Below, in pieces: positions 1 through 64,000 of a stretch of DNA of 64,000 nt. The stretch lies in IMG/VR virus record IMGVR_UViG_3300045988_113151; one strand, 5' to 3'. A program made the position numbers and the translations under genes. Within the stretch, counting starts at the first letter, position 1. The number at the start of each line of letters is the position of its first letter. Source of the stretch: a virus. Under the pieces are notes generated by a model. The model was not told the origin of the DNA. It worked only from the letters and a program-made list of their open reading frames with translations, and ran no database searches.

Positions 1-2
1 TG

Positions 3-293
3 TTAATAAATTATATTATTACCAGTTCCTTTAGTTCCTGCTAATAATACTCCTGTTGTATTACTAGTAGTAGTGTTAAAATAGTTAATTATTCTTTTTC
101 TAAAAATACTATCACTTTTAGTTTCATATATAGTACTAGGTAAATTTAGTTCACCATTTTCCTTAAATATACTTCGCTCATTCCATCCATCCCACTCTAG
201 ATTATATACTTGATTAGGTATTAATTCATATTCATTACCTTTAGGTACAACAAATATTTCTTTACCTATCTTAACAAATTCTTTTTTATTCAT
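3..293 (-). CDS. hypothetical protein, 96 aa
   Basis: Complete ATG-to-TAA ORF, co-oriented and tightly packed with neighbouring leftward genes. No recognisable motif. Confidence 0.4.
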   Translation of the reverse strand: MNKKEFVKIGKEIFVVPKGNEYELIPNQVYNLEWDGWNERSIFKENGELNLPSTIYETKSDSIFRKRIINYFNTTTSNTTGVLLAGTKGTGNNIIY

Positions 294-296
294 ATA

Positions 297-671
297 TTAT
301 GATTTTAGTATATTAATTAAATTATCAACATCTTTATTATTGCGAACTATATAAAATTTAGTATTTGGTTCATTTAGACTTAAATAATATTTAAATAGTT
401 TTTCCCTATTTGCCCAAGCGTCATTAGGGTATCCTTTACATTCAATAACAAAGTCTTTTCCTACAAAGTCAGGTAAATAAGTAATAGCTCTAATCTTAGA
501 GCTATTATAAATAAAAGCTGGTAGCAAAGTATATCTATGTAATTCATAGTCTACTTTAATATCAGCTTCTTTTAATTTCTAGTACATATAAGCTTCTAGT
601 TTAGATCGAAATATTATTCCATCTATTTCTTGTTTAGTAGCATTACGTACTTTCTTATTTTGTTTTAACAT
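297..671 (-). CDS. DUF1064-like PD-(D/E)xK nuclease, 124 aa if an in-frame TAG is read through
   Basis: The track ORF 297..527 carries YLPDF...IECKG, typical of DUF1064 nucleases. The same frame continues upstream across one TAG (plus-strand cta at 579-581) to ATG at 669-671. This adds the expected N-terminal IDGIIFRSKLEAYMY segment. Confidence 0.6.
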
Positions 672-972
672 ATTTTACAGAATGAGTAAGATTTCCCTTA
701 AAAAGAGCAAAATGTTCCAACCGTTCATAATATTTTCCTTCTTTAGTATAACCAACAGTTATTAAAAATGAATAATCTTTTCCATTACGAAATGAATTAA
801 ATAATGCTGATATAGAACTACCTAAAAACTTACGTTTTTGGTTCCATTCAGTAAATTCACCACTTAATATTTTACTAATAATAGTAGCAGGAAGTAACAA
901 TATTTTTCCTAGGATAACAGTTAAGTCAAAAGGTATAGCTAATATTTTACCTATAGTTTTTAATAGTTTCAT
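655..972 (-). CDS. hypothetical protein with hydrophobic N-terminus
   Basis: ORF track; co-oriented, with short overlaps with both neighbours. Confidence 0.35.
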   Translation of the reverse strand: MKLLKTIGKILAIPFDLTVILGKILLLPATIISKILSGEFTEWNQKRKFLGSSISALFNSFRNGKDYSFLITVGYTKEGKYYERLEHFALFKGNLTHSVKYVKTK

Positions 973-1918
973 ATAACCAATTTTTTATGTTTTCAAATCC
1001 ATTTAATTTTATAGCATCAGATATATCCTTTGCATTCCATTTCTTATGCACTAATAGTGGTTTTAAACCTGTTTTAAGGCTTATTTTACGAAGATATTTA
1101 ATTCCAGCTGTATCTCTATCAAAACATATTAAAATGTGTTTAAAACGCTTCTTAAGGTTATCTAGAACATCATCTGGAATAAATGTAGATTCTGATGCTG
1201 GAGAAATAGCAGATATACCCATTTCATACAAACACATAACATCTTTTAGTGATTTAGTAATTATGAGTAGATTATCAGTTTTAGGCAACTGTTTAAATCC
1301 TTGTATATCATACTGTCCTAAATTATTTCTCCATTTAGTATATTTATCTGCTAAAGGTCTGTATATTTTAAAGTTATTATAAACTTTATAAGCATACATG
1401 GGATTTTCTTTTTTATAAATCCCTTTCACTATACCATTGCAGAGATAATATTTAATACTATTTACATTAAATTTCTTTAGTGTGTCGATACAGATATTAA
1501 ATTGCGACCAGTAATTGATGTCTTCAGCTGTAAAATCTTGCCGAACTACACCAATTACTGTTTCTGTTGACGCTATATATTGCTTAGAGCTAACGAGTTT
1601 GGTATCGCTAGTAATTTTAAGTTTGTCTACTATGTCTAGTAATATATCATTATAATTGATTATTCCAGTATATAATGACACAAACTTTATAACATTACCG
1701 CAATCACCTGTTCCATGATCTTTAAAAAGTAGTTGTTTTGTACGTTTAGAATAGAATATCCCAAATGAAGGATTTTTATCCTTTCTAAATGGACTATTAT
1801 AAATCATACCTACTTTAAATTGACCTAAATAATGAGCATATATATCATACTCTGTTACTCTAGATAATATCCAATCTAAAGTAATATCGCTAAGTTTAGC
1901 TTTTTCTTTATCGTACAT
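947..1918 (-). CDS. DNA primase (DnaG-like N-terminal region plus TOPRIM)
   Basis: SPFRKDKNPSFGIF...GDCGNVIKFV resembles a degenerate DnaG zinc-binding region. ILICFDRDTAGIKY is a TOPRIM-type acidic motif. The gene sits in the replication module. Confidence 0.75.
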   Translation of the reverse strand: MYDKEKAKLSDITLDWILSRVTEYDIYAHYLGQFKVGMIYNSPFRKDKNPSFGIFYSKRTKQLLFKDHGTGDCGNVIKFVSLYTGIINYNDILLDIVDKLKITSDTKLVSSKQYIASTETVIGVVRQDFTAEDINYWSQFNICIDTLKKFNVNSIKYYLCNGIVKGIYKKENPMYAYKVYNNFKIYRPLADKYTKWRNNLGQYDIQGFKQLPKTDNLLIITKSLKDVMCLYEMGISAISPASESTFIPDDVLDNLKKRFKHILICFDRDTAGIKYLRKISLKTGLKPLLVHKKWNAKDISDAIKLNGFENIKNWLYETIKNYR

Positions 1919-1938
1919 ATGCTTTCTGATTTTGTTTG

Positions 1939-1992
1939 TCTAAGTAAAAGGACTCGAACCTTTTGATGTAGCCTTATTCTACAGTTACTTAG
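1939..1992 (-). ncRNA. tRNA-like minihelix lacking a D arm
   Basis: Minus sense: 7-bp acceptor CTAAGTA/TACTTAG, stem TGTAG/CTACA with loop AATAAGG, canonical T arm AAAGG-TTCGAGT-CCTTT. Only 2 nt lie where the D arm should be, and there is no U33. Confidence 0.25.
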
Positions 1993-2090
1993 TAATAACG
2001 TGTGCCTAATTTTAGGCACACTTATCAATTCCTAAAAACGAGGCTATTTCTAGCTTACGTAAATATTACTTTTTTCTAAATTTTTTTAGT

Positions 2091-2711
2091 TTAGAAAGGT
2101 AGATCGTCTTCTTGCTTACTTAAAGCATCTTCTGCTTCTGCTGGAGATGACATGGTAGCTTGTAACGGATCTACCTGCTTTTCTGCATCTGCTTCAATAG
2201 GTTTAGTAAATTGGTCAATACCTAAAGCTACAATAGCAGAACTTTGTCCTTCTGGAAGTTCCATTGGTTCAATAAATGTATATGTTGAATGTCCAGGTAA
2301 AGTAGTATAACCATTTCTGTTATATACTACTTTAACACGTAATAAAGTATCTTTATTTGCATTATTCAACATATCTACGATAAATTGAGCAAATTCTTCA
2401 AATGAAGATCCAGTAAAGTTAATTTCTTCATCTTTATAGAAACACCAAAGAATTTGTAACATACGCTTAAACTGTCGATTTTCAGCTTGTTGTAAGTCTT
2501 CGTCTGTTACTATATATTGTCCTTTCTTAGGTTTCCATTCAGTGTGTTTCAAAGTAGCTCCATCTTTTTCAAAAGTAATCTCTAAAAAGGTTAAACCTGT
2601 AGGACTTACTTCAGTACGAGCTGATTTTAATTTTACATTTTCTTGAATACCTGCACCAATATATTTAATATCTTTTGTTTCAATGCTTTTTGCTAATTCC
2701 TTGTTATACAT
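2091..2711 (-). CDS. ssDNA-binding-protein-like
   Basis: Acidic C-terminal tail ending EDDLPF, like the bacterial SSB DDDIPF tip. Located between the primase and the recombination ATPase. Confidence 0.5.
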   Translation of the reverse strand: MYNKELAKSIETKDIKYIGAGIQENVKLKSARTEVSPTGLTFLEITFEKDGATLKHTEWKPKKGQYIVTDEDLQQAENRQFKRMLQILWCFYKDEEINFTGSSFEEFAQFIVDMLNNANKDTLLRVKVVYNRNGYTTLPGHSTYTFIEPMELPEGQSSAIVALGIDQFTKPIEADAEKQVDPLQATMSSPAEAEDALSKQEDDLPF

Positions 2712-2724
2712 AACTTTCTAATTT

Positions 2725-3135
2725 TTAAGCTGCTAAATAAATTTTATCCCAATACGTTTTAATGTTATTGTTTTCATCACTATCAGCAATAACAATTTTT
2801 TGTCCTCTTAAATGAGGAGCTCTAGCTTCTCTTACAGAGTTATCTCCACCTTCAAATGAAATAATAGTTTCATTCTTTTTACGATAGACATAACCTACTG
2901 CATCAGCTTCACCACAGACAATATCTCCTAGTCTTCCAACTAAGTCTATAGCCATTTCAGTTAATTCTTCTCCTTCCTTGTTAATCATTTTATCTTTAGT
3001 ATGACCAACAAGAATAAAGTTATCACATAAGTCTTTAAACATATTAATAACTTTTTTAACTGCTTCTCTTAGATATAGATATCCAGAACCATTAGGTAAT
3101 TGTCTAACATCAGTTCCAGTATATGTCTTCCCCAT
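2725..3135 (-). CDS. Sak4/AAA_24-like ATPase, C-terminal exon
   Basis: The sequence continues the AAA_24 fold begun in 3988..4305 (FILVGHTKDK, then the C-terminal domain). The frame stays open about 14 codons upstream of the listed Met. Confidence 0.6.
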   Translation of the reverse strand: MGKTYTGTDVRQLPNGSGYLYLREAVKKVINMFKDLCDNFILVGHTKDKMINKEGEELTEMAIDLVGRLGDIVCGEADAVGYVYRKKNETIISFEGGDNSVREARAPHLRGQKIVIADSDENNNIKTYWDKIYLAA

Positions 3136-3987
3136 TGGGGTTTGGCGATCTTTGTATTCTGTATAAGACGCAACTCTTATACACGTTCTCTTATGAACTG
3201 CTATATGTCACCATATAGAATAGACTATATCATCTCCTTTTACCTTAAGCGGCAGTCAGGAGTTCCCCGTTTCCATTACCATTAGCTTGTAATGTACTCT
3301 CTTTCGAGATAGTCGTTGAACTTTCATTATGAAAATTGTTATAAATTTGTTCTACTTTTTGTAAAAATAAATCTTTTTCAAATTTATTTTTCATTATATT
3401 GCAATACTTACAACAAGAAACACAGTTTTCTATAGTATAATCTTTTTTAGAATTTACTCTATCTATTCCAAATGCTCGTGGACAATTACAGTAATAACAG
3501 TTATTAGATAATAACTGCTTCATTTGTTCATCTGTAAGTTTTATAAGATAGCCTCTAGATTTAGCATTACTTTTAATACTATTTATCTTATCTCTATAAG
3601 ACTTAGTACTAGAAATTTTATATTTATTTTCAGCTGTTTCTTTTTGTCTATCTATAACGCAATTTGAACAAGATACTGGTATATAAGTTCTACTTTTAGA
3701 AAATCTATCAGCTCGTACAACTGTAAATTTTCCGCATCTATTGCATTTACATTTGAAATAACTTCTTTTAATTTGTTTTTCTTTATCGTAAGTTTCATGA
3801 TCTAACTCTATTATAGTTAGACATCCTACGGTAATTCCAATATATTTATCTAACGTTTCTTTTTTCATAATGCTTAGCTTCTGATTGTTTTTACCACTAT
3901 GTGTATATAACGTATGTAGTGGTAAAAATGTTCCAGAAATTAAGGGAATTTTTCGATAAGATTTTCATCTTAAAGCTCCAATTATTT
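3136..3987 (-). mobile_element. putative group I intron carrying an HNH homing endonuclease gene (boundaries approximate)
   Basis: It separates two halves of one ATPase family member and contains a free-standing HNH ORF. Flanking non-coding parts hold stable hairpins (3891-3925, 3161-3182). Confidence 0.5.
3245..3868 (-). CDS. HNH homing endonuclease
   Basis: CYYCNCPRAFGIDRVNSKKDYTIENCVSCCKYCNIMKN is a beta-beta-alpha-Me/HNH motif. There is an N-terminal Cys-rich zinc-finger-like region. Confidence 0.75.
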   Translation of the reverse strand: MKKETLDKYIGITVGCLTIIELDHETYDKEKQIKRSYFKCKCNRCGKFTVVRADRFSKSRTYIPVSCSNCVIDRQKETAENKYKISSTKSYRDKINSIKSNAKSRGYLIKLTDEQMKQLLSNNCYYCNCPRAFGIDRVNSKKDYTIENCVSCCKYCNIMKNKFEKDLFLQKVEQIYNNFHNESSTTISKESTLQANGNGNGELLTAA

Positions 3988-4305
3988 TTAGAGAGTCGCT
4001 GCATACGGCAGACACATTTCCTCTAATCTAGTAGCATTATCAATAGCTATATACTTATAAGGATTTGTGCCTGTTTCTTTAATCTTAGCTCTAATTGCAT
4101 TAGCAATTTCTCCAAGATCAGCTACACTCCTAGCTTGTACAGATAGAGCTTCAAGAAACTCAGAACCACCCTCTAAATCTACTATTAGACAGTTATCTAA
4201 TGTAGATAATAGAGTAGTCTTTCCTGATTTTGGTTTACCAAAAATAATTAAAAATCTAGGATTTTGTACTTTTGGTTTATTTTTTTCTGTAGGTAGTACT
4301 AACAT
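3988..4305 (-). CDS. Sak4/AAA_24-like ATPase, N-terminal exon
   Basis: Walker A GKPKSGKTT, then LIVDLEGG and YKYIAIDNATRLEE as in AAA_24 proteins. The ORF stops after the Walker B-like region. Confidence 0.65.
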   Translation of the reverse strand: MLVLPTEKNKPKVQNPRFLIIFGKPKSGKTTLLSTLDNCLIVDLEGGSEFLEALSVQARSVADLGEIANAIRAKIKETGTNPYKYIAIDNATRLEEMCLPYAATL

Positions 4306-4381
4306 ATTTTTATTATTAGTACTTTACTTAGCAATGATATTATTCTGATATTTTATGATAGTATAAGTAAAGCAAGGTTTA

Positions 4382-4936
4382 TTATGCTGCAATATTAATA
4401 TTAATGTTAATAATAACATTATTAATAGTTTCTTTTTGTTTTTCACTTAAGTTCTTAGGTAAGATATAATAATTACCATATTTAGGAACATAAGTATTAC
4501 CAACTTGAACAAAGTTCTGATAGAAACGAACAGGTACACCAAGCCATTTAAAATCATAACCTTTATCAAAGTTACCATTTACCGATTTAGCATAGTCATC
4601 AAGTTTCTTCATAGCTATATCAAATTGGTCAAGAAGATTATATTTTTCATACTTATAGACACTATTAAATGGACAAGTATAGCATGGCATATCTGCGCAA
4701 GGACATGTCCAAGACGATGGACGTAATGCAGATACGTGATATTTAGGAGAGATACCAAATGCAATATAGTCATTAGGACCTGCATATTGCATACTAGTTT
4801 GTTCATTTTTAGGACCATCTATACCATCCATAGTTAAGTATGGATATTTATTAGCAATTGTATTAATCAAGAAATTCTTCAATTCACCTGTTTTATCGTA
4901 TTTCTTTTCCGGAAGTTCAATCAAAAATTGTTTCAT
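4382..4936 (-). CDS. hypothetical protein, 184 aa
   Basis: ORF track; Cys cluster CPCADMPCYTCPF; ends in Ala-Ala. Confidence 0.5.
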   Translation of the reverse strand: MKQFLIELPEKKYDKTGELKNFLINTIANKYPYLTMDGIDGPKNEQTSMQYAGPNDYIAFGISPKYHVSALRPSSWTCPCADMPCYTCPFNSVYKYEKYNLLDQFDIAMKKLDDYAKSVNGNFDKGYDFKWLGVPVRFYQNFVQVGNTYVPKYGNYYILPKNLSEKQKETINNVIINININIAA

Positions 4937-4947
4937 AATTTCAGCCT

Positions 4948-5898
4948 TTAAATTTTTTTAAAAATAACTTTTTCTTTATTTACTTCTGCGTTTGTTTCAA
5001 TCAAGTTACCGTATTTTAGTTCATTATCAAATGCTAATATGCAAGGTTCTCCAGCATCTCTTACTTTTAAGAAATGTAGATATACTTTATTTTTTACAGG
5101 TAAACGATTAACACCATAAATTGCTAACCCCAGCAATTCTGGTCTTGATAATGCCATAACAAAGTCACTAGCTTGAAATATAGCATCAGAAGCTGCTAAG
5201 TCACTCCTCATCGGATAATGGCTACTTGGATTATTAAGTCTATCAGGTTGTTCAATATTTCGATTCATCTGTGAAATCTGTATTATACTAGTAAAAGATA
5301 ATTTCTTCATTCGTATAAACATTTTCTGTAAATCTACTATTGTACCTCTTTCACTATCTCCTTCGACAAGAAGAGCATGGTCTAATATTATAATTAACCA
5401 CTTGTCTTTTGCAATATTATCGTGAAAGTATTTTATAGTTTCTTCTATCTTTTCTACACTGCAAGGAGTATCTACATAATATATTGGATACTTCTTAATA
5501 GATTCTACTGTAGTTTTTACCTTAGTAAAATCTTCATCAGATAAATCTGCTTCAGCACTATATAATTCTGAAGTTGTTTTTCGTAACTTATTACTTAGTT
5601 TTCTACCTATTTGTCTATAACTAAGCATTTCGAAACTAAAACTGAGAATAACTATATCCTGATCAGAATTAAGGTCAATTAAATCAGTTTCTAATGTATT
5701 AGCAAATGCTGATTTACCAGAACCAGAACCTCCTGCTATTGTTAATATCATATTTGGTTCGATTCCGCCACACGTAACTCTATTGAATTTACTCCAACGA
5801 GTCTTTAGTGGTACTATAGTATGGTTTTTCCTATTTTCTATATATTTAACAGATTCATCTGCTACTTGAGAAATAGTTTTAAATAATATTGGCTCCAT
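4948..5898 (-). CDS. DnaB-like replicative helicase (RecA-fold domain)
   Basis: Walker A GGSGSGKS, Walker B IIILDHALL, DnaB H3-like QISQMNR, and H4-like MRSDLAASDAIFQASDFVMALSR. Confidence 0.8.
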   Translation of the reverse strand: MEPILFKTISQVADESVKYIENRKNHTIVPLKTRWSKFNRVTCGGIEPNMILTIAGGSGSGKSAFANTLETDLIDLNSDQDIVILSFSFEMLSYRQIGRKLSNKLRKTTSELYSAEADLSDEDFTKVKTTVESIKKYPIYYVDTPCSVEKIEETIKYFHDNIAKDKWLIIILDHALLVEGDSERGTIVDLQKMFIRMKKLSFTSIIQISQMNRNIEQPDRLNNPSSHYPMRSDLAASDAIFQASDFVMALSRPELLGLAIYGVNRLPVKNKVYLHFLKVRDAGEPCILAFDNELKYGNLIETNAEVNKEKVIFKKI

Positions 5899-6454
5899 AA
5901 GCTATTTCATTATTTATATCTTGTTCCATACTAAATTGCATTTCTTCTTCAGTAACTTCCCACTCTCGTTGAGTGAGCCATTTCCACATTGTTTTCATAT
6001 ATCCTATTTTACCAGTTATCATCTTATTATCAATTTCAAACTGAAGACATTTGATTAAATGTTCATGCATTGCTCTAGATTTTCCGACAATCCTATTGTA
6101 TTCCTTTCTACATTTGTTAATATTAGAACGTAGGAATCCTTTAGTACCATCAGGTCTAGTAACATACACTGGAAATACTTCATAGAATTCATCAAACCAA
6201 GATTTATCTTGTTTAAGACGTTTTCTTGTATCTTCTGAAATACTATAAATTTTACTATCACCAGAAGTTATAACTGTGATAATGTTACTGTCGACTAACT
6301 CTTGAATTTCGTTCTCACTAATTCGGCTGAGAAATTGGTGAATGTCTTGATTATTACTTTGATTCTCATTCAAAACAAGAGTTAGAAATACTAATTGATT
6401 AATTGACATTTTTCCATAAATGTCGAATAACGATGTATCTAATTCTAGTATCAT
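5879..6454 (-). CDS. hypothetical protein in the replication module
   Basis: ORF track; lies between the polymerase and helicase genes. Confidence 0.45.
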   Translation of the reverse strand: MILELDTSLFDIYGKMSINQLVFLTLVLNENQSNNQDIHQFLSRISENEIQELVDSNIITVITSGDSKIYSISEDTRKRLKQDKSWFDEFYEVFPVYVTRPDGTKGFLRSNINKCRKEYNRIVGKSRAMHEHLIKCLQFEIDNKMITGKIGYMKTMWKWLTQREWEVTEEEMQFSMEQDINNEIAYGANII

Positions 6455-6503
6455 AATATAGTTTTATTTTTATGAGCTAGCTGATATCATCTGAAAATAT
6501 TTG

Positions 6504-8513
6504 TTAAAATAAGCTCAACTGTTTAGGTTCAAGCTCTTCTATTATCTTAAGGCACTCTTTTAAATAGTACCGATAATTAATCTTTCTTTCTTCTATAGGT
6601 TTGTTATCAAATTTGTTTAATATAGTAATACCAGATGCCGTTAATAGATTAGTAAAATTAGTTCTTCTACCTTCAGAATCTACTAAACATTTATATAAAT
6701 AAGGACCATTAGTAGATGCATAAAACCTATTTATACGTTGTATAAGGTTATTATTATATTCTACAGAGAACTTCTTATCTACTTTCTGGTAAGTGAGAAA
6801 CTTATTAATATCTTTACAATTATAAATAGTATCTCTTACTGGTATATTATCAACAAAATAATCTCTAATTGCTTCAGGAATTATCTTAGGAGACATACCT
6901 TTGCCGAGTAATACTTTAGTAATAAACATACCTTTTTCTTTTATATAATCATCTTTAATTGCATCTAAAGATGTATAAGGTTTGCCTTTTTTATTTAAAG
7001 CTTTTTCAGGATTTGTTTTAAATAGTTTCTTCATTTCCTGATATCCTTCAGATACTGCTATATAATCATTAATAGCATACTGATACATAGCTTCAAAACG
7101 GTCTTCTTCTAATACAAGTTTAGTTTGTTGTTCCCAACTTCTACATATTTCTTGTACTTTACTATAATAATCTTTTTTAAGTAATACAAATAGACCATCT
7201 GTGTTAGCTTGTACTATTCTACAACCTATATCTGTTAATGATTCAGCTAACATAAGTAATAACAGCTGACCATTAATTCGGATTTGCATAACTGCAAATG
7301 GACTATAACAAAAGTTATGTTCATTTTGTAAGTTACCACTTAATCCATTTAAAGCTAATTTTAAGGTTTCGTTTTTAACTTTATTACCTGTATGTTTAGC
7401 TTCAATTCGTTCGTTCTTAATCTGTGAATATACTTCTAAGAACTCTGGACCTAAATGTTTAGGATAAAACTTATATTCTATTAGCATACTAGGATATAGA
7501 GATGCAACGTCAATGTCTATTAACATTTCATCTTCCTTAGGAATAATTATTTCTGGATTATTTACAGAATGTATTCCTCCAACTCCTACTGAATATCTTA
7601 AACCTCTAAATACAAACTTATTTTCGTATCCTTTTCTTCCTGGAGAAACTATTTGTTTCTTCATATCAGATAATACATTTTTTAGTATAGGATCTCTATA
7701 TTCAATAAAAGGTAATATTACTTCATTTAGTGCTATAACATCTGCTGGACTTCTTAAATCTTTAATATCCCACCAAGTTAAACCTGTTTTTTCGAGATAC
7801 TTTTGAGTTAAGATTTTCATGCCAATATTTACACCATCTTTACTTAATACTCTTACTCCATATTCATCTTCAATTGCTATTCTTAATTCAACTTTATCTT
7901 TACATTTATTTAGTAATGCTTCAGTTGAATCTACATCATTTATATTATATTCAATCATTTCATCAATTAAATCTGTATCTAGAGGTTTTGTCCAATCATG
8001 AGCAAACTCTAATACATTTTTGTATTGCATAGTTACTTGTATTTCTTTTAGACCTACACGTAACTTTTGAGAATATAACATAGTAAGAATATCAAATGTT
8101 TCAAAATTAACAGCATATTTCCACCTTTTCCAAGCAGATATATCGTCAGAAGTAGTTATAATTTTACTTAGGTTATATAAACTATCACAAATTCTTAGAT
8201 AGTTCATATTAATCATTTTATCGTAATAACTTATTATATAATTTATAATAGCATTATCATAATGAAGATTATTATACCCAGCAAATATTTTATTAGTATT
8301 AAATTGTATATCTGTAGTATATATATCATTCCAACTATAAGAATTATTTCTTATAGTATAGAAGAAATCTACAAGTTGTCTTAACTCATTTTTTCTACAT
8401 GATATTTCAAATTTATAATATTGTCCAGTTTCTGTATTTTTAGCAGTACAATGAAACACATTTTGGAAGACTTCGATATCATATACATATACTGTTTTTC
8501 CTCTTATCTTCAT
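6504..8513 (-). CDS. family B DNA polymerase
   Basis: Exo motifs YDIEVF, YNNLHYDNAII and YNINDVDSTEAL; polymerase motifs DIDVASLYPS, KLALNGLSGNL and QANTDG. The start is set at the second Met (8511-8513) because the first overlaps the tRNA. Confidence 0.85.
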   Translation of the reverse strand: MKIRGKTVYVYDIEVFQNVFHCTAKNTETGQYYKFEISCRKNELRQLVDFFYTIRNNSYSWNDIYTTDIQFNTNKIFAGYNNLHYDNAIINYIISYYDKMINMNYLRICDSLYNLSKIITTSDDISAWKRWKYAVNFETFDILTMLYSQKLRVGLKEIQVTMQYKNVLEFAHDWTKPLDTDLIDEMIEYNINDVDSTEALLNKCKDKVELRIAIEDEYGVRVLSKDGVNIGMKILTQKYLEKTGLTWWDIKDLRSPADVIALNEVILPFIEYRDPILKNVLSDMKKQIVSPGRKGYENKFVFRGLRYSVGVGGIHSVNNPEIIIPKEDEMLIDIDVASLYPSMLIEYKFYPKHLGPEFLEVYSQIKNERIEAKHTGNKVKNETLKLALNGLSGNLQNEHNFCYSPFAVMQIRINGQLLLLMLAESLTDIGCRIVQANTDGLFVLLKKDYYSKVQEICRSWEQQTKLVLEEDRFEAMYQYAINDYIAVSEGYQEMKKLFKTNPEKALNKKGKPYTSLDAIKDDYIKEKGMFITKVLLGKGMSPKIIPEAIRDYFVDNIPVRDTIYNCKDINKFLTYQKVDKKFSVEYNNNLIQRINRFYASTNGPYLYKCLVDSEGRRTNFTNLLTASGITILNKFDNKPIEERKINYRYYLKECLKIIEELEPKQLSLF

Positions 8514-8530
8514 AAAATATAGTTTTATAG

Positions 8531-8604
8531 TGATTCTATTGCGATTCGAACGCAAAACCTACACTTTAGAAGAGTGTTGCTCTATCCAATTGAGCTATAG
8601 AATC
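8531..8604 (-). tRNA. tRNA-Arg (anticodon UCU)
   Basis: Hand-folded cloverleaf: acceptor GATTCTA/TAGAATC, D arm GCTC-AATTGGATA-GAGC, anticodon arm ACACT-CTTCTAA-AGTGT, T arm TTGCG-TTCGAAT-CGCAA. Confidence 0.8.
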
Positions 8605-8642
8605 AAGTGAGGCATTAAAATTTATGCCTCGTATAAATTATT

Positions 8643-9647
8643 TTAAACTGCTTCTGCTGTGTAATAGTCAGGATATAAATTCTTAAGTTCTTTAAGTTTT
8701 ATTTCATAATCTTTTGATGAAGCAGTCCATCCAGTACATATTCGCAATAGTTGATCTGTAGCATTATCATAAATATTAATGCTAATAAAATCTTCTATTT
8801 TATCTACTAACTTAGCAGATAAAGCTGTTAATGAATCATGCAAATATGCTAAGGTTTTATTAGAATAATTCTTAACAAATACTACTGGTTTATGTTCTGA
8901 GTTAAATTTTCTGAACTCTAAACGATACTTAAATCTAGCTAGTTTCTTTTCTCGTATCGCTTTTATCAGTTTTTGTATTTTAGTTTCATGTGCAGATTCT
9001 TCTGCTGCATGCTTTAAATAGTTATTAGCTTTACCGTATTCTTCACTGTTCGAGACTAAATCTTTACGCCATAAACTAAATTCTCGGCTATCTAATTTAC
9101 TGAGTTTTAGTAATTTAGCAGAATCTCTTCTTTTCTTATTTTCAGATTGAATATTCATTTTATCAGCCTCATTTATAGCTGATTTTAAATATCGGATATC
9201 TTTTACTTTTGATATATTATTTTTAGTAGCAAAAGAAATATCTTTTAGTGTTGGCTGTCTTCTTATAGTTTTACTATAAGTTTTATTTTCAGTGTTAAAG
9301 TTAATAGTATAAGTAATTTTCTGATTAGCTAACGCAGCTTTTGCAGCTTTAGCTACAGTATTCCATTCAAAAACGATATCTGTCTTTGCTCCTTTACTTG
9401 GATTAGGTTTTGTAGTAACTATTTTAATTTTCTTATCAATAGTTTCTTCTTCTATTTCGTATAGTTCTTCTAATTTCTTATTCTTCTCCATCAAGGCATT
9501 TATCTTGCGATTACGATTTTCTGAATATCGTTTCATCTTTGCCTCATATCTTTCTAGAGGAGTTTTTACTGCTTTTTCCTGAATTACGAAATATTTTTCA
9601 CCTGTTTCTTTATTTCTTTTATTTAATTTGATAGTATATTTTTCCAT
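8643..9647 (-). CDS. hypothetical Lys-rich protein, 334 aa
   Basis: ORF track. Confidence 0.5.
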   Translation of the reverse strand: MEKYTIKLNKRNKETGEKYFVIQEKAVKTPLERYEAKMKRYSENRNRKINALMEKNKKLEELYEIEEETIDKKIKIVTTKPNPSKGAKTDIVFEWNTVAKAAKAALANQKITYTINFNTENKTYSKTIRRQPTLKDISFATKNNISKVKDIRYLKSAINEADKMNIQSENKKRRDSAKLLKLSKLDSREFSLWRKDLVSNSEEYGKANNYLKHAAEESAHETKIQKLIKAIREKKLARFKYRLEFRKFNSEHKPVVFVKNYSNKTLAYLHDSLTALSAKLVDKIEDFISINIYDNATDQLLRICTGWTASSKDYEIKLKELKNLYPDYYTAEAV

Positions 9648-9670
9648 ATTGATTACGAATTTTAATTAAT

Positions 9671-9707
9671 AAAAAAGTAGTTAGTAAGTAATATACCTAC
9701 TAACTAC
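9671..9707 (-). terminator. Rho-independent terminator
   Basis: 10-bp stem GTAGTTAGTA/TACTAACTAC, followed on the minus strand by a six-U run. It lies 37 nt downstream of the stop of 9744..10250. Confidence 0.6.
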
Positions 9708-9743
9708 TAACTACTAAAAATAAACACACAACAATAAAAACAA

Positions 9744-10250
9744 CTAAGCTGCCAAGCTTAAAGGAGCGATAGTATCATCAAACTCCGTTTCGTTATTAAA
9801 CTTTTCAAGTTTATTGTTCAATTCAATTATTTGTAAATCTAGTTCTTTAATACGTGCAAATTTCCAGTTAGAAGTAAAAATTTCTGTACGATTTAAATTT
9901 TTCTTACCTTTCTTTGCTTTAAGAACAGGATTTAATGTTCGAAAACTATTTGAACTAATTTTATTACGAATTTCTTTTAGCTCACATAGACGAAAAATGT
10001 CTAACTGATTACAATCTTTCGGTAAATCACTTAGTTTCTTAAGTCCCATATTAATAGCAAGTAACTTAAGTTTAATCAATGCACGCTTTTCAGCAAGCAT
10101 TTTGATTTCTTCAAATAAAACTTTTAGGTCATATTTACGCATATAGTTTTTATTTACTACATTTTCTGCATAAATAATGTCCCAATATTGTTTTAACTGA
10201 TATGATATATTATTACGTTCTTCTATAAAATTCTTTGATTTCTTTGTCAT
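9744..10250 (-). CDS. hypothetical protein, 168 aa, ends at TAG
   Basis: ORF track. The stop codon is TAG (plus cta 9744-9746), and the C-terminus is SLAA. Confidence 0.5.
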   Translation of the reverse strand: MTKKSKNFIEERNNISYQLKQYWDIIYAENVVNKNYMRKYDLKVLFEEIKMLAEKRALIKLKLLAINMGLKKLSDLPKDCNQLDIFRLCELKEIRNKISSNSFRTLNPVLKAKKGKKNLNRTEIFTSNWKFARIKELDLQIIELNNKLEKFNNETEFDDTIAPLSLAA

Positions 10251-10410
10251 ATATTTTGAGTTTTAATTGATTAGTACTAAAGTTATATAACATATTAGAA
10301 ATCGTTTACCTGTGCCGTGGTATCCATATTGAAATGGCAGCATAGTTCTTATTCTCCTAGCTTTCCAGTTATTCCCTATCAGTTACGGTAGGATTATTAC
10401 CACGATAATA

Positions 10411-10439
10411 ATAACTAGAGACCCATCATCTCTAGTTAT
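10411..10439 (-). terminator. terminator-like hairpin
   Basis: 11-bp perfect stem ATAACTAGAGA/TCTCTAGTTAT with a 7-nt loop, about 100 nt downstream of the stop of 10538..11083. The flanking U-run is imperfect. Confidence 0.35.
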
Positions 10440-10537
10440 TAGAAATTATTTTTGTTTGACTTTCGTCGAATTTTCAATCTAAGGTTTAAAGTTCCATCAA
10501 CATATACTTAAATTAAAAATTGGTTTATAAAGAAATA

Positions 10538-11083
10538 TTATGGTTTCCGTACTAGTATTTCCACATCTCCTATTACTTCACCACTATTTAATATAACAGA
10601 TGCTTGTTTTTGTGAAAAAGCAATTGTTTCAAGACCTTCATTTTTTCTAGTAGGTCTAGAACTAGACATATTTATATATTGGCTAGTATATTCTCCATCC
10701 ATATTACCGCCATATCTTAGAACATCAAAAAGCATATCAATTACATATTCATAGTTATTATTCCGAACAGCTTTATCCATAAAATCCTTAGTCATCCCAT
10801 CAAACACAGGATTAGAATAATTACCATTTGGAACTGATATAACATCCATAATTGTTAATGCTAAATCACGAAAACTTATATCTTTATAGTCACTAAACCA
10901 TAAGCATAACCATTTAAATCGCCGTCTTTTAGTATAGAAACGAACTGATCCATCATCATGAATTTCTATACTACCAACAACCTTATCACCCATCGTGATA
11001 TGTTTATAGACATACTTATTATTTAGTATAAAACGTAATAAGTCTTTATGAACTTCACTAATTTTTACTTCTGTGTTGTTCAT
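10538..11083 (-). CDS. hypothetical protein, 181 aa
   Basis: ORF track. Confidence 0.5.
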   Translation of the reverse strand: MNNTEVKISEVHKDLLRFILNNKYVYKHITMGDKVVGSIEIHDDGSVRFYTKRRRFKWLCLWFSDYKDISFRDLALTIMDVISVPNGNYSNPVFDGMTKDFMDKAVRNNNYEYVIDMLFDVLRYGGNMDGEYTSQYINMSSSRPTRKNEGLETIAFSQKQASVILNSGEVIGDVEILVRKP

Positions 11084-11094
11084 TTTTATTTATA

Positions 11095-11655
11095 TTAAAG
11101 TCCATATTGACGATAATATTCGTCACAGCTCTGCTGCTGACCTTTAATAAGTTCTTTAAGCATAGTCATCTGTGCTAAGAAATCATTAGCAAGTGCCTCT
11201 GCCTTCTCTGCTTCCTGTTTGTTACGGAAATTAGCTTCATCTGTCAATCGTTTCCGATCGGCAAAGAATAGCGGAGTCTGATTATTCTTAGCTCGAATAC
11301 ATGCTTCTTCAATTGCCGAATTATCTGTTGCTTCTGCAAAGAATTTCGGTTCTTGAACAATCTTAGCCCGTAATTCTGGCTTTTCGTTGAACTCAATGAA
11401 AATCTCATCATTAATAACAAGAAGTCGTTGAGATGACACAAGAACAGTGTTAACCATATATTTTAATAGTGGTTCTACTAACCGTGGATGTTGATTAGTA
11501 AGTTCCTTCTCACGATGAGAAAGATCAACATTGTCAACTTGCAAATAACAGATAGTCTTACCTAAAAGGCTACCCATATTACTTACTACCTTACGAGCAT
11601 CCCGTAAGCGTGCTTCAATTTTCTGTTCGTTTCCTTGATTATAATTATTTTCCAT
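11095..11655 (-). CDS. hypothetical protein, 186 aa, visibly higher G+C than neighbours
   Basis: ORF track; predicted coiled-coil-rich; lies next to the 2 kb ORF-free segment. Confidence 0.5.
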   Translation of the reverse strand: MENNYNQGNEQKIEARLRDARKVVSNMGSLLGKTICYLQVDNVDLSHREKELTNQHPRLVEPLLKYMVNTVLVSSQRLLVINDEIFIEFNEKPELRAKIVQEPKFFAEATDNSAIEEACIRAKNNQTPLFFADRKRLTDEANFRNKQEAEKAEALANDFLAQMTMLKELIKGQQQSCDEYYRQYGL

Positions 11656-13705
11656 TTTGATAAAATTTTTATTTAATTGCAGAACCCATCGTTCCTAAGT
11701 AACACACTAGCAGTTCTCTTAATTCAGTATAATTAATAGGCGTCTTATATCCTATCGCTTTTAAAAAGCTTAGAAATAATTATAGTAAATCTCTAATTCA
11801 ATAGATACTATACATATTACCATTATAAAAAATCTGATACAGTATGATAAAACTCGACATTTAATTCTTATTTACCTTCACTGATACTATTCTGATAACT
11901 TCTGCAATTAAGGTTGTTTGAAATTATTTGTTAATTCTCTGATATTTATTATCGTAGTTATATTCTAGAGCTCTTGGTAGAGGTGCATACAACAGGGACT
12001 CTAATGGTAAGAGATATATACCCCGTAAGATAATTGGTTTAGCTGATTATTTAAAGAGCCTAACAGTAAATACCTAAAAACGTGCTCTACTCATTTTTAT
12101 CCATTCGTCAGTTGAGTGCTGGGTTTCTGATACTGTATATTATATCTACCGAGACAGGGTAGACCTTTTGTCGACATCAGCGCTGCCGGTTTTGTTATGA
12201 GCTGTTTATGTTTCAAAACACCCACTCTATAGCCTTGTATTACTCACAGGCTGCGTGTACTTACGACTTTGTTCTTATCCTGCACATAATTCTAGGATTT
12301 CCACCTATCATCCCTTAATGGAGGGAATCAGTGTCACTTTACATATATTGTTGCGCAATATACTTTAAGTGGTTCTAGTGTTAGCAATTATATTGTACAG
12401 TCGAGGGTGGCTCGATATAGCTTTTAACTATACACTATACTACCATTGGACTTCCTCATTGCTTTAGTTGAACATGTTAATAATCTCACAAAAAGAAACC
12501 CTTACATATTAGACTTACTATCTACATTTAGTGTCAGTAAAGTGTAGCTGCTAAAATGGGGAATGCACAGATTATACTCCGATCTGCTTCGTCCTCTAGG
12601 TTAAAATATTTCACGACTTTCCTTACTGGTTGTAAGGCTCAATGTTTTTAAATATACAACGTTATCTCAATGTTGCCAACTCGAATTTGATCAGGGAGTT
12701 ATTTCTCCACTAGCTTTAGATTTTCTGTTTATACTAATTACTTCTAATCTATGATATAGAGTTTTCTGGCTCTTCATCCCATATCTACTTTATTTCCTAG
12801 TGCAAAGCACTTTAGGTTTATACTCATCTAAGTAGCAACTGAGTTTAATTATAATATTACTTAGTCCACACAATCCCATTAAACTGAGAATTATTTCTTG
12901 CAAAATACTTTAATTATACTTCCGATTAGTTATTAAATATAACATTACATATAGGCTTTATACCTAATCCAGTTAATCTATATTATATCCATCTTACTTA
13001 CAACGTAAGTTCTATATAATGATCATAGCTACTCAGCCAAAAGGCATGTAATTTACTACTCACTTATCATATAATTAAATAGTGCTATAATATTTATAAT
13101 TCTACCTTCATACATACTGCTTTAAACATTCTTTCTTTAATGCACACTTCCAATTTAAGCTTTCCAAAGGCACGTGTCAGTATGGAACACTATAGTAGTA
13201 TTTTTAGTAACTTTATAGCTACAAGGAAGATTTGGAGTCTACCTAGAATGCTTAACGATTCTATAAATACATATCTACTAAAGTTTGGAGCTTTAGTACT
13301 TTCTTTATCCTCGCACTTTGCGAGTTTGCGACTCGTGTAAGGTAACATTCCCTTTTGATATTCAGTTTGATAACTGGTATTCGAATGTATTAACGATACC
13401 TGGCATTGTTTAACTTCATAAATCTGCTGATTTAATCGTTGCGTCTTTAGTCACCAATCGGTTCTCACTGAGGATGTGCCACGCTCTTCCTCTTTCTCGT
13501 CATTTCTTCAGTCTTAAACAGTAAATTCGACATGATCAAGTTATTATACCTTCGTTCACTCAATAATAGTGGTAGCTATTATTCCAGCCTCTAGTATTAT
13601 GTACTGTTAATGCTTACTTTACTCAATTTCAGCATTCCTCTTCCTATTTGAATAGGAGCGTCTAGGCGAAGCAATTACGTTGCTAACGAATGCAGTTTAT
13701 AGCTC
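11656..13705. other. 2 kb ORF-free segment A: candidate structured non-coding RNA or long UTR
   Basis: The only track ORF is 66 codons (13140..13340, plus strand). TAA, TGA and TAG occur in every frame on both strands. G+C is higher than in flanking genes, and there are many local hairpins. Confidence 0.6.
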
Positions 13706-14128
13706 TTATTTCGCGCTTTGCTGCTCTAGTTGCGCGTCAGTTTTATCTTCACTGATAATATTTACCTTACATGTGTTAAGGTCTAGAAATCCGACATAGT
13801 TAGTTCCTTTTACTAAGTCTATTGTTTTATGTTTGATATCATACGAAGATACAAACGAAATAGGGTCAAATACAGTAGCATCGAATTCATCTAATTTCTT
13901 AGATAGTTCTTCTACTCTATATTCTAACTTCTTAATAAGTAAACTAGATTGATTAAGTATCTCATTAATTTGTTTGTTAAACTCATGAGATACTTTACCA
14001 TCTTCTATGACAATTCTAGTAGCAGAAGAAGCTTTAGACAACTCTATTCTGCTGTTCTTTAAATTGCGAATAACTTCTGAAGTACGAAGCATGTGTTGAA
14101 CGACTAGTCTATTTCTCGTCATCTTCAT
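13706..14128 (-). CDS. hypothetical protein, 140 aa
   Basis: ORF track. Confidence 0.5.
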   Translation of the reverse strand: MKMTRNRLVVQHMLRTSEVIRNLKNSRIELSKASSATRIVIEDGKVSHEFNKQINEILNQSSLLIKKLEYRVEELSKKLDEFDATVFDPISFVSSYDIKHKTIDLVKGTNYVGFLDLNTCKVNIISEDKTDAQLEQQSAK

Positions 14129-14519
14129 TATTATTCCAAATTAAAGGTTCTACATTATTTCGTATAATTACCTTGTTCTCCAATACGAGAGGAGCAACAC
14201 GATATGGCGCAGGTCGATTATCCACTACGACAGGCTTCTCAACTATACGCTCAATATACTTTTTAATTGTTCGTATACTATCTTTCTTAACAATGTTTAC
14301 ATTAGCAGTAGCTGTACCTTCTACTGTAACTTCTTCATTCTTAAGGTCAATATTAATAGTAGATGGTAAGATTGTTTCAACAGGTCTTGGAACATCTACA
14401 TAACGAGGGACAGGAGCCAGTTCTGCCTTTGGTGCAGTTTGTTTAAGTGCATCATAGCTAACAAAGCTTCCGAAAGTTAAGATACCTAGTATCATTAACA
14501 TATTAATACGGTTATTCAT
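14109..14519 (-). CDS. membrane-anchored hypothetical protein, ends at TAG
   Basis: N-terminal hydrophobic helix MLMILGILTFGSFV. The stop codon is TAG (plus cta 14109-14111). Confidence 0.5.
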   Translation of the reverse strand: MNNRINMLMILGILTFGSFVSYDALKQTAPKAELAPVPRYVDVPRPVETILPSTINIDLKNEEVTVEGTATANVNIVKKDSIRTIKKYIERIVEKPVVVDNRPAPYRVAPLVLENKVIIRNNVEPLIWNNNEDDEK

Positions 14520-14525
14520 ATTTGA

Positions 14526-16073
14526 TTATGCTTTAGAGTATGCAGATTCATCAATGTAATTTGCTAATCGTTTTACAGGATCTTTATACAATCCAGCTAT
14601 TTCAGTAAGTTTATTTTGAACTAGCTGAGTAGAATCTCCTAGGTTATACATATTATTAATTACAGAGAAAATCTTATCTCCTTTAATTTTATTTACAAAG
14701 TCTTTATTGTACTTACCTTCAATCATTCCTTCAATAGTTACTGGAATATTCTCTTCTTTATTAGCAATCTTTTTGATTATTTCATCAGTAGATGATTTGC
14801 TTAGCATATCATTAAAGATTGTAACAGAGGCGTCCGCTCCAGTCTTTTCTGTAGCAAATTCTTCAGCACTATTAGCAAGCATTACCTTAATAAAATCAGC
14901 AATCTGTTGTTCATTATATCCAAGACCTTCAAAGTCTTTATACAACAAACTGTGTGCAATATATGGAGAATTATTTCCAATCAGAGCACCAGATGCTTTA
15001 CTCATTAAACCTTTCAAACAAAGTGTTTTTGTTTGATTAAACTTACTGTACATTAGAGCTAAAGTAGTAGTAGGATTATCAGATTTAACTTCAAATGCTT
15101 TATTTGCCCATTCAATAGCATCTTTAACATTCAAAGCCATCCGTTGTGTAGCGTTGATTTTAGTACCTTCTGCAATATTACTACGACTTAGAATTCCTCT
15201 AAGAGCGTTAAGCTTTTCTTCTTCAGTCAGCTTAGGATCTGCTTCAGGTATTTCAAACTTGGTTGCTTTAGCATCTGCTTTAGCAGCCTTTTTTACATCT
15301 TCAGGTACTGTTTCAAATTCAAGATTTAATTGTTTTCCGTCTTTAGTTGGTAAGGCTTTAACATCTACTCCATACATATTTAAGAATTGATTCTTAATCT
15401 GTGGATATACATCTTTAGTTATAGTAATACCCTTAAGAATAGACTTACCTTCTTGTTCTAGTTGCATTGCATATAACAAACACAACTGACACAATCCTCC
15501 ACTATATACTTCCTTCATTGCGGCAACTTGTTCGCGAGGCAAGTCTTCGTCAGTATCAATATAAGTTTTACGGATTAGTGATAACAATTCTACTTGATGG
15601 TTTTCATCAATACGTTCCTTATTTGCAATCATAGCTACTCCACGTGTAATATCAATAGGTAGTTGTTTTTCGGTCTTTTCCTTGTTGATATCTACAGTCT
15701 CTGGAATAATAGTTTCAACTTTTTCTTCCTTTTTCTTTTCTTCCTTCTTCTGAGATTTCTCAGATTCAGGTTTTTTGTCTTCTTTTTTACCTCCTTCTTT
15801 TTCTGGTTTTACACTAGCCTTAGTTTCCTCAGGCTTCTTCTCCGTTTTCTTTTCTTCTTTAGAAGTATTTTTAACTTCTTCTTTTGGTTTTTCTACAGGC
15901 TTCTTTTCCTGTTCTTTAGGTTTATTACTTGGTTGAACTTCTTCTTTCTTTTCAACCTTTTCAGTCTCTTTTTCTTTTGTAGGTTCTTCTACTTTTACAG
16001 TATTAACCTTATTTTCTTTAATCTTTGCTGCTAAGTTAGATTTGTTTTCTTTTCCTTTATTACGTTTTGACAT
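14526..16073 (-). CDS. hypothetical protein with a Lys/Glu-rich disordered N-terminal third, 515 aa
   Basis: ORF track. About 130 aa of KE/KP low complexity are followed by a globular region. Confidence 0.55.
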   Translation of the reverse strand: MSKRNKGKENKSNLAAKIKENKVNTVKVEEPTKEKETEKVEKKEEVQPSNKPKEQEKKPVEKPKEEVKNTSKEEKKTEKKPEETKASVKPEKEGGKKEDKKPESEKSQKKEEKKKEEKVETIIPETVDINKEKTEKQLPIDITRGVAMIANKERIDENHQVELLSLIRKTYIDTDEDLPREQVAAMKEVYSGGLCQLCLLYAMQLEQEGKSILKGITITKDVYPQIKNQFLNMYGVDVKALPTKDGKQLNLEFETVPEDVKKAAKADAKATKFEIPEADPKLTEEEKLNALRGILSRSNIAEGTKINATQRMALNVKDAIEWANKAFEVKSDNPTTTLALMYSKFNQTKTLCLKGLMSKASGALIGNNSPYIAHSLLYKDFEGLGYNEQQIADFIKVMLANSAEEFATEKTGADASVTIFNDMLSKSSTDEIIKKIANKEENIPVTIEGMIEGKYNKDFVNKIKGDKIFSVINNMYNLGDSTQLVQNKLTEIAGLYKDPVKRLANYIDESAYSKA

Positions 16074-16163
16074 TTTGATATGTTTACGACAGTCCTTTCT
16101 GCCTTTTAAGTTAAAAAATAAATTAATAATTTAATGGTTTAAAAACTTGATAGTAGAAGCATT

Positions 16164-16547
16164 TCAACTATCGTTAACAATCTCTGGTAGGTTTAACACT
16201 TTATTAGGTGTGCCTATTGATTTAGCTACAATGTCACTCTCCATTTCCTTACCCATTACCTTGTATGTAGCTTTATTTTCTATTTCCTGGTAATTATTAC
16301 TAGGAATAGTAAATAAAACATAAGATAATGTGGGATTAGGAGTTGTAGCTTTATCTACTACAGCTTTCTCAGGCTTACTATTATCATCACTATTAGTGAT
16401 AAAATAGTATCCTGCACCTAATAACAAACCTAATGCTAATGTAGTTAGCATTCTTGTACAAGCATCAATTCTTTGTTCAGTTTTCATTACTCTAGATATA
16501 ATGAAAATGATGATGATTGCAAGCAACAAATAAATTATCGTTGACAT
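16164..16547 (-). CDS. two-TM membrane protein (possible anti-sigma partner)
   Basis: Two hydrophobic segments; located immediately downstream of the sigma factor gene. Confidence 0.4.
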   Translation of the reverse strand: MSTIIYLLLAIIIIFIISRVMKTEQRIDACTRMLTTLALGLLLGAGYYFITNSDDNSKPEKAVVDKATTPNPTLSYVLFTIPSNNYQEIENKATYKVMGKEMESDIVAKSIGTPNKVLNLPEIVNDS

Positions 16548-16560
16548 GATTTGTTAGGTA

Positions 16561-17118
16561 TTAGTAAATATTTGCTATTTTTTGTTTTAATCGTTGTCTT
16601 GCTTTATTTAAATCTGATTTAACTTTAGATTCTGGTAAAGCAAATTTTTCAGATATCTCATTATAAGATAGACCTTCTATTCGAGCGTTTATTAAATCTC
16701 TATATTTCTTTCTAAGTGTTAGAATAGCTTGTTCAACTATTTTTACTTTTTCTTGTAAAACTAATTGTTCTTCAGGACTTTTTTCGATATTTTCTAATTG
16801 AATAGTATTATCTTCATCGTCCATATAGTTATTTAATTGCTCTTTCTTATTTCTTCTTATATAATCTATTGAACTGTTAACTGCAATAGTTTTTAACCAC
16901 ATTTCAAATGAAATATGTTGTACATAAGAATCTAATTTTTGATAAGCTTTAGTAAATACTACAGATGTTAAATCATCTGCTATATCTGTATTCTTTACTA
17001 TATTATAAATAGTAAACCAAATATTTGATTTATATAATTTATAAAGCTTAGTAAAGGCACTTTCTGAACCTTGTTTAGCCTGTTCTACTAAAGTAATTAC
17101 TTCTTGTGTCATAGGCAT
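16561..17118 (-). CDS. ECF-type sigma-70 family sigma factor
   Basis: Region 2-like DDLTSVVFTKAYQKLDSY...WLKTIAVNSSIDYIRR. Region 4 HTH LSYNEISEKFALPESKVKSDLNKARQRLK. Confidence 0.75.
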   Translation of the reverse strand: MPMTQEVITLVEQAKQGSESAFTKLYKLYKSNIWFTIYNIVKNTDIADDLTSVVFTKAYQKLDSYVQHISFEMWLKTIAVNSSIDYIRRNKKEQLNNYMDDEDNTIQLENIEKSPEEQLVLQEKVKIVEQAILTLRKKYRDLINARIEGLSYNEISEKFALPESKVKSDLNKARQRLKQKIANIY

Positions 17119-17164
17119 AAAATATTAGTGAGCTATAGTCTACCCAACGACTATAGCCCTAAGT

Positions 17165-17575
17165 CTAAAATGGTAAAGTCGATATATAGTATCTACTACA
17201 TTCAGCAAATCTAAAGTTAAACAAAAGAAGTATATGATTTCCCCAGTATATTTTAGCAATCTCTGGTATTTGTAATTTATCTATCATATTTATTACAATT
17301 CTAAGTTTTACTCTAGATGTACTTTCTGTAATAGTAAATCCTTTATCATTTATTAGACAATCTACAATAGGTTGAAATATAGTTCTATTTGCATATCTAG
17401 CTAATTCTACTACTTCTTTACTTCTATGAATAGTAAAATCTAAAGGATAGATATGCGGATCATCTTCTATGTTATAATACTTATCACTAAGATATTTTTC
17501 ACATATAGGATTATAATTGAACATATATTCATAAGGTAGATTTTTGTTAATAGTATCTAAAACTTCGATAAGCAT
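17165..17575 (-). CDS. hypothetical protein, ends at TAG
   Basis: ORF track; stop is TAG (plus cta 17165-17167). Confidence 0.45.
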   Translation of the reverse strand: MLIEVLDTINKNLPYEYMFNYNPICEKYLSDKYYNIEDDPHIYPLDFTIHRSKEVVELARYANRTIFQPIVDCLINDKGFTITESTSRVKLRIVINMIDKLQIPEIAKIYWGNHILLLFNFRFAECSRYYISTLPF

Positions 17576-17579
17576 ACTA

Positions 17580-18035
17580 CTAAATATAATTAAGAAATTT
17601 CTTAATTTTATTTTCTAAGATATTTGATGCTTGCCCAACATCAATCTTATACTCTTTACAAATTGTAATAATGAATTTGTTGTCACATTCTGCTGTTCCA
17701 TACATCTCCATATACGCTTTGTACTTTTCTGTGAGTTCTTTGATTTCCTCATCTGTTATTACTTCACACTTTTTAAAAGTACGAGTACCAATTCCTAATA
17801 AACTATTAACAGCACTAGTTACGGTTAATTTATCAAATGTATATTGGTCGGGATTTTGAACAATATGTTGTACTTCAATAGAATTTTCACCTAATTCTTT
17901 TACTCTTCCAGTATTAAAGAATTCATTCATTGAGATACCTTTTAAAATTTTGATAAATGGAGCCTCACCTACTGCTTTAATAATTATGTTCTGGCTAGGT
18001 CCCTGAGCCATCCATACTCCTTCTTTTAATGCCAT
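17580..18035 (-). CDS. hypothetical protein, ends at tandem TAG-TAG
   Basis: ORF track; plus ctacta at 17577-17582. Confidence 0.45.
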   Translation of the reverse strand: MALKEGVWMAQGPSQNIIIKAVGEAPFIKILKGISMNEFFNTGRVKELGENSIEVQHIVQNPDQYTFDKLTVTSAVNSLLGIGTRTFKKCEVITDEEIKELTEKYKAYMEMYGTAECDNKFIITICKEYKIDVGQASNILENKIKKFLNYI

Positions 18036-18037
18036 AG

Positions 18038-18229
18038 TTACTTACTTTTTGATTTGTAAAACTTTTGTGAAATTTGATATGCCATTGTTAAATCAATGCC
18101 ATATTTTGTTATTAACTTTTGTCTAAAGTCATCTATATCTTCAGATTGTTCTCCTAGTTTAATGACTTCATCTTTTAAACCTGGCTTATTAAATTTAATC
18201 CAAGTTACAGTTTCAAATAATTTTTCCAT
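18038..18229 (-). CDS. hypothetical small protein
   Basis: ORF track. Confidence 0.4.
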   Translation of the reverse strand: MEKLFETVTWIKFNKPGLKDEVIKLGEQSEDIDDFRQKLITKYGIDLTMAYQISQKFYKSKSK

Positions 18230-18232
18230 TAA

Positions 18233-18523
18233 TTACTGACAGTTATATTCATAGTTTGATACTTGTTCTTGAATATTACTCCAAAAACTTAGTCCTTCTT
18301 CTAAACTAAGTGATACACATATTGCTTGGATAGAATATGTTGTATACAAACGATTTATCATATTAATAGCTTCCTTATAATGATATTTATCTTTTAAGTT
18401 ACTAGGTATGTATTTTTGATATACTTGTTTAGTAAAGCTACAATAACATTTATTACGTTTCATAATAGTACGCCATGATTCTGGCATTCTATCTTTACAA
18501 GCTTGTCTAATACTTTTTTCCAT
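18233..18523 (-). CDS. hypothetical small protein
   Basis: ORF track. Confidence 0.4.
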   Translation of the reverse strand: MEKSIRQACKDRMPESWRTIMKRNKCYCSFTKQVYQKYIPSNLKDKYHYKEAINMINRLYTTYSIQAICVSLSLEEGLSFWSNIQEQVSNYEYNCQ

Positions 18524-18537
18524 AATATTATAATTAT

Positions 18538-18819
18538 TTAAAGTTTTTGTACATTAGTACTATTTTTTTGCTCCTTTCTCTGTTTCATTAGTTTTTTTAT
18601 TTTACCTAATATATTATCCCAATATTCAAATCCTTCTTTAGTACTACTCCAAGAAAATCCACCACTCCATGATCCTGCTGTGGGATTTTTTTCAAATACT
18701 TGTAAATCAGGTTTATTTCCATGTCTTGCTTGATTCTTAAGCATTTTCTGTTTTATTTCTGGTGGTAAAGTCTGAATACTATAAAATTCTGTTTTCTTTC
18801 TATGTCTTCCTCTATTCAT
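18538..18819 (-). CDS. hypothetical protein with FSW...EG..YW motif
   Basis: Start moved to the internal Met (MNRGRHRKK) so that it does not overlap the tRNA-like element. It shares a motif with 23075..23407. Confidence 0.45.
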   Translation of the reverse strand: MNRGRHRKKTEFYSIQTLPPEIKQKMLKNQARHGNKPDLQVFEKNPTAGSWSGGFSWSSTKEGFEYWDNILGKIKKLMKQRKEQKNSTNVQKL

Positions 18820-18834
18820 AATATTAAAGTTTAG

Positions 18835-18908
18835 TTCACGGAGCAGGATTCGAACCTGCACTCATTTCCCATATCCGTTCTGTGTCTAACCAATTGCACC
18901 ATCCGTGA
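18835..18908 (-). pseudogene. tRNA-like element with a non-folding anticodon arm
   Basis: Perfect 7-bp acceptor TCACGGA/TCCGTGA, D-arm-like GTGCAATTGGTTAGACAC and canonical T arm GCAGG-TTCGAAT-CCTGC. The 17 nt at the anticodon-arm position (GAACGGATATGGGAAAT) cannot pair. Confidence 0.45.
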
Positions 18909-19764
18909 CCTGCTTTTTACGACATTAGCTTAGCCGTTGACTTATCGTATTACGCTGCAATACGAGTATAGTCTGTTACAAAAGATTTGTCATTTCTGAC
19001 GTCTATTGACCTATTCATTTTCATCCTCGCTGTCAAATCCATAATACCCCATTAGTAGGATTTTCACCTACTTTGAAGCTTTGCGACATTTAGTCTAGGA
19101 GTGGTTTATACCCTTGCCAAGAGGAATCGAACCTCTATGCTTCTGACCGTGGAGTATGAGGGAGTCGAACCCTCGTCCAAACGATTCATCCAATGACCTA
19201 ACAGTCAATATAGTAGTATATAGTTAAATCAATAACTATATACTTAAATATGAATAAACTGTAGGTAAGTATAATAAAAATAATAATCGGAAATATACTT
19301 TAAATACAGAGGCAGATAACTTACTATATGTTTAAAGATTTACTTCTATATCTAAGAGTAGCATCAACTATTACTTTATTATAGGCTCTAGGCTCGCTTA
19401 CTCTACAGTTTTAAATAGGCTTTGATTGCATGTATAGTATAGCAAGTGCTCATGTAAAACAGACTCGATTGAACTATAGGCATAAAGCTCTCTATACATA
19501 TACAATTTGATTTTGTGTACTGTTTATCGTCATAAGACTATTCATAGTACAAACTTCGCCAGTTTTATACCCTCGTGGCTTATAGCTCTTGAGTTTAGAA
19601 CGATCTTTAGGCTCATGATCAGTGGCACGTTTTTTACCCAGCAAAATGGGTCAAGCCTCTATTGCTTGTTGTCAATTCAACTGTGTACAACATCCTGCAT
19701 CAAAAGACGACTTATCATGTTCTATGTACAGATTTGTCATAAAGACTTCTTCTTGGGTTGTCGA
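18909..19764. other. ORF-free segment B
   Basis: No credible ORF on the transcribed strand. It contains tRNA T-arm-like hairpins and repeated 10-11-mers. Confidence 0.5.
19120..19174 (-). ncRNA. two adjacent T-arm-like hairpins (tRNA remnants?)
   Basis: Minus sense: GAGGG-TTCGACT-CCCTC (19158-19174) and AGAGG-TTCGATT-CCTCT (19120-19136). No matching acceptor or anticodon arms were found. Confidence 0.3.
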
Positions 19765-20190
19765 TTAATAACGCCAAGCGTCATCACCGTAAATATCACG
19801 TTTTCCTTTTTCAATAGCTTTATCTCGGGTTTCTTCAGCCTTTGATATAGCACTGTCATAGGTTTCGTAATTACCTGTGGTTTCGAGGTCTTTTCTTGCT
19901 TCACTCACTTCTTTCAGATAGATTTTCTGAGCTGCTTCTTTTATACGAGCCATACGAAGACCCTTCAAAGCATCATCTTCTTTGCTTTCTGAATTACGCA
20001 AGCGCTGTTCAATTCGTTGAGTTTCTTCTTTCAGTTTACGTTCTGCAATATTATTCTTTGCAGCTTCAATTGCTTCTTTAGAACCAACTTTCTGTTTTTC
20101 AGATTGAGCAGTAATAGCAGCTTCAACATCGAATTCAGCACACAAAACGTTTGCGCCTAAGATAGCGCTTGTAAAATTTACATTTTTCAT
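19765..20190 (-). CDS. hypothetical protein with signal-peptide-like N-terminus
   Basis: ORF track; MKNVNFTSAILGANVLCA followed by a charged helical region. G+C is higher than in neighbours. Confidence 0.5.
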   Translation of the reverse strand: MKNVNFTSAILGANVLCAEFDVEAAITAQSEKQKVGSKEAIEAAKNNIAERKLKEETQRIEQRLRNSESKEDDALKGLRMARIKEAAQKIYLKEVSEARKDLETTGNYETYDSAISKAEETRDKAIEKGKRDIYGDDAWRY

Positions 20191-20241
20191 AATTGTTTGA
20201 AATTTTAATTGTTAATAATTGATTTATTTAAGAAATGAATA

Positions 20242-20379
20242 TTAATAGTATATCTCACTAAGTTCATTACTGAGTTCTTTATTTTCCTCTGTAAGATATT
20301 CAATTTCTACTTGAGATTCTAATATAATTTCTATTAGTTCTTCTTTTGTTTCTGTTTCTAATTCTTCTTGTGTCCACAT
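20242..20379 (-). CDS. small acidic coiled-coil ORF, 45 aa
   Basis: Hand translation MWTQEELETETKEELIEIILESQ...; below the track length cut-off. Confidence 0.3.
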   Translation of the reverse strand: MWTQEELETETKEELIEIILESQVEIEYLTEENKELSNELSEIYY

Positions 20380-20643
20380 AGACTTTTAAATTTAAGAGAG
20401 TTATCTGTCTATTCGTACGTCTTATTCAACAGAAGCCCTTTTCCTTCTCCTGACCTATTACTAGGTTGACCGTTGTATAGTCCGTAGTACTCTATCTGTT
20501 AAGATTCCTTTAGGGGTTTGGCTTTATAACTCTCTAGGCTTAACTTCACCATAACTTAATAATTAAGTTAAAAACAAATTATCTGGCATGATAATATTAG
20601 TTGTTATAATAAATATTACTTTATTACTACACGCATGGAGATT

Positions 20644-20766
20644 TTACCTTCCACGTTTATAAGGCTCTAATTTCTTATGCCTTATTTTCTTTTTAGATTG
20701 ATACTCGTAAGCTTTTTCAGATTGCTTAGATCCTGGAAAATGAGATTCCTTGTAAGTCTTTCCCAT
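20644..20766 (-). CDS. small basic ORF, 40 aa
   Basis: Hand translation MGKTYKESHFPGSKQSEKAYEY...KRGR. It starts 1 nt after the stop of 20768..21148. Confidence 0.3.
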   Translation of the reverse strand: MGKTYKESHFPGSKQSEKAYEYQSKKKIRHKKLEPYKRGR

Positions 20767-20767
20767 A

Positions 20768-21148
20768 TTACATATCCATTATATAATACATTTTAGCTGC
20801 TAACTCTGGTATATAACTAGCTTTGATATTAGTTAGATAACTAAGATCAGATGTACTAGGTGTCATTAATATACGCAAAGCTTCTTTGTTATTAGTACTA
20901 ATAATAGATGCTTTCAAATAGTCTTTAAACTTACTAGAACTTGGATGATATCCGGATTTAGCTTCAAATTGTTTAACAAGTTTAACAAATTCAGAATCTT
21001 TAGCATTTAATCTTTCTTGAGATGCATCTTCCTCTGACAATAATACAGGTTTAGTATTAAAACCAATTTGTTCAGAGAATTTAACCATAGCATTTTTAAT
21101 ACTTGATTCACTTACCTCATTAGGTATGCATATTACGACTACTTTCAT
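20768..21148 (-). CDS. hypothetical protein, 126 aa
   Basis: ORF track. Confidence 0.45.
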   Translation of the reverse strand: MKVVVICIPNEVSESSIKNAMVKFSEQIGFNTKPVLLSEEDASQERLNAKDSEFVKLVKQFEAKSGYHPSSSKFKDYLKASIISTNNKEALRILMTPSTSDLSYLTNIKASYIPELAAKMYYIMDM

Positions 21149-21158
21149 AATTTTGATA

Positions 21159-21419
21159 TTATTTAATTTCAGTTAGTTTACTTTTTTTATTTGTATTACG
21201 ACTGTTAACATCAGCGTATTTATCTCTATTGTGTATTTTACCACAACGAATACAGAAGACTCTATCTTCTCCATTTTCTGATGGAGAGATTCTAGTACCC
21301 CAGATATGACCATATTTAATACAGTCAATTCTTCTTAATTTCTCTATTTCTTCTAGAGTTGTTCTTTTGCTACACACGTTAGCTAATTTCATAAAGAACT
21401 TTGTTAAATATTTTCTCAT
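21159..21419 (-). CDS. small zinc-ribbon-like protein
   Basis: CIKYGH...CIRCGKIH Cys/His pairs. Confidence 0.45.
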   Translation of the reverse strand: MRKYLTKFFMKLANVCSKRTTLEEIEKLRRIDCIKYGHIWGTRISPSENGEDRVFCIRCGKIHNRDKYADVNSRNTNKKSKLTEIK

Positions 21420-21844
21420 TTACATATAAATTAATAGTTTAAAAGTTAATATTAATGATGGCGTCTCATAGTTGCAGCTATGAGATTGTAATCAGTTTAA
21501 TTGAAAAAGATTTAAAGTTGATACAGTATACTGCAATATACTTACCAGTTCTCCAATAGGATAGCTTTTGTTAATAGAGCGAACTATTTTACATTTTTGA
21601 CTCTCACATATTTAAACACATGCAGAAAAGCTGTCAAACCAATCTTACTGTGTACATGATTTTAACGCCCGCACGATCATAAATACATTTAATCAATAGG
21701 TTATTTATAATTTGCATACGTATGTCTCACTAATTTTAATCAACTATCATAGTATTTACTTACGCCCCACATGTTTGTCATCTTCTGAAGGAGCTATATT
21801 CCTGTTTCTCAACTGTAATATAGCAAAGACAATTTTAAAATAAA
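21420..21844. other. ORF-free segment D
   Basis: No ORFs. It contains copies of the ACATGATTTTAA and GCCCCACATGTTTGTCA blocks shared with segment E, and the hairpin 21464-21485. Confidence 0.5.
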
Positions 21845-22270
21845 CTAAAATGAAGATTTTAAAGAGTCGTTCTTTGGTTCAGGTATACTTGGTTTAGGCA
21901 TACTGTCTGGTAAATATTGTTTTTGCACATCCATAGCATGTTTAATAATCTTATCATAGAACTCTTTATTTGTAATATAAGTATTTACAATATCTTGAAT
22001 AGATATTTGTGTTCCTTTTGTTACAAGTATTTGAGTAACTATTTGAGTAGGCATATCTAAGTATACACTATCACAATAGCGATAAAATCTCATTTCTTCT
22101 CTTTCTTGCAATACTTCCTTTACAGAAGGAATGTATTCTTGTTCAATAGAATCCGTATCAGGGATATCATTGATTGCTTGTGGTTTTTTCACACAGCTTG
22201 TTAGTATAGTTATTAACATAACTATTGCTAAAATAGCAAATAATTTTAAAGATTTAAATTTTTCTTTCAT
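21845..22270 (-). CDS. putative lipoprotein, ends at TAG
   Basis: Signal peptide with lipobox-like ILTSC. The stop is TAG (plus cta 21845-21847). Confidence 0.55.
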   Translation of the reverse strand: MKEKFKSLKLFAILAIVMLITILTSCVKKPQAINDIPDTDSIEQEYIPSVKEVLQEREEMRFYRYCDSVYLDMPTQIVTQILVTKGTQISIQDIVNTYITNKEFYDKIIKHAMDVQKQYLPDSMPKPSIPEPKNDSLKSSF

Positions 22271-22294
22271 TTTTGATAATGTTTTTAATTAATT

Positions 22295-22486
22295 TTACTG
22301 TAACATTGAATAGATTTCAGCAGCACTTTCTTTAACTTCTGCTATAACTACTTCTTCTTCGCCTAAATTAGTATAAATATAAGTACAGTCTTCTCCATCA
22401 CAAATAGATGAAATTATTTCTGTATTTATTACTGTATTACCTAGCGTTTCTGGATCAGCGTTAGTTAATAATATAAATTTCTTCAT
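22295..22486 (-). CDS. hypothetical small protein
   Basis: ORF track. Confidence 0.4.
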   Translation of the reverse strand: MKKFILLTNADPETLGNTVINTEIISSICDGEDCTYIYTNLGEEEVVIAEVKESAAEIYSMLQ

Positions 22487-22603
22487 TGTGGTATAATATT
22501 ATAAATTATTACTAATAGTGATACTAATATATATAAACTAATCATAATAGTTTTATGATTGTCTATAAATTGTAACATTTTATCTAATAAGATGTCACAA
22601 ATA

Positions 22604-22879
22604 TCAGGGTTTGAATCTGTCTTCATACTTCTCACTGTTTTTATTATCTAAATTGTGATTAGCAGAAGCTCCTAGTTCGTATATAAATCTAATTACGCAG
22701 AATATGCATAACGTGATTATAATAACACACCACCATTTGTAATAGTCATATAGACTACCATGCTTTAGCTCAAAGGCTAAACTTTCATCTAAAACTGCAT
22801 CAATATTAGCTTTTAACCATAGTGTTACTATAGTAAGAGCTACTATAAATCCAGCTAAAAAATTGATTAAACTTTTCAT
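22604..22879 (-). CDS. two-TM membrane protein
   Basis: Two hydrophobic segments in the ORF-track translation. Confidence 0.45.
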   Translation of the reverse strand: MKSLINFLAGFIVALTIVTLWLKANIDAVLDESLAFELKHGSLYDYYKWWCVIIITLCIFCVIRFIYELGASANHNLDNKNSEKYEDRFKP

Positions 22880-23100
22880 TCTTTAATTTGATTTAATAGT
22901 TGATTACTAGAATTCTTCCAATTAGAAAGTAATTCATTAAATTTATCTCTTAATTCTAACAATTGTTCTTTCTCTTCATCTGTTATACATTTATAATCAG
23001 ATTCAAGAGTAATAAGTAAAGAAGATAGATTACATTTTAGACCAAATAATCTAAAATAAGTAAAATTCCTATACCTATTTAGCTTTGATTTCTTGTTCAT
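22876..23100 (-). CDS. hypothetical small protein
   Basis: ORF track; 4-nt overlap with the downstream gene. Confidence 0.4.
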   Translation of the reverse strand: MNKKSKLNRYRNFTYFRLFGLKCNLSSLLITLESDYKCITDEEKEQLLELRDKFNELLSNWKNSSNQLLNQIKE

Positions 23101-23407
23101 ACTTTGCTATTTTATTATAAATTATATTCCAATAGTGAATACCTTTTATTGAATCTTTCCAAGAAAAAGTAGTTATTATATAAAATATTACATAATTACT
23201 TCTTTTTTTATATAGGTTGAGACCTCTATAATTATAATTACGAAAACTCATATTATAATGTATTACTTCGGAAACAAATTCACTCAAACAATTAAAATGA
23301 ATTAAAGCGTGTAACAAGTTATATGACATGTTTGTCATAATGTGATGTCTCATATCCTGCTTAATTCGTTTTAAATCTTTGTCTGTATAATCTACAATAT
23401 TTTCCAT
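23075..23407 (-). CDS. hypothetical protein with FSW...G..YW motif, ends at TAG
   Basis: TTFSWKDSIKGIHYWNIIYNKI parallels GGFSWSSTKEGFEYWDNILGKI in 18538..18819. The stop is TAG (plus cta 23075-23077). Confidence 0.45.
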   Translation of the reverse strand: MENIVDYTDKDLKRIKQDMRHHIMTNMSYNLLHALIHFNCLSEFVSEVIHYNMSFRNYNYRGLNLYKKRSNYVIFYIITTFSWKDSIKGIHYWNIIYNKIAKYEQEIKAK

Positions 23408-23814
23408 AATTACTTTTTAATAAGGAATACTAAGTTTTGATTTGTACAAATAGCAAGATGTGAATACTTTCTAATAAATTTCTTTTTCATATTGATTATG
23501 TTTTAATGGTTAGTAAATTCTAATAAAATGAAGATTGCTACTTTCACAAGCAACAACCTTCTATAAACCAAATTTTAATAAAGAGAATGGCAAATGTAAC
23601 TAACATCTGAGGACTAGGATACGCTAATCCCTATAAATGATGCAATTAAAAATAGCGAAGAGTTACTAACGTAGTACAATATAGTTTGCATCATACATGA
23701 TTTTAAAGTCTGCACTAATGCTAGTTCAAGTGAGCTGTATAAATCAATATACATTTCAGACTAGACATAAGCCCCACATGTTTGTCAAGGATTCTCACCT
23801 TAATAACTTATAGT

Positions 23815-23937
23815 TTAATTACCATTAATAATGTAGAAGATATAACCTACAGCAAATAATGCTATAAGAACATAAATAATTGCAACTCCTACAAATGCAA
23901 TTATTCTTTCAAATAAATCGTCATCGTCTTTTTTCAT
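23815..23937 (-). CDS. small single-TM protein, 40 aa
   Basis: Hand translation MKKDDDDLFERIIAFVGVAIIYVLIALFAVGYIFYIINGN. Confidence 0.35.
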   Translation of the reverse strand: MKKDDDDLFERIIAFVGVAIIYVLIALFAVGYIFYIINGN

Positions 23938-24192
23938 AATTTAATAATTTTATAAATTTGCATTTTACACCTAAAACTTATAAGGGTAATAGGACTCGAA
24001 ATTAATCTATCCTAAAACTTTATTTATTACCTACTAAAAGAAGTAGAACTTATAAGAAACTGGTGTCCTCAATGTCTTGGAAGGTTATTGAGTTTTTTAA
24101 ATATCTGTCTTTCCAGATCGCCAATATTAGTTTATACTCCTAATATTAGAGTTTACTATCTTTAATACCTAGAATAAGATAGCAGATTGTTT

Positions 24193-24232
24193 AAAAGAAT
24201 AGTATAATCTTCCAAAACTATACTATTCTTTT
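24193..24232. terminator. bidirectional terminator-like hairpin
   Basis: 14-bp perfect stem AAAAGAATAGTATA/TATACTATTCTTTT with a 12-nt loop. The symmetric A/T runs give a U-tail on either strand. Confidence 0.5.
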
Positions 24233-24884
24233 GTATTATCAACACTCACTATTACACACAGTAGCTAATTGTGTTTATTTAGTGACTAGATTCATAGTGG
24301 AAATGATTCCTTATGAGAATCCTACTTACTAGCTAGACTCTTGCGCTCGATATTGACGTTGTGGCAATCAACAACAATATTTTTCACAATCGAGGGTCTT
24401 ATTTCTCGGCAACTCCTACTTAATTTAAATTTGAATATATTTATATATCCCAAGTAATCAACAGATATTTGGAGCACTATTTTACATCATTGTTTTCACG
24501 CTGATTGCTCGTTTTTGATCTTTTAATCAATATATACTTGATCAGTATGTATATATCTATGCTTCTTACTTTCTGAGCGAGTTTGCGATTCTCAGATTTC
24601 ATATTTTCTATTACCACGCATTGGCTAATTAGAAGAGCCTTAATTAAATTAAAATAACATAACTTGCACAGTTTGTTTAGTTATGACTAACCAGCCTGTG
24701 ACTAACTTCTGGTTAGTCTTAATTTAATTACTAGTCTTTACAGCGCTAGCTCTCTGTTTAGTTATTATAAAGATAATTAAATTAGAAAAAATTGCTATAA
24801 TGATGACTCAATTGTAGTGATATGCAGAAGCGATGGACACTTTCATGTCCACGCTCTGATTGACGAATAAGCTATATATTAGTA

Positions 24885-25565
24885 TCATTCATCATAGTCA
24901 TCATCTGCATTAATGTTGGATTTCGTGGGTGGAGTGACAGTACCACCCTTACTCTCATCTCCCTTGTCAACTTTTTTCAATACCCAATAAATCCCACGGT
25001 TTAGATTGCTGTCTGTATTCCTCTTGATTACTTCCTCAACTGTGCCACCATTTAATTCGGTGTCCCATTCGTTAGTATCGTCGAATCCTACGACTTCATC
25101 ATTCTCCCCAATTATAGGTACAACCTTAGAATACCCAACAGCGTTAAGTGTACGTAATTCTGTTTGACTGCCATTTTTGTCGTAGTAGTAAAAACTTTCA
25201 ATGTCATATAATTCACTGACTTTCATAGTTTTGTACACTAGAGGTAAAGAAAATTGACAATCTTCTAACTTAACTACTTCACCCTTCTTAGTTGTAAACT
25301 GTTTTTCATCCGATTCCATGCACTTAATAAACCTATCTAGTAGCTTCTTGTATGCCTTAGCAGTTTCGTCCTCTGTTGGAAACAGGCATTTAACTAAGTT
25401 TACGTCTCGAATTGCCGCAGCTTGAGGGTTAAGTACACGCACACCATTAATCATAATGAACGGCTCGCAATTTTTGTCTCCCGTAGTGTAAGAGAATGTA
25501 CATACGTAGTACTCATTTCCATTTTCTCTTACACGTTTTTCTGCTTGAATTAATTTACTTAACAT
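24885..25565 (-). CDS. hypothetical protein with acidic C-terminal tail, first gene of the leftward block
   Basis: ORF track; ends NADDDYDE. Higher G+C than neighbours. An SSB-like role is possible but unsupported beyond the tail. Confidence 0.5.
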   Translation of the reverse strand: MLSKLIQAEKRVRENGNEYYVCTFSYTTGDKNCEPFIMINGVRVLNPQAAAIRDVNLVKCLFPTEDETAKAYKKLLDRFIKCMESDEKQFTTKKGEVVKLEDCQFSLPLVYKTMKVSELYDIESFYYYDKNGSQTELRTLNAVGYSKVVPIIGENDEVVGFDDTNEWDTELNGGTVEEVIKRNTDSNLNRGIYWVLKKVDKGDESKGGTVTPPTKSNINADDDYDE

Positions 25566-25612
25566 AATTGTAATTTTTTTGATAAAACCTAATACTTAAA
25601 ATACTTGATTGA

Positions 25613-25657
25613 GGAAGAAACACGCCGTTGAGTGAACCCCGCGGGGGTGTTCCTTCC
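25613..25657 (-). promoter_or_regulatory. structured 5' leader element
   Basis: 11-bp helix GGAAGGAACAC/GTGTTTCTTCC, with G.U on the minus-sense RNA but an A-C mismatch on plus sense. It encloses a GC-rich CCCC-GCG-GGGG hairpin 48-92 nt upstream of the ATG at 25565. Confidence 0.4.
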
Positions 25658-25830
25658 GAAACAAGGTAGAGGGGTATGATCTTTTGCTGGTCCACACACT
25701 CACAATTATTCGCAAAATTTTTTTTAATATATATAATTTTTGTTAAATTTTGGCTATTAAACATACATAAACTTTTATAAAAAACGTTAACAATTTATCA
25801 CAATAAGCAACAAATGTAGCATATAATACG

Positions 25831-26100
25831 TTACTGTATTAGTACAGTCTAACACAGTAAATACAGTAAGTAGTATAAATAAGTAAATGTAGCCACTACT
25901 TACTTAATATTATAAGTAACATGTATACTAGTAAAGAAGTAACTTTTATAGCTAACCAAGTAATTAAACTAAGTACTCTTACTTAGATAACACTAATGAA
26001 ATCATATGAATTTATAATATCAGAAGCATGAATTACTATTATATTAGAAAGAAAGACTAGCAATATTCTAACTGCATTTACTTAGCTAATATAAGTAAGA
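25831..26100. repeat. AAGTAA/TTACTT hexamer cluster in the divergent intergenic region
   Basis: Exact AAGTAA at 25881, 25914, 25937, 25958 and 26093; exact TTACTT at 25900, 25979 and 26078. There are also near-variants and a 9-bp inverted repeat GTAAGTAGT/ACTACTTAC. Confidence 0.55.
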
Positions 26101-26349
26101 AAGCTAGATATAATGACGATTATAGAACTTTTACTATACCAGGTAAAATAGAGTACACATTTACTGAATAGTTATACAAAGAATTCAAAGAAGACATTTT
26201 AAAGAAACATTCCTGAAGTACAAAGGATCGTAGCCACCTAAGCATACCATTAGAACTGCTCAACGTAGGTCTGAATCGTAAAAGTCAGTAGAGTTATTCC
26301 CTATCTTTGGGTATATTAAAATAGGGACCCCATTAAAATATTAGTTAGT

Positions 26350-26553
26350 ATGGCACAAGATAATAACAAAAAAAACTACCCAGAATATCATTTTCAAAAG
26401 AAAGTATATTTAGCAGTACCAGAAATCAGTGAAGGAGCGTGCGTTGGCTGCGCTTTCTACAATAAACTTGATTGTTCAAAGTACCCAGAACGTATAGCAT
26501 TGTGTAGACAAGGTAATATTTTCAAAAGAAAGTTGCAACATATAGACGATTAA
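26350..26553 (+). CDS. small Cys-rich protein
   Basis: ORF track; CVGCAFYNKLDCSKYPERIALC. Confidence 0.45.
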   Translation: MAQDNNKKNYPEYHFQKKVYLAVPEISEGACVGCAFYNKLDCSKYPERIALCRQGNIFKRKLQHIDD

Positions 26554-26578
26554 TACGTTTAACAAAGAAAAATTATTT

Positions 26579-26959
26579 ATGGAAGACAAAGTACTTAAGA
26601 CAGTAGTAGATAGTATTAAATACTCATTTAAAAAAGATATACTAGTAAAACCATTGCCAACTACGAAGGTTACTGTAGAATATACAGAACAAATACCTAC
26701 TGGTGAAAAGGACGAGGAAGGTTTCAATAAATATGAAACTAAGAGTCACACCAAAGAAGTAGATTCAGAATTTTCAAGAGGTATTGTTATATCTTTACCT
26801 ACTAGCAAGGCAATAAATGAAGCTAATGATATGGACATTAATCTTGGCGATACTATAGTTTATGTATCTAAATTTGCTAAGAATTTTGATCTATTCAAAG
26901 ACTCGCAACTGGTTAAACCATACGATGTAATTGCAGTTGAGTCTGCTGAAAAAAAGTAA
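26579..26959 (+). CDS. GroES/gp31-like co-chaperonin candidate
   Basis: ILVKPLP, then an inserted charged loop, then GIVISLP...INLGDTIVYVSKF...YDVIAV. This follows the GroES pattern. Confidence 0.4.
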   Translation: MEDKVLKTVVDSIKYSFKKDILVKPLPTTKVTVEYTEQIPTGEKDEEGFNKYETKSHTKEVDSEFSRGIVISLPTSKAINEANDMDINLGDTIVYVSKFAKNFDLFKDSQLVKPYDVIAVESAEKK

Positions 26960-27034
26960 TTATTTAAGAGTGCTCGTGCGAGCTTAGTCGTCGCATCTGC
27001 ACTATAAAAATTTTATTCATATATTTACATTCTA

Positions 27035-27066
27035 AATACCCAGGGTTAAAAGCTCTGGGTATTTTT
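27035..27066 (+). terminator. Rho-independent terminator
   Basis: Stem AATACCCAG/CTGGGTATT followed by a T-run. Confidence 0.6.
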
Positions 27067-27117
27067 ATATAGTATACTTACTTAATAAATGTTAAATATT
27101 ATAACCATTTACTTATA

Positions 27118-27321
27118 ATGCCGTTTTATAGGCATATGGTAACAATGATTATGATATTAATTATAACCGTAGTAAGTATTATCTTATGCATGCATTGTAA
27201 GAATATAGGCTATAACAAAGGATATTCAGACGGTTATGAAGAATGTAAAAAGAATTTTGAAAAGATAGAAAGATATAAAAGATCTATGAGTTCAAAATTC
27301 TTAGAAAAATTAAAACATTAA
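27118..27321 (+). CDS. small single-TM protein
   Basis: ORF track; hydrophobic MVTMIMILIITVVSIILCM. Confidence 0.45.
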   Translation: MPFYRHMVTMIMILIITVVSIILCMHCKNIGYNKGYSDGYEECKKNFEKIERYKRSMSSKFLEKLKH

Positions 27322-27325
27322 TGAT

Positions 27326-27733
27326 ATGAAACAGTATAAAGTTATTAAAGAATTTGGTTGTGCCAAAAAAGGAGATATTTTCTATGAAACATCTGAGGGA
27401 CATTTTGAAATGGATAACACATCTGAGTGCGTGGATATGTATAGCAATCGTAATATGTGTATCAGCCCCAATATTATTAACACACTATTGGATGCAAAAT
27501 TTGTTGAAGAATTTAACTCAGAAACGAAAGAAGAAGAATTCGCAAAAGATAAACTGACTAGTATAAGTAACTTTATCTATGAAGCTAAAGAACAGTATAA
27601 GAAAGACCATGATAGTTTAGTTGATGAATATAATGAAGGCAACTTACCTGCATGTGTAAAAGTAGAAGCTGATACTGTTTACTTTAATATGAATAAGATA
27701 CTAACTAAAATTGAGGAACTAATAAATGAATAA
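27326..27733 (+). CDS. hypothetical protein, 135 aa
   Basis: ORF track. Confidence 0.5.
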   Translation: MKQYKVIKEFGCAKKGDIFYETSEGHFEMDNTSECVDMYSNRNMCISPNIINTLLDAKFVEEFNSETKEEEFAKDKLTSISNFIYEAKEQYKKDHDSLVDEYNEGNLPACVKVEADTVYFNMNKILTKIEELINE

Positions 27734-28100
27734 ACTAGTTAAGGAATGTAAGAAGAAAGATCTATATTCTGAATTCTTGAGGTCCTTAAACGGTATTATT
27801 CAACTACCAGACAGGGAGTTACAGCTACTTACTACTTTAGTAGACTTATAGATAAATAAGCAAAAACTCCCTGGTACTAGTGAGAGTGTAATTAGTACAG
27901 AAAATAGAAAGTATATCACTCATACTTTAGGTATTACTCCTGATAATTTGAGTAGATATTTAAGTAAATTCAAAGAACAAGGACTCCTAGTAAGAGGAAA
28001 AATAGATAATGAGTGGTTAGTAAATAAAATACTTATACCTGAAATAATTAAAGATAGAGTACAAATAACTATTATACTTAAAGTAAACAATGAAGAATAA
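27726..28100 (+). CDS. winged-helix DNA-binding protein, requires TAG read-through
   Basis: Hand translation from ATG 27726 with an in-frame TAG at 27849-27851. HTH-like LGITPDNLSRYLSKFKEQGLLVRG. Ends at TAA 28098. Confidence 0.5.
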
Positions 28101-28434
28101 GAACGTACTATATAAACTATATTCAGATGGTTTAATCATAAAAGTAACATATCATAATTGGTTTAAGTCTATCATTGATCTTATAAGTAATAGACCTGAT
28201 TTTGACATTGATTGTTACGTTCCAATCAAACAATATAATAACTCAGAGCAATCAAAACTACACGAATTACTTAGAAGAAATACTAATTTAAACTTTGATG
28301 ATATTACTGTTTTAGTTAATAGTATAAGACCTAACTCTATTATACCAAACTCTAAATTAGATTGTAATCCAAACTATGTCAATACAACAAAGAAGGAAGA
28401 TATCGATCTACTCAGAATTAGCAAACAAATATAA
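28090..28434 (+). CDS. hypothetical protein, 114 aa
   Basis: ORF track. Confidence 0.45.
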   Translation: MKNKNVLYKLYSDGLIIKVTYHNWFKSIIDLISNRPDFDIDCYVPIKQYNNSEQSKLHELLRRNTNLNFDDITVLVNSIRPNSIIPNSKLDCNPNYVNTTKKEDIDLLRISKQI

Positions 28435-28624
28435 TCTGCCATATCCAGTAATCGAAGTAATATGTAACAGCCCGTTTAAATTTGCTAAGTAGATTATAGC
28501 TGACGATGCTGATAAAAAAGACATAATGTTTGCTTACTTATTTAAACTAAAACTAAAGAAATTATACAAATGCAAAGATACGCAGAAATTATAGAGCAAG
28601 GAAGAGGCAGAAGAGGAACAATAA
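28376..28624 (+). CDS. possible small protein spanning in-frame TAGs
   Basis: Frame-2 reading MSIQQRRKISIYSELANKYNLPYPVIEVICNSPFKFAK-TAG-IIADDADKKDIMFAYLFKLKLKK looks protein-like. It overlaps both neighbours, so its extent is uncertain. Confidence 0.3.
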
Positions 28625-28755
28625 CTTACAGATTAAAAATACTTGCTGAAGATGGGGATCATTTCTTACTTGAGGATGAAGAAGGACCAGTATGGTTTTT
28701 AAAAGAACAAGTAAATAATATAATAATTAAAGACGATGAAACTGATAGAAAGTAA
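28570..28755 (+). CDS. hypothetical small protein
   Basis: ORF track. Confidence 0.4.
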   Translation: MQRYAEIIEQGRGRRGTITYRLKILAEDGDHFLLEDEEGPVWFLKEQVNNIIIKDDETDRK

Positions 28756-30511
28756 AGTAGAGATGCTAATACAAGGTAGTGGTATAGAAGGGATTTATAA
28801 GCAAATAGAGTTAGCTGGTCGTACTTGTTATAAATCTGAGGATAAAATTACTCCTACTTCAGCTAAAGAGTTTACAGATAGAATGATTAAATCAAAACAC
28901 TGTTATACTGGAGAAACAGAAGTGCTAACTGAGAAAGGTTGGATTAAATTTAGAAATTATAACGGAGAAAAGGTCGCAGTAATAAACAAAAATTGCTCCT
29001 TTAAAGGATTTGAGTCTCCCAGCAGAATAGTAAATTATTCTTATAAAGGAAATTTCTATTATTACCCATCATTAGGTATTGAAGTAACAGATGGTCATAA
29101 TATGTTTGGAGTATTTAGAGAAAGTAAAAATAACTTCTATACTAATTCTTCCTATAATTTATTTAGTTGTAATACTCCATATAGAGATAATAACGGTAGA
29201 GAAAAAACATTAGGAGAAAGAATGTTTAAATCCCCAAGGCACTGTGTTAAACCCATATCTCTGAATCCTTATGGTGAATTAATTGGATTTTGGTTAGGAG
29301 ACGGCTGTTATTCTCCTGAAACTAAAAATAAATTAGTATTTCATCTAAAGAAAGAGAGAAAAATAGAATATCTTAGACGAATATGTAATGAATTAGGATA
29401 TATTTTTGAGAAAAAAAAATCTAATTATTACACAGTTACTAATAATAACATAGGAAGTTCTTTTAGTTCATTATTTTATAATAATGGGAAAAGATTATCC
29501 TTACAATATTTTCCTTCTATAGACATTGCATATTCTATTATAAACGGATTAATAAACTCAGATGGAAGTTTGGGAATTAACACCAAAACTATCACTTTTA
29601 CTAATACTAGTAAAAGTATAATAGACTGGTTATTAATGTATGCTCCTATATGCGGTTACTCTATCTCTGATAGAGGAATATCTCATAATACCTCCTTAAA
29701 CAATCCTGTATATAAAGTATTATTGTTAGATACTAATTATACTCTAAACAATGATTCTAGGAATAAAGATTCTAAGGTTATTATTACTAATAAAGTGGAA
29801 GAGGTGTATTGTGTAACAGTATCTACAGGTTTAATAATGGTTAGAGGAACTAATGGTGTTACTACTATCTGCGGGAATTGTGCTATGCTTGAACACGGTA
29901 CTATTTATCTTACTATTGCTAAGACAGTTACAAACATTGGAGATCCTATATTCTATGTTAGAAATAAATACTCTAAAGTAAATGAGGATGATCTATTTTA
30001 CTTCATAACTACTAATATGCGTGTACTAGTAGAGAATAATAGACTAGATGATTTACAATATCAAGTGGAACCTACAGAATTTCATGAGAAACGCATTACT
30101 GTTAAGTTTATATGTGATAGAGGAGTAAGTCATGAGTTTGTAAGACATCGTGTATTTAGTTTCGCTCAAGAAAGTACTCGTTATTGCAACTATAGTAAGG
30201 ATAAATTTAATAACGAGCTTACTTTTATCACACCTACTACAAAAGAAATAGGAGCAAAAGGACCGTATGAACCTAATGATACATTTACAGTAGCTTTAAT
30301 GCAAGCAGAAAAGAACTATTTTGTTCTTATTCAAGAAGGATGGAAACCTCAACAGGCAAGACAAGTGCTACCTAACGCTTTAAAGACAGAACTAGTAATG
30401 ACAGGATTTATAAGTGATTGGGAACACTTCTTTGAACTGAGATGTAGTAAAGCAGCCCATCCTGATGCACAGAAGTTAGCTAATGAATTAAAAGAACTAA
30501 TTTACAAGTAA
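28736..30511 (+). CDS. thyX: flavin-dependent thymidylate synthase ThyX, interrupted by an intein
   Basis: ThyX signature RHRVFSFAQESTRY. The extein junction reads ...MIKSKH / CAMLEHGT, matching the conserved H-x-S-x-x-EH region. Confidence 0.8.
   Translation: MKLIESKVEMLIQGSGIEGIYKQIELAGRTCYKSEDKITPTSAKEFTDRMIKSKHCYTGETEVLTEKGWIKFRNYNGEKVAVINKNCSFKGFESPSRIVNYSYKGNFYYYPSLGIEVTDGHNMFGVFRESKNNFYTNSSYNLFSCNTPYRDNNGREKTLGERMFKSPRHCVKPISLNPYGELIGFWLGDGCYSPETKNKLVFHLKKERKIEYLRRICNELGYIFEKKKSNYYTVTNNNIGSSFSSLFYNNGKRLSLQYFPSIDIAYSIINGLINSDGSLGINTKTITFTNTSKSIIDWLLMYAPICGYSISDRGISHNTSLNNPVYKVLLLDTNYTLNNDSRNKDSKVIITNKVEEVYCVTVSTGLIMVRGTNGVTTICGNCAMLEHGTIYLTIAKTVTNIGDPIFYVRNKYSKVNEDDLFYFITTNMRVLVENNRLDDLQYQVEPTEFHEKRITVKFICDRGVSHEFVRHRVFSFAQESTRYCNYSKDKFNNELTFITPTTKEIGAKGPYEPNDTFTVALMQAEKNYFVLIQEGWKPQQARQVLPNALKTELVMTGFISDWEHFFELRCSKAAHPDAQKLANELKELIYK
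28901..29878 (+). mobile_element. intein with LAGLIDADG homing endonuclease (326 aa)
   Basis: Starts CYTGETEVLTEKGW (Cys1, block A-like) and ends ...TTICGN followed by Cys+1. LAGLIDADG motifs GFWLGDGCY and INGLINSDGSLG. Confidence 0.75.
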
Positions 30512-30512
30512 T

Positions 30513-30650
30513 ATGCATATATTTATAGAAGAATGTCTAGCACCACTATATAGACTACAATCTCTTAGAGAGATACATTTTGATCCTGTATTAATGAACG
30601 ATATAATGCTATTTATAGCAATGCAAGATAATAGACTATTGAAAGTATGA
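30513..30650 (+). CDS. small ORF, 45 aa
   Basis: Hand translation MHIFIEECLAPLYRLQSLREIHFDPVLMNDIMLFIAMQDNRLLKV. It fills the gap between genes. Confidence 0.3.
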   Translation: MHIFIEECLAPLYRLQSLREIHFDPVLMNDIMLFIAMQDNRLLKV

Positions 30651-31099
30651 AAATAGATAAATATGAATGCAGCTTTCCTGGTAATTTATGGGTAGTAATA
30701 TTAGATTATAATGAACCATTGGGTAAGATAGTAAACAAGTTCAACTTCTATAAAATGGATGGTAAATTTAATCAATTTAATGAGGAAATAGAAACAGGTT
30801 TACTAGAAGACAGACGTAGAGCTATAGCTGGTTGTTATTCAGTAATGGAAAAAAGTAGCGGAGACCTAGGTATACTTTGTTTAGTATTTATAATAGATCT
30901 AATGGATGCTAATACTATTGCACATGAATCAGTGCATATAGCTGATTACTATTATGAAGTTGGCGGGATATACTCAGAGTCATTTTCAGATGGAAACGAA
31001 TCTTATGCTTACTTAGTAGGTTGGTCAGCAGGCAATATATCTAAAACAGTAATAGACTATGAAAGAAGAAGAGATAAGAAACAACGAGAGCACATCTAA
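30647..31099 (+). CDS. hypothetical protein with HExxH motif
   Basis: IAHESVHIADYYYE. No further support for peptidase activity. Confidence 0.4.
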   Translation: MKIDKYECSFPGNLWVVILDYNEPLGKIVNKFNFYKMDGKFNQFNEEIETGLLEDRRRAIAGCYSVMEKSSGDLGILCLVFIIDLMDANTIAHESVHIADYYYEVGGIYSESFSDGNESYAYLVGWSAGNISKTVIDYERRRDKKQREHI

Positions 31100-32024
31100 A
31101 AAGAATGATTTTAAAGATAATAAACTTAGATGGGACTTACTCCCGTTAGAAACTATTGAAAACTTAGTAAAAGTTTATTCATTCGGTAGCAAAAAATATT
31201 CAGATAATAGTTGGCAGAATCTTGACAATTTCTGGGAAAGATACAAAGCAGCATTACTTAGACATTTGACAGCGATAGAAAAAGGTGAATTCTATGACAA
31301 AGAAAGTGGATTACCGCATTCGTCGCATCTAATGTGGAATGCAGTAGCTCTGGACTATGGGTTTACTCACGGTAAAGGTAAAGTAGTATATAAGGATATC
31401 CCTGGTTATGAAGAGTTCTACTATGCAGATAGTAATGGGAACATCTATTCGAAAGACAGGTTTCATAACACCTCTCAAGGAGGATTCATTAAAAAGGGTA
31501 GAATGTTGAAACCTTTCAAAAACAATCGAGGGTATTTGAATGTATCATTATGTGGTAACAATGGACAAAAGACCGAAAAAGTGCACCGACTGATCGCAAA
31601 AACGTTTTTAGATAATCCAAACAACTATCAAGAAATTAACCACAAAAATGAAATAAAGGATGACAATCGTGTTATAAATTTGGAATGGTGCGACAGATTA
31701 TACAATATGAATTATGGTACAATAAGATCCAGATTAAGCGAACACGCTGATTCTAAGAATAGAGTAAAACCAATAGTAAGATTAAATAAGAATGGAGATG
31801 TTATCCGCAAATATGAGTCGATTACTTCTGTAAAAGAAGACGGATTTGACCCAAGTTATGTTTTGAAAGTTTGTAGAGGTACTAAACAAGAAGCATACGG
31901 GTTTGTTTGGAAATACGACGACTTAAATGACAACAGTCTGTTAGAAAAGTTAAACAAACGTATAGAAGAAAAGATAAATAATTGCAATAAGATATTAGAC
32001 GAGTTAGAAACAACTCAAAAATAA
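31059..32024 (+). CDS. fusion of a small dATP/dGTP-diphosphohydrolase-N-like helical domain with a NUMOD4/HNH homing endonuclease
   Basis: N-terminal LRWDLLPLETIENLVKVYSFGSKKYSDNSW...LLRHL...ESGLPHSSHLMWNAVAL. Then NUMOD4-like YKDIPGYEEFYYADSNGNIYS, HNH_3-like GYLNVSL...KVHRLIAKTF...INHKNEIKDDNRVINLEW, and a C-terminal DNA-binding tail GFVWKY. Confidence 0.6.
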   Translation: MKEEEIRNNESTSKKNDFKDNKLRWDLLPLETIENLVKVYSFGSKKYSDNSWQNLDNFWERYKAALLRHLTAIEKGEFYDKESGLPHSSHLMWNAVALDYGFTHGKGKVVYKDIPGYEEFYYADSNGNIYSKDRFHNTSQGGFIKKGRMLKPFKNNRGYLNVSLCGNNGQKTEKVHRLIAKTFLDNPNNYQEINHKNEIKDDNRVINLEWCDRLYNMNYGTIRSRLSEHADSKNRVKPIVRLNKNGDVIRKYESITSVKEDGFDPSYVLKVCRGTKQEAYGFVWKYDDLNDNSLLEKLNKRIEEKINNCNKILDELETTQK

Positions 32025-32036
32025 AGAAACTAGAAT

Positions 32037-32540
32037 ATGGAACGATTGAAATTTAAGAAATTAGATTACTCTGTAAAAAATGCAGAGGGAGTAGAAGAGA
32101 TTAAGAAGTCAGAGGGTGTATTACCAACTAGAGCTACAGCGGGAGATGCTGGTTTAGATTTATATTCTACTCGTATGACACAAGAAGTAGATAATAGTGG
32201 CAAATTAGTTTTAGTATATCATACTGATATCGCTGTAGAAATCCCAGAAGGTTATTGCGGCTTACTTATGATGAAGTCTTCTGTAAGTAATAGATCTATC
32301 TGTTTGACTAATGCCGTAGGGCTAATTGACTGCTTTTATAGAGGGGAGATAATGGCTAAGTTCAAAGTTACAACAGATGCAGTGCCTACTGTATACTCAG
32401 TTGGTGAAGCATTCGCTCAATTAGTAATAGTTCCGTGTTCAATCCTTGAACCAGTATTTGTAGAAGAATTAAGCGAAACCGAAAGAGGCACTAAAGGATT
32501 TGGAGAAGCCGATGTAATTATTCCGGAAGAGGTAAAATAA
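32037..32540 (+). CDS. dut: dUTPase
   Basis: AGDAGLDLYS motif 1/2, GLIDCFYRGEI motif 3, and C-terminal RGTKGFGE motif 5. Confidence 0.85.
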   Translation: MERLKFKKLDYSVKNAEGVEEIKKSEGVLPTRATAGDAGLDLYSTRMTQEVDNSGKLVLVYHTDIAVEIPEGYCGLLMMKSSVSNRSICLTNAVGLIDCFYRGEIMAKFKVTTDAVPTVYSVGEAFAQLVIVPCSILEPVFVEELSETERGTKGFGEADVIIPEEVK

Positions 32541-32541
32541 T

Positions 32542-33090
32542 ATGTTACATTTCTTTGATATAGTAGGAGGAGAAGTAGTAATACATGCAGACTTATGGGC
32601 ACTACCGCCATTTGAAAAACTATGGAATCTAGATAAAGATCCTACTAAAGCTCACGCTAATAAGGTAGTAAAATTTATTATACTATGTGATTACTGGAAT
32701 AGCCCATATGTAAAGAGTATTAGTAGCACTGAGCTTAGAGAAAAGAAGTTAAAAGAAAGGATATTTAAAGATGAAAATTACTCTCTTACTTTAGATGAAT
32801 AGATAAGCAGAGATGAGTATAAAGAGCTTATTAACACTAGAAACCTTAAGATGCTAACTTCTATTATGAACAAATTAGATACTATCAGTAATTACTACGA
32901 ATCCTCCTTAGAGGAAGAATTAGATGAAACCAAAATAGGTAAGTTGTTAGCAGGATTTGAGAAAGTAAAAGGTACAATGCAAACTATAGATTTTCTAGAA
33001 AAGTCTGTTAAAGCAGAAGAGCTCGATAATACTAAAGTTAAAGGTAATTCTCAGATTAATCCATACGAGTTGGTAAAAAAAGTACAGTAA
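32542..33090 (+). CDS. conserved phage protein upstream of TerL (small terminase candidate), one in-frame TAG
   Basis: Track ORFs 32542..32802 and 32851..33090 share a frame and are separated only by TAG at 32800-32802. Confidence 0.45.
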
Positions 33091-33140
33091 CCTGTAACAT
33101 AAAAAATAAAGTTACGTTTTACAGAAAAAATAAAGAAACT

Positions 33141-33359
33141 ATGAAAAAGAAGAAATTTTATACCAAGAAAGAAGAAGTTTATTTAGATTTGACAAATCCT
33201 AATCAGACAGTTGGTGAAGCTATTGCACAATCGAATGCTGAAAGAAATGCTATCAAAGAATCTGTTTATGAAATTATAGAAGAAAAGATGGCTGAAGAAC
33301 CAACAAAAAAATCTAAATGGTATACTAAGTTTTGGAATAAATTAAAGAACTTATTTTAA
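33141..33359 (+). CDS. hypothetical small protein
   Basis: ORF track. Confidence 0.4.
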   Translation: MKKKKFYTKKEEVYLDLTNPNQTVGEAIAQSNAERNAIKESVYEIIEEKMAEEPTKKSKWYTKFWNKLKNLF

Positions 33360-33402
33360 AATATATGTCTAACGGGGATAGACATTAAACATTCCCCGGC
33401 AC

Positions 33403-33474
33403 TCTCCTGTGATGTAAAGGTAACATATTGAGCTCTAACCTCAAAATTGTCCGTTCGAGTCGAGACCAGGAGGA
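33403..33474 (+). tRNA. amber suppressor tRNA, anticodon CUA
   Basis: Acceptor 33403-33409 pairs with 33467-33473 (7 bp, terminal U.G). U8, then D arm ATGT-AAAGGTA-ACAT. Anticodon arm TTGAG-CTCTAAC-CTCAA with CTA at 33435-33437. T arm GTCCG-TTCGAGT-CG(A)GAC with one bulged A. Confidence 0.75.
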
Positions 33475-33509
33475 CTAATAAAAAATAATTTAATGTTACT
33501 ATCACAAAT

Positions 33510-36500
33510 ATGATAGACTTCTAGAAAAAAATATTAAATAGCAATAAGTTTAGACAAGCCTGTATTCAATTTTAGAATACAGGCTCTTATTGTTCATATC
33601 CTTCAGGAACATCTGAATACTATCAATTCTGGGATGAAGAAATGAACAGATGTATTAATGGTTATACTACCGATGATGGTGATTACATCACAGGGTATAA
33701 CTATTTTTATATAAACTATTGCCCTATACAAAGAATAGTACATACAGTAAAGAAGTTGCCAGATGGTACTACTAAAGTAATAAAAACTAGATCATTATAG
33801 TTTCCAGACTTTTATGACTATGACTATTACTTTTTCTTAGCAATGACAGAAGCTGAAGAAAAAGGTAAACATATGTGTGTACTTAAATCACGTCGTAAAG
33901 GTTACTCTTATAAGAATGCAGCAATGGCATGTCGTAACTATTACTTAATACCTAACAGTAAGACTTATATATACGCTTCAAATAAACAATATCTAACAGA
34001 GGATGGTATACTTACTAAAGCATGGGATTACATGGACTTTATAGATAAAAATACTGCTTGGGGTAAGAAGAGATCTGTGAATACATCAATGCGTAAAAGA
34101 GCTGGTTTCTTTACTAAAGATGAATTTGGTAATGAAATAGAAATGGGTTACAAGTCTGAAATAATTGGGGTATCCCTAAAAGACAATCCAGATGCAACTC
34201 GTGGTAAAGCTGGTAAACTTATTATATTTGAGGAAGCTGGTTCTTTTCCAGAATTAGGAGCTGCATGGTAGATTGCTAGACCTTCTGTAGAACAAGATGG
34301 TATAGCATTCGGAACAATGGTAGCATTTGGATGTGTGTGTGCTGGTACTAAAGTATGGACAGCTAATGGTAAGTGTGTATCTATTGAGGAACTCAATCCT
34401 AAAGATGGTATAATGGGGTGGGATACATATTAGGCTTATCCTCAAAATATATCTAATGTAAATCCTCCAGCAAAAAAACCATGTTTAAGAATAACTACTA
34501 ATACTGGTAGAACACTAGAGTGTAGCACAGATCACCCGTTGTTATGGTCTACTCCAGGTAAAACAAAAAGAGTACCTGGAAAAAGGAAAGAAAATGAACG
34601 CATGAAATCATGGTTATGGCACAAAGCTGAACTATGTAAAGTGGGAGATCAGGTTGGAGTTATTGATGAAGTACCTTATTTTGGTGACAAGAAAATGTGG
34701 GAACCAAGATTAGTAGGATGGTTGATAGGAGATGGTAGTTATGGTAATAATAAGACACCAATACTTAGTAATTGCGATGAATATATAAACAATTATATAT
34801 TTGAGAACTTTAATGCTAAAGTAGAAAAATCCTATCTTACTAAAGATAATAAATTATACTGTGAAACTAGGATCAAGGGTATATGTAAGAATTTAAGAGA
34901 ACTAGGTATATATGGACAAACTAGAGGTAATAAAACATTACCTATTAACATAGATGATTATGATTTTGAAAGCTTATCAGAATTAATAGGAGGACTATAC
35001 GATACAGATGGCTATATTAGAGTAGACAAAGATGGGAGAGTGAGAGTAATACTTACTCAAGCTTATGATACTTTATTAAAACAGCTTCAGATATTGTTAA
35101 TTAAATTTGGTATAAGCAGTTCTATTCGTTATATAAAATATAAAAATGAAAGAGTTCATATATCAAACGGGAAAACTATTAGATCTAAGAATGGGGAGTA
35201 CAGATTAGAAATAAACGATATTACAAGTGTGTGTAAGTTTGCTGATAGAATTCCTCTAACAGTTCAATACAAGTAGTCAGCTTTAGATATGATATTACTA
35301 TTTTCTTAGAAACATATAAATAAGTATAATAAGTATTTATGTGGCGTTCACGCTGAAAGAATAGTAAGTATAGAAGACATAGGACTACAAACAATCTACA
35401 ATCTTACTGCAAAAGAACAAAATAATTACATAGCTAATGGTATAGTAACTCATAACACTGGCGGTGATCCAGGTAGTAGTTTTGAAGCTCTTAGAGACAT
35501 GTTCTATAATCCAGACGGATATAATTGTTTATCATTTGAAAATATATGGGATAGTGCAGTAAGTAATACTAAATGTGGGTTCTTTATACCTCAGTATACC
35601 AATCTAGATATACGTAATGAGGATGGCAAAAGAATATATATGGATGATGATGGTAACACTAATGTTAAGCTGTCTCTACAATATATACTCGATGAGCGTA
35701 AAATAGTAATACAAAATGCTACTAGTTCTGTTGCTGTTGATAGATATGTTGCTGAAAGATGTATTACTCCTTAGGAAGCTTGTTTGGAATTTAACGGTAA
35801 TATATTCCCTAAAAAAGAACTTCAAGAATAGCTTGGTTTAATACGTACAAATAAAGCACTGTAGAACCATAAACAAGTTGGAGATCTTATATTTGATCAG
35901 TCTGGGTAGTTGAAATGGATACCTAAGAAACTTGGTGATATTACTAAATATCCTTTAGGTAAGGATGATGACCCAAAAGGTGCAATAGTAATATGGGAAC
36001 ATCCAGTTAAAGATGCTCCTTCAGGATTATATATAATAGGAGTAGACCCTTATGATCATGATTAGTCTGGTACAAATTCTTTAGGATCATCTATAGTGTA
36101 TAAAAGATTTCAGAGCTTTGAATCTTATTATGATATTATAGTAGCTGAATATACTGGTAGACCTGCAACAGCGGAAGAGTATTATGAGAATTTACGCAAG
36201 CTAGCGATTTACTATAATGGTAGAATAATGTATGAAAATGAACGTAAAGGTTTGTTCCCTTATTTTACAGCAAAGCATTGTGATTACTTATTAGCAGATC
36301 AGCCTGATATAATAAACGATATAGTAGGTAATTCTAAAGTACAACGCAAAAAAGGCTGCCATATGAATAAGCAAATAAAACAATGGGGTGAAGGCATGAT
36401 TAAAGACTGGTTAAATGAGGAGTATGCACCAGGTAAGAAAAATCTTACTAGAATACTATCTGAACCATTATTAGAAGAACTAATAAGCTATAATGATACT

Positions 36501-36692
36501 GGAAATTTTGATAGAGTGATGGCTTTAATGCAGGTAATGATATACAAAGAGTAGTTATATAACGTTGTTGTAAAACAGAAAGAAAAAGAGAATAAAGCTA
36601 AGCTGTTATTTGATGGGCCAATCTTTGCGCAGAGTTGGTTCCAAGATGACAAACCAAATATCAGTAATGACGATAATGTATATACATTTTAA
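33510..36692 (+). CDS. terL: terminase large subunit, TAG-recoded and intein-containing
   Basis: One frame runs from ATG 33510 to TAA 36690, crossing TAGs at 33522, 33573, 33798, 34269, 35274, 35772, 36552 and others. Walker A-like VLKSRRKGYS, Walker B LIIFEEAG, nuclease IIGVDPYDHD. Confidence 0.85.
34332..35456 (+). mobile_element. intein with LAGLIDADG homing endonuclease (375 aa) inside TerL
   Basis: Starts CVCAGTKVWTANG and ends IVTHN followed by Thr+1 (TGGDPG). LAGLIDADG motifs GWLIGDGSYG and IGGLYDTDGYI. It contains in-frame TAGs of its own. Confidence 0.75.
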
Positions 36693-36694
36693 TT

Positions 36695-39184
36695 ATGAAG
36701 AATTTAAAATCAATGCCGATTTAGAAACTCTCTATGTTCAAAAAGAATAAGGAGTGGAGGCAAGCTTGTGTAGACTATATCATAGGTGCTAGTGATTCTG
36801 GCTAGGGTAATTTAAATAGAGATAGATCTGATGAAATGCAGACTTACTATGATTTGTACAATAGTATATATAATGAAAAGGATCTAAAGTATGTTACTAA
36901 TCCATTTAAACAAGATGATGGATTCCCTGCTACAGCTTAGGACTATAATATAATAAAGCCATACATAGATCAGTTACTAGGAGAAGAAACTAAAAGACCG
37001 TTTAACTTCTATATAGCTAGAACTAGTGATGATGCTGCTAGTGAACTTCAAGAGAAAATGAAACAAATGCTAATGGACTATATCTATGCTACTATTACTA
37101 GTAAACTAAGCCCAGAGCAAGCAGCTAGATATGAACAAGCATTAGCTACTGGAGAAATTATGACTCCTGAGTAGATACAAAAATATGTTAATAAAGATTA
37201 TAAGGATATAGCAGAAACCACAGCATATCATACGCTATAGTATCTTAAGCGTAAATTGAATTTGATACACGAATTCTATAAAGGGTGGAAAGATGCGTTA
37301 ATAGCTGGTGAAGAGATTTATTATGTTGGTATAGTAAACGGTTAGCCATATACAGAAAGAGTAAATCCTATGTACTTTAGGTATGAACAATCTTTAGACT
37401 TAGAATTTATTCATGAGGCTTCATGGTGTTGTAGGAAAATGATTATGTCGGCTACAGAACTATATGATAGATTTTATGATAAAATGTCAGAAAAACAGCT
37501 GAACGATTTACTAGATTTAATAGATGAAAAACCAGGTACTTCTCCTGAAATAAGGAAAACATCTATGGATTACACTCACTATAAAATGTCTAGCATAAAT
37601 GGTTTTACTGCCAACCCTTTTGATGCTAATCATATTACTGTATATCACTGTTGTTGGAAATCATTTAAAAAGATAGGTTTTGTAAGTATAACAGATCCAT
37701 AGACTGGAGAAATAGAAGAGATACAAGTAGATGAAACTTATAAACCTACTGGTAGAGAAAACTATGTAGAATGGAAATGGATAGTTGAAACTTGGGAGGG
37801 TTATAGAGCTAATGATGATGAATATATAGGTATTCAACCAATAGAATATCAACATATATCAGCAGACAATCCTAATTCATAGAAGTTACCATATACTGGT
37901 GTTGTATATAATAATACTAATAGCAGACCTAGATCTTTAGTAAGCATGATGAAACCTTTACAATATATGTATATTGTAGTATGGTACAGACTTGAATTAG
38001 CTATGTCTAGAGATAAAGGTAAAGTAGCTTTGATAGATGTTACTTAGATACCTAAAGGATTAGGTATAGATGTAAATAAATGGATGCATTACTTAGGAGC
38101 ATTAGGTGTAGCATTTATTAATCCTTATGAAGAAGGTTGGGATGTTCCAGGACGTGAAGGTGGTAGACCAGCTCAGTTTAATCAGTTTCAATCATGGGAT
38201 CTTAGCATGGCTAATGTGATAGACCAGTATGTAAACCTAATGGCTAAAATAGAAGATATGGTAGCTAAACTTACTGGTATTACTCCTTAGAGATAGGGGC
38301 AAATAGCTCCAAATGAGCTTGTGTCTAATGCTAGTACAGCAGTAAGTATGTCTTATCATATTACTGAACCTTGGTTCTGGACACATAATCAAGTAAAGAG
38401 AGAGGTTTTAACAATGCTATTAAATACAGCTAAGGTAGCTTGGAAAGACAATAAAATGTGCTTGAATTATATACTAGACGATGCTACCAGAGCTTTTCTT
38501 AAATTATCTGATAGATTCTTCTATGAAGATATGGATGTGTTTATTGACGATAGTACTAAGAATAGACAAGACTTAGATGCTCTTAGAAATCTTATGTAGC
38601 CTGCTATGCAAAATGGTGCTAGTTTACTTGATATAGCTGAAATAGTTACATTAGACAATGTAAATATGATTAAGAGTAGATTAGAGGAAATTGAGCAGAA
38701 ACGTATGGAACAAATGCAGCAACAACAACAAGCTGAGCAGCAAGCTCAACAAGAACTAGTTGAAAAACAAAATCAAATAAAAGAAGAGGAGTTGATGATT
38801 AAAGAAGCTGAAATGGATCTTGAAAAATATAAGATAGATCAAGATAATGCTACTAAAATTACAGTTGCTCAATTAAATGCTTATAGAGGGTCTGAGAATA
38901 TGGATCAAAATGAAAACGGCATACCAGATCCTATGGAAATAGCAGCTCAGGCTTTAGAAGAAAGAAAACAGGCATCAGAAGAAGCTTCTAAACAATTTGA
39001 GTTCAATAATAAGCGTAGAGAAGTAGAGATGAAGAAAGAGATTGAAGATAAAAAAATTCAACTTGAAAAGGATAAAATCCAAGCTTAGAAAGAATTACAA
39101 GCTCAAAAAGATAAAGCTGCAATGGAAAGAGAGAGATTAAAAGCTAAGACTGCAATTAGGAATAAAGTAACAGGAGAGCGTTAA
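36695..39184 (+). CDS. portal protein, TAG-recoded (829 codons)
   Basis: Immediately follows TerL. One frame joins track ORFs 37370, 38084, 38321 and 38606 across TAGs at 37700, 38288, 38597 and 39086. Ends at TAA 39182. Q/E-rich C-terminal coiled coil. Confidence 0.7.
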
Positions 39185-39185
39185 T

Positions 39186-39539
39186 ATGAAGATAATTCAG
39201 AACAAACTAATTCCTTTTAAAGGATATAAATATATTAACTTATTTGGGTTATTGTTTACTAGAGATAAATCTAAAATAACAGATATAGAGTATAATCATG
39301 AGAAGATTCATCTTAAGTAGATGCAAGAAATGTTGTGGTTGCCATTTTATATCTGGTATGGAGTTGAATACTTGGTTATAACAGTAGCTAGGTTATTTGA
39401 TAAATAGGGAGATAGGTATCATGATATATCTTTTGAAGAAGAAGCTTATAATAATGAAACTAATCTGAACTATTGTAGTGACAGAAAGCATTTTGCTTGG
39501 TTAAAATATATAGGTATTAAAAGTAATTAGGAGGAATAA
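39186..39539 (+). CDS. hypothetical protein with HEKIH motif, TAG-recoded
   Basis: Hand translation MKIIQNKLIPFKGYKYINLFG...NHEKIHLK-TAG-MQEML...; ends at TAA 39537. Confidence 0.45.
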
Positions 39540-39541
39540 TT

Positions 39542-39595
39542 ATGGCATGCGGAAGTAAGAAAGGCTCTAAAAAGGGCGGTAAAAAGAGTAAGTAA
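39542..39595 (+). CDS. possible 17-aa Lys-rich peptide
   Basis: MACGSKKGSKKGGKKSK, preceded by AGGAGG 8 nt upstream. Very short. Confidence 0.2.
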   Translation: MACGSKKGSKKGGKKSK

Positions 39596-39597
39596 TT

Positions 39598-39957
39598 ATG
39601 GAACGTGAAGCATTTAGATAGAGAATGCAACAGTATAAGTAGGCTAGGGAAAGCAATCCCTAGCTGAAGTACTGGGATTGGAAGAAGTATGCAGATGGTG
39701 GTACTATAGAAGAGGATCCTCCAACTACTAGCGAAAGACCTATTATAAATTTTGATCCTAAAGGAAATCCGTACGAAGCTAAATATGGTTATAATCCTGG
39801 AGCTGGATTTACTAGAGATCCGTTTAGTCTATATGATGCTCCTGTTATAGGTGACGCTTTAAGTATATATGATGCATCAGAGGCTTTAAAGAATAAAGAC
39901 TTGTTAGGTGCAAGTTTAGCAGCATTAGGAGTAGTGCCGTTTGTCCCTAGTAATTAA
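39598..39957 (+). CDS. hypothetical virion-module protein, TAG-recoded
   Basis: Hand translation with three in-frame TAGs in the first 22 codons; ends at TAA 39955. Confidence 0.45.
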
Positions 39958-40014
39958 AGAGCTAGAGCTATTGATAGTAGATATGGTACTAGTTATGAAG
40001 CTGTTTATAAAGGT

Positions 40015-40596
40015 ATGAATGAAAGGTATCAAGATCCTATGGAATATTTTATGTCTAGTTATGAACCAGTATTAGATGCTAATCTAAGTAGTAGTACTAA
40101 AGCTCAAGTAAGTAGTAATCCTAAGAATAGAGATATAAGATTCAGTAAAGGAGTTAATACTGGAGAATATAACATAGATACTGGATTAATTAGACACGAA
40201 ATAGGTCATAAAGTAGATATAGATGCTACTAGAGGAGCTGTCAATACTAATCCATTTATGTAGGATTTAGCTAAAGACATATTACCTTATGATCAAGCTA
40301 GATATATGTTACACGGAATAGAAAATCCTGTTGAATCATACAAGTACTTGACTACTCCTACAGAAATTAAAAGTCACATGAATCAATTTAGATAGTATCT
40401 GATTGATAATAAGATAATGAAACCTGGAGATAAAGTTGATGATGTTCCTAATTTCTTTATGCATTTATAGGCAGCTCCAGATGAATACAAAGGAATAAAA
40501 TTATTGCAAAATTTATTTAAGACTGATAGAGCCTTTAAGAAAAGGTTTGATTAGATACCGTTAACGAATATCAAAGATAACAGAGTAATAGCATGA
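40015..40596 (+). CDS. hypothetical protein with HEIGH zinc-peptidase-like motif, TAG-recoded
   Basis: LIRHEIGHKVD; the frame continues past TAG 40261 to TGA 40594. Confidence 0.5.
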
Positions 40597-40662
40597 TATT
40601 ATTAATGCTACATGCTGTAATAAAGGTAAAAAGAAGAAATAAATCTAATTAATATATTAATT

Positions 40663-41871
40663 ATGGAAAAAGAAAATAAGATTACTTTAGGTGGATTTGA
40701 CGCTATACTTGATAGCTTCATCCCTAATGTAAATAAAAATGTTGAAAATATCATTGCAGACGATTCTGTTGAAGAAGATGAATTAGATAATATTAAAAAG
40801 AATCAATTCGATCCTATTACAGATAATATAAAAAAACAAAAGGACAAGAAGGACGATAAGGCAGAAGATTCTAAAGACGATGTTGCTGATCCTGATGAAA
40901 CAGATGATAAGTTAGATATAAAATAGAAGTCTAACGATTCTAAAAAGAATAACAAAACTATAGATAAAGTAGATGAAAAAGATGAATTAGATGGTGACGT
41001 CGATGATGAATCTACTGAAGTAGATAGTAATGTAGTAAGTAACTTCTTTGACGCTATTGCTGAGAAATTAGGTTGGGATATTAATGAAGAGGATGAAGAT
41101 AGTAAACCTAAGGATGTAGACAGTCTTATTAAATATTTTCAAGATATTATAGAAGAAGAAAGCAAACCTACTTATGCTAGTGAGGAAGTAGAAGCACTTG
41201 ATAACTTCGTAAAACAAGGTGGAGATCTTAAACAATACTTACAGATAGATGCAGAGTTGGATCTAGATGATATTGATATGGAAGATGAGTCTAATCAAAA
41301 GTTAGTAGTAAAACAGTTCTTAAAAGAAAAAGGTATTAGTGCTAAACAAATAGAAAAGAAAATATCCAAGTATGAAGAAGCTGGTTTACTTGAAGATGAG
41401 GCTCAGGATGCATTAGAAAGTCTTAAGGAGATAAAGGAAGATAAAAAAGAACAGCTATTATTGGAACAGAAAAAACAATATGAGCGAATGGTTGCTAACC
41501 AACAGAAATTCTATAATAGCGTTGTCTCTGAAATAAAAGGCTTAAAAAATATACGTGGTATTACGGTCCCTGAAAAAGACAAAAAAGTATTAATAGATTA
41601 TATACTTAAGCCAGACACCGACGGTAAAACTAAGTACCAAAAGGACTATGCTAAAGGTGGTGTAAAGAACTTAATAGAATCAGCATACTTTACTATGAAT
41701 GCAGATAAACTATTAGAAGCTGCAAAAAAAGCTGGAAGTAACTCAGCTATTGATAAGTTTAAAAATAGTTTAAAAACAACATCTGTAAATACTCGATCTA
41801 AACAAATATCAAAGAGTAATGATGATGAGCCTATTTGGTCAAATATTGCACGAAAACTGCGTATATCATAA
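40663..41871 (+). CDS. acidic coiled-coil protein, scaffold candidate
   Basis: Track ORFs 40663 and 41257 share a frame joined across TAG 40924. Very D/E/K-rich. Located directly upstream of the MCP gene. Confidence 0.5.
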
Positions 41872-41909
41872 TAAATTAATAACAAATAAAATTAAATTAC
41901 TAGTATTTT

Positions 41910-43379
41910 ATGGATAACAATATTTTGAACTCGTTGGTCCTTTATAAAGGAAAATGGTTTAGCGATTTGATTGATACTAATAAAATCAGTCTCGCTTCTC
42001 AGCAAAGACCTTACGAGGTATCTACTATCCTGTCATACGTATTTGGTACTAAAGATAATGGTTACAGTACTTCTCTGGATATGTTGACAGGAGGTCTTGG
42101 TAACGTAATGACTATTGACAAACCGTCATTTGAATGGGGCGTAATGATTGATCAGGACAGAGCCGTTACAATTCGTGATGCAAAATGGAATGGAACTACT
42201 ATTTCTGAAGATTCTACTCCTGGTCTTGGTAATACCCCTATCACACTGTGGTTAGAAGATAGCTGGTTTGGACCTGGTGCTACAGTAGAACTTGATGACA
42301 AGAGTCAGTTGCGTTTCGCTGATGCTCCTTATCAGGATGGTAACTTATTCGTTTATACAGGTTTCATTGCTAATGGTAACCCTGCTTCTTACATTAATCC
42401 TCGTTATTTGCAAGCTGGTTGTCAAGTATCTCGTTTGGCATCTGCTTATGAAGAATACAGTGAAGAGGCTGATATCCTGAACTACAATACTCACTTCAAG
42501 ATGCGTAACTATTTGACTACAGTTCGTTTGTCTTATGATATTACAGGTTCTGCATACTCTGAAGTAATGGCCATTGCTTTGAGAGATCCTAAATCAGGTA
42601 AGACTTCTTACTTATGGTCAACTTTCCAGGAATGGGTAGCTATGCGTGAATGGTATAAGCGTCTCGAAAGAGCTTTGGTATATAATCAGAACAACGTAAA
42701 TAAGGATGGTTCTTGTAACTTGAAAGGTAAGAACGGTCGCCCTGTATTTATTGGTGCTGGTTTGTTGGAACAGATTGCTCCGTCTAACAGACGTTATTAC
42801 ACTCGTTTGACAGCAGAATTACTGGAAGACTTCTTGTCAGATTTGTCTTACAATGTACTTGGTACTAACGAACGTAAATTCATCGGTTTGACTGGTGAAA
42901 TGGGTCTTCGTGAATTTGACCGTGTACTGAAAGAAAAGATGGCTAACTTGAACATGATTGATACTGTATTTGTATCTGGTTCTGGTGAAAACTTGAAATT
43001 TGGTGGTCAGTTCAAAACTTATGCTATGAGCAACGGTATTGAACTTACTTTGAAGTACTTCCCGTTGTATGACGATTTGACTCACAACCGTCAGTTGCAT
43101 CCTGTAACATTGAAACCGCTGGAATCTTACCGTATTACTTTCTTGGATCTTGGTCGTCGTGACGGTGAAGCTAACGTAGTTAAAGTAGTTCGTAAAGATC
43201 GTGAATTCGTTAGCTGGTGTACTGCTGGTTCTGTAACTCCTGCTGGTTACGCTCACTCTAATACTGAAGTTCGTTCTAACGCTAAGGACGGTTATGCAGT
43301 ACATTTCTTGGGTGAATGCGGTATTATGTTGAAAGATCCTCGGGCGTGTGGGGAATTGATAATGGATTCACAAGATTGA
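41910..43379 (+). CDS. major capsid protein candidate
   Basis: 489-aa uninterrupted ORF after the scaffold-like gene. Marked shift to higher G+C and CGT/GGT/CTG-type codons, suggesting high expression. No TAG codon. Confidence 0.65.
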   Translation: MDNNILNSLVLYKGKWFSDLIDTNKISLASQQRPYEVSTILSYVFGTKDNGYSTSLDMLTGGLGNVMTIDKPSFEWGVMIDQDRAVTIRDAKWNGTTISEDSTPGLGNTPITLWLEDSWFGPGATVELDDKSQLRFADAPYQDGNLFVYTGFIANGNPASYINPRYLQAGCQVSRLASAYEEYSEEADILNYNTHFKMRNYLTTVRLSYDITGSAYSEVMAIALRDPKSGKTSYLWSTFQEWVAMREWYKRLERALVYNQNNVNKDGSCNLKGKNGRPVFIGAGLLEQIAPSNRRYYTRLTAELLEDFLSDLSYNVLGTNERKFIGLTGEMGLREFDRVLKEKMANLNMIDTVFVSGSGENLKFGGQFKTYAMSNGIELTLKYFPLYDDLTHNRQLHPVTLKPLESYRITFLDLGRRDGEANVVKVVRKDREFVSWCTAGSVTPAGYAHSNTEVRSNAKDGYAVHFLGECGIMLKDPRACGELIMDSQD

Positions 43380-43461
43380 TCAGCTATTATAATAAGTTAA
43401 ATTTGTAACCTAATTATGTTTCCTGCGTTATGAGAATATAAACTTAAAAAAATTATATTCT

Positions 43462-44124
43462 ATGAAAAGTAATGAAGTATACAAAATAACAAATAAAGTA
43501 ACTGGGAAAATATATATAGGCATAACAAATCAGGGCTCTGGTGCGAGATATAGACATCACTGGTATGAGTCTCGCATCGGAGAACCTTCTCCAATTCATA
43601 AGTCAATGGCTAAATATGGTGAAGAAAATTTCACTTTAGAAGTTATAGATTTCGCTGAAACTTATGAAGAGTTAAAAGAAAAAGAAAAACTTTGGATTAA
43701 AAAATTTAATTCTAACGATCGCAAAATTGGATACAATCTTACAGAAGGAGGAGATGGAACATTTGGAAGAATGCATTCTGATGAAACTAAAGAAAAAATC
43801 CGTCAAAAAGCTATTGGTAGGAAACTATCAGAAGAAACTAAAAAGAAAATGTCTGAAATACGAACTGGTAAATGCTCAGATAAACAAAAGGAACATTTAA
43901 AAAGAATATCAGTTCAGAATAGGGCGATTCCAGTATTACAGTTCTCTAAGACTGGAGAATTTATAGCTAAATACGAATCTATATCAGAAGCTGCGAGACA
44001 AACTGGAATAAACAGTGATACAATTGAGCGTCAATTGAAAAAACCTCTAAAGAATCCTAACGATTGGAGAATTAAATTTATATGGAAATCTGAAAGAACA
44101 GAAGATGCAGCAAATGCTGCTTAA
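43462..44124 (+). CDS. GIY-YIG homing endonuclease
   Basis: VYKITNKVTGKIYIGIT...YRHHWYES...GYN motif set, plus repeated NUMOD/IENR-like helices (ETKEKIRQKAIG, ETKKKMSEIRTG). Confidence 0.8.
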   Translation: MKSNEVYKITNKVTGKIYIGITNQGSGARYRHHWYESRIGEPSPIHKSMAKYGEENFTLEVIDFAETYEELKEKEKLWIKKFNSNDRKIGYNLTEGGDGTFGRMHSDETKEKIRQKAIGRKLSEETKKKMSEIRTGKCSDKQKEHLKRISVQNRAIPVLQFSKTGEFIAKYESISEAARQTGINSDTIERQLKKPLKNPNDWRIKFIWKSERTEDAANAA

Positions 44125-44148
44125 CTTGAATACTCTAATTATATAATT

Positions 44149-44901
44149 ATGGAAGTAATCGTTAAATTAACAAAAATAAATCCTTGGACGGGATTAATAA
44201 AATGGTCCAACTGTTTTGATTATGTAAGTACTTACTGGACTAGATCAGGTAGTAGATATACTGGTTTAACTACAGAGAAAGCCAGAGAGTTAGAATAGAA
44301 AATGGGTAAGGCAGAAGGTGAACTAGACCCAGGTAGTACATTTTGGGATACATTTGCAATCAAAATTGGTAAGAGAGAACTAGTTATTAATACAGATAGA
44401 CCAGAAGGAGAATTACAATATTTATTCTTATTGAAGCATAAGAGAGTAGCTAACGGATTAGATAAAGTAACTCCTGCTACTGATTATGTACTAATTAATA
44501 AAGAAGCTGAAGCCGAACAAGCTAATAAGATTAATAAGATTAAACGTGACGCTTATAGAGCATTGGATAAGATGAGTCTTGAAGATATGCGTAAATGTCT
44601 TAGACTGTTTGGTATTAAAGCTGATACAATGTCTAATGAATTAGTTGAAGCTAGACTTACTGAAAATATTGAAAGAGATCCAGCTAAATTTATTAGAATT
44701 TGGGTAGAAAACCCTAACAAAGAAATTAACTTCATTATTGAAGAAGCATTAAGTAAGAACATTATTCGTAAGAATAGATCTGCATATTACTTTGGTACAG
44801 ATCTAATAGGCAACGGTCTTGAAGACGTAATTGCATATTTGAAGGACAAAAAGAATCAAGACTTGTACTTGAGTATAATTGGAGAGATAAAATCTAAATA
44901 A
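44149..44901 (+). CDS. hypothetical head-module protein, TAG-recoded
   Basis: ATG 44149 is in frame with track ORF 44302 across TAG 44296. Confidence 0.5.
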
Positions 44902-44903
44902 TA

Positions 44904-45581
44904 ATGACACGATCTGAATTTCACTCATACTTTAAGATAGCAATGGACAAGAACTCCTAGAGTGTAGCTTTTGGAGGATGTCCATCTTTCTTACCATAGG
45001 AAATAGACTATTGGTTAAATCAAGGTTTATATCAAGAAGTGAGTAATAAATTCACAGGTAACAATTCTCTATAGACCCCATTTGAAAAGTCAGTTAAACG
45101 AGTGCATGATTTAGAAAAGTTAGTTAAAACAGATAGCGGGTTAGTTGCATCGAAAGTATCAGATTCAAATCAATGCAAGTTAGAAAACTTATTTGGAGGT
45201 TAGAGAATGTTCTTTGTGGATGCTACTTTAAACTACAATAATAAGAAAGCTGATATTAAGCTTATTGACCACGATAGTGCTAAACGTTTTAAGAAGACTT
45301 ACAATAATAATCCTTGGATTGAAGAGCCAGTAGGCGTTATCCAAGATAATACATTGATAGTTTATATAGATGATCTATCTATGGATAGTACATCTTACTC
45401 AATAGATCTTACTTACGTAAAAACTCCTACTAAGATAGAGAATTTACCAGCTAGTGGCATGAGTGAAATACCAGAATATATGTAGTTTGAAGTTATTAAT
45501 AGAGCTGTAGAATTAGCTCTTGAAGACATAGAATCTAAAAGAGTTCAAACTAAATCACAGCTTAATCAAATTGATGAATAA
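44904..45581 (+). CDS. hypothetical head/neck protein, TAG-recoded
   Basis: ATG 44904 is in frame with track ORF 45207; it continues past TAG 45483 to TAA 45579. Confidence 0.5.
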
Positions 45582-45583
45582 TT

Positions 45584-46306
45584 ATGACAGAAAGATAGAT
45601 GCAAATAGAAGTAGAACGTAGACTACAACTAATGGACCCAAGTCTAGTAGTAGAGAACAAATTAAGTTCCGATACTATTATAGCATTCATCAATGAAGCA
45701 ATAGATAAATACTATAAGACTAGATATTCTGGAATAAATTTTAAACAGTAGGGATTTGAACAGACTCAAAAACGTATAGACGATCTACGTACTTTAGTAA
45801 AATCTAAAGTATTCTCTAACGAGATCAATGAGTAGGACAATACTTATACTGTTACACTACCTTCTGATTATGTATTATTACTTGGTGATACTGCTGGTAT
45901 AACTCCTAAAGGCATCAATGATTGCTGGGAGAAAGACAATAAAGGAGATTATAAAGTAAAATATACAGATACATTAGAATCTACTATTGAAACTATAGAT
46001 AGGCAATTGAGTAATACTTTATCAGAACATAAATTAAAATACTGTTCAGCTAGACCTTTAAAACTAATCCATGATAATAGTATAACTTTATATACAGATG
46101 GTAATTATAAAGTAAGTAATTATAAGATAACTTACTTATCTAAACCTGCTAAGATAAATGCAAGTAATATTACTAATACTGAATATACTAGTTTACCTGA
46201 ACATACTCACTTAGAAATAGTAAAGATAGCTATACAGTTATACTTAGCTACCAAGCCTATGTAGAATTACTCGGTATACTCCAACGAGGTTAATCAAATG
46301 GAGTAA
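45584..46306 (+). CDS. hypothetical head/neck protein, TAG-recoded
   Basis: ATG 45584 is in frame with track ORF 46007; it continues past TAG 46262 to TAA 46304. Confidence 0.5.
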
Positions 46307-46405
46307 ATAAATTAATGCGCTTGTTGACGTGGAAATCTGCAATAAGGAAAGTAGAAGACAAGCAGACTAGCGCTAAGTCTAATAATTAATTATTTTTATA
46401 GATAT

Positions 46406-47386
46406 ATGATAACTAGAGTTGACACCGTACTTATCGGTAAAAATTGTCCAGGATCTTACACTAATATTGATTCCTTGGCTGCTGGTGATGTTGCTTTATT
46501 TGATAAAAATAAGGTATTGATCAAATCTGCTGCTGAAGCAGTTAAAGCTTCTGCTGTATACATTGGTGTATGTGATAAGAAAGTAAACATCACACTTCCT
46601 AATGGTAATCCAGCTTCAAAAAATATTTTTGAATATTCAAACATTATTCAGAAAGCATCTAAACCTTCATACGTAATTGGTAAATACGAAGCTCCTGCTT
46701 AGGAAAAGATTGAAATTGATTTTACTAATGCTTCTGTTGTTATTGGTCACAGATACGTTCTTCGTATTGTTTACAAGGATGTTTATGAAGCTCCAGGTCA
46801 GTTCACTCATACTTATGAAGCTATTGCAACATCTGAAACTGCTGACGATCTTGGTAATGCATTGCTGAAGAAGATCAATGCTCACGCTAATCGTCGTATC
46901 ACAGCATCTTTCTCAGCACATAAACTTACTTTAACAGCTATGGAAAAAGATGACAATGAAGGAGTAAACTCATTGAATGAATATTCAATTGTATCCATGT
47001 CTGCTTCTTTATATGTTACTATCCCTGGTGCTTTGTTATCTAATGTACCTGAATCAGTACCTGGTGTTGTTATTAAAGACATTGAAGGCAAACCTGGTAA
47101 AGGTTACTGGAAACAAGTTCGTGATGCTGAAGTACGTATGATGGGTTATAAAGGTATCGTAATGACAGGTGCTTATCCTGCTGTTGAATAGGATAGAAAA
47201 GTATCTGAAGGTACTACATACGATTACGTTACTATTGAAAACGATAACTTGTATTTGAGTCCCGATAACCAGTACATCAAAACTACTCCGCTTACTACCG
47301 AATTGTATGTAGAAGCTGGTAGCTTGAGTGATTCTGTATTTGCTAAAGCTTTGAAGTCATTTGTTACTGGTGTTGTTGCTGAGTAA
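46406..47386 (+). CDS. abundant structural protein candidate (auxiliary capsid or decoration)
   Basis: Track ORFs 46406 and 46862 are joined across TAG 46700, and the frame continues past TAG 47189 to TAA 47384. MCP-like codon bias. Followed by a strong terminator. Confidence 0.5.
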
Positions 47387-47423
47387 TTTAACAACAAAAT
47401 AACGGTTTCTTTATTTAAAACCT

Positions 47424-47459
47424 GGCGAGGTTGAGGTTTATCCTCGGCTTCGCCTTTTT
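47424..47459 (+). terminator. Rho-independent terminator
   Basis: 13-bp stem GGCGAGGTTGAGG/CCTCGGCTTCGCC (three G.U pairs), loop TTTAT, then TTTTT. Confidence 0.75.
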
Positions 47460-47471
47460 AATTTTATAGAT

Positions 47472-48005
47472 ATGAAAATAATTAATGCTGTATTAAAAGA
47501 TAACAATCTTACTATAACTTTAGATGCTAATGCTAATGTTAGTAAGGTGTACTTAGATTCTGTATTGAATCAAAACAATATGTACTCTGATGAAGATACT
47601 AAACACACACATACTATAACTGACATAGCTATAGAGGATAATGAAATTATTGTTGACGTTAGTGAGTATGAAGAAACTTCTTTTATTGTGAGCGTTTTAA
47701 CTACAAACGGAGATAGAGACGAAATCATAGCAATAGACCAACAAGAGTTGTACTTAGCTAAGGTAAATCTATTGAATGCTTACTGTAGCACATGCTTAGA
47801 TAAACATCAAAAACATGTTATAACGATGTGTGATTTTAAATCACAATTATTAAACTATGCTTTAGATAATAATCTTACTGAAGATGCTATAAGTCATTAT
47901 ATTGATTTAAGTAGATTATTAGGCATGCACAGTTGTCATAATTGCAGTAAGTGTACTAATAATAGAATATGTAATAAATGTTGTAATGGAATGTGTGCGT
48001 TATGA
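47472..48005 (+). CDS. hypothetical protein with Cys-rich C-terminus
   Basis: ORF track; CHNCSKCTNNRICNKCCNGMC. Confidence 0.5.
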   Translation: MKIINAVLKDNNLTITLDANANVSKVYLDSVLNQNNMYSDEDTKHTHTITDIAIEDNEIIVDVSEYEETSFIVSVLTTNGDRDEIIAIDQQELYLAKVNLLNAYCSTCLDKHQKHVITMCDFKSQLLNYALDNNLTEDAISHYIDLSRLLGMHSCHNCSKCTNNRICNKCCNGMCAL

Positions 48006-48541
48006 TAAAAGGAGAATATAAAACTGCATGTAGGCTAAAAGAATAGACTAAGTATAATATTGACTATGATAGCTGTCAAATACTTAATTTAACTTGTGCT
48101 AATTACATATATGATTTAATTTAGCAGTCTACTAAATATGAAATAAGTTTAGAATCTATAAAGAAAATGTTAGCTATGATATATGAACTACTAGGTCATG
48201 AAATAAAATATACTATTCCGCAATATATTGGAGATAAAAAGGAGTGCTATTATGGAGTTGTAGCTAATGACTTTGTAACAGATTCTGAGAATATAAAACA
48301 ATTAAGTAGTGTATTTCAAAGTTCTAATAATTTTACTGATATTTTTAGTACCAACTATCAAAAAATACTATATGCATACCCTAGTGAGTTTGGGGATATT
48401 AGTAGTATTAAAGATTAGAATCAATTTGAAATAAGAGAGTCATTTGAAAAGAAAACAGTAATCATAGATAATATACAATACAATGTGTATATATTAAAAG
48501 ATGCGAGTTCTGTTGATAATTATAAAATATATTTTGTATGA
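48002..48541 (+). CDS. hypothetical tail-module protein, TAG-recoded
   Basis: ATG 48002 (ATGA overlap) is in frame with track ORF 48167; it continues past TAG 48416 to TGA 48539. Confidence 0.45.
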
Positions 48542-51500
48542 TACAAGTAGCTGATAATTTTAATTATAAAAGTATGAAAGACTACTCGGATAATAATATA
48601 GATGAAGGTCATATATCATATTGCATAGAAACTGATAAACATTATAAGTTCAATTCAAATAACGATATAGATTCTACTACTGGTAAGTTTAGAGAGTTTA
48701 TAGAAGGAGTATTACCTGATGAAGAAGATATAACATCAAACAACGATGATAAGTTAAAGTTTGCAGATAGAAAGTACAATCCTGAGAAGTTTAGCGGTAA
48801 AGGCTACAAAATACTTAGAAAGAACATACAAGATGGTAAGAACATACTATCACAAAGTATGATAAACCAACAGAATACTGTATATGAAATTAGATATGAT
48901 TATGATCTGGATAACTAGGAAATTACTATACCTGAAGGTAGTACTTTGAAGTTTGAAGGTGGTAGTTTAAGTAATGGTACATTAATAAATTGTAGTAGTA
49001 TAGACGGAAATAAAGTTTTCAGAAACATTAAGCTAGACAATAGTGTAAATGTAGATAATCTTTCAGATTCTATTTTCGGAAATGACTATATAATAGTCAA
49101 TAACGAATTAGAGTTACAGTAGGCTATACAACATTTTAATGAAAGTAATTTGAATATTACTATATATATAAGAAATAATATATATAGCAGTGGATTAAAT
49201 ATAACAAATAAGATAAATACTTTAAAGATAATTGGAGGTAAAATTATATACTCTAAGTAGATTATAAATATAACTAAACAAAATTCAGAAACTCCTACAC
49301 ATTATATAGTAAAATTATCTTCAGATTATAGCATAATGGATCAATTTCAAAGCGACAATAAACTTTTATATTGTGGTGAAAATGATACATACATGTTAAA
49401 TGACAAGATGAAAGCTTATAATATAAGTTCTAACATAGAAATTGATAATTTATACGAGTCTGTTACTAATGAAGATGTATATATAAGAGCTAAAATAGAT
49501 AATGATCTTTATACAAAATTAGGTGATTTAGATGTTGAAGATTGCAGAAACTTAATATTTACATATACATCAGCTTGGGTAAATTTTTATGTTAATGTGC
49601 ACCATATATCTGAGGGATATCTATATTTTAAAAATATTATAAATGACTCAGATGTTTATAATATGTATATTAATGGAGACTGGTCACACAATACTAAAGC
49701 TAGATATAAAATATTAAACTCTATCAAACTATTGACTTCTGATACAATTTGTGTAGATAAGAATAATAATTTGTATATACCTAAATATATAACTAATGTT
49801 TATTACACAGATAAAGGAAGTTATATTATAAACGGCTCATCTAATCTAGAAATATATAATTGTGAATTTTTTGGTGGTGATATCCAAATAAACAATAGCA
49901 ATAATTTAACAGTGGAATCATGTACATTTAGTAATTGCTATTAGAGTATTGTTATACCAGCTAACTCCTCAAATAAAATTAGTATACAAAATAGTAACTT
50001 CACAGATATTTACAAAGAAGGCATTTTTGTAAGCAACGGCAATGACAATTGCAATATTATTAATAATTACTTTAAAAATACAGGAATTATAATATATAAT
50101 GATGGCGCTAGTATAAATGTTAATTCTGATAATTGTTATATATATAATAATAAAATAGTTAATACATATACTGGTATTAGAGTAGGTAATACTAGGTCAT
50201 TTTCATCTTATAATATAAGTGCGGGTATATATCATAATGAAATAATAATAGAAGAAGATTTTATAAATGGTAATAACAGTCTCAATGACTTAGGCGTTAT
50301 TTATATTTTTACCCATCAAAATGGACATAATCCTTTAGGAGATGGAACAATAGTCAAAGAAAATATTATAATAAACAAATCTTCTTCAAATAATGCAAAT
50401 GGCATATATTTTGATGATGGAGCTTATAATTCTTCTGCTATAGGCAATTATATTAAGGGGTTCTCTATAGGTCTAACTTCTAGAACTGTAGAAAGTACCT
50501 CTACTCCAAACAATAACCTAAATAAGAATAATAAATTTGAATACAATATTATTATAGAAGGTATAATAGTTATAGGTGGTAGAACTGATAAAATTAATTT
50601 ACCTGTAGTATATTCTAATATTATTTTTACTAAAACCAAATTAATTAATATTTTTACTAACTTAAACGAATAGAACAATAGCGTTCTTCTATGTAATTAT
50701 TATAGATTAAATGGTGATACTATATATGTTCCTAAATCTTTAATAAGTTACTTATGTAGTTATATTGGATTAAGCTCTTTTATTTCTAAGAAATTATTAG
50801 ATATTAGAGCAGATAGAGAAGCTGGTTATTTAACTAAAGTAGAGCTTCCAGTTGATTGCGAATTCCAATATCTAAACGATTCTAGTATTAGTTATAAATA
50901 TGTTGTAACACGATTCAAATTATCTTATGAAGATTCTAAAAGTACCACAATATATAAATTAAGTATTAATAGTGACGTATTCAATCTTGCTGGTGAAGTA
51001 AGAACTAGATATATTTCAGATAGATGGTATGTAGATTTTGTTCCTGTTAGTATATCTACTTTTATAAATTTAATAGAATATAAAATAGATAATACGTATT
51101 TATATATTAGATTTAGCGCTAATACTGAACTTTTAAATAGTGCTTTTTCCAGTGAATTATATTCAAAAATATGGAATTAGTTATTGTTTGGCTATTGTAC
51201 AGCTATGAAACCCACTTCTACTTTATAGGGTAAAAGTGATGACAGTACTGATATATCTTATATTCAATCTTATTGTTTTCAGCAAGAGGCTCTTTATATG
51301 AAAGCATATTATGAGAATGAAGACGATGGCGAATGGAAATCTCTATTCAACTCATCTTATTATTTCTCTAGAAATAATAATAATATATTTATTGAAGGCA
51401 AAGATAAAGCTAAATTGTTATTATTTTCTTATAGTACAGCTGCAAATCCAGATGTAGTATATCAATTTGCTAGCAAAGATTTAGGCATTAGGAAAAACAT

Positions 51501-51747
51501 ATCTAAATTTTATTTTAAAGATAATAATTCTTTAAAATATTATAATGACGGTACTGTATATAATATAAACGGTGATATAGATAATACTAGAGGCACTTTT
51601 GCTTAGAAACCAACTTAGGGTATACAAACAGGTTTTGCTTACTTCTGTACTGATAAGCAGACAACTGAAGGTTCTAGAGATGGTATTATGATTTATTATG
51701 CTGGAGATAACACTTGGGTAGATGCTCTTGGTAGAATAGTTAGTTAA
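48538..51747 (+). CDS. tailspike-like protein with right-handed beta-helix repeats, TAG-recoded (1069 codons)
   Basis: Track ORFs 48538, 49336 and 51298 share one frame, with only TAG between them. The central region has periodic N/G/I repeats (NNYFKNTGIIIYNDGA, NGIYFDDGAYNSSAIGNYIKG) typical of pectate-lyase-fold depolymerases. The C-terminal ...YYAGDNTWVDALG resembles phage fibre tips. Confidence 0.55.
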
Positions 51748-51768
51748 CAAACTAAATAAGATATTAAT

Positions 51769-54700
51769 ATGGCACAGTATGCAACTAAAGATGAATTAAA
51801 TGAACTAGTAGTACTAGTAAGAAATCTTCAAGGTGATATTAATACTCTAGATACTAGTGTAGGCGAGCTTGACACACTAGTAGAGAGAATTAACCATCTA
51901 GCTACCTTGAAAGATGTTACTATTACCTATATAACTGAAGGAGACCTACTATAGTACTCTAGTGATGGTACATGGCATAATATACAACCATCAGCTTTAG
52001 GTATTGGAGGTGAAGGAGGTGGTGGTATTGTTGATACTTCCGTAGTTAAAGCAATGATTAAACAAGAAGGATCTAAACTGTTCCTTAGTAAACTACAGGA
52101 TGATCAAGCTGCTGGAATTATTACCTTCAATAATGGTTTAGTAAGTAATAAAATGACTTATTTAAAAGAAGGTGTACAAATAGGTCATTTCGTATCAGGT
52201 ATGATTGGTGGTACAGGAGCTCAAATAGACAAGGATGGTAGAGGTGAAATGACCAGTTTGATCCTTAGAGAGTTTCTAGAAGTACCTGAGTTGAGATTTA
52301 ACAAGATAGATGTTGTTAGTGGTGAATTATGGAACTCTATAGCATTTGGTACTATTGAAGATGTAGATATAGCAAACTAGATTGTTACTGTTAAACTAGA
52401 AGAAGGTGAATATAGCGGCATCAAAGTAAATGATATATGTAGAGGTATATTCCACAATTTAGGTTCTGGTAATGATACAGAGTCAAAACCTGATGAGAAT
52501 GGCTTTGATACAGTAGCTGGTTTCAGTACGTCTTACTTTACACCTATTGAAGTATTAGACTCTTTTGGTAAGTAGTTTAGATATACTTTAAAACCTGGTA
52601 CTACACAACATCCTAGTAAGTCAATGAAGTTCGTTGTATATGGTAACTTTACAGACCCTAATAGACGATCTAGTGCATATGCAACAAGAACATACAAAAG
52701 ATACTTAAAAGACGTAAATACATGGCAAATAGACTGGACTAATATTGCATCATAGTTTGGTTTACTAGACGGTCTTAATATACCAGGTGGACCTAATGAT
52801 GGTAATCTTACTGGTGATGGTGCTTATCTTACTAATGTATATATGACAGGTGCACTTATTCAGTTTACTCCTGAATAGATGGATGAAATGAAAGGTCATG
52901 ATGCATATTCAGTATCATTAAGTAGAGAAACAGCTACTATTATACTTGATAACAATTTAAATATTATTGATGAGTATAATCAGTTAAGTCAATTGACATT
53001 TGCTATTCAAGCATTTAAAGGTCCAGTAGAATTAGCATATAGTGATGTATACGGTGAAGGTACATACTTCGTAGAGTATGAAGCCACTGGTCTTAAGTGT
53101 ACTATGAGTAATGGAGTATTTAGAATTACTGAAATTACTAATGTTAGTGACATGCGAATAAAGATCACTGTAAACTGTGAAGGATTAGCTTTATTTAAAA
53201 AGGAATTCTTACTTAATTATCAGTTAGAAGGTGATGCTTTATGGGTAACGTATAATGATAATGATGCAGTACCTAACAGACCTACTGGTAGAGGTGAAAC
53301 TGATGGTTGGCATAGAAACTATACAGCCAGTGCTATATGGATGTCAACTAAGAGTTCTAGAAGAATTGATGAAGGTGAATGGGGAGATCCAGTAAGATTC
53401 GTAGGAGCTTCTGTACAGGGTGAAGATGGTCAGTATACAGTATTCTGTTATACTAATTCTAGTGTACAACCAGAAACACCTACAAGTACATAGATACCCC
53501 CTTCTGATTCATTAACTACTTGGTATATGTATCCACCAGAAAGAGAAAGTACAGATGTATTTACTTGGATGACTCAAGCTACAGTATATGCAGATAAATC
53601 ATTATCTGGTTGGACTAAACCTATTAGAATTACAGGTGAAACTGGTGAAGATGGTTCTGATGGTACTAAGATAGAATTTATATATACTTTGTTTACTCCT
53701 ACTAATGATAAACCAAGACCTGATACTCCATCTACTAGTCAATAGGATGATTACATACCATTTGGATGGTCTGATAATCCACAAGGTGTATCTAAAGAAA
53801 AACAGTATGAGTGGATAAGTACACGTGAAAAGAAATCAGCTAAGTTAGGTGAAGGATATTGGGGTGAATTTTCATAGCCAGTTGTATGGTCTAAATGGGG
53901 AGAAAAAGGTATGGATGGAGATGGTTATGAGTACATATATACTCGTACTTCTGATGTAGATAAAGTTCCAGCAACCCCTTCTTCTATACAATAGAATGAT
54001 TATATACCTACTGTATCAAATGGAGGTTCTACAGATTATGATTGGTCTGATGATCCTAAAGGAGTAAGTGAGACATATAAAGCAGAATGGACATGTAAAC
54101 GTGTAAGAACTGATGGTGTATGGTCTGACTTTAGTACTCCAGCGTTATGGTCTAACTGGGGAGAGCAAGGCTTATCAGGAGGTCATTACCAATATAGATG
54201 GAAAGTGTCAAGTACTAAACCTTCTACTACTCCAGATAACGATTCTTCATGGTCTACTAATAGTGAACAAGCTATTGAGAAAGGTCAATATGTGTGGTAG
54301 ATTCAACGATTTGTTAATCCAGATGGTACTACTACTGAGTGGAACAATATAATTAGATTAACTGGTGCTGACGGTAAAGATGGTGAAGATGGTAATAGTA
54401 TCGAATTCTTATATGCTCGTAATAGTACAGGTAAGATACCACAAAAACCAGCTGATAATCAAATTGATGATTGGACAGGTACTGGACCAGATGGTACAGA
54501 ATGGACTGATAATCCACAAGGAGTTACACCTAATATAATTTATGAGTATGTATGTCAGCGTTATAAGGATAAAGCTACTCAATTATGGGAACCTTATTCC
54601 AATCCTGGTATATGGGCTAGATATACTGAAAGAGGTAAAGATGGTGATGGATATGAATATATCTATATAAGACAATCTACATGGAAATCTCAAGGTCAAT

Positions 54701-56391
54701 TGAATCCTAGCTCAGACCCAGTATATATAACAGATGGCAATATATACCCACCAGCAGATGTAGAGTCAGACGCTTATCAAACTGATGACTATGTTCCTGT
54801 CGGTTATTCTGACAATCCAGAAACTGTAAACAGTTAGATAAGATATCAGTATATGTGGGCTAGAAAGAAAGAAGGTGGTAAATGGCAAGCTTGGAAGAAC
54901 GGTTCATTGTGGACTAACTTTGCAGTAGATGGTGAATAGGGTGAGCCTGGTGAACCTGGTACTCCAGGAGGTAGTATAACAGTTAGCGGTGCTCCAGCTT
55001 CTATTAGATCTAGATTAGGTTTCTTACAAACTACTAATTGTACTTTAAGAGCTATTCGTACTAATACTTCTGGTATTACTCAATCTGCAAGTGGTAATTA
55101 TGCTGTTTACTATAAAAGTAGTTCTAGTGGTAGTTGGTCTAAAGCCGATAGTGGTTCAGGTACTAGTTACTAGTTATCTTGGTCTTCTAGTTTAAATGCC
55201 GAATATTTCTGGTTTGGATTTAGTACAGATGTAACTCCTAGTCCTACAGGTACGTATAATGTATGGAGTGTTGAAGTACCAGTAGTATATGACGGTAAAG
55301 ATGGTTCTGACGGATCTGATGGTTCTGACGCAGATTCTAGTTATACTCTTATGAGAGATTGTGGTGTTTGGAACTCTGGAGCATATTATTATAATGATAA
55401 AGCTACTAGCGCTATGAACAGTAGTGAGTATATTAAATATCAGAATTATAATAATATGTATGTAGTGGATTATGTAGTATGGCAAGGCGTTACTTACTTA
55501 GCTAAGACAAACCACAGTAATGTTCAACCACCTAACTCTTCATATTGGGAAACTTCATCTAAAGTAACAGCTTTGACTGTTAACAATCTATTAGCCAATA
55601 ATGCTAAACTAGGAGAGTTTAATTTTAGTGGAAACACATTTACATCATCTACTGGTACATTATCTCTTAATAGTTATAATGGCGAATTATGGTGTAGTAG
55701 TGCTCATATAAATGGTGTAATTCATGCAACAAGCGGCTCGTTTACTGGTACAGTAAATGCAACAAGTGGTACGTTTAATGATATTACTGTATAGTCTGGT
55801 AATATAGCTGGCTTTAAAATATCAGGAAATAATTTGGTTAATAATGCTACAAATGCTAGTATACAATTCTCATTAACTGGTAGTCAATTTTTGCAGATAA
55901 ATAATAGTTCTTACACAGGTCTTATAGATGTACGTAGAGATGGAGGTACAGCTATTAGAGCTCAAGCTTATGGAAGCAATTCAACTGGTTTATCAGTTGC
56001 TGCTCAAGCAGGTTATGCTACTAGCGTTAAAGCAATAGACTCTATTGGTAGTTGTCAGTTTGTAACTAGAGACTCAGAAAGAATATTAATAAACGGTTTA
56101 TGTGTTAATACTGTAACAGTAACTAGCAGTTATAATGCTAAAACTAGCGATGACTTTATAGTATGTAATAATACTGGTGCTATTACCATTAGTCTCCCTA
56201 GTGTAGGAACATTCTATAAAGGTAAGATATATTACATAAAACCTACCAATACAGGTAACTGGACCGTTAGTGGTGGTATCAGGTTAGCTGACCAAAGAGG
56301 TACAAAATACTCTCAATCGTATAGTGATAATAAGATAAGAGGATTTATATTTGATGGTAGCTATTGGAATGAAATGTTCTTTAGTAATTAA
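51769..56391 (+). CDS. giant tail fibre/tail-associated protein with tandem repeats, TAG-recoded (1540 codons)
   Basis: Track ORFs 51769, 52054, 52879, 53527, 55351 and 55834 share one frame. I read 54301-55350 codon by codon and found only TAG interruptions. About 90-aa repeats of W-[ST]-D-[ND]-P-x-G-V...Y-x-W, collagen-like GEPGEPGTPG, and GSDGSDGSD. Confidence 0.7.
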
Positions 56392-56398
56392 TAAATGT

Positions 56399-56701
56399 AT
56401 GAAAATAGATTTTAATAAATTAAAAGTATATACAGGGTTAGACAAAAAGGAATGTGTACTAACACAAGCTGCAAAAGAACTAGCAGATGGTCTTTATAAG
56501 ACAGCTATGGGAATATCTGGTTATGCTTTAGCATTAAAATTATATAATAGCAAAGGTGAGGAAGAGTACACTGAAGAAGAATTTAGTATGATTATGAACT
56601 ATGCCAATAAATACGGTACTCCATTTTTCATTGATGCATTACAAAGGTTAAAGGAAGATGAAAGATCAAATGATTTAGAATCAACTGAAACTAATGAGTG
56701 A
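56399..56701 (+). CDS. hypothetical protein, 100 aa
   Basis: Track ORF trimmed to the Met after the upstream stop. Confidence 0.4.
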   Translation: MKIDFNKLKVYTGLDKKECVLTQAAKELADGLYKTAMGISGYALALKLYNSKGEEEYTEEEFSMIMNYANKYGTPFFIDALQRLKEDERSNDLESTETNE

Positions 56702-56876
56702 TAGAGAACTGCTAGAGGGCATCTATATGATGCTCTTAGCAGTTATGCAAGAACAATATATAAGTGATAGTAAACAGTTTGGCATAAATATGATAGCTGA
56801 TTTACTAGTTGATAATATATCTAGGAGCAGAGAAAGAAATGAAAAAGATAACATTGCAACACGTATTAGGGAATAA
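56694..56876 (+). CDS. hypothetical small protein
   Basis: ORF track. Confidence 0.35.
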   Translation: MSDRELLEGIYMMLLAVMQEQYISDSKQFGINMIADLLVDNISRSRERNEKDNIATRIRE

Positions 56877-56970
56877 GATACTAGAGTATGATGTTGATGA
56901 TAGAGGTGTAATCGTTGATGAAAGAGAAAAAGATCGCTATGCTAAGCAGTAGGATAGTAAGGAGAAATTA

Positions 56971-57978
56971 ATGTCTAACTGGATTAAAGAGCATATCGTT
57001 TTCTACTATGACGTAAAGAAGCAAGGTGCGACCAACGAAACATTGAAGGAGTCTGCTTACTTGCAGGACTTGTCGGGTAAAGGGAGGAGGATGAAATTAA
57101 ATAACTTCTTGTTTGCCGAAATGAGTGGTGTTGGAGGATACAACGACAACTTTAGTAATTGGAGAACAGATTCAAACAATGGAGTCGTAAAAATAGAATC
57201 GGACTCATCAATTGTAATACAATCCGTAAAAATAGAATATAGAGGAGCATTATATCAAGATAGTACTAAAAAAGCAACTTTAAAATGTAATATTACAGGG
57301 ATAACGGAAGAACTTAAAGGTAAGTTAATCTTTAGATACACAGATGCAGAAGGTGACAAAAATATTACATTGGAAAATGGATACTTTGAGTTCAACTCGA
57401 GTGAATACGAAGGATTATCCGGGTGGTATGGGTTTAGTTCCAAGCAGCCTATAGACAACTGCAACATCACCATTACTCAGATACCCGAATATCCCGGTGC
57501 ATTAGTGACAGATGGTGTAGATGATTACGGATTGGTAGAGAATCTGAGTAGTGGAGTGAAGATGCTGTTTATGACGGTTAATCCGATAGGGGACTTTAAC
57601 ATTGGTAAGATGTACTACTCGCAAAGACATAACCCGATAGATATCACTCCATTCTATATCTTTACAGGCGGTACTAATAATATTGCTTATGCAGGAAATA
57701 GGGATGGTGTAACTTATATTAACGGAGTATTAAACAAGTCTATTACGTATAATGAATTGTTTGGAGTGAAACATACAATTACGACTGTAAACGATAACGT
57801 TAAGCCTGAGACAAGTAAAGCTCCTTCTTTCTTTTGGGGAGAAGGGAACACTAAGAATTATTGCTCCAGACTCGCCTTCTACAACTCCATAGCCTTTGAC
57901 TCCATACCAACAGAGGCAGACGGATTCACAGAGCAAGAATTAATTGATTACGTAATTGATAAATATGAATTAAAATGA
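56971..57978 (+). CDS. LamG/ConA-like domain protein; may start at 56839 via TAG read-through
   Basis: PGALVTDGVDDYGLV resembles the LamG-type FDGVDDYV motif. G+C is clearly higher than the surroundings, and there is no TAG in 335 codons. The same frame is open upstream through TAG 56950 to ATG 56839. Confidence 0.5.
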   Translation: MSNWIKEHIVFYYDVKKQGATNETLKESAYLQDLSGKGRRMKLNNFLFAEMSGVGGYNDNFSNWRTDSNNGVVKIESDSSIVIQSVKIEYRGALYQDSTKKATLKCNITGITEELKGKLIFRYTDAEGDKNITLENGYFEFNSSEYEGLSGWYGFSSKQPIDNCNITITQIPEYPGALVTDGVDDYGLVENLSSGVKMLFMTVNPIGDFNIGKMYYSQRHNPIDITPFYIFTGGTNNIAYAGNRDGVTYINGVLNKSITYNELFGVKHTITTVNDNVKPETSKAPSFFWGEGNTKNYCSRLAFYNSIAFDSIPTEADGFTEQELIDYVIDKYELK

Positions 57979-58199
57979 GATACGTTATAGTAACAATAGA
58001 ATGGTGCTTGGAACACGGTATAGTAGTTCCTGAACACGCAAGAAAGAATATTGATGGTACTAAAGTAATCTTACACGAAGATTGGTTAAAACCTATTCTT
58101 TATAGAGAAGATGAAAAGCAAGTAGAATCTTACTTCTATGACAGTAAAGAATTAAATGATATTCTTAACACTGAAGAGTGGAATGGAAAGGAGGAGTAA
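57975..58199 (+). CDS. hypothetical small protein
   Basis: ORF track. Confidence 0.4.
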   Translation: MRYVIVTIEWCLEHGIVVPEHARKNIDGTKVILHEDWLKPILYREDEKQVESYFYDSKELNDILNTEEWNGKEE

Positions 58200-58657
58200 T
58201 GGATAGAAATAAGTTAATTGAAGAAGTTAGTAAATACTTCAACATAAAAGAACTAGTATGTCCTCATTGTTATAATAAGTTTAAAGATAACTCATGGTAG
58301 TTCATATCAACCGAGTTACTAAGTACTTTATATGTATTAAGAACTGTAGTAATAAATAAACCAATGGTAATTAATACTTGGGCTACTAATGGTAGTTATA
58401 GTCAGAGAGGTTTAAGATGTAACATGTGTTAGTTAGTAAAGAGTAAAACTAGTATATACATGTCAGCTCATAGTTTAGGTAAAGCTATAGACTTTCATGT
58501 ACCTGGTATGGATGCAGAATCTGTTAGAAATCTTATAAGAGCTAACGTAGATAAATTCGAGTATCCTATAAGAATAGAGAAGGATACGAATTGGATTCAT
58601 ATCGATAATTACCAGCAAAAGGGCTCTTCTAACAAACTTTCTGAGTTTGTAGGATAA
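58199..58657 (+). CDS. peptidase M15-type endolysin, TAG-recoded
   Basis: SAHSLGKAIDFHV and NWIHID zinc-ligand motifs. ATG 58199 is in frame with track ORF 58460 across two TAGs. Confidence 0.7.
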
Positions 58658-58709
58658 GTTAATCAATTACACATAGAAAGTGTCTTAAAACGCCTTAAAA
58701 TGCGTCATT

Positions 58710-59039
58710 ATGGAAAAGCAAACAATATTATATAATATATTATATATTGATGAAAGAGCTAAGAATCTAATACCAGAAGTAGTAGATGCTTGGAATATTA
58801 CTCCACATAGATTTAGTAAAAGTGGTGAATCAGTATCATTAAAGTTAAATGATACTATAGAAGAAATTAAAGGTTACAGTACTTCAGATTTTGTAGATAT
58901 AGAAGTTACTAGAAAAAGTATTATTATTACTTTACAACCTAATACTACTCAAGGATCTAGATAGGCTAGAATTACTTTAAGTATAGGTGGTAGGGAACAT
59001 TCTACTAAACTGTTGCAATTTGTAATACACTAGAATTGA
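58710..59039 (+). CDS. hypothetical protein, TAG-recoded
   Basis: The track ORF continues past TAG 58962 and TAG 59031 to TGA 59037. Confidence 0.4.
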
Positions 59040-59059
59040 TAATTGTAAAATATACGTAT

Positions 59060-59635
59060 ATGGTTAAAATTATTGAGAGCTATACAGCTCCAAATCCGAA
59101 AGAATACACATACTGGGTAGATCTAACCAGTAATCCAAATAAAGGTGTTATTAAGTATTTTAAAGGTAATGGTAAATGGGCAGATGTCAATGATAAGACT
59201 AATGACGATTAGTCTAAAGACATTGAACAGTTACAGAAATCAGTAGATAACTTAAAGTCAACTAAAGTAGATAAAGTATCAGGTAAAGAACTTTCTAGTA
59301 ATGACTTTACTGACTCTTATAAGAGTAAGCTTGATGGTATAGCAGCTCAGGCTAATAAATACGTTTTACCTGCTGCTACTGCATCTGTTTTAGGTGGTGT
59401 AAAGACTGGTGCTAATATCACTAATACTAGTGGTACTATTAGTCTGACTAAAGCGAATGTTACGGCTGCTTTAGGTTATACTCCTCCTACTGCTGATACT
59501 AAAGTTAATGTTAATAATACTCTAACAAGTACTAGTATAGTTGACGCTTTGTCAGCAGCACAAGGTAAAGTTTTAAAAGATTTAATTGACGCACTAACTG
59601 CTAGAGTTTCTGCATTGGAAACTCCAGCTGCATAA
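59060..59635 (+). CDS. short fibre protein
   Basis: The N-terminal YWVDL..NP..G.IKY..G..W anchor motif is shared with the next gene. Fibre repeat LSSNDFTDSYKSKLDGI. One in-frame TAG at 59210. Ends ...TPAA. Confidence 0.55.
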
Positions 59636-59645
59636 TATATGAAGT

Positions 59646-62600
59646 ATGGATACAGTAAGATTTTTTGCTGCTAATACCCAACCTAACCCAGTAGAAGTTG
59701 ACTACTGGGTTGACCTTTATGATAACCCTTATGGTGGTAGCATTAAATATTATAATGGTACAGAATGGGTAAGATTAGCAGCTTCTGGAGGTATTCCAGA
59801 TTTAAGTAAGTACTATACTAAAGTACAAGTAAACTAGTTACTTAATGATAAAGCTAGTGTATAGTCAGTTGAAAGTAAAGTAGACGATGAAGAGGTAAAA
59901 GATGTAGTTAAGAATATCACATTTAGAACTTCTAATCCAAACGAAGTACAAATGGTACTCGCAAAATATGATACTACCACTGTTGCTATATCGTTACCTA
60001 AAGCTAGCAATGCTTCTGCTGGTATAGTTACTTCTGATGATTTTAAAGACTTTGTTAAGTAGGCAGAACTTCAGCAATTATATCAAGAACTATACGATAG
60101 TAATAGTACTATAATTAATACTATTAATGATATAAAAGCTAAATACCAAAAGAAACTGACAGCTGGTAGTAACATAAAAATATCTGATGATAATGTTATA
60201 TCAGCTATTATTTCAATTGATGGAAGTGATATAGATATTGATGGTATTAATAGTAAAATAGACGGACTGACTGATAAATTACAGGAAGAAGTTACTAGGT
60301 CTACTAATGCTGATAATAAACTTACACGCGATTTAAGCGCTGAGTCTACTACTGCTAGAGCTGCTGAGAAAAAGAACGCTGATAATATCGCTAGCAATAC
60401 TCAAGCTATTCAGAAAGAGGTAACAGATAGAAATGCTGCCATTAAGGTAGAGACTGACAGAGCTACTGCTGCTGAAAATAAATTAGCTAATGACATTGTT
60501 ACTACAGTTGAAACAGAAAAAGATAGAGCAGAAGGTGTAGAATAGGTTATAATTAATGATTTAGCTGAAGAAGTAACTAGAGCCAAAGCAGCTGAGCAAG
60601 CTAATAAGACTTCTATAAATAAAGAAGTTACCGATAGACAATCAGCTATTGCAACTGAAGTAGATAATAGAAACGCAGCTATAGAGGTTGAAAAACAAAG
60701 AGCTCTCAAAGCAGAAGCTGCATTAGATTCTAAGATTGCTACTCATACTAATGAAATTAATACTGCTTTAGCAACTAAAGCTGATAAATCTACTACTTAT
60801 AACAAAACAGAAGTAGATAGTAAAGTAAGCACTATCAATCAAACTAAACAAGATAAACTTACAGCTGGTTCTGGAATTAAGATTGAAAATGATACTATAA
60901 GTTCTACTCTTGATGTGCAATTGTATAAAATAGTTGATTCTTTACCTACTTAGGATGTAGAACCTGGTAAGATTTACTTAGTATTAAGTGAGATATCTAC
61001 TGAATCAAATAAGTATACAGAGTATGTGTATGTTAATAATGAGTGGGAAATCATGGGATCTTATACCGCTAATGTAGATCTTAGTGGTTACTTAACTAAA
61101 ACAGACGCAGCTAGTACTTATCAACCTAAGGGTAATTACGCATTAAAAACTGAAATACCAGATGTATCTACAAAGGCAGATACTTCATATGTTAATACAC
61201 AGATACAAACTGTAAATACTGAAATAAATAAGAAAGCTAATAAAGCTGATTTACATGCTGTAGCTACATCTGGTAATTATAATGACCTTACCAATAAGCT
61301 TAAAGCAGGAAACGGTGTAACTATTACTAGTGATAATACTATCAACACTAGTGTAGATTTATCAGGAGTTACTAATAGTATTAGTGAACTTGATAGTAAG
61401 ATAGAAGCCGAGATATCTAGAGCTACTATAGCAGAGTCTAATAAGGTAGATAAGATAGTAGGTAAAGGTCTTAGTACTAATGATTATACAACAGCAGAGA
61501 AGAATAAGTTAAGCGGTATCGCTGCTGGTGCTTAGGTTAATGTATAGTCCGATTGGAATGCTATAGCAGGAGATTAGATGATATTAAATAAACCCACCTC
61601 CTTACCAGCTAGTGATGTTAGTGAATGGGCAAAAGCTAAGACGAAGCCTTCTTATACAGCAGCAGAAGTTGGTGCTGTTGCTACATCAAGTTATACCGCC
61701 AATGATGTATTGAACAAATTAAAAACTGTTGACGGTTCAGGAAGTGGTCTCGATGCAGATACTGTTAGAGGCTTTACTATAGCTAAATCAGTTCCATCAG
61801 ATGCTAAGTTTACTGATACTACTTACACATTTGCTAATGGTGCAGACGGTTCATTCACTGTAACACTTAATGGAGGTAGTGCGTAGAAGGTATCTATTGG
61901 TAAACCTGCGGAAGCAATGACAGTTAAATATAGCATAAGTGATATAACCAAAGCAGAAAATATATTGCTTGGAGGCACCAGTGAATATCATTTTGCTATC
62001 TAGATTAATAAAGATAGTGATAATGTACCATATGCAGAGTTAAATACTGGTAGTAGTGGTATGAATCCAATATATGTTAGACAATACGACACTAGTGGAA
62101 TTAGAAACAGTATAACATTGCTAGATCCTAATGGTAACACACTATTCCCCAATACCGTAACAGCTAACAGAATCGTCGCATCGAATTTCACAGGTTCATT
62201 AAAAGGTAATTCAGACACAGCCACTAAGTTAGCTACTGCTAGGAATATAGCTCTTAGTGGAGACTTAACAGGTAACGCTAACTTTGATGGTAGTAGTAAT
62301 ATTAGTATAAATGCATCTCTTAAGTTGATAGATGAGGATGGTAACGCTTCATTTGATGGTGTTGTTTCTGCAAATTCGTTCTCTGGAAACTCTACATCAT
62401 CTACTAAACTTTAGACTCCTAGGAGTATTAACGGTACTAACTTTGATGGTAGTGCTAACATAACTACAGCTAACTGGGGTACTGCTAGAAATATCACTAT
62501 AGGTAAGACAGCTAAATCAGTTAATGGGTCAGCTAATGTATCATGGTCTACTAGTGAGATAGCTAATAATGCAACTACTACAACAGATGGATGGATGAGT

Positions 62601-63989
62601 AAAGAGGATAAGTTAGCATTAGCTAATTTGAATAGTGAGTTCTACGGAAAAGAACAAGTAACAGTATCTGTTAAAAAAGATGGGGTAGCCCATTCTGTTT
62701 AGATTGATATTAAAAATAAAGATAACGATGAAGTTATAGCTACTTCTACTGGCAGCAGCTTAACTACAAGAATTGTGTATGGAGTTAAATATTATGTATC
62801 AGTTCCTTATATAGACGGATATTCTACTGCTAATGAAAGCTCAGAATATACAGCTTCGCAATAGGTAAGAGCTATAAACATCGAATATATGAAATGTGAT
62901 GAAATCACAATAGATCAAACTGTAACAGATCCTAACTCTATGATATCAGGAGATGTTAACGGTACTGTATTATAGTGGATACGTAATAACACTCACAGGT
63001 ATGTTGCAAAGAAAACTGGAGATGGGCAGGTTACTATATGTCAGTTAAGCGATAATAATACTACTAAATTCTATGACAATTTAACGAGTTCTTCTGATTA
63101 CATTAGTAATATTAACTATGATGTATTTGTCAGAATACCTAGATTCTGGTATAAAGCTACTGAAACTACTACTAACGTTTGGAAAATAACATTTTCTAAC
63201 ACTAAACAATCTAGTACATGGAAGGAGTGGGATGGTAACGATCTAATTGGAGCTTATGAAGGTTATGTCGCTGGTTCTACATTACATAGTAGATCAAATA
63301 TATCGTCTACTGGTGATACTTCACAAACAAATTTTAAGGCATATGCTAGATAGAAAGGTACTGGATACACTCTTGTTAAATGGAAACACCATTGCATTGT
63401 AGGAGTGTTATATTACGCATTATATGGTAATACTAATTGCCAAGCTACTATAGGCAGTGGTACTAATTCTTATACTAAGACTACTGGACTTACTAATAGT
63501 TTAGGTATGAATGATTCATCAGCCTCTGCAACAGGAAATAGCGGTAGCATAAACTTCTTAGGATTAGAGAACTGGTGGGGTAATAAATATGAATTCATCG
63601 ACAATGCTGTATTCAACTATGGTAGTTCTAATTATAAATTTACTATAACAGAAGATGACAATAGTACTAGAGAAGTTCAAGCTCACCCATATACAGGTAC
63701 ATTTTACCCTACTGTAATGGTATTTGGAGAGCATTTAGATCTTGTTATGAAACCTAATACTACTTCTGGAGCAACTTCTATTGGCTTCTGTGATAGTCAG
63801 TATTTTTCAGGAAGCTCTAATTAGGTGGTTCGGCGTTCTTGCGGCGTCTCGGATGCCAATGGGGGTGTGGCTTACTTGGGTGCGTACTACTCGGCTTCGA
63901 ATACTGTCTCGGACATTGGTTCCCGTCTTGCCTTCAGAGGTACTATCATAGAAGAAAAAGATATAGAAACTTTTAAAGCTTTAAAATAA
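59646..63989 (+). CDS. long tail fibre, TAG-recoded (1447 codons)
   Basis: Track ORFs 59646, 61026, 61578, 62061 and 63405 share one frame separated by TAG only; ends at TAA 63987. Long coiled-coil section, LSTNDYTTAEKNKLSGI repeat, and a GC-rich C-terminal tip. Confidence 0.7.
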
Positions 63990-64000
63990 AAATTACTAAA

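Follow-up and report, generated by a model that had tools for sequence, protein, structure and literature searches.

Does TAG act as a stop codon, as a sense codon, or as both within one phage genome, and what becomes of the proteins whose genes end at it? The question is raised by the leftward genes of the window (the whole stretch of viral DNA analysed, 64,000 nucleotides), six of which end at TAG while other genes of the same DNA carry TAG in frame. A sequence-only reading had proposed that TAG stops translation early in infection, that a suppressor tRNA later makes the late genes translatable, and that the C-terminal extensions then added to early proteins might help to switch them off.

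Distribution of in-frame TAG in the window

The best nucleotide matches of the window were crAss-like phages, with patches of 76–90% identity to cr6_1 and MT835473. cr6_1 is classified under Suoliviridae, Bearivirinae, Afonbuvirus. Judged by these matches, the window comes from a gut crAss-like phage of the Suoliviridae (Crassvirales) that stands near Afonbuvirus cr6_1. The leftward block holds a primase, a DnaB-like helicase, a DNA polymerase and a sigma-like factor. The labels 'early' and 'late' are applied here to the blocks on the strength of gene content, strand and position. The coordinates of the features are collected in Table 1, and genes are referred to by their left coordinate.

Table 1. 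Features of the window that bear on the use of TAG
Feature	Position	Strand	Remarks
TAG-ending gene 9744	9744..10250	-	168 aa; TAG at 9744-9746; helical; conserved disordered acidic tail ending [LI][AVT]A
TAG-ending gene 14109	14109..14519	-	136 aa; ends TAG; overlaps start of next gene (ATG at 14128)
TAG-ending gene 17165	17165..17575	-	136 aa; ends TAG ACT TAG
TAG-ending gene 17580	17580..18035	-	151 aa; ends TAG TAG T-ATG, abutting ATG of next gene (17575)
TAG-ending gene 21845	21845..22270	-	141 aa; ends TAG
TAG-ending gene 23075	23075..23407	-	110 aa; ends TAG GTA TAG; overlaps start of next gene (23100)
Terminator-like hairpin	9676..9708	-	15 pairs and T-run; downstream of 9744
Hairpin after 17165 stop	17159-17130	-	5 nt past the stop; followed by sigma-factor-like gene 16561-17118
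DUF1064/Holliday-junction-resolvase-like gene	297..671	-	in-frame TAG 579-581, codon 31
wHTH-like regulator gene	27726..28100	+	in-frame TAG 27849-27851, codon 42
182-aa ORF	32542..33090	+	in-frame TAG 32800-32802, codon 87
Suppressor tRNA	33403..33475	+	anticodon CUA; 5' edge of TAG-rich late block
Late block	33510..63989	+	packaging and virion genes; read in code 15

When the in-frame TAGs were counted, 97 were found among 9,931 late codons and a single one among 6,318 leftward codons (Fisher p = 7e-20). In the rightward genes that precede the tRNA there were 2 in 2,177 codons (p = 1e-6). At the late-gene rate, about 62 would be expected in the leftward genes.

Eighteen of the 23 late ORFs carried in-frame TAGs (1–16 each). 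TerL and portal had 13 each; the standard code interrupts such conserved late genes, and reading TAG as sense restores them. TerL is the first late gene, and its codon 5 is a TAG. On alignment with cr6_1, the in-frame TAGs of the window faced Gln at 22 of 66 positions and TAG at 18 of 66. In the reverse comparison, 30 of the 57 in-frame TAGs of cr6_1 aligned to Gln in the window. As these alignments indicate, TAG in the late genes is a Gln codon (code 15), and it makes up about a quarter of the Gln codons of the late block. The base following a sense TAG (+4) was A or G in 72% of cases, compared with 60% for CAA/CAG.

The suppressor tRNA invoked by the sequence-only reading was recovered; it borders the TAG-rich late block at its 5′ edge and lies 35 nt upstream of TerL. 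A tRNA-CUA was also found at the equivalent position in cr6_1, L094, L096, L097 and L099. This placement fits time-dependent suppression, which is the published model, and no new inference is drawn from it.

The blocks are not perfectly clean, as three genes outside the late block have a conserved single in-frame TAG. These are the DUF1064 gene, the wHTH gene and the ORF at 32542, for which read-through had been said to be necessary; the TAGs were confirmed, and orthologues aligned across the TAG in all three. The DUF1064 TAG, the sole in-frame TAG of the leftward codons, falls inside the Pfam match (residues 10–96). It occupies the matching codon in 30 of 37 orthologues (those of the window and cr6_1 clades), with K, R or Q in distant ones. 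Selection on this TAG was considered and set aside, its retention alone being insufficient: the window and cr6_1 have also both kept 27% of the late-gene TAGs. The wHTH gene sits near the start of the rightward block; its TAG was kept in all four close relatives, with Asp in cr6_1 and L094. The TAG of the 32542 ORF was likewise kept in four of four close relatives and was replaced by Gln in L094 and by Lys in cr6_1, the cr6_1 version having two other in-frame TAGs.

C-termini of the leftward genes that end at TAG

All six TAG-ending ORFs were found on the minus strand under the standard code, as had been claimed. Among about 36 solid leftward genes (an earlier count gave about 37 ORFs), 25 end at TAA, 5 at TGA and 6 at TAG. 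Six more short ORFs of 46–52 aa also end at TAG; they occur where ORFs are sparse, two coincide in part with matches to Rfam RNAs (Hatchet and RAGATH-14), and all were discounted from the gene count. A 17% share of TAG stops is by itself not unusual, and the contrast in in-frame TAG density is the non-random part. The +4 bases after the six stops were T, A, A, T, T and G (six sites only). A search for the function of the six proteins gave no Pfam or PHROG matches.

Orthologues were compared at their C-terminal ends. For 9744, 81 of 82 stop at the identical residue, and the stop is TAA in 73 and TAG in nine. Protein database homologues agree with this end: 26 of 29 are 163–168 aa long and finish with the same terminal motif. 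An AF2 model of the 9744 protein had a pLDDT of 92, and its comparison with the PDB gave no fold match. For 17580, 68 of 75 orthologues end at the equivalent position; in the 75, the stop is TAA in 65 and TAG in 10, and the cr6_1 orthologue ends TAA TGA. The tandem TAG directly before the next ATG, noted in the sequence-only reading, was seen in the window as described, and the TAG TAG is kept in nine relatives. All 13 orthologues of 17165 end at the identical residue (9 TAG, 2 TAA, 2 TGA).

For 21845, six close relatives (92–98% identical) have TAA at the matching codon, and a single contig besides the window has TAG. The remaining two genes showed more variable ends. TAG stands at the matching codon of 14109 in nine close relatives, and three more distant orthologues end 4–6 codons earlier with TAA or TGA. 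In 23075, close relatives differ at the C-terminus: their ends are displaced by anything from −11 to +10 codons, and one reads TAA TAG. For 14109 and 23075, the orthologues recovered included none at intermediate distance. Orthologues with TAA or TGA at the window's TAG codon, ending at the same residue (9744, 17580 and 17165), together with the TAG/TAA polymorphism of 21845, argue that these TAGs mark true C-termini. Judged by orthologue ends, the six TAGs are genuine stop codons, as the sequence-only reading had held.

These ends bear directly on the view that TAG is Gln throughout infection and that the longer ORFs are the real products. A single code would make for simpler annotation, and the RefSeq CDS of cr6_1 do read through such TAGs. 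However, the orthologues stop with TAA or TGA exactly at the window's TAG. In cr6_1 itself, the TAGs of early CDS fall within the last 3–35 codons in seven of eight genes and are not spread along the genes. The scarcity of in-frame TAG among the leftward codons, given above, also speaks against it. A uniform code 15 thus appears extremely improbable to us. It may be noted that in seven of the 43 early CDS of cr6_1, TAG is confined to the last 3–35 annotated codons, the same pattern as in the window. Annotation with a genome-wide code 15 over-extends about one-sixth of the early genes, as seen in the RefSeq record of cr6_1.

Read-through tails and their possible consequences

The next in-frame TAA or TGA after the stops of 9744, 14109, 17165, 17580, 21845 and 23075 lies 21, 25, 30, 11, 12 and 15 codons away, respectively, so that the tails span 11–30 codons (33–90 nt). 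The lengths predicted earlier were about 21 for 9744, which held, and about 26 for 14109, which was one codon too long. The read-through frame of 9744 (9681-9743) contains two further TAGs (TAG TAG) and reaches its TAA within the 3′ arm of the terminator-like hairpin. This hairpin, whose presence had been correctly predicted, begins 35 nt downstream of the TAG (37 had been given). In close relatives, 25 or 28 codons separate the stop from the following TAA. The tail of 14109 (14034-14108) runs out of frame over the next gene. In 17165, two pairs of the hairpin show compensatory changes in L022, and the read-through frame is altered between strains by a 1-nt indel in a T-run. A Hatchet ribozyme match (21792-21654) begins 53 nt downstream of the 21845 stop. 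Hairpins follow two of the six TAG stops (9744 and 17165), and both look terminator-like.

The extended forms are not conserved as in-frame coding sequence in relatives, most orthologues having TAA or TGA at the same codon. Nor is the leaky stop itself conserved: TAG is present in 9 of 82 cases for 9744 and in 10 of 75 for 17580, and in 21845 it is polymorphic with TAA. The description of the extensions as junk-like was thus upheld, in that they are unconserved, change frame through indels, and extend into hairpins or the following gene. To judge from these comparisons, the tails look like unselected by-products. In programmed read-through, as for Q-beta A1 and retroviral Gag-Pol, a single stop likewise yields two products with different C-termini, according to whether suppression or termination prevails. 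There, both the extension and the leaky stop are conserved; in the window the extension is not, and relatives often have TAA as the stop.

The probable explanation, in our judgement, is that two decoding regimes coexist in this genome: a host-code early block with TAG stops and a code-15 late block, with the tails as tolerated by-products. The early block (the leftward genes and the rightward genes ahead of the tRNA), having essentially no internal TAG, would be readable in the host's standard code. TAG would be an ordinary stop in about one-sixth of its genes, and host RF1, presumably in competition with the suppressor, would terminate there. The late block would be translatable only once the phage tRNA-CUA, presumably charged with Gln, is present, and the early genes would be placed first in a putative temporal order of expression. 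Proteins with 13–16 TAGs would need at least 90–95% suppression per site for a useful yield, and early-gene read-through would therefore be frequent late in infection. With abundant suppressor and continuing translation of the six genes, 11–30 unselected residues would be added to their products. Such tails would be tolerated by-products and would not amount to an evolved switch. TAA to TAG changes still arise in early genes, though relatives at several distances are also recoded, which argues that early-gene read-through is rare or harmless.

A different role for the tails, namely that late suppression adds them to the six early proteins so as to inactivate or destabilize these in a programmed shut-off, has the same high suppression in its favour: if translation continues while genes with 13–16 TAGs are being read, extended forms arise. 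In the 9744 family the added residues would moreover mask the free end of the conserved disordered tail. But most relatives cannot make a tail, as the majority of orthologues have TAA at that codon. TAG and TAA also interchange between near-identical strains, and the length and frame of the tail differ between strains. The tail lengths are chance-like, being no shorter or more regular than those after TAA/TGA stops, and the tails cross terminators and neighbouring genes. The proposal that the extensions help to switch early proteins off found no sequence support, given the unconserved tails, the TAG/TAA interchange at 21845 and the indel in 17165, and we regard such a shut-off as very unlikely.

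A narrower version is that late amber suppression deliberately remodels the C-termini of some early proteins, possibly with the phage's two-piece tmRNA (18835-19209). Possible examples are the masking of the L-A-A-COOH acidic tail of the 9744 family, and the fusion of the 17165 product to the sigma-like factor where the frames match. If this were true, the two-piece tmRNA might handle read-through and non-stop products created by the code switch. We rate this idea as highly speculative and its chance of being right as slight in the extreme.

It could also be that local features keep the six TAGs efficient as stops despite the suppressor, so that extended forms are rare. The candidate features are a second TAG within 1–2 codons (17165, 17580 and 23075), the TAG TAG further on in 9744, and the downstream hairpins of 9744 and 17165. 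Extra in-frame TAGs were enriched after TAG stops, with 6 in 108 codons against 8 in 732 (Fisher p = 0.005), in a post hoc test on six genes, which counts against its weight. The conservation of TAG TAG in 17580 and the compensatory changes in the hairpin lying 5 nt beyond the stop of 17165 point the same way, but close relatives are non-independent samples. Moreover, one strain has CAG and two have TAA in place of the second TAG of 17165. Independent TAG stops of other clades lacked a nearby TAG and were followed by open frames of 19–206 codons. Reinforcement by tandem TAGs was on this ground kept only as an improbable alternative, in spite of the enrichment in the window. A TAA would protect far better, but the next TAA or TGA is farther away than in other genes: the median was 17 codons after TAG stops and 6 after genes terminated by TAA or TGA, and the idea of back-up stops near TAG-terminated genes was rejected. 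Protection by context is, on balance, unlikely, and the two decoding regimes are preferred.

Relation to published recoded phages and neighbouring RNA elements

Block-wise recoding of TAG to Gln (code 15) has been described in crAss-like and other gut phages (Yutin et al. 2021, PMC7886860; Borges et al. 2021, bioRxiv 10.1101/2021.08.26.457843; Peters et al. 2022, PMC9523058), and a citing paper also credits block-wise recoding in phages to Ivanova et al. 2014. The published model is a switch from the standard to the alternative code during infection. Like the window, the published phages have in-frame TAGs limited to late structural and packaging genes, replication genes in the standard code, a tRNA-CUA, and TAG aligned with Gln. 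There is no essential difference between them and the window; here, orthologue ends establish the stop function gene by gene.

The terms 'dual-coded' early blocks, code-dependent 'isoforms' and 'soft switch' come from Mgcod (Pfennig et al. 2022, bioRxiv 10.1101/2022.06.29.495998). As in the window, the early genes described there are near-identical in codes 11 and 15 (same start and same frame), with a short C-terminal extension if the stop is TAG, and the late strand block has the suppressor tRNA at its 5′ end. In Mgcod, two forms whose stops are less than 30 nt apart count as functionally equivalent (its default limit), whereas all the tails in the window exceed this limit. Unlike Mgcod, the orthologue comparison made here marks the short form as the conserved one. 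Dual use of TAG, temporal suppression and extended isoforms are already published. The view, already in print, that stop-codon recoding gates the late genes in time is unchanged; what the window offers is a phage genome in which one codon can be followed, gene by gene, as terminator and as Gln.

A scan for sigma-70-type promoters gave no more hits than in shuffled sequence. A literature search on ncRNA or tmRNA in crAss-like phages returned nothing relevant to set beside the two-piece tmRNA of this phage at 18835-19209. The stretch at 11.7–13.7 kb has no ORF even with TAG as sense, and codon periodicity of substitutions was seen only in one 200-nt stretch of it, and a protein-coding reading was rejected. 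The signal was weak in a crude sliding RNAalifold analysis of the whole 2-kb alignment, and block-wise realignment was needed. This ORF-free 2 kb is a conserved structured RNA that belongs to no Rfam family.

TAG as a sense codon

The window divides at ~26 kb by GC skew and gene orientation: genes within 1-25.8 kb run leftward, and those from 26 kb onwards run rightward. Its best nucleotide matches are crAss-like phages, foremost cr6_1 (NC_055894; Crassvirales, Suoliviridae, Afonbuvirus) and MT835473, and IMG/VR contigs were found whose proteins, for those tested, are 97-99% identical to its own. The leftward block encodes a primase, a DnaB-like helicase, a DNA polymerase and a sigma-like factor, as well as numerous small proteins of unknown function. 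The first ~7 kb of the rightward block carries nucleotide-metabolism and regulator-type genes; these are followed by a tRNA with anticodon CUA, 3' of which lie the TerL, portal, capsid and tail genes. In the leftward block, the DNA polymerase gene is immediately preceded by a tRNA-Arg (anticodon TCT; 8530-8604, minus strand). Since the longest ORF call for the polymerase overlaps this tRNA, its true start must be internal.

In-frame TAG accounted for 97 of the 9,931 codons of the late ORFs, compared with 1/6,318 in leftward genes and 2/2,177 in rightward genes upstream of the tRNA (Fisher, p = 7e-20 and p = 1e-6, respectively). When window TAGs were compared with cr6_1 at 66 aligned positions, 22 were matched by Gln and 18 by TAG; in the reverse comparison, in-frame TAGs of cr6_1 aligned with Gln in 30 of 57 cases. 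Because these positions align with Gln or TAG, TAG means Gln, and it supplies 26% of the late Gln codons. TerL starts 35 nt 3' of tRNA-CUA and has TAG as its codon 5, both in the window clade and in cr6_1. A useful yield of proteins with 13-16 TAGs would require about 90-95% suppression per site, or better. The major capsid gene (41910-43379) has no TAG in 489 codons, against ~5 expected at the late-gene rate (p = 0.007), which suggests that suppression is still costly and that the suppressible codon is avoided in the late gene with the highest expression.

Two further observations were made on the late block. Compared with its cr6_1 counterpart, TerL (33510-36692; 1,060 aa) is enlarged by an insertion spanning about residues 276-635, which is probably an intein, since it shows LAGLIDADG-like motifs and Cys...HN/T boundaries; it is missing from some close relatives (contig L096). 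In another close relative (L098, IMGVR_UViG_3300045988_096563), the late genes are likewise TAG-rich, and the suppressor-tRNA site is occupied by another tRNA-like 5' half and then an endonuclease-like ORF. No tRNA-CUA was called there by ARAGORN (L098 13440-13800), and the site may represent an intron-split or replaced suppressor.

TAG as a terminator of leftward genes

Dual use of TAG is already known, so that its observation in the sequence-only reading is a correct re-discovery. In crAss-like phages, TAG-to-Gln reassignment is mostly limited to late genes and occurs with suppressor tRNAs (Yutin et al. 2021, PMC7886860). The time-dependent suppression proposed earlier is the same model as that of Borges et al. 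(2021, bioRxiv 10.1101/2021.08.26.457843), in which early genes are read in the standard code, suppressor molecules are made next, and recoded late and lysis genes come last; those authors also mention legitimate terminator use of the recoded codon in a C-terminal extension. Mgcod describes early blocks as 'dual-coded', annotates short and extended products as isoforms, notes that the late strand has the suppressor tRNA at its 5' end, and discusses a 'soft switch' (Pfennig et al. 2022, bioRxiv 10.1101/2022.06.29.495998). Proteomics of crAss-like phages confirmed TAG as Gln, and no recoding was found in peptides from code-11 (standard code) regions (Peters et al. 2022, PMC9523058). The present analysis adds proof from orthologues that it is the short forms that are the conserved products, together with evidence that a recoded lineage tolerates TAG stops in its early genes.

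The six minus-strand ORFs reported to end at TAG, named by their low coordinates, were all present and all do so. ORF 17580 ends, as described, in TAG TAG T-ATG; ORFs 17165 and 23075 end in TAG ACT TAG and TAG GTA TAG. The hairpin reported after 9744 (9708-9676) is indeed terminator-like, with the TAA that ends the read-through frame in its 3' arm, but starts 35 nt past the TAG rather than 37. About 36 solid leftward genes were counted (previously ~37 ORFs), with 25 TAA, 5 TGA and 6 TAG stops; six further short TAG-ending ORFs in ORF-poor stretches, two of which overlap Rfam RNA matches, were left out of this count.

Orthologues were sampled from 80 loci around the 9744 orthologue, nine around the 515-aa neighbour and eight around the rightward 591-aa gene, together with the cr6_1 and MT835473 records, and the first stop past each alignment was read. 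Most orthologues of 9744, 17580, 17165 and 14109 ended at the same position. For 21845, the stop was TAA in six close relatives (92-98% identical), and a single other contig shared the TAG of the window; the C-terminus of 23075 varied among relatives. In a separate protein-database search, 26 of 29 homologues of the 9744 protein were 163-168 aa long and ended in [LI][AVT]A. On these comparative grounds, the six TAGs are true gene ends. The relatives examined at several distances are also recoded (cr6_1; contig L094, with tRNA-CUA and in-frame stops), and therefore the TAG stops either originated within a recoded lineage or have been maintained in one.

The C-terminus of the 9744 family (window 9747-9790) is a conserved disordered acidic tail, ...E(F/L)D(D/E)..AP..[LI][AVT]A-COOH, recognizable down to 40% identity and reminiscent of C-terminal tips of the ssrA or SSB type. 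For the 9744 protein, AF2 gave a confident helical bundle (pLDDT 92) that had no match in a PDB fold search.

Coordinates of the TAG-terminated ORFs (by low coordinate) and RNA features
Feature	Position	Strand	Observation
ORF 9744	9744	-	same end residue in 81/82 orthologues; stops 73 TAA, 9 TAG; read-through to next TAA/TGA adds 21 codons
ORF 14109	14109	-	same end residue in 9/12 orthologues, all 9 TAG; other 3 stop 4-6 codons earlier, TAA/TGA; read-through adds 25 codons
ORF 17165	17165	-	same end residue in 13/13 orthologues; stops 9 TAG, 2 TAA, 2 TGA; read-through adds 30 codons
ORF 17580	17580	-	same end residue in 68/75 orthologues; stops 65 TAA, 10 TAG; read-through adds 11 codons
ORF 21845	21845	-	read-through adds 12 codons
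ORF 23075	23075	-	read-through adds 15 codons
Block of ORF-free region	12186-12416		compensatory double changes at 15/23 predicted pairs
Block of ORF-free region	12746-12906		compensatory double changes at 11/14 predicted pairs
Block of ORF-free region	13376-13616		compensatory double changes at 24/31 predicted pairs
tRNA-like element	18835-18908	-	adjoins tmRNA
Permuted (two-piece) tmRNA	18835-19209	-	Rfam RF04321, 48.5 bits (gathering score 47); also called by ARAGORN
RAGATH-20-like	19602-19682	-	weak match, 38 bits
Two Hatchet self-cleaving ribozymes, RAGATH-9, RAGATH-14	21654-21792, 23695-23807, 20394-20547, 24181-24417	-	Rfam, above gathering scores
tRNA, anticodon CUA	33403-33475		after first ~7 kb of rightward block

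Read-through tails and in-frame TAGs outside the late block

The earlier tail length agreed with ours for 9744, while that for 14109 had been put one codon too high (~26). Among near-identical strains, the next TAA after 9744 lies 21, 25 or 28 codons away. For 17165, a 1-nt indel in a T-run (window 17100-17170) sets the read-through end: the tail is out of frame with the sigma-like gene (16561-17118, minus strand) in the window, and in frame with it, with >200 codons open, in five of nine close relatives (L013, L015, L020, L021, L022). The tails of 14109, 17165 and 23075 overlap the next gene out of frame, and those of 9744 and 17165 cross hairpins; the hairpin after 17165 (17159-17130) shows two compensatory pair changes in the relative L022. 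The extensions are thus junk-like, as had been claimed, shifting in length and frame between strains, and by these sequence comparisons the tails are not selected. The sole new element of the sequence-only reading, that extensions help switch early proteins off, is unsupported by conservation. The observation of that reading is confirmed and its interpretation partly supported.

A nearer back-up stop in TAG-terminated genes was considered and rejected, the next TAA/TGA lying a median of 17 codons away, versus 6 after TAA/TGA-terminated genes. Extra TAGs were commoner in the six tails in a post hoc test (6/108 vs 8/732 codons, p = 0.005). This pattern was not found at independent TAG stops of other clades, and some strains have CAG or TAA in place of the second TAG of 17165.

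In the RefSeq annotation of cr6_1, where TAG is sense throughout, 7 of 43 early-strand CDS have TAG only in their last 3-35 codons, as in CDS 34987-35475 (loci L001/L011), the orthologue of ORF 21845; mid-gene TAG occurs only in the resolvase. The phenomenon is the same as for the window's six; code 15 (TAG as Gln), applied to the whole genome, has probably made these seven CDS too long.

The three in-frame TAGs reported outside the late block were located as described. That of the resolvase-like DUF1064 gene (297..671, minus strand; TAG at 579-581, inside the Pfam match) is shared at that very codon by 30 of 37 orthologues, across the window and cr6_1 clades, and is replaced by K, R or Q in distant orthologues. 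Its retention alone is no proof of selection, because 27% of late-gene TAGs are likewise kept between the two clades; it is plausible that a suppressible stop gates the junction resolvase. The TAGs at 27849 in the wHTH gene (27726..28100, plus strand) and at 32800 in the 32542..33090 ORF (plus strand) are each kept in 4/4 close relatives. The former corresponds to Asp in cr6_1 and L094, and the latter to Lys in cr6_1 and Gln in L094. The cr6_1 and L094 proteins align across both sites.

RNA elements of the leftward block

The region around the TAG-terminated genes is unusually rich in RNA elements by Rfam (see table). The tag ORF of the tmRNA is VRNDKSFVTDYTRIAA, ending ...RIAA-TAA, and several RefSeq crAss-like phages have the same element under the annotation SsrA. 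Finding a tmRNA in a phage that does away with one of the stop codons is suggestive, and a link to recoding is conceivable. Between the two Hatchet copies lies a gene cluster (23407-21845) that both begins and ends with a TAG-terminated ORF.

In a stretch of ~2 kb (11720-13700, minus strand), no ORF was found, even when TAG was allowed as sense, and Rfam gave no match at E <= 0.1. The stretch is conserved throughout the phage group, in distant relatives better than the flanking proteins, and the same gap is present, unannotated, in cr6_1 (45.8-47.9 kb). Three of its blocks were realigned with 11 relatives, and compensatory double changes were found in each. In controls for block 12186-12416, 94% of cells were paired, compared with 27-47% with partners slid, and the observed values were reached in 0/500 shuffles. 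The stretch is a candidate for a new large structured RNA that seems to be confined to this phage group. Its 25-nt core motif occurred in at least 80 of the IMG/VR contigs listed (82 matching stretches), nearly all of 50-150 kb, and, among 185,579 genomes, in only two stray contigs.

Follow-up and report, generated by a model that had tools for sequence, protein, structure and literature searches.

No viruses are more abundant in the human gut than Crassvirales, whose genomes are densely packed. Which function is served by a segment of 2,050 nt in the genome of such a phage that is devoid of genes? The segment, [11656-13705], lies in the window, the whole stretch of 64,000 nt that was analysed, from the virus record IMGVR_UViG_3300045988_113151. 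The original prediction saw in it a large structured RNA that is kept for its function. Here, we compared the segment with its counterparts in related phages. It is non-coding and syntenic, it is under stronger purifying selection than its neighbours, and it contains covarying helices from about position 214 to about position 2033 of the RNA, where the minus strand is taken as the RNA sense and the plus coordinate is 13706-p for RNA position p. This evidence of non-coding character, conservation and covariation favours the leading idea of the original prediction: the gap is probably a gene whose product is a structured non-coding RNA of very large size (about 1.9-2.0 kb), which would form a new family in Suoliviridae crAss-like phages and their relatives. 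A full-text search of the literature found no description of the element.

The gap, its flanking genes and its conservation

The 2,050-nt gap, in which the candidate gene of ~2 kb would occupy the minus strand, is real. It is bounded by two minus-strand ORFs, an upstream gene of 140 amino acids [13706-14128] and a downstream gene of 186 amino acids [11095-11655]. The plus-strand ORF of 66 codons that had been noted is at [13140-13340], and only two further ORFs of at least 40 amino acids are present, both on the minus strand, [13190-13348] (52 amino acids) and [12097-12225] (42 amino acids). The three stop codons occur in 6/6 frames, with 4-39 copies each, and the longest run without a stop measures 258 nt under the standard code, 354 nt if TAG is read through and 417 nt if only TAA terminates. 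Coding is not rescued by any single stop reassignment, as had been claimed, and double reassignment fails too. The stop-codon REASSIGNMENT was rejected as an explanation: TAG is read through in the late genes of the phage, yet the gap stays closed under every one- or two-stop code. A protein-coding gene, recoded or decayed, was likewise discarded, with a longest frame of 258-417 nt, no codon-position bias (maximal phase fraction of 0.40-0.45 in the gap versus 0.57-0.80 in the adjacent genes) and zero genes called inside the gap by external, independent pipelines. The gap had also been described as relatively GC-rich and less purine-skewed than the flanking genes. Its GC content of 33.2% is slightly over the 26-33% that is typical of the window, but the flanking coding DNA is equal or higher, with 35-37.5% at [11000-11600] and 33-35% at [14000-15800], and other 2-kb bins reach 36-37%. 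The difference in skew was not found, the GC and AT skews in the gap matching those of the flanks in sign and size.

The phage is crAss-like, as proposed, and its nearest annotated relatives are Suoliviridae. The name of early or replication block that was given to this part of the genome is reasonable, because the block carries a sigma factor and a DnaB-like helicase; in cr6_1, a DNA polymerase gene lies downstream of the homologous gap. Homologs of the downstream 186-amino-acid protein all have 184-188 amino acids and none is fused to the upstream ORF. The upstream protein of 140 amino acids is without a match in Pfam, PHROG and the PDB sequences. The AlphaFold models of the 186-amino-acid protein (pLDDT 74) and of a 515-amino-acid protein have no Foldseek match in the PDB (best E of 0.6 and 0.2, respectively), and searches of the neighbouring proteins against Pfam, PHROG and PDB sequences and with Foldseek gave no pointer to an RNA partner. 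Elsewhere in the window, there is a tRNA-Arg at 8.5 kb, and a tRNA and a permuted tmRNA are found at 18.8-19.2 kb. Separate small ncRNAs are clustered at 18.8-24.4 kb of the same genome.

At least 16 lineages have a gene-free gap of 1.85-2.5 kb in the same syntenic position, co-oriented with the flanking genes; they comprise Afonbuvirus, Buchavirus, Culoivirus, Aurodevirus and at least 10 more, including one contig from activated sludge. Four annotated subfamilies of Suoliviridae are represented, in which the locus is unannotated or mis-annotated. The gap is present in ~100 independent assemblies, with a modest number, about 16, of truly independent lineages. In a close pair of genomes, the identity of the gap is 0.910 versus 0.813/0.863 for the flanking genes, and two more independent close pairs gave 0.915 versus 0.882/0.854 and 0.808 versus 0.789/0.685. 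The core of the gap is ~90% identical to that of cr6_1, where the adjacent protein is 32% identical. Indels are frequent (61-197 indel columns per pair), and the order of about ten motifs is collinear between lineages. In the distant members L249 and L330, the 5' domain is retained and the hairpin H27, described below, is undetectable. Near the start of the next gene, cr6_1 and Culoivirus share 93% identity over a 45-nt segment, the remainder being unalignable, and a lineage-specific hairpin is located directly before the conserved AAUCAAAAAGGA leader and the start codon of this gene. Intact proteins in relatives, or a lack of conservation or covariation, had been named as outcomes that speak against a functional RNA. 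In all lineages examined, the homologous region is gene-free and without codon periodicity, the region is conserved above its flanking genes, and covarying helices were found.

The element was also sought outside these lineages. The 5'-domain pattern, used on genome contigs in search of cellular homologs, gave mostly chance matches; the independent H27 model was passed by one of the 80 loci checked, and this locus is a phage-sized contig binned with Segatella copri. Lineage L119 hints at a host from Segatella/Prevotella. A loosened pattern on viral contigs gave mostly chance matches among those listed, and after filtering there were at least 4 real additional loci and 1 false one.

Conserved loops on covarying stems

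Six helices over ~1,200 nt pass formal covariation tests with 7-14 distinct sequences, among them five hairpins with conserved loops. Pairs were counted formally, against shuffled and slid controls, in the H27, B1, B2, CUCCAAA and UGGAAAU hairpins. With one exception, the helices that have formal support are local hairpins, and the supported pairing of longest range covers ~230 nt. The features are described below on the minus strand, in the 5' to 3' direction of the RNA.

The 5'-proximal hairpin UCCUAUU-CA-AAUAGGA [13642-13657] is located ~50 nt past the upstream stop codon and is present in the window and in lineage L010; elsewhere, its counterpart, recognised by eye, is a UCYCAUUAG loop on varying stems. 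It may belong either to the RNA or to the tail of the transcript that comes from upstream. Hairpin B1 [13470-13492], GAGGA-AGAGCGUGGCACA-UCCUC, has a conserved loop on a covarying stem. In an alignment of 10 lineages built from sequence alone, 100% of its cells are paired and the covariation is 0.844 versus 0.271 when shuffled (0/500) and at most 0.204 when slid; B1 is retained with new stems in held-out lineages. Hairpin B2 [13449-13469], AGU-GAGAACCGAUUGGUG-ACU, has a near-invariant 15-nt loop and a stem that differs in nearly every lineage (84% paired versus 56% shuffled; covariation of 0.729 versus 0.253, 0/500; at most 0.164 when slid), with further stems, e.g. CCCU/AGGG, in L249, L330 and L333.

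Two hairpins have the loop CUCCAAA. The first one [13276-13298], UACUAAAG/CUUUAGUA, has the same loop on other stems in relatives, with 9-bp stems of differing sequence in L235, L236 and L237, and also in L040. The second one [13224-13244], AGGUAGA/UCUUCCU, was tested in 9 lineages: 90.5% of cells are paired versus 60.0%, 7/7 pairs are changed on both sides, the covariation is 0.948 versus 0.313 (0/500), and the hairpin was confirmed in held-out lineages. Loop-loop pairing of CUCCAAA with the segment UUGGAG of the B2 loop was considered and rejected, since the two are complementary in some lineages and their covariation is inconsistent. Further along the RNA, a conserved 37-nt block [12786-12822] comprises the hairpin CCUAAAGUGC-UUU-GCACUAGG [12796-12816]. 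The block is 94.6% identical in Aurodevirus cr114_1 and cr125_1 and is conserved in cr6_1; being invariant, it is uninformative for covariation.

The self-complementary motif AACAUGUU [12471-12478], a tentative feature, lies in a linker that appears to be unpaired. A palindrome of 8-12 nt is found at this spot in 11/15 lineages, in the three sequences AACAUGUU, UGUUAACA and UAAUAUUA, compared with a background of 3.2%, and it is missing or displaced in L235, L236, L237 and L092. The motif GAGGAAGUCCAAUGG [12443-12457] corresponds to (U/G)GGGAAGUYCAAUGG in relatives and is kept in Afonbuvirus, Buchavirus, Aurodevirus, L235, L236 and L237; RNAalifold predicts that its GAGG pairs with CCUC of [12403-12406]. 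The two-tier hairpin H27 [12335-12371] is composed of an outer stem CACUU/AAGUG, a 3x3 internal loop, an inner stem GUAUAUUG/CAAUAUAU and the pentaloop CGCAA. It is predicted by RNAalifold, and its core of 22-27 nt is identical between very divergent lineages. In a covariance-model alignment of 14 distinct sequences, 90.2% of H27 cells are paired versus 68.7%, and 11/12 pairs are changed on both sides versus 5.0 +/- 1.2 (0/500). In L010, L119, L235 and L236, H27 is replaced by other hairpins with GNRA-type loops.

The hairpin UCCCU-CCAUUA-AGGGA [12311-12326] was recognised by eye and by RNAalifold, and its stem becomes UCCUU/AAGGA in cr6_1 and UCGUU/AACGA in Buchavirus. It is followed by the hairpin UAGG-UGGAAAU-CCUA [12293-12307] and then a conserved AAUWUUnGUGC motif. 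In 7 distinct sequences, 96.4% of the cells of the UGGAAAU hairpin are paired versus 79.0%, with a covariation of 0.548 versus 0.196 (0/500), and L235 has a new stem, AUGAG/CUCAU. The segment [12203-12225] has a conserved GUGGGUG and then the hairpin UGUUU-UGAAACAU-AAACA, also found by eye, in which the stem variants are CGUCU/AGACG in Aurodevirus and UGCUG/CAGCA in L236 and L237. The segment [12145-12188] consists of two adjacent hairpins, CGGCA/UGUCG [12172-12188] and UCUACC-CUGUCUC-GGUAGA [12145-12163], with the stem variants CGGUA/UACCG and GUAAC/GUUAU in cr6_1 and UCUAUC/GAUAGA in L010. The CUGUCUC loop is found on unrelated stems, at a different position in the order, in Buchavirus, L040, L049, L105 and L092.

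The 3' domain [11673-11911] is closed by a long-range helix. Its arms, [11900-11911] and [11673-11684], form a perfect 12-bp inverted repeat, are 215 nt apart and covary, from AAUUGCAG/CUGCAAUU to UAUUGCAA/UUGCAAUA in L236 and CAUUAUAA/UUAUAAUG in L237. The terminal hairpin GAAC-GAUGG-GUUC [11681-11695] has the stems GAAC/GUUC and AUGC/GCAU. It overlaps the 3' arm by 4 nt in the window, so that the two may be alternatives.

The hairpins listed in the original prediction do occur in the sequence, but most of them differ from those that are backed by comparison. Those at [12621-12637] and [13310-13335] are not retained in cr6_1, and that at [12401-12415] is identical in three close lineages but not retained in Buchavirus and Aurodevirus. 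The one at [12796-12816] belongs to the 37-nt block, conserved but uninformative.

Covariation was also measured over the whole gap. When the structure was predicted from one sequence and then checked against the substitutions in a relative, compensatory double changes in close pairs numbered 13, 12 and 37 versus 2.5, 2.2 and 10.9 expected (0/1000 permutations). Pairing is restored by double changes in 62/79 cases in the gap versus 101/195 in coding controls (Fisher p = 4e-5). In four held-out lineages, 9/9 of the conserved-loop occurrences tested are flanked by 5-9 canonical pairs (background probability of at least 5 pairs, 0.01), and these flanking pairs are new compensatory pairs. Counting helices in a six-lineage alignment, made with MAFFT and RNAalifold, was rejected as proof. 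The count was decisive versus column shuffles, but the 6.9 'covarying helices' per kb in the gap are matched by the 5-6 per kb of coding controls, and because of this similar helix density the global fold of the RNA is not established. As a minor point, the consensus energy is -46 kcal/mol per kb in the gap versus -16 to -21 in coding controls.

Strand, known RNA families and rival explanations

Covariation of Watson-Crick pairs does not tell the strands apart, and in the close-pair test the antisense strand had a similar score. Several other observations are suggestive of the minus strand as the sense strand. Gap and flanking genes share one orientation in all lineages, GNRA-type loops are legible on the minus strand only, the closing pair of H27 is G-U in 10/14 sequences, and the consensus energy is -133 for the sense versus -125 for the antisense strand. 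The ratio of G-U to A-C cells is 29:16 in the validated helices (p = 0.07, for cells that are not independent) and 86:71 on single-sequence MFE structures, which is not significant. No element-specific promoter or U-tract terminator was found in the sequence, and no conserved internal promoter-like or terminator-like signals were found in the gap across lineages.

Known RNA families were searched as the original prediction had suggested. With Rfam cmscan over the whole window at gathering thresholds, there is no match in [11656-13705]. A scan of [11400-14000] with Rfam 15 at E<=10 gave only noise (let-7, snoRNAs and C0719, with 12-22 bits versus gathering scores of 38-60), and in seven other lineages, at E<=1, Rfam 15 matched only tRNAs outside the gap. 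None of the Rfam models of GOLLD, ROOL, OLE, raiA, HEARO, introns and RNase P matches the gap; given this negative result, the element is not a member of GOLLD or ROOL. ARAGORN and Rfam found no tRNA, tmRNA or RNase P in the gap. Three other candidates were discarded. The segment GAGGAAGUCC resembles CR-I of RNase P, but on reading no complementary GGCUU-type partner for P4 was seen, and there is no Rfam match. For H27 as a group II domain V, the geometry is wrong, with no AGC triad, no 2-nt bulge and no Rfam match. Regularly spaced direct repeats of a CRISPR or other repeat array were not found in the gap.

The element has similarities to several known systems. Like GOLLD and ROOL, it would be very large, structured, non-coding and phage-encoded, with conserved loops on covarying stems and tRNA-type genes within a few kb; unlike them, it occurs in Crassvirales infecting Bacteroidales-type hosts and, at ~2,000 nt, is about 2.5-3.5 times longer. 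ROOL has about 600 nt, as has OLE, a cellular RNA of extremophilic Firmicutes that acts together with its dedicated proteins OapA/B/C. The element resembles OLE as a large structured ncRNA with conserved loops, but it has no Rfam match to OLE and candidate partner proteins were not found among the neighbours searched. GOLLD has more than 800 nt, and the conserved loops of GOLLD, ROOL and OLE make intra- and intermolecular kissing or A-minor contacts in homo-oligomers, for which palindrome-switching loops served as evidence; OLE RNA dimerises via symmetric loop contacts (PMC12286853). For the RNA of the gap, the palindrome at [12471-12478] is only a weak hint of homo-oligomerisation, because it is not universal. 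Self-association through it looked promising in the first 11 lineages, was weakened by the held-out ones and is kept as a lead only.

The pRNA of phi29, a part of the packaging motor with about 120-174 nt, is trans-acting and self-associates by intermolecular loop-loop pairing. By analogy, the RNA of the gap may likewise be a phage-encoded, trans-acting folded object capable of self-association, although it would be more than 10 times larger, it is in the replication/early block, and no link to packaging was found. RNA II of ColE1-type plasmids has about 550 nt and needs an R-loop at a defined origin. The putative transcript of the gap would similarly be structured, non-coding and beside replication genes; it differs in having no skew switch, no origin-like repeats and a loop-centred conservation over 2 kb. 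Group I and II introns share with the element the size range, a multi-domain architecture, short near-invariant hairpins and an occurrence in some crAss-like phages. In contrast to them, it has no Rfam intron match and no intron-encoded protein, and it does not interrupt a gene, because both flanking ORFs are complete, the upstream one with a stop codon and the downstream one with a start codon of its own, and no homologs have them fused.

Four explanations were weighed against a single giant RNA. The structure could belong to a cis-acting leader with no trans function: a very long, folded 5' UTR, or a spacer between cistrons in the leftward operon, by which the genes downstream (186 amino acids, 181 amino acids and others) would be controlled in their processing, stability, translation or antitermination. 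The gap is on the strand of its flanking genes in all lineages, the search for a separate promoter or terminator was negative, and the structure reaches the lineage-specific hairpin just ahead of the leader and start codon of the next gene, where the 45-nt segment is conserved. We consider a leader unlikely nonetheless, as 2 kb with more than a dozen conserved loop motifs far exceeds known needs of bacterial or phage leaders, the most conserved parts, H27 and the B domain, are 0.7-1.8 kb from the downstream start codon, and the RNA evolves much slower than the downstream protein. It also seems improbable to us that the gap holds a battery of independent small or medium structured RNAs, head to tail, and no single giant RNA. 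About ten motifs are collinear, the length is held at 1.85-2.5 kb without conserved internal signals, and one helix closes a domain of ~240 nt; on the other hand, most supported helices are local hairpins, modules repeat (two CUCCAAA hairpins), the CUGUCUC hairpin changes its rank between lineages, H27 is undetectable in L249 and L330 although both have the 5' domain, and the same genome has a cluster of separate small ncRNAs. Between such a battery and a single RNA the difference is one of degree.

An element that acts as DNA, such as a replication origin (transcript-primed or with single-stranded DNA hairpins), a packaging site or a protein-binding control region, is in our view very improbable. 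It would suit the neighbourhood of replication genes, with the DnaB-like helicase downstream and, in cr6_1, the DNA polymerase, as well as the partly palindromic sequence of 22-27 bp that is identical in very divergent lineages and the 8-nt palindrome; moreover, RNA and single-stranded DNA alike give Watson-Crick covariation. The gap, though, has no iterons or tandem repeats, and its direct repeats are short and at chance level. The polarity switch in skew (cumulative minimum) is at about 26 kb, away from the gap, which at 33% GC is not an AT-rich unwinding region and is not below its flanks. The 'invariant' box is swapped in L010, L119, L235, L236, Buchavirus and Aurodevirus while a hairpin with a GNRA-type loop stays, and therefore an RNA or single-stranded structure fits and a duplex protein site does not. 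Furthermore, 2 kb of covarying stems is unlike known origins or pac sites. The origin and the packaging signal, both offered as alternatives in the original prediction, find no support in a region with no iterons and no skew switch, where helices change sequence yet keep pairing. To a decayed gene, an intron or an assembly artefact we give almost no weight, this explanation being effectively refuted already. Large ORF-free stretches of phages are sometimes pseudogenes or self-splicing introns, and Yutin et al. are said to have described introns in some crAss-like groups in 2021. Two GenBank records annotate an ORF of 145 amino acids on the opposite strand of the homologous region, but it is absent from cr60_1 of the same genus. 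The same gap recurs in about 100 independent assemblies and is more conserved than the adjoining genes without codon periodicity, and the absence of a group I/II match, with complete flanking ORFs and unfused downstream homologs that always have ~185 amino acids, speaks against an intron.

A candidate giant RNA of Crassvirales

The explanation that we prefer is a single structured RNA. The large ornate phage RNAs, taken as a functional kind and not as a homology family, are phage-encoded, exceed 500 nt and have many covarying helices with conserved loops or pseudoknots. The element agrees with this description: it is in a phage genome, is ~2 kb long and has six helices that pass pair-count tests and others seen by eye. 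We infer from the sequence that the gap is transcribed, where the RNA would end and that it would be one molecule; the notion of one 2-kb molecule is based on collinear motifs, on a total length that is conserved and on the lack of signals inside the gap. The RNA would be read leftward, from the minus strand, with or alongside the flanking early/replication genes, and it would consist of numerous local hairpins with one or more long-range closures of a domain. Its stem sequences would be free to change provided that pairing persists. Its loops and linkers, GAGAACCGUnUGGnG, AGAGCGUG..AA, CUCCAAA (twice), Y-GCAA, UGGAAAU and GUGGGUG, are nearly invariant where proteins are ~30% identical, and invariant loops on variable stems are the mark of an RNA whose function lies in its fold. 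At these loops, the RNA may pack by tertiary contacts or bind a partner, be it a protein of the phage or host, a different RNA or more copies of the same RNA. We favour a mechanism in which the RNA, similar in kind to the phage-associated GOLLD and ROOL, would be a trans-acting scaffold or assembly that is produced in infection.

A more specific proposal is tentative, and we regard it as possible rather than probable. Through its invariant loops, a single RNA machine of ~2 kb may build up a particle of higher order, from RNA only or from RNA and protein, such as a cage, a scaffold or a ribozyme, and this particle may perform a step of infection that is done by proteins in other phages. The RNA would be produced by a phage family that ranks among the most abundant of the human gut, and in size it would exceed every other structured non-ribosomal RNA known in bacteria and their viruses.

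In the current GenBank records, the locus is blank or bears spurious ORFs, and a covariance model of the family would mend the annotation in hundreds of gut-virome genomes. One phage family spends 2% of its genome on a non-coding element that evolves slower than the neighbouring proteins. GOLLD, ROOL and OLE were only lately shown to form RNA-only nanocages and dimers; if the element is one RNA, it would be several times larger than any of them. It would then offer a fresh target for cryo-EM and for probing the roles of giant RNAs and, as an unrelated and larger case in another order of phages, would make giant RNAs a recurrent phage strategy and not a curiosity.

A conserved non-coding gap and its genomic setting

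The gap, 11656-13705, lies between the minus-strand ORFs 11095-11655 (186 aa) and 13706-14128 (140 aa). Its longest ORF has 66 codons, in agreement with the original prediction of an ORF-free 2-kb segment between two leftward genes. All three stop codons occur in all frames of both strands, and no stop-free run exceeds 258 nt. Reassignment of stop codons has to be considered here because the phage does recode them. It had been proposed that no single reassignment would rescue coding, and this extends to double reassignments, as neither opens the gap (at most 354 nt when TAG is read through, and 417 nt when TAA is the sole stop). The compositional claims fared less well: the supposedly GC-rich gap has 33% GC versus 33-37% in the directly adjoining coding DNA, and the purine skew, which was said to be lower, is the same in the gap and its flanks.

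The nearest annotated relative, the crAss-like phage cr6_1 (Suoliviridae, Afonbuvirus), has a 2,080-nt unannotated gap at the matching place. Over a core of about 300 nt the two gaps are ~90% identical, while the protein adjacent to the gap has just 32% identity over 78 residues to its cr6_1 counterpart. A core 22-mer, GTATATTGCGCAACAATATATG (minus strand), used as query, retrieved 79 IMG/VR loci and 17 metagenome loci (one of them on a contig from activated sludge), and also led to annotated genomes from four Suoliviridae subfamilies. Further lineages were gathered via homologs of the flanking protein, a MAG collection and a 5'-domain pattern. In every real case, the motif is found in a gene-free gap of 1.85-2.5 kb that lies between the same gene families and shares their orientation. 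In deeper lineages, the alignable remnants are short collinear blocks only. In three independent close pairs, the similarity of the gap was 0.910, 0.915 and 0.808, versus 0.813/0.863, 0.882/0.854 and 0.789/0.685 for the two flanking genes, respectively. Moreover, substitutions in the gap are without codon periodicity (0.40-0.45 versus 0.57-0.80 in genes). The gap is therefore non-coding and under purifying selection.

GenBank leaves the locus blank, save for spurious-looking CDSs in four crAss-like genomes. A 145-aa "hypothetical protein" (cr109_1 gp34, L109:3440-3877; cr113_1 gp20, L110:3440-3877; L-numbers denote loci or contigs with the homologous gap) falls within the homologous RNA region, where it runs on the opposite strand, and is missing from cr60_1, a member of the same genus. 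A 53-aa one (cr114_1 gp096, L113:4112-4273; cr125_1 gp066, L114:4112-4273) lies over the 5' domain that holds hairpins B1 and B2. Both are probably spurious calls.

Several carriers of the element can be described further. L119 (JAJWOH010000001.1), a phage-genome-sized contig of 101,563 nt, was binned in a Segatella copri MAG, and this binning is a weak hint that its sub-lineage infects Segatella/Prevotella. L092 (ENA UOYA01017245, 4,241 nt), from an activated-sludge metagenome, has the 27-mer of hairpin H27, the UGGGUUGAAUUCCCA hairpin and a CUCCAAA hairpin; the element may thus not be confined to gut phages, sewage input being the other possible cause. The IMG/VR contigs L031 (195,667 nt), L048 (200,391 nt) and L273 (194,412 nt) have about double the usual genome length of ~98-100 kb and are probably concatemer or duplicated assemblies, not larger genomes. 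The final ~45 nt of the gap (CUCCGUAGGUGGAAUCAACCACGGAAUCAAAAAAGGA...) are 93% identical between cr6_1 (L001) and cr55_1 (L111, Culoivirus; E = 2e-13), and outside this segment the two elements are almost unalignable. The segment may act as a conserved signal in processing or in translation initiation of the downstream gene; it may also stem from recombination.

The gap has a gene for an ECF-type sigma factor on its upstream side and one for a DnaB-like helicase on its downstream side; the remaining members of the block are without assigned function, and the neighbouring proteins give no clue to the role of the RNA. Directly upstream of the locus, a 515-aa protein (14526-16073, minus strand) is kept across the family. 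AlphaFold predicts disorder for its first ~215 residues, a lysine/glutamate-rich stretch in the family consensus; the last ~300 residues are confidently modelled as an all-helical domain, for which no PDB match was found.

Known structured RNAs are densely clustered at 18835-24417 of the minus strand, where ORFs are few and small. They comprise a tRNA (18835-18908), a permuted tmRNA (18950-19209; ARAGORN extent 18859-19239, tag VRNDKSFVTDYTRIAA), RAGATH-9 (20394-20547), two Hatchet ribozymes (21654-21792 and 23695-23807) and RAGATH-14 (24181-24417). All of these, and the window's tRNAs, lie outside the gap, and the genome is unusually ncRNA-rich even apart from the gap element. A suppressor tRNA with anticodon CTA (33403-33475, plus strand) is labelled tRNA-Pyl by ARAGORN. 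With TAG readthrough, the summed length of ORFs of at least 150 aa in the plus-strand block 26000-64000 rises from 6,028 to 11,196 aa and the maximum ORF length from 594 to 1,543 aa, while the minus-strand early block hardly changes (4,327 to 4,985 aa). The plus-strand late genes thus appear to be TAG-recoded, because readthrough nearly doubles long-ORF content there and barely moves the early block.

Covariation and the likely sense strand

In the close-pair test, structure was predicted from a single sequence and substitutions were then scored in a relative. Compensatory double changes numbered 13, 12 and 37, versus 2.5, 2.2 and 10.9 expected (permutation, 0/1000). Since substitutions cluster, a better statistic is how often a double change restores pairing: 62/79 in the gap versus 101/195 in identically treated flanking coding DNA (Fisher p = 4e-5).

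Explicit helices, all given for the minus strand, were scored with shuffled and slid-partner controls. H27, a two-tier hairpin at 12335-12371, has 90.2% paired cells (shuffled 68.7%) and a covariation of 0.515 (0.140) in a covariance-model alignment of 14 distinct sequences; 11 of its 12 pairs changed on both sides, versus 5.0 ± 1.2, and RNAalifold independently predicts the same hairpin. The remaining helices were scored on sequence-only alignments. Across 10 lineages, B1 (13470-13492) and B2 (13449-13469) have 100% and 84% paired cells, with covariations of 0.844 (shuffled 0.271) and 0.729 (0.253), respectively. The CUCCAAA hairpin at 13224-13244 reaches 90.5% and 0.948 (0.313) in 9 lineages, with 7/7 pairs changed on both sides, and the UGGAAAU hairpin (12293-12307) 96.4% and 0.548 (0.196) in 7 distinct sequences. 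For each of these five, 0/500 shuffles attain the observed covariation and the slid-partner controls collapse.

In a prospective check on four lineages outside the helix definition, 9/9 tested occurrences of a conserved loop were enclosed by uninterrupted runs of 5-9 canonical pairs whose sequences were new (background mean 0.63, P(>=5) = 0.01). The "invariant" H27 sequence is swapped in six lineages for other hairpins that retain a GNRA-type loop, the loops observed being CGCAA, UGCAA, UGAAA and CCGCAA. The long-range helix that closes the 3' ~240 nt (11673-11911) also covaries, from AAUUGCAG/CUGCAAUU to UAUUGCAA/UUGCAAUA and to CAUUAUAA/UUAUAAUG. Judged by these comparisons, supported structure spans RNA positions ~214 to ~2033 of 2050. 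For a six-lineage MAFFT and RNAalifold consensus, the energy was -133 kcal/mol with 212 pairs, and 20 helices scored as "strongly covarying"; column shuffles reached -13, 45 and 2, respectively. Applied to the genes beside the gap in these genomes, the pipeline yielded a similar helix density, at an energy per kb 2-3x weaker; this count, non-discriminating at ~45% identity, was dropped as evidence, and no global secondary structure is claimed.

Two further observations concern the same region. When 12293-12363 is compared by eye with the AAUAUUCGUGC motif of L013-, L040-, L049- and L092-type lineages, a conserved CAAUAUUCG just 3' of the UGGAAAU-type hairpin could pair with the H27 5' strand (GUAUAUUG) at 7/8 positions, possibly as an alternative conformation. 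A hairpin with a CUGUCUC loop (12145-12163; also in Buchavirus, L040, L049, L105 and L092) has unrelated stems and a shifting order, after the GUGGGUG motif in the window and before it in the other lineages, which points to a module that is mobile or has arisen more than once independently.

Watson-Crick covariation reads alike on both strands. The gap has the orientation of its flanking genes in every lineage, the loops are GNRA-type on the minus strand only, and a G-U pair closes H27 in 10/14 sequences. G-U cells outnumber A-C cells by 29 to 16 (p = 0.07), and the minus strand has the slightly better consensus energy. Together, these are suggestive of the minus strand as the RNA sense.

Alternative readings, possible mechanism and class

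On this comparative evidence, the gap probably encodes a structured functional RNA. A replication origin, packaging site or protein-binding control region, acting at the DNA level, is highly improbable: iterons are absent, the skew switches at ~26 kb, away from the gap, and the stems alter their sequence yet keep their pairing. Still more remote is a decayed gene, an intron or an assembly artefact, since both flanking genes are complete and never fused, no Rfam intron matches, and the gap is better conserved than real genes. A cis-acting leader of the leftward operon would fit a structure that reaches the hairpin directly before the conserved leader of the next gene; as the whole story it is unlikely, given the size of the element and the distance of its most conserved parts from the start codon. 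Several small RNAs in place of one are a reading of similar, low probability; in its favour, most helices are local, modules repeat and may change position, and distant members retain the 5' domain without a recognisable H27.

For a single structured RNA, the most likely mechanism, held tentatively and at somewhat less than even chances, is that it would act in trans as a scaffold or assembly. A variable stem with an invariant loop recurs in at least 8 instances across the 2 kb, which argues that the loops are functional surfaces; they would serve as contact points for tertiary packing or partner binding. One linker carries a perfect palindrome of 8-12 nt in 11/15 lineages, in three differing sequences. 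In OLE and GOLLD, palindrome switching of exactly this type has served to argue for symmetric contacts between molecules (PMC12286853). Self-association of the element is only a lead, because the palindrome is missing or displaced in four lineages.

A search of Rfam 15, as had been recommended with GOLLD and ROOL in mind, returned no family match in any lineage scanned, these two included, and no description of the element was found in the literature searched. The element resembles GOLLD, ROOL and OLE in kind only and falls outside all three families; it is 2.5-3.5x longer than these and is carried by a different phage order. We regard it as a new class of giant phage RNA, unrelated to the three and much larger.

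What the first reader, a model, noticed from the sequence alone, without database searches (positions are those of the whole stretch)
23408..24884. A second long ORF-free segment (about 1.5 kb) has an internal bidirectional terminator
Apart from a 40-aa membrane ORF (23815-23937), nothing is codable between 23408 and 24884. The segment contains a 14-bp perfect hairpin flanked by A and T runs (24193-24232). This hairpin would divide the segment into separate transcription units. Further helices occur at 24571-24597 (TCTGAG/CTCAGA, presenting CGAGTTTGCGATT in the loop) and 24687-24716 (CTAACCAG/CTGGTTAG). Together with segments A, B, C (20380-20643), D and the divergent region, roughly 40 percent of the interval 11.6-26.4 kb is non-coding.
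Basis: seen in the sequence. Interest (0 to 1): 0.7.

Follow-up and report, generated by a model that had tools for sequence, protein, structure and literature searches.

The report
Structured-RNA island in crAss-like phage
The 1.5-kb gene-free stretch is a chain of folded non-coding RNAs on the minus strand of a crAss-like gut phage.

Summary
Window 23408-24884 has no credible ORF under the standard code or any stop-codon reassignment, except a real 40-aa membrane-peptide gene. All three helices exist.

The interpretation as a bidirectional terminator does not hold. All features read on the minus strand, the strand of the flanking genes. The 14-bp hairpin (24193-24232) is the 3' stem-loop of an Rfam RAGATH-14 RNA (24181-24417; 169 bits, threshold 149). 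Its loop is invariant in relatives and its stem covaries, but the flanking A and U runs are not conserved.

A hatchet ribozyme (23695-23807; 89 bits, threshold 51) should cut 11 nt after the stop codon of the 40-aa gene.

The other two helices belong to a roughly 225-nt conserved domain. This domain lies upstream of RAGATH-14 in every homologue I could check (18 of 18). Rfam does not hold it.

Between RAGATH-14 and the small gene lies a pseudoknotted element I call QR (23957-24099). It occurs in at least 120 gut-phage contigs, has strong covariation (98% of cells paired, 0 of 500 shuffles as good) and has no Rfam match.

The window is related to Suoliviridae (Crassvirales). The function of these RNAs is unknown, and transcription is inferred, not shown.

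The parts
24829..24855 (-). G+C-rich bulged hairpin (AGCGUGGACA-UGAAAG-UGUCCAUCGCU) about 30 nt after the stop of the 226-aa gene. It may be a 3' end or stability hairpin of that gene. It is present only in close relatives.
   Evidence: Read directly from the sequence. Conserved in L001, L034, L056 and L069. Not called by the terminator scan.
24787..24814 (-). Junction block P1 (CAAUUGAGUCAUCAUUAUAGCAAUUUU). A short sequence kept in about 32 of 37 related phages just after the 226/229-aa gene. Role unknown; it could be a promoter or a recombination junction.
24755..24786 (-). Junction block P2, 5' part (UAAUUUAAUUAUCUUUAUAAUAACUAAACAG). It is promoter-like. Relatives carry TAGATTTG here, which matches the Bacteroides -7 consensus TAnnTTTG as I recall it. 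The block sits in front of different RNA modules in different phages.
   Evidence: In L006, L007, L017 and L021 the block directly abuts the QR element. The promoter role is inference only.
24730..24750 (-). Hairpin GCUAG-CGCUGUAAAGA-CUAGU at the 5' end of the long RNA module. Its loop ends in AAGAC.
   Evidence: Relatives show CUAG/CUAG changing to CCAG/CUGG, with wobble intermediates.
24685..24718 (-).
   Evidence: I6. Diverged homologues have a different stem at the same place (L005 CGAGUAU/AUACUCG; group 2 GCAUCA/UGAUGC), next to a conserved CAGAA.
24418..24641 (-). U-domain: a conserved 5' extension of RAGATH-14 that is not in Rfam. It has an almost invariant ~85-nt core (AAGGCUCUUCUAAUUAGCC...GUGGUAAUAGAAAAUAUGAAAUCUGAGAAUCGCAAACUCGCUCAGAAAGUAAGAAG).
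   Evidence: Found in about 30 viral contigs, always 105-225 nt upstream of the RAGATH-14 start. 18 of 18 regex-defined RAGATH-14 copies have it. Covariation is shown. The only Rfam result in this span was one sub-threshold chance hit (plasmodium_snoR28, E = 2.8).
24181..24417 (-). RAGATH-14 RNA (Rfam RF03145), full length.
   Evidence: 169.2 bits against a gathering score of 149.1, model positions 1-190, E = 4e-33.
24193..24232 (-). 3' stem-loop of RAGATH-14 (model positions 141-176).
   Evidence: alignment. In one search the stem covaries, the loop UUUGGAAG is invariant, and the flanking U run is not conserved.
24103..24182 (-). 3' extension of the RNA: three hairpins. They are CUAUCUU-AUUCUAGGUAUUA-AAGAUAG (24156-24182), ACUCU-AAUAUUA-GGAGU (24136-24152) and AUCUG-GAAAGA-CAGAU (24103-24118).
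   Evidence: Compensatory variants in relatives: CCUCAUCUU/AAGAUGAGG, ACUCUU/AAGAGU and GCCUG/CAGGC.
23957..24099 (-). QR element, a pseudoknotted RNA motif that is not in Rfam.
- 5' tract UAAAAAACUCAAUAAC.
- Helix P-alpha: UCC 24079-24081 with GGA 24066-24068.
- Pseudoknot P-beta: CAUU 24071-24074 with AAUG 23961-23964.
- Helix P-gamma: CACC 24062-24065 with GGUG 23968-23971.
- U-rich internal loop AGUUU/UUUUA.
- Helix P-delta: CUUAUA 24051-24056 with UAUAAG 23977-23982, closing a variable 67-nt insert.
   Evidence: At least 120 viral contigs. 105 distinct core sequences give 98.0% paired cells, 8 pairs with double changes and 0 of 500 shuffles as good. The covariance model hit scores 73.9 bits and is the only copy in the window. 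No Rfam match in the window or for a minimal copy.
23815..23937 (-). Gene for a 40-aa peptide with an acidic N-terminus and one hydrophobic helix (MKKDDDDLFERIIAFVGVAIIYVLIALFAVGYIFYIINGN). It starts 22 nt after QR.
   Evidence: third-position bias of substitutions; frame kept.
23695..23807 (-). Hatchet self-cleaving ribozyme (Rfam RF02678). The predicted cut is between 23804 and 23803, which is 11 nt after the stop codon of the 40-aa gene.
   Evidence: 89.0 bits against a gathering score of 51, model positions 1-133. The conserved blocks CAA, UGGG(GC), GCAG and AAA are intact (alignment compared with PMC6561176). The cleavage position follows PMC6561176: 5' of the first P1 nucleotide.
23530..23561 (-). 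14-bp hairpin GAAGGUUGUUGCUU-GUGA-AAGUAGCAAUCUUC followed by AUUUUAUU. It is the best terminator-like site of the segment, on the minus strand.
23408..23694 (-). Spacer after the hatchet ribozyme. It is conserved only in close relatives, and its folding is not better than chance (z = -1.6). It contains a 26-codon ORF (23490-23410) that ends 2 nt before the 110-aa gene.

Best explanation
The segment is part of a non-coding RNA island in the left-arm block of small minus-strand genes of a crAss-like phage related to Suoliviridae (Crassvirales). Read 5' to 3' on the minus strand it holds the following.

1. A structured RNA of about 700-800 nt (roughly 24750 to 24100). Its core is the catalogued RAGATH-14 motif.
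2. A pseudoknotted element, QR, that sits just in front of the next expressed unit.
3. A 40-aa membrane-peptide gene.
4. A hatchet ribozyme that cuts the transcript 11 nt after that gene's stop codon. The cut leaves a 2',3'-cyclic phosphate on the mini-mRNA and a 5'-OH on the downstream RNA.
5. A terminator-like hairpin at 23561-23530.

Shown here: family membership, strand, conservation, covariation, and the mosaic presence or absence of the modules among relatives.

Inferred, not shown: that the segment is transcribed leftward with the flanking genes, that the hatchet copy cleaves, and that the RNAs act as stable, abundant phage RNAs. I expect them to be protein-binding scaffolds or decoys made early in infection. 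This rests on analogy with the highly expressed long intergenic RNAs of the crAss-like phage phi14:2. The biochemical function of RAGATH-14 and of QR is unknown.
For: - Rfam hits above the gathering score, all on the minus strand: RAGATH-14 169.2/149.1 and hatchet 89.0/51.
- No ORF under any stop-codon reassignment.
- Sense-strand folding z = -7.5.
- U-domain: found in about 30 contigs at a fixed position upstream of RAGATH-14 and upstream of 18 of 18 RAGATH-14 copies. The divergent copy L115 has GCUC/GAGC changed to GUUC/GAAC.
- RAGATH-14 3' hairpin: stem covaries, loop is invariant, U run is not conserved, and a conserved hairpin follows.
- QR: 98.0% of cells paired against 86.9% in shuffles (0 of 500) and 21-46% when partners are slid. 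There are 8 pairs and 201 cells with double changes, and the pseudoknot is 100% paired with 23 double compensations.
- G-U pairs occur on the minus-strand reading. They would be A-C mismatches on the other strand.
- Synteny: every relative has a 0.56-1.65-kb gap after the 229-aa gene, with mosaic content.
- Other crAss-like phages carry U-domain+RAGATH-14, then RAGATH-6, RAGATH-7, RAGATH-7-assoc, two hatchets, a tRNA, RAGATH-9 and a tmRNA-like RNA.
- The 750-nt module is 87-89% identical in phages whose flanking gene is only about 69% identical.
- The 40-aa gene shows a coding pattern of substitutions.
- In phi14:2, long intergenic regions are transcribed more strongly than most genes from the earliest time point, and their function is unknown (10.1101/2020.03.07.982082).
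Against: - There are no expression data for this phage. The promoter, transcript ends and hatchet cleavage are not demonstrated.
- No convincing promoter consensus was found. The sigma-70-type scan was at chance level. TAnnTTTG is not enriched upstream of QR. The TATAATAACTA motif is not enriched in the window.
- Much of the U-domain is invariant, so its long-range helices (GCUC/GAGC, UUCUA/UAGAA, GCAAY/GUUGC) rest on one divergent sequence or on none.
- The -1 nucleotide at the predicted hatchet site is A. The studied constructs had C, and activity with A was not tested.
- The antisense strand also folds well (z = -5.9), so folding energy alone does not identify the strand.
- Close relatives share ancestry, so some covariation counts are not independent events.
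Confidence: 0.8

Rival explanations
1. One reading: the 24193-24232 hairpin, flanked by A and T runs, is a bidirectional intrinsic terminator. It would divide the ORF-free segment into separate transcription units whose RNAs end at it.
For: The stem is 14 bp and perfect, with AAAA on one side and TTTT on the other. It is among the strongest local inverted repeats in the window. In this phage it could incidentally pause or stop RNA polymerase.
Against: - It is part of the RAGATH-14 model, positions 141-176.
- The loop UUUGGAAG is invariant, and the A and U runs are absent from other homologues, which read GUAAUA...UAUUAC-UAAAUAAC.
- Conserved, covarying RNA continues immediately downstream.
- The stem has only 2 G-C pairs, and the terminator scan did not call it.
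- All neighbouring genes and RNAs are on the minus strand, so a plus-strand terminator has no obvious purpose here.
Confidence: 0.08
2. The segment works mainly as DNA, not as RNA. It would be a recombination hot spot, or a replication or packaging signal. The short widely conserved blocks (P1, P2, Q, R) would be recombination junctions or protein-binding sites that shuffle cassettes between phages, and the RNA structures would be secondary.
For: - The content of the gap is mosaic among relatives, with short blocks shared by up to 32 of 37 loci and duplicated at insertion borders.
- The RNA module is more conserved than the flanking gene, which suggests horizontal exchange.
- The segment is A+T-rich and ORF-free.
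Against: - Compensatory base changes, G-U pairs, a pseudoknot, and conserved loops with variable stems are signatures of selection on a folded single strand.
- The Rfam models match one strand only.
- The Q and R blocks pair with each other.
- Cassette exchange can coexist with RNA function. This explanation adds to the main one and does not replace it.
Confidence: 0.1
3. The segment is decayed or unconventionally decoded protein-coding sequence: a pseudogene, a gene read with a reassigned stop codon, or a gene interrupted by an intron.
For: The window carries a CTA-anticodon suppressor tRNA. Relatives have small genes in the same gap, for example L006 6909-7142 and 7425-7700. Crassvirales are known for introns and recoding (PMC10136315).
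Against: - No frame longer than 79 aa opens with TAG or TGA read through.
- The invariant core is conserved at all codon positions.
- Its helix-preserving substitutions turn the only ATG frame (MKSENRKLAQ...) into MKSRNRKLT-stop in five relatives.
- No group I or group II intron model matched.
Confidence: 0.02

Closest known systems
RAGATH-14 RNA motif (Rfam RF03145). From memory, it is one of the 'RNAs Associated with Genes Associated with Twister and Hammerhead ribozymes' found by comparative genomics in metagenomes.
   Same: Full-length match above the curated threshold, with the same stems and conserved loops. The genomic company is the same: hatchet ribozymes and other RAGATH motifs.
   Different: The Rfam model covers 190 positions. 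Here and in all homologues examined, the conserved RNA extends about 225 nt upstream (U-domain) and about 80 nt downstream. The model's unpaired but conserved 5' tail AGUUGCC can pair with an upstream conserved GCAAY. That pairing shows no covariation. The window copy also has a 44-nt insertion after the first hairpin.
Hatchet self-cleaving ribozyme (Rfam RF02678; PMC4604424, PMC6561176)
   Same: P1-P4 architecture, conserved core nucleotides, and a variable P4 loop. It was found only in metagenomic, phage-like DNA.
   Different: The -1 nucleotide is A, not C. ACGU of loop L2 reads ACUU. Here the ribozyme sits 11 nt after the stop codon of a 40-aa gene, so it would define that mRNA's 3' end. 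The papers I read do not describe this placement, but I did not survey the literature for it.
Long, highly expressed intergenic RNAs of the crAss-like phage phi14:2 (10.1101/2020.03.07.982082)
   Same: Long ORF-free regions among the early genes of a crAss-like phage. In phi14:2 they are transcribed more strongly than most genes and persist through infection. Their function is unknown.
   Different: No sequence relationship was tested or is claimed. phi14:2 infects Cellulophaga. The structures and families of the phi14:2 RNAs were not described in the text I read.
Hairpin-type (H-type) pseudoknot RNAs, such as small pseudoknot riboswitch aptamers and viral exonuclease-resistant RNAs. This comparison for QR is from memory.
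   Same: A hairpin loop pairs with a 3' tail, helices stack next to each other, a U-rich internal loop lies beside an invariant A tract, and peripheral stems are variable.
   Different: No Rfam family matches, even for a 75-nt minimal copy. No ligand, cleavage or nuclease resistance is known. The topology (P-alpha loop pairing with the tail after P-gamma) does not match pistol, twister, HDV-like or hatchet as I recall them.

Membership tests
RAGATH-14 (RF03145) | Covariance-model score at or above Rfam's gathering threshold, over the whole model | tested here: met
   169.2 bits against 149.1, model positions 1-190 of 190, not truncated, minus strand.
RAGATH-14 (RF03145) | The model's stems are formed and its conserved loop and junction nucleotides are present | tested here: met
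   In the alignment only two helices carry non-canonical marks. The loops AAUAAGAC, UCAUAAGG, AUUAGCUAC and UUUUGGAAGA are all present.
RAGATH-14 (RF03145) | Genomic association with self-cleaving ribozymes and other RAGATH motifs | tested here: met
   A hatchet lies 374 nt downstream. RAGATH-9 and a second hatchet lie in the same gene block. Relatives carry RAGATH-6, -7 and -9 and hatchets.
Hatchet ribozyme (RF02678) | Covariance-model score at or above the gathering threshold, full length | tested here: met
   89.0 bits against 51, model positions 1-133 of 133.
Hatchet ribozyme (RF02678) | Highly conserved core blocks (C20-A22, U28-G31, G63-G66 and A73-A75 of PMC6561176) | tested here: met
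   CAA, UGUGGGGC, GUGCAGAC and UUAAAAUCA are all present in the alignment. The blocks are named.
Hatchet ribozyme (RF02678) | Mg2+-dependent self-cleavage 5' of P1 | not testable with these tools
   Needs an in-vitro cleavage assay. The -1 nucleotide is A here.
Intrinsic (rho-independent) terminator, for the 24193-24232 hairpin | G+C-rich stem followed directly by a U tract | tested here: not met
   The stem has only 2 G-C pairs out of 14. The four U's are themselves the last pairs of the stem. The scan did not call it.
Intrinsic (rho-independent) terminator, for the 24193-24232 hairpin | Homologous hairpins keep the U tract, while loop and stem sequence are free to vary | tested here: not met
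   The loop UUUGGAAG is invariant. The U tract is absent in L005, L042, L048, L053, L055, L060, L068 and L115.
Any Rfam 15 family, for the U-domain and for QR | A covariance-model match, even below threshold (E up to 10) | tested here: not met
   Only chance-level microRNA and snoRNA hits in the window and in a minimal QR copy, L167.
Structured RNA in general, for QR | Base pairs maintained by compensatory substitutions beyond shuffled and slid controls | tested here: met
   98.0% paired against 86.9% in shuffles (0 of 500) and 21-46% slid. Covariation score 0.317 against 0.113.

The most novel reading that the evidence does not exclude
RAGATH-14 would be only the core of an ~800-nt phage long non-coding RNA. 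The adjacent QR pseudoknot would be a new class of functional RNA: a conformational switch (its 5' strand CUCAAU competes with the pseudoknot for AUUGAG), a stability or processing element, or a ribozyme. QR would head expression units in Crassvirales and other gut phages. It lies 14-35 nt before the start codons of many unrelated genes, often small membrane peptides, and always upstream of hatchet ribozymes and never downstream (21 against 0 of 120 copies). Together these RNAs would form an RNA-based early programme of the most abundant human gut phages.
Probability: 0.3. Interest if true: 0.8.

Novelty: new variant of a known kind. Interest (0 to 1): 0.6.

Why it matters
Crassvirales are the most abundant phages of the human gut, and their long gene-free regions are left blank in reference annotations. 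The homologous 2.2-kb gap of cr53_1 has no annotated feature.

This analysis shows that one such gap is a dense chain of conserved folded RNAs. It places RAGATH-14 and hatchet, orphan motifs known only from metagenomes, in a crAss-like phage genome and in a fixed gene neighbourhood. That gives a concrete system for testing what they do.

Two results go beyond Rfam 15, the RNA-family catalogue I could search, and I found no description in the papers I searched. First, RAGATH-14 has a constant 5' domain, so experiments on the 190-nt motif alone may have used an incomplete RNA. Second, the QR pseudoknot is widespread and strongly covarying but has no Rfam family.

A hatchet placed 11 nt after a stop codon suggests a simple biological role for this ribozyme class: defining mRNA 3' ends without a terminator.

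Tried and rejected
1. Hidden coding by stop-codon reassignment. Rejected.
2. TATAATAACTA repeats (12921, 23164, 24753, plus 20593) as a phage promoter. The motif is not enriched in the window: 30 matches against 25 expected.
3. Sigma-70-type promoters and canonical terminators. At chance level, apart from the hairpin at 23561-23530.
4. Block R (UAAGUUUUAGGUGUAAAAUGC) as a general promoter. It is unique in the window, and it pairs with block Q. The Bacteroides -7 motif is not enriched upstream of QR.
5. My first model of Q as a simple hairpin, CUCAAU/AUUGAG. It has only one-sided (wobble) support and competes with the covarying P-alpha and P-beta helices. I keep it only as a possible alternative conformer.
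6. QR in cellular genomes. The 46 genome hits are about the number expected by chance for this 18-mer (my estimate is about 69). Only about 12 are true copies, and those I looked at (Bacilli, Clostridiales, Thauera) lie on contigs that look like mis-binned or contaminating phage DNA.
7. PHROGs annotation of ten neighbouring proteins. No family matched.
8. Literature. No paper in the library links crAss-like phages with hatchet or RAGATH-14. The supplement of the paper describing the RAGATH motifs is not held.
9. The spacer after the hatchet (23408-23694). Its folding is not better than chance (z = -1.6).
10. A uORF starting at the AUG inside the QR tail. The frame is not conserved in L001, and the AUG is absent in the ACAC variants.
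Full report
**What the window is.** Megablast of the segment and of 11-27 kb finds only short matches to uncultured crAss-like phages from human faeces: cr53_1, cr6_1, cr4_1 and others. cr53_1 is classified Crassvirales; Suoliviridae; Loutivirinae. The 226-aa protein encoded just upstream (24885-25565, minus strand) has homologues in 34 IMG/VR contigs of about 50-100 kb. The window is therefore a crAss-like phage genome. In 10-26 kb all credible genes lie on the minus strand.

**Checking the observation.** The ORF-free claim stands.
- Stop-to-stop frames in 23408-24884 reach 67 aa at most under code 11. With TAG or TGA read through they reach 79 aa at most. I tested this because the window has a CTA-anticodon suppressor tRNA.
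- The 14-bp perfect hairpin at 24193-24232 and the helix at 24687-24716 are the third- and sixth-ranked local inverted repeats of the whole window.
- The TCTGAG/CTCAGA helix is at 24572-24577 and 24591-24596.
- The sense RNA 24797-23955 folds with z = -7.5. The antisense strand gives z = -5.9, so energy alone does not give the strand.
- The estimate of about 40% non-coding in 11.6-26.4 kb is right: 36-44%.

**Known families.** An Rfam scan at curated thresholds finds eight matches in the window. Six lie on the minus strand of the left gene block. Within the segment they are RAGATH-14 (24181-24417; 169.2 bits, threshold 149.1) and a hatchet ribozyme (23695-23807; 89.0 bits, threshold 51).

- RAGATH-9 at 20394-20547.
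- A second hatchet at 21654-21792.
- A permuted tmRNA-like RNA at 18950-19209.

**Is the hairpin a terminator?** I compared the homologous hairpins of 15 distinct relatives.
- The stem sequence changes with pairing kept, for example AAAAGAAUAGUAUAG, GUAAUAUAAUAUAGUC and AUAACAUUAUUAUUGA.
- The loop UUUGGAAG never changes.
- The U run after the stem exists only in the window's subgroup. Elsewhere the stem ends UAUUAC and is followed by UAAAUAAC.
- Straight after it comes another hairpin with a conserved loop (AUUCUAGRUAU) and a covarying stem (CUAUCUU/AAGAUAG against CCUCAUCUU/AAGAUGAGG).
- The stem has two G-C pairs, and the terminator scan did not call it.

These are the properties of an internal structural element, not of a terminator. 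It might still pause polymerase in this particular phage.

**The part upstream of RAGATH-14.** cr53_1 and several IMG/VR relatives share 24390-24660 at 83-89% identity, although their flanking protein gene is only about 69% identical at the DNA level.

A scan of IMG/VR for 21 nt of this core found 30 contigs. In all that extend far enough, the start of RAGATH-14 (GAGUUGCC) follows 105-225 nt later. Conversely, 18 of 18 distinct RAGATH-14 copies, recognised by an independent regular expression in all loci fetched, have this domain upstream. The one that lacks the exact core (L115) has a diverged version.

Support for individual helices:
- A second hairpin (AAAUAUC/GAUAUAU, conserved loop UGUUGAUUACUUGG) also covaries.
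- RNAalifold proposes long-range helices GCUC/GAGC and UUCUA/UAGAA. L115 changes the first to GUUC/GAAC and one pair of the second from U-A to C-G (sequence printed). Otherwise these helices are invariant and so untested.

The core is not coding. The substitutions that keep the helix turn its only ATG frame into a 9-codon stub in five relatives. Rfam has nothing significant here; the only result in this span was one chance-level snoRNA hit at E = 2.8. I conclude that the catalogued RAGATH-14 is the 3' half of a larger conserved RNA.

**The QR element.** Two short blocks between RAGATH-14 and the 40-aa gene are shared by about 20 relatives. Block Q is at 24100-24050 and block R at 23984-23950. 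They flank an insert that differs completely between phages.

The 3' end of Q pairs with the 5' end of R, and the pairing changes in a compensatory way: CUUAU/AUAAG, CUUUAU/AUAAAG, CUUAAC/GUUAAG, CUCUGU/ACAGAG and CUUACAAAUAGG/CCUAUUUGUAAG.

Of these, 149 copies had R within 260 nt.

A search of all column pairs on fixed-register extracts revealed two further helices. A 3-bp helix (YCC/GGR) covaries as C-G 74/U-A 30. A pseudoknot between its loop (CAUU) and the tail after R (AAUG) changes to UGUU/AACA in 23 sequences.

The formal count on 105 distinct sequences gives:
- 98.0% of cells paired, against 86.9% in shuffles (0 of 500 as good) and 21-46% when partners are slid.
- 8 pairs and 201 cells with changes on both sides.
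- Covariation score 0.317 against 0.113.

My initial hairpin CUCAAU/AUUGAG has only wobble-type support and overlaps these helices. It may be an alternative conformer.

Other properties of QR:
- The insert closed by the outer helix ranges from a bare hairpin loop to 174 nt. Some copies carry a further hairpin inserted in the 5' loop. A variable hairpin precedes the invariant UAAAAAAC.
- Rfam has no match in the window or for a 75-nt minimal copy.
- A covariance model finds one copy in the window (23957-24084, 73.9 bits). It finds one copy in 24 of the 38 loci searched (36 related phage loci plus cr53_1 and one bacterial locus), cr53_1 included.
- In cellular genomes the 18-mer occurs at about the chance rate. 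The few true copies I looked at lie on contigs that look like mis-binned or contaminating phage DNA.

**Context of QR.** In 63 of 115 distinct copies an ATG-initiated ORF begins within 90 nt of the end of the pseudoknot, mostly 14-35 nt after it. The proteins are unrelated to one another, and many are small hydrophobic peptides. One example, MDRDTELGMLSVIITMIVLYLSIWLFN, recurs. In 12 copies the U-domain and RAGATH-14 follow instead. Hatchet signatures occur within 1.5 kb downstream of 21 of 120 copies and upstream of none. QR therefore tends to head a unit.

**The small gene and the hatchet.** The 40-aa ORF starts 22 nt after QR. In four relatives its frame and length are kept, and 14 of 22 substitutions are at third positions. 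I accept it as a gene for a single-helix membrane peptide.

The hatchet model starts 8 nt after its stop codon. Published structures place cleavage immediately 5' of the first P1 nucleotide (PMC6561176). That corresponds to the bond between 23804 and 23803, 11 nt after the stop. The four conserved core blocks are intact. The -1 base is A, whereas the constructs studied had C. After the ribozyme come about 290 nt conserved only in close relatives. Their folding is at chance level (z = -1.6), and they contain a terminator-like hairpin at 23561-23530.

**Mosaic structure.** Every relative has a non-coding gap of 0.56-1.65 kb after the 229-aa gene, but the content differs.
- RAGATH-14 is present in 5 of the 11 relatives scanned.
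- The hatchet at 23695-23807 is present only in close relatives.
- QR is present in about two thirds.
- The short blocks P1 and P2 are duplicated at the borders of insertions.

In another group of crAss-like phages the order is QR, U-domain+RAGATH-14, RAGATH-6, RAGATH-7, RAGATH-7-assoc, two hatchets, a tRNA, then RAGATH-9 and a tmRNA-like RNA. The modules behave as exchangeable cassettes.

**How it probably works.**
- Shown: the folds, the strand, the conservation and the family membership.
- Inferred: the segment is transcribed leftward with its neighbours. The ~800-nt RAGATH-14 RNA accumulates as a stable structured RNA. QR forms the 5' leader of the mini-mRNA for the 40-aa peptide. The hatchet cuts that mRNA free 11 nt after the stop codon, leaving a 2',3'-cyclic phosphate, and gives the downstream RNA a 5'-OH.

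The only experimental precedent I found concerns the crAss-like phage phi14:2. There, long intergenic regions are transcribed above the level of most genes from the earliest time point and persist, and their function is unknown. No promoter could be assigned here.

**Novelty.**
- RAGATH-14 and hatchet are catalogued families, so their presence is a new instance of known kinds.
- The constant 5' and 3' extensions of RAGATH-14 and the QR pseudoknot are absent from Rfam 15. I found no paper in the library that connects these motifs with crAss-like phages.
- The homologous region of the RefSeq genome cr53_1 carries no annotation.

I cannot exclude that the elements are described in papers or supplements I could not search.

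Noticed in passing
window 33403-33475 (+): tRNA with anticodon CTA, reported by ARAGORN as 'tRNA-Pyl'. It is an amber suppressor, which suggests TAG is read through in part of this phage's genes, as is known for some Crassvirales.
   Followed up: partly
window 18835-19239 (-): A permuted tmRNA-like RNA (Rfam tmRNA_permuted, 48.5 bits against a threshold of 47) next to a tRNA-like element (18835-18908). ARAGORN reads a tag peptide VRNDKSFVTDYTRIAA. Relatives such as cr10_1 and cr114_1 annotate the homologous region as SsrA.
   Followed up: no
This hatchet followed by RAGATH-9 about 1.2 kb downstream is conserved in all 11 relatives scanned.
   Followed up: partly
window 23803 to 21793 (-); also L042 2425-2875, L050 1932-2320, L048 5493-5799: Two hatchets on the same strand lie 2 kb apart in the window, and tandem hatchets lie 100-270 nt apart in other crAss-like phages. 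The RNA between two cuts would carry a 5'-OH and a 2',3'-cyclic phosphate. From memory, these are the ends that RtcB-type ligases join, so circular RNAs are conceivable.
   Followed up: no
window 24738, 24720, 24400, 24111, 24078 (-): The pentamer AAGAC occurs 5 times in the 851-nt sense RNA against 0.9 expected. Four of the five lie at the 3' side of hairpin loops: the P2 hairpin, RAGATH-14 P1, the hairpin before QR, and QR P-alpha. The RAGATH-14 terminal loop has GGAAGA. This could be a shared protein-binding or tertiary-contact motif.
   Followed up: partly
It shares a 30-nt repeat (12921-12950) with 23164-23193 and 24753-24782.
   Followed up: no
window 23410-23490 (-): A 26-codon ORF (MKKKFIRKYSHLAICTNQNLVFLIKK) ends 2 nt before the ATG of the 110-aa gene. 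It may be a small upstream gene, or it may be chance.
   Followed up: no
L005-L033, about 10-120 nt after QR (e.g. L016 7940-8060): In many relatives QR is followed by another conserved non-coding stretch and not by a gene. This stretch (UUAUUUCUAUAUUGUAAGGAUACAGCCAUACUAUCCUU...CACUACAGUCUGUGAAGAUAGUAGUG) contains two hairpins. It was not tested against Rfam separately.
   Followed up: no
L206 (Phaeodactylibacter xiamenensis KD52, NZ_JPOS01000081.1), around locus position 3790-3830: An isolate genome of a marine Bacteroidota carries a good Q-like sequence (CAAUAACUUCCCAAGAUGUUGAGAGCACCAGUUUCU). It is flanked by a repeated 27-nt sequence, and the R block was not recognised. It may be a diverged QR in a prophage or repeat element.
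   Followed up: no
L001-L034, 6748-6830: In most relatives the P1 block after the 229-aa gene is followed by a small gene starting ATGGATAAAAGACAAAAGAAC (MDKRQKN...). The window lacks this gene, and P1 abuts P2 directly. This is an example of cassette loss at the junction blocks.
   Followed up: no

Follow-up and report, generated by a model that had tools for sequence, protein, structure and literature searches.

The 64-kb window analysed here is, by its sequence, that of a crAss-like gut phage (Crassvirales, near Suoliviridae). Over the 8 kb around the tRNA gene described below it matches the Suoliviridae crAss-like phages cr4_1, cr6_1, cr113_1 and cr60_1 at 72–79% nucleotide identity. The window makes up about two thirds of a roughly 100-kb genome. 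Minus-strand genes between 1 and 25 kb are those of replication and include a primase, a DnaB-like helicase, a DNA polymerase and a sigma-like factor. The + strand carries a co-oriented block of nucleotide-metabolism genes (26579–33359) with a thymidylate-synthase-like gene (28736–30511), an HNH/pyrophosphohydrolase gene (31059–32024), a dUTPase gene (32037–32540), the gene g32542–33090 and a small ORF (33141–33359). It is followed on the same strand by a tRNA gene with the anticodon CUA (33403–33474), an A-rich spacer (33475–33509) and terL, the gene for the large terminase (33510–36692). A late module starts with terL and runs to the end of the window (33510–64000, + strand); it includes the portal gene (36695–39184), the gene for the major head protein (41910–43379) and tail and fibre genes.

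Of the three RNA genes that ARAGORN calls in the 64 kb, one is a tRNA with anticodon CTA at 33403–33475 (+). The Rfam tRNA family RF00005 matches 33403–33474 (+) over its full length (model positions 1–71) with 42.5 bits as compared with a gathering score of 29; the E value of 1.2e-5 was computed for the whole 64-kb window and all families. Neither ARAGORN nor Rfam finds another CUA tRNA in the 64 kb. A preliminary description of this DNA had placed a suppressor tRNA with a CUA anticodon just before TerL, had folded it by hand and had named tRNA predictors as a check. Both programs call such a tRNA, and the Rfam alignment reproduces every structural detail of the hand fold. The 7-bp acceptor stem (TCTCCTG/CAGGAGG) contains the pair U1.G72, U8 is present, and the 4-bp D stem (ATGT/ACAT) closes a 7-nt D loop with GG (AAAGGTA). 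A 5-bp anticodon stem (TTGAG/CTCAA) carries the 7-nt loop CTCTAAC (33433–33439), which has U33, CUA at positions 34–36 (33435–33437) and a purine at position 37. The variable loop consists of 4 nt (AATT) and the T loop is TTCGAGT, with one extra A (33463) on the 3′ strand of the T stem forming a one-base bulge. The discriminator is A73 (33474), and CCA is not encoded at the 3′ end.

Thermodynamic folding of the single tRNA sequence did not recover the cloverleaf (z = −0.5). Because this failure is common for tRNAs and says little, we relied on covariation among relatives instead. Nineteen distinct tRNA alleles, including those of RefSeq relatives, were aligned to one cloverleaf. In this set 96.0% of the helix cells are paired, as compared with 68% in shuffles and 43–50% in slid registers; 18 of the 21 pairs show double-sided changes, and all four helices are kept by compensatory changes. 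The covariation score of 0.80, as compared with 0.26 in shuffles, was reached by none of 500 shuffles. U33, C34, U35 and A36 are invariant or nearly so, and A73 is invariant. In alleles with U1 the 1:72 pair is always weak or mismatched (U.G in 11, U-A in 2 and a mismatch in 5). The T-stem bulge, located between positions 62 and 63, is common to 8 alleles and the pairs that flank it covary, which marks it as a trait of the family rather than as damage. We conclude that the gene directly before terL encodes a conserved, structurally sound tRNA with a CUA anticodon.

A pyrrolysine identity was considered and rejected: ARAGORN prints 'tRNA-Pyl' for any CUA tRNA, and the name is an artefact. In pylT the D loop lacks GG, there is no T-psi-C sequence, the anticodon stem has 6 bp and the variable loop 3 nt. 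The CUA anticodon is the sole likeness between the two molecules; unlike pylT, the window tRNA has GG in a 7-nt D loop and TTCGA in the T loop, its anticodon stem has 5 bp and its variable loop 4 nt, and two bases separate the acceptor stem from the D stem.

The tRNA lies at a boundary in codon use. When TAG is called as a sense codon, ORF coverage of 32–64 kb rises from 0.54–0.77 to 0.95–1.0, and that of 0–32 kb is hardly altered. Under code 11, 18 of 25 late-module ORFs end at TAG; under TAG-sense calling all stops in the module are TAA or TGA. The late module holds 97 in-frame TAGs in 9828 codons, as compared with 4 in 1982 codons in the upstream + strand block, and TAG accounts for about a quarter of its glutamine-type codons (TAG, CAA and CAG together). 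Thirteen in-frame TAGs are present in terL and thirteen in the portal gene; the gene for the major head protein contains none. TAG is thus read as sense in the late module, which is the pattern of phages with genetic code 15, whose late genes use TAG for glutamine. The preliminary description had set the tRNA at the head of a TAG-rich module, and the 97 TAGs downstream agree with this placement, but two genes that precede the tRNA are not free of TAG: g27726–28100 has a single genuine in-frame TAG at codon 42, and g32542–33090 has one at codon 87. The order in which the tRNA comes first and TAG-containing genes follow is therefore not strict, and the boundary in TAG use is sharp but not absolute. 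No release factor, aminoacyl-tRNA synthetase or amidotransferase was found among the 23 window ORFs scanned against PHROGs; in published cases such accessory code-change genes (release factor 2, tRNA synthetase, amidotransferase) are optional.

The terL gene (1060 codons; phrog_6681, E = 2e-149) contains an intein at 34332–35456, identified by the Pfam families Intein_splicing and LAGLIDADG_3. Protein homology runs on across its in-frame TAGs, and all 80 related terL genes have 7–17 in-frame TAGs and no in-frame TGA or TAA. That the fifth terL codon is a TAG, as the preliminary description had noted, holds for position 33522–33524. The protein match begins at residue 1 in the 80 related loci, and conservation of the N-terminal motif M-(I/V)-D-F-x-K-x-I-x-N-S-x-K-F-R sets in with the ATG at 33510; this TAG therefore belongs to real coding sequence. 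It recurs at codon 5 in 30 of 69 distinct relatives. The spacer between tRNA and ATG is short, as had been described, but measures 35 nt from the discriminator (34 nt from the end called by ARAGORN) rather than 36. A terminator scan found no terminator-like site in it.

The arrangement is widespread among relatives. CUA tRNAs were sought with a local ARAGORN run in 80 terL-related IMG/VR loci, and one is present on the terL strand, 15–1765 nt upstream of terL, in 71 of them; three of the nine loci that lack it have less than 640 nt of upstream sequence. This proportion compares with about 40% of TAG-recoded genomes in which a suppressor has been reported in general. In many relatives the spacer is 15–20 nt long, and elsewhere it contains inserted genes, in the RefSeq relatives a homing endonuclease gene. 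RefSeq labels the syntenic gene tRNA-Gln in each of the four genomes examined (cr4_1, cr6_1, cr113_1 and cr60_1), ARAGORN reads the anticodon as CTA in each, and in the complete genome of cr6_1 it is the only tRNA gene. Two IMG/VR relatives (L009 and L010) have a tRNA identical to that of the window. The same allele occurs in L019, L048 and L069, whose TerL proteins are only 81–83% identical to that of the window, and phages with TerL identities as high as 99.7% carry different alleles. Alleles are thus exchanged among near-identical phages, often beside a homing endonuclease gene. At the same locus, cr113_1 and L085 have a 91-nt CUA tRNA with a long variable arm that resembles class II tRNAs. 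The shuffling hints at selection on the compatibility of tRNA and synthetase, or at escape from defences that target tRNAs. Features such as the T-stem bulge and the long variable arm of some alleles could explain why predictors have missed suppressors in other phages.

The amino acid inserted at TAG was approached from the codons and from the tRNA. In a codon alignment of 69 distinct terL sequences, columns with TAG in some sequences contain 490 CAA and 230 CAG codons in the others, a total of 720 glutamine codons; glutamate is next with 391, and the background frequency of glutamine in TerL is 2.2%. Because CAA outnumbers CAG, the glutamine signal does not reflect mutational proximity alone. 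Fourteen terL columns are almost purely glutamine or TAG, and five of the window's TAGs fall into them (columns 254, 380, 399, 477 and 640). Others are at variable columns (5, 22, 97, 410 and 425), and alternation with residues other than glutamine is seen at column 7 (Lys, in relatives), column 410 (Ser) and columns 97 and 193 (Thr). More distant TerL proteins that use the standard code (those of an Azobacteroides phage, PhiCrAssBcn23, Fpv20 and cr273_1) gave no amino-acid assignment, since TAG positions are not conserved that far. Based on the terL codons, we strongly infer that TAG is most likely read as glutamine.

A scan of 185,579 species genomes for the D-arm motif ATGGTGTA(A/G)TGGT..AGCAC gave at least 120 loci, mostly in Bacteroidales; among the matches listed, 115 of 123 cellular tRNAs are tRNA-Gln. 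The host tRNA-Gln genes recovered in this way have U1-A72 and A73, with 7 nt in the D loop and 4 nt in the variable loop. The comparison with Bacteroides-type tRNA-Gln that the preliminary description had suggested gave a divided result: the window tRNA shares with the Bacteroidales genes U1 in a weak 1:72 pair (U1.G72), A73 and the 4-nt variable loop, but neither the D-arm motif nor similarity to a tRNA-Gln HMM. Most of the relatives' alleles do carry the motif. The D arm of the window allele, GTGATGTAAAGGTAACAT, departs from it by compensated changes at 10:25 (A10-U25 in place of G10-C25) and 13:22 and by a change in the loop; the allele also has C38. An HMM built from 49 host tRNA-Gln genes (nhmmer) did not match the window allele and scored the relatives' TGCCCTA-type alleles at 28–48 bits, in a test whose non-Gln tRNAs formed only a small, biased set for comparison. 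A comparison by pairwise identity was not discriminating either. Intermediates link the window allele to the family, as L087 has its T arm and L066 its acceptor stem. The allele is too diverged to be classified by sequence, and its assignment as a glutamine tRNA therefore rests on the codon evidence together with these family links.

A functional UAG decoder charged with an amino acid other than glutamine, for example Lys, Glu, Tyr, Ser, Leu or Trp, is very unlikely, even though the anticodons of these tRNAs are likewise one change from CUA. The identity elements of E. coli GlnRS include G10, G2-C71/G3-C70 and G73, and the absence of G10 and G2-C71/G3-C70 from the window tRNA would be in keeping with another amino acid, as would the failure of the host tRNA-Gln HMM to match it, the Lys, Ser and Thr residues that alternate with TAG at columns 7, 410, 97 and 193, and the class II-like tRNA at the locus in cr113_1 and L085. 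What tells against such charging is the set of 14 conserved columns in which TAG alternates only with CAA or CAG over a glutamine background of 2.2%, along with the excess of CAA over CAG. The 4-nt variable loop moreover excludes the bacterial Tyr, Leu and Ser types for the window allele, and the D arm of the family is typical of Bacteroidales tRNA-Gln (115 of 123 among the matches listed). Finally, glutamine at TAG has been shown by mass spectrometry in two crAss-like phages (PMC9523058), one of which belongs to Suoliviridae according to a review (PMC10136315). For annotation, the window is to be translated with TAG as glutamine from 33510 onward.

The 38 nt that precede the tRNA include a structured 5′ leader, a candidate H-type pseudoknot at 33365–33398 (+). 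Its helix 1 is formed by 33365–33371 with 33379–33385, and its helix 2 by the loop segment 33373–33378 with 33393–33398, which ends 4 nt before tRNA position 1. Both helices covary between clades of relatives (CGGGGA/TCCCCG, CAGGGA/TCCCTG, ACGTGG/CCACGT and TGGGGTT/AACCCCA). In the in-register subset (n = 9) all cells are paired, as compared with 26–52% in slid registers, and three pairs are double-changed. No Rfam family matches the leader at E ≤ 1. A sequence search and a structural scan for further copies in the window yielded only chance-level, A+T-rich matches; the leader itself is the only G+C-rich match of the structural scan, whose total count is no higher than in shuffles. Because the other matches are at chance level, the leader is no repeated promoter or terminator signal. 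A pistol ribozyme was considered because of the hairpin loop, AAA linker and pseudoknot and was rejected, as P2/P3 equivalents and an Rfam match are lacking.

Two further RNA structures are predicted within the start of terL. The first, found by the terminator scan, is an 11-bp hairpin followed by CTTATTGTT (33557–33585, + strand; terL codons 16–26); it is terminator-like and has an outer flanking pairing, AATAAG/CTTATT. Every clade of relatives has a hairpin here, its stem differing in sequence from clade to clade, and 60-nt minimum free energy windows there average −16 to −17 kcal/mol as compared with −8.2 kcal/mol overall. The second is a stable stem-loop at 33650–33712 (+; ORF nucleotides about 141–203), where the mean 60-nt energy is −21 kcal/mol over 41 representative sequences; for 22 of these, no other window within the first 820 nt reaches a lower energy. 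Outlier hairpins of this kind are missing from the start of terL in the only two controls, which are relatives with weak recoding or none. We considered whether terL might start after the hairpin at 33557–33585, which would then end the tRNA transcription unit; this was rejected, as conservation at the protein level covers the first 45 residues counted from the ATG at 33510. The early TAG codons of terL sit just before or within this hairpin. A TAG is present within the first 16 codons in 67 of 69 distinct terL sequences, when about 20% would be expected, and this clustering fits selection for an early checkpoint. The 5′ enrichment of TAG holds only for terL across relatives; over all late genes of the window it is not significant (16/1100 vs 81/8728 codons, p = 0.10).

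Taken together, we consider it very likely that the gene encodes a functional phage amber-suppressor tRNA that allows readthrough of the 97 late-module TAGs. No terminator separates the tRNA from terL and the gap is only 15–20 nt in many relatives, so the two very probably share one primary transcript, which would run into terL or end just inside it. Excision of the tRNA would fall to RNase P and 3′ processing enzymes of the host, after which it would receive its CCA and be charged by host GlnRS. It would then compete with release factor 1 at UAG and so permit synthesis of complete terL, portal, tail and fibre proteins. For the genes of replication and nucleotide metabolism the host's standard code would suffice, and accumulation of the tRNA would set when late proteins can be finished. 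It is reasonable, and in line with published models, to infer from this placement that supply of the decoder would be coupled to the late operon. Just as well, however, the tRNA could close the preceding operon, in which TAG is nearly absent, and thus be supplied early, or it could stand at the head of the late transcript, which would couple it to the genes that need it.

Readthrough may be real and the position of the tRNA nonetheless without regulatory meaning, the gene being part of a mobile cassette that recombination and homing endonucleases pass from phage to phage, and late timing being set by transcription alone; this is possible, though we think it the less probable reading. It draws on the allele differences between phages with nearly identical TerL, the presence of the window allele in L019, L048 and L069 at 81–83% TerL identity, the homing endonuclease gene that is often located between tRNA and terL, and the TAGs already present in two upstream genes. 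The locus, however, is fixed despite allele exchange, as 71 of the 80 loci have the tRNA upstream of terL and on its strand; the structured leader before it is conserved, and the early TAG in 67 of 69 terL sequences exceeds the expected 20% or so. A more radical alternative, extremely improbable in our judgement, is that the tRNA is a relic or a signal for processing or recombination and that UAG is decoded by a host suppressor or by a phage tRNA outside the window. The bulged T stem, the U.G pair at 1:72 and the moderate Rfam score of 42.5 bits could be taken as signs of decay; only about two thirds of the genome is in view, and in many recoded phages no suppressor has been detected according to the literature (PMC7886860; bioRxiv 10.1101/2021.08.26.457843). 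Decay is difficult to reconcile with four helices kept by compensatory changes over 19 alleles, a U33, C34, U35 and A36 that are invariant or nearly so, and a bulge found in 8 alleles with covarying flanking pairs. The window contains no second CUA tRNA, and the syntenic gene is the only tRNA of the complete cr6_1 genome.

Returning to the functional suppressor, the TAG clustering and the hairpins of terL suggest an attenuator-like link from suppression to late transcription. In its full form this would make the tRNA, its pseudoknotted leader and the start of terL one regulatory device that senses the suppressor tRNA made by the phage, a proposal that we put forward tentatively and consider unlikely as it stands. 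While the suppressor is scarce, ribosomes would release at the early terL TAGs, after which the hairpin would form or Rho would gain access, and transcription of the late operon would stop past the tRNA. Once charged suppressor has built up, the TAGs would be translated, the hairpin would be melted and transcription would go on.

Several known systems resemble the one described here. The E. coli suppressor supE (glnV44) is a tRNA-Gln with the anticodon CUA that reads UAG as glutamine, GlnRS tolerating A36. It shares the anticodon and the probable decoding of UAG as glutamine with the window tRNA, in which the elements G10, G2-C71/G3-C70 and G73 from the E. coli identity set are absent. A point mutation in a cellular tRNA gave rise to supE, whose suppression is partial because the release factor is intact, whereas the window gene is dedicated, encoded by the phage and associated with recoding of a whole module. 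[quoted passage not shown] As in the window, the suppressor lies in a region that the standard code can read, and the genes dependent on the alternative code follow directly downstream; the Jade module, however, recodes TGA to Trp, and the window has the tRNA only, uses TAG and has terL downstream instead of a lysis cassette.

The closest system is formed by the tRNA(CUA) genes of Suoliviridae, KNV52_gt01 of cr6_1, KNV51_gt03 of cr4_1 and KNV49_gt02 of cr60_1 (PMC7886860). These agree with the window gene in anticodon, location on the terL strand, recoded late module, structured leader, cloverleaf family and position between terL and the small gene downstream of the dUTPase block. The window allele is diverged from them, the mean column identity across the tRNA family being 59%, and differs in its bulged T stem, two compensated D-stem substitutions and lack of an encoded CCA. 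It lies directly beside terL with no homing endonuclease gene between, unlike the Suoliviridae examples. TAG-to-Gln recoding of late genes with suppressor tRNAs has been described for the Delta/Suoliviridae group (Yutin et al., 2021, PMC7886860), a model in which a suppressor tRNA gates late and lysis genes has been proposed (Borges et al., bioRxiv 10.1101/2021.08.26.457843) and agrees with the window's arrangement, and the terL intein and a single late transcription unit are noted in a review (PMC10136315). The arrangement is thus already documented in Delta-group crAss-like phages and annotated in RefSeq relatives, and it introduces no new principle.

Taken as it stands, the locus shows a gut phage with a tRNA of its own for reading a stop codon, placed where genes that its host's code can read give way to genes that it cannot. 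More useful than the tRNA itself are its near-universal presence in the clade, the shuffling of its alleles and the RNA structures that flank it. Both the leader structure and those within the initial 200 nt of terL offer concrete candidates for the wiring of the switch to late expression, and if the attenuator were to prove true, transcription of the late operon, as well as its translation, would hang on the code switch.

A conserved, pseudoknot-like 5′ leader (33365-33398, + strand) precedes the suppressor tRNA, its 3′ end lying 4 nt upstream of the tRNA gene. The hairpin stem is formed by ATGTCTA and TAGACAT, and the hairpin loop, CGGGGA, pairs with a downstream TCCCCG across a linker containing UUAAA. 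Comparison among relatives revealed covariation in both helices. The leader has no match in Rfam and no second copy within the window. In some relatives it is located 5′ of an array of two or three tRNA genes.

Suppressor-tRNA alleles are shuffled among the relatives. Different alleles are carried by phages whose TerL proteins are up to 99.7% identical (loci L011-L088), and the window's own allele is found again in phages whose TerL is just 81-83% identical to that of the window. Across relatives, terL is separated from the tRNA by a spacer of 15 to 1765 nt, which in RefSeq relatives is occupied by a homing endonuclease gene. Some of the tRNA genes are themselves unusual. At the suppressor locus of cr113_1 (L003, 4345-4435), and also in the related locus L085, the CUA tRNA is 91 nt long with a long variable arm and lacks the GG and TTCGA motifs. 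Another related locus, L071, contains a 103-nt tRNA-like gene (6585-6687; Rfam 35.2 bits), flanked by the leader element on one side and the suppressor tRNA on the other; ARAGORN detects this gene only when an intron is allowed. In the complete 97,422-bp genome of cr6_1 (L213 and L214), the syntenic CUA suppressor is the sole tRNA gene found by ARAGORN.

The start of terL (33510-33712, + strand) is unusual both in the window and in relatives. TAG occurs within codons 1-16 in 67 of 69 distinct sequences, and the folding energy of 60-nt windows is −16 to −21 kcal/mol as compared with a mean of −8.2. A terminator-like hairpin at 33557-33585 (+), with stems that differ by clade, is followed by a second stable stem-loop at 33650-33712 (+). 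Further into the gene, a 375-residue intein (34332-35456, +; Pfam Intein_splicing and LAGLIDADG_3) is bounded by G|CVCAG and VTHN|TGG. Because the intein is absent from the closest relatives, L009 and L010, despite 97% identity of their terL exteins to those of the window, its insertion is recent or mobile.

Additional RNA genes are located on the minus strand. A non-coding RNA island (18835-24417) occupies a stretch of low coding density and includes RAGATH-9 (20394-20547), two Hatchet ribozymes (21654-21792 and 23695-23807), and RAGATH-14 (24181-24417). Also within the island, ARAGORN identified a permuted tmRNA-like gene at 18859-19239 with the tag peptide VRNDKSFVTDYTRIAA; its Rfam tmRNA_permuted score of 48.5 bits is slightly above the threshold of 47. 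The window's second tRNA, a tRNA-Arg with anticodon UCU (8530-8604; Rfam 69.3 bits), closely precedes the replication module's DNA polymerase gene.

The major head protein gene (41910-43379, +; 489 codons) and the next gene (43462-44124, +) contain no TAG, despite their central position within the recoded module. On the minus strand, 6 of 30 standard-code ORFs terminate at TAG (regions 9681-10250, 17075-17752, 17547-18035, and 23030-23407), and in several of these, further TAGs follow at once or a few codons on (TAG TAG or TAG xxx TAG), and then TAA. On the basis of these minus-strand endings, TAG may be a stop codon in the early module and a sense codon in the late module.
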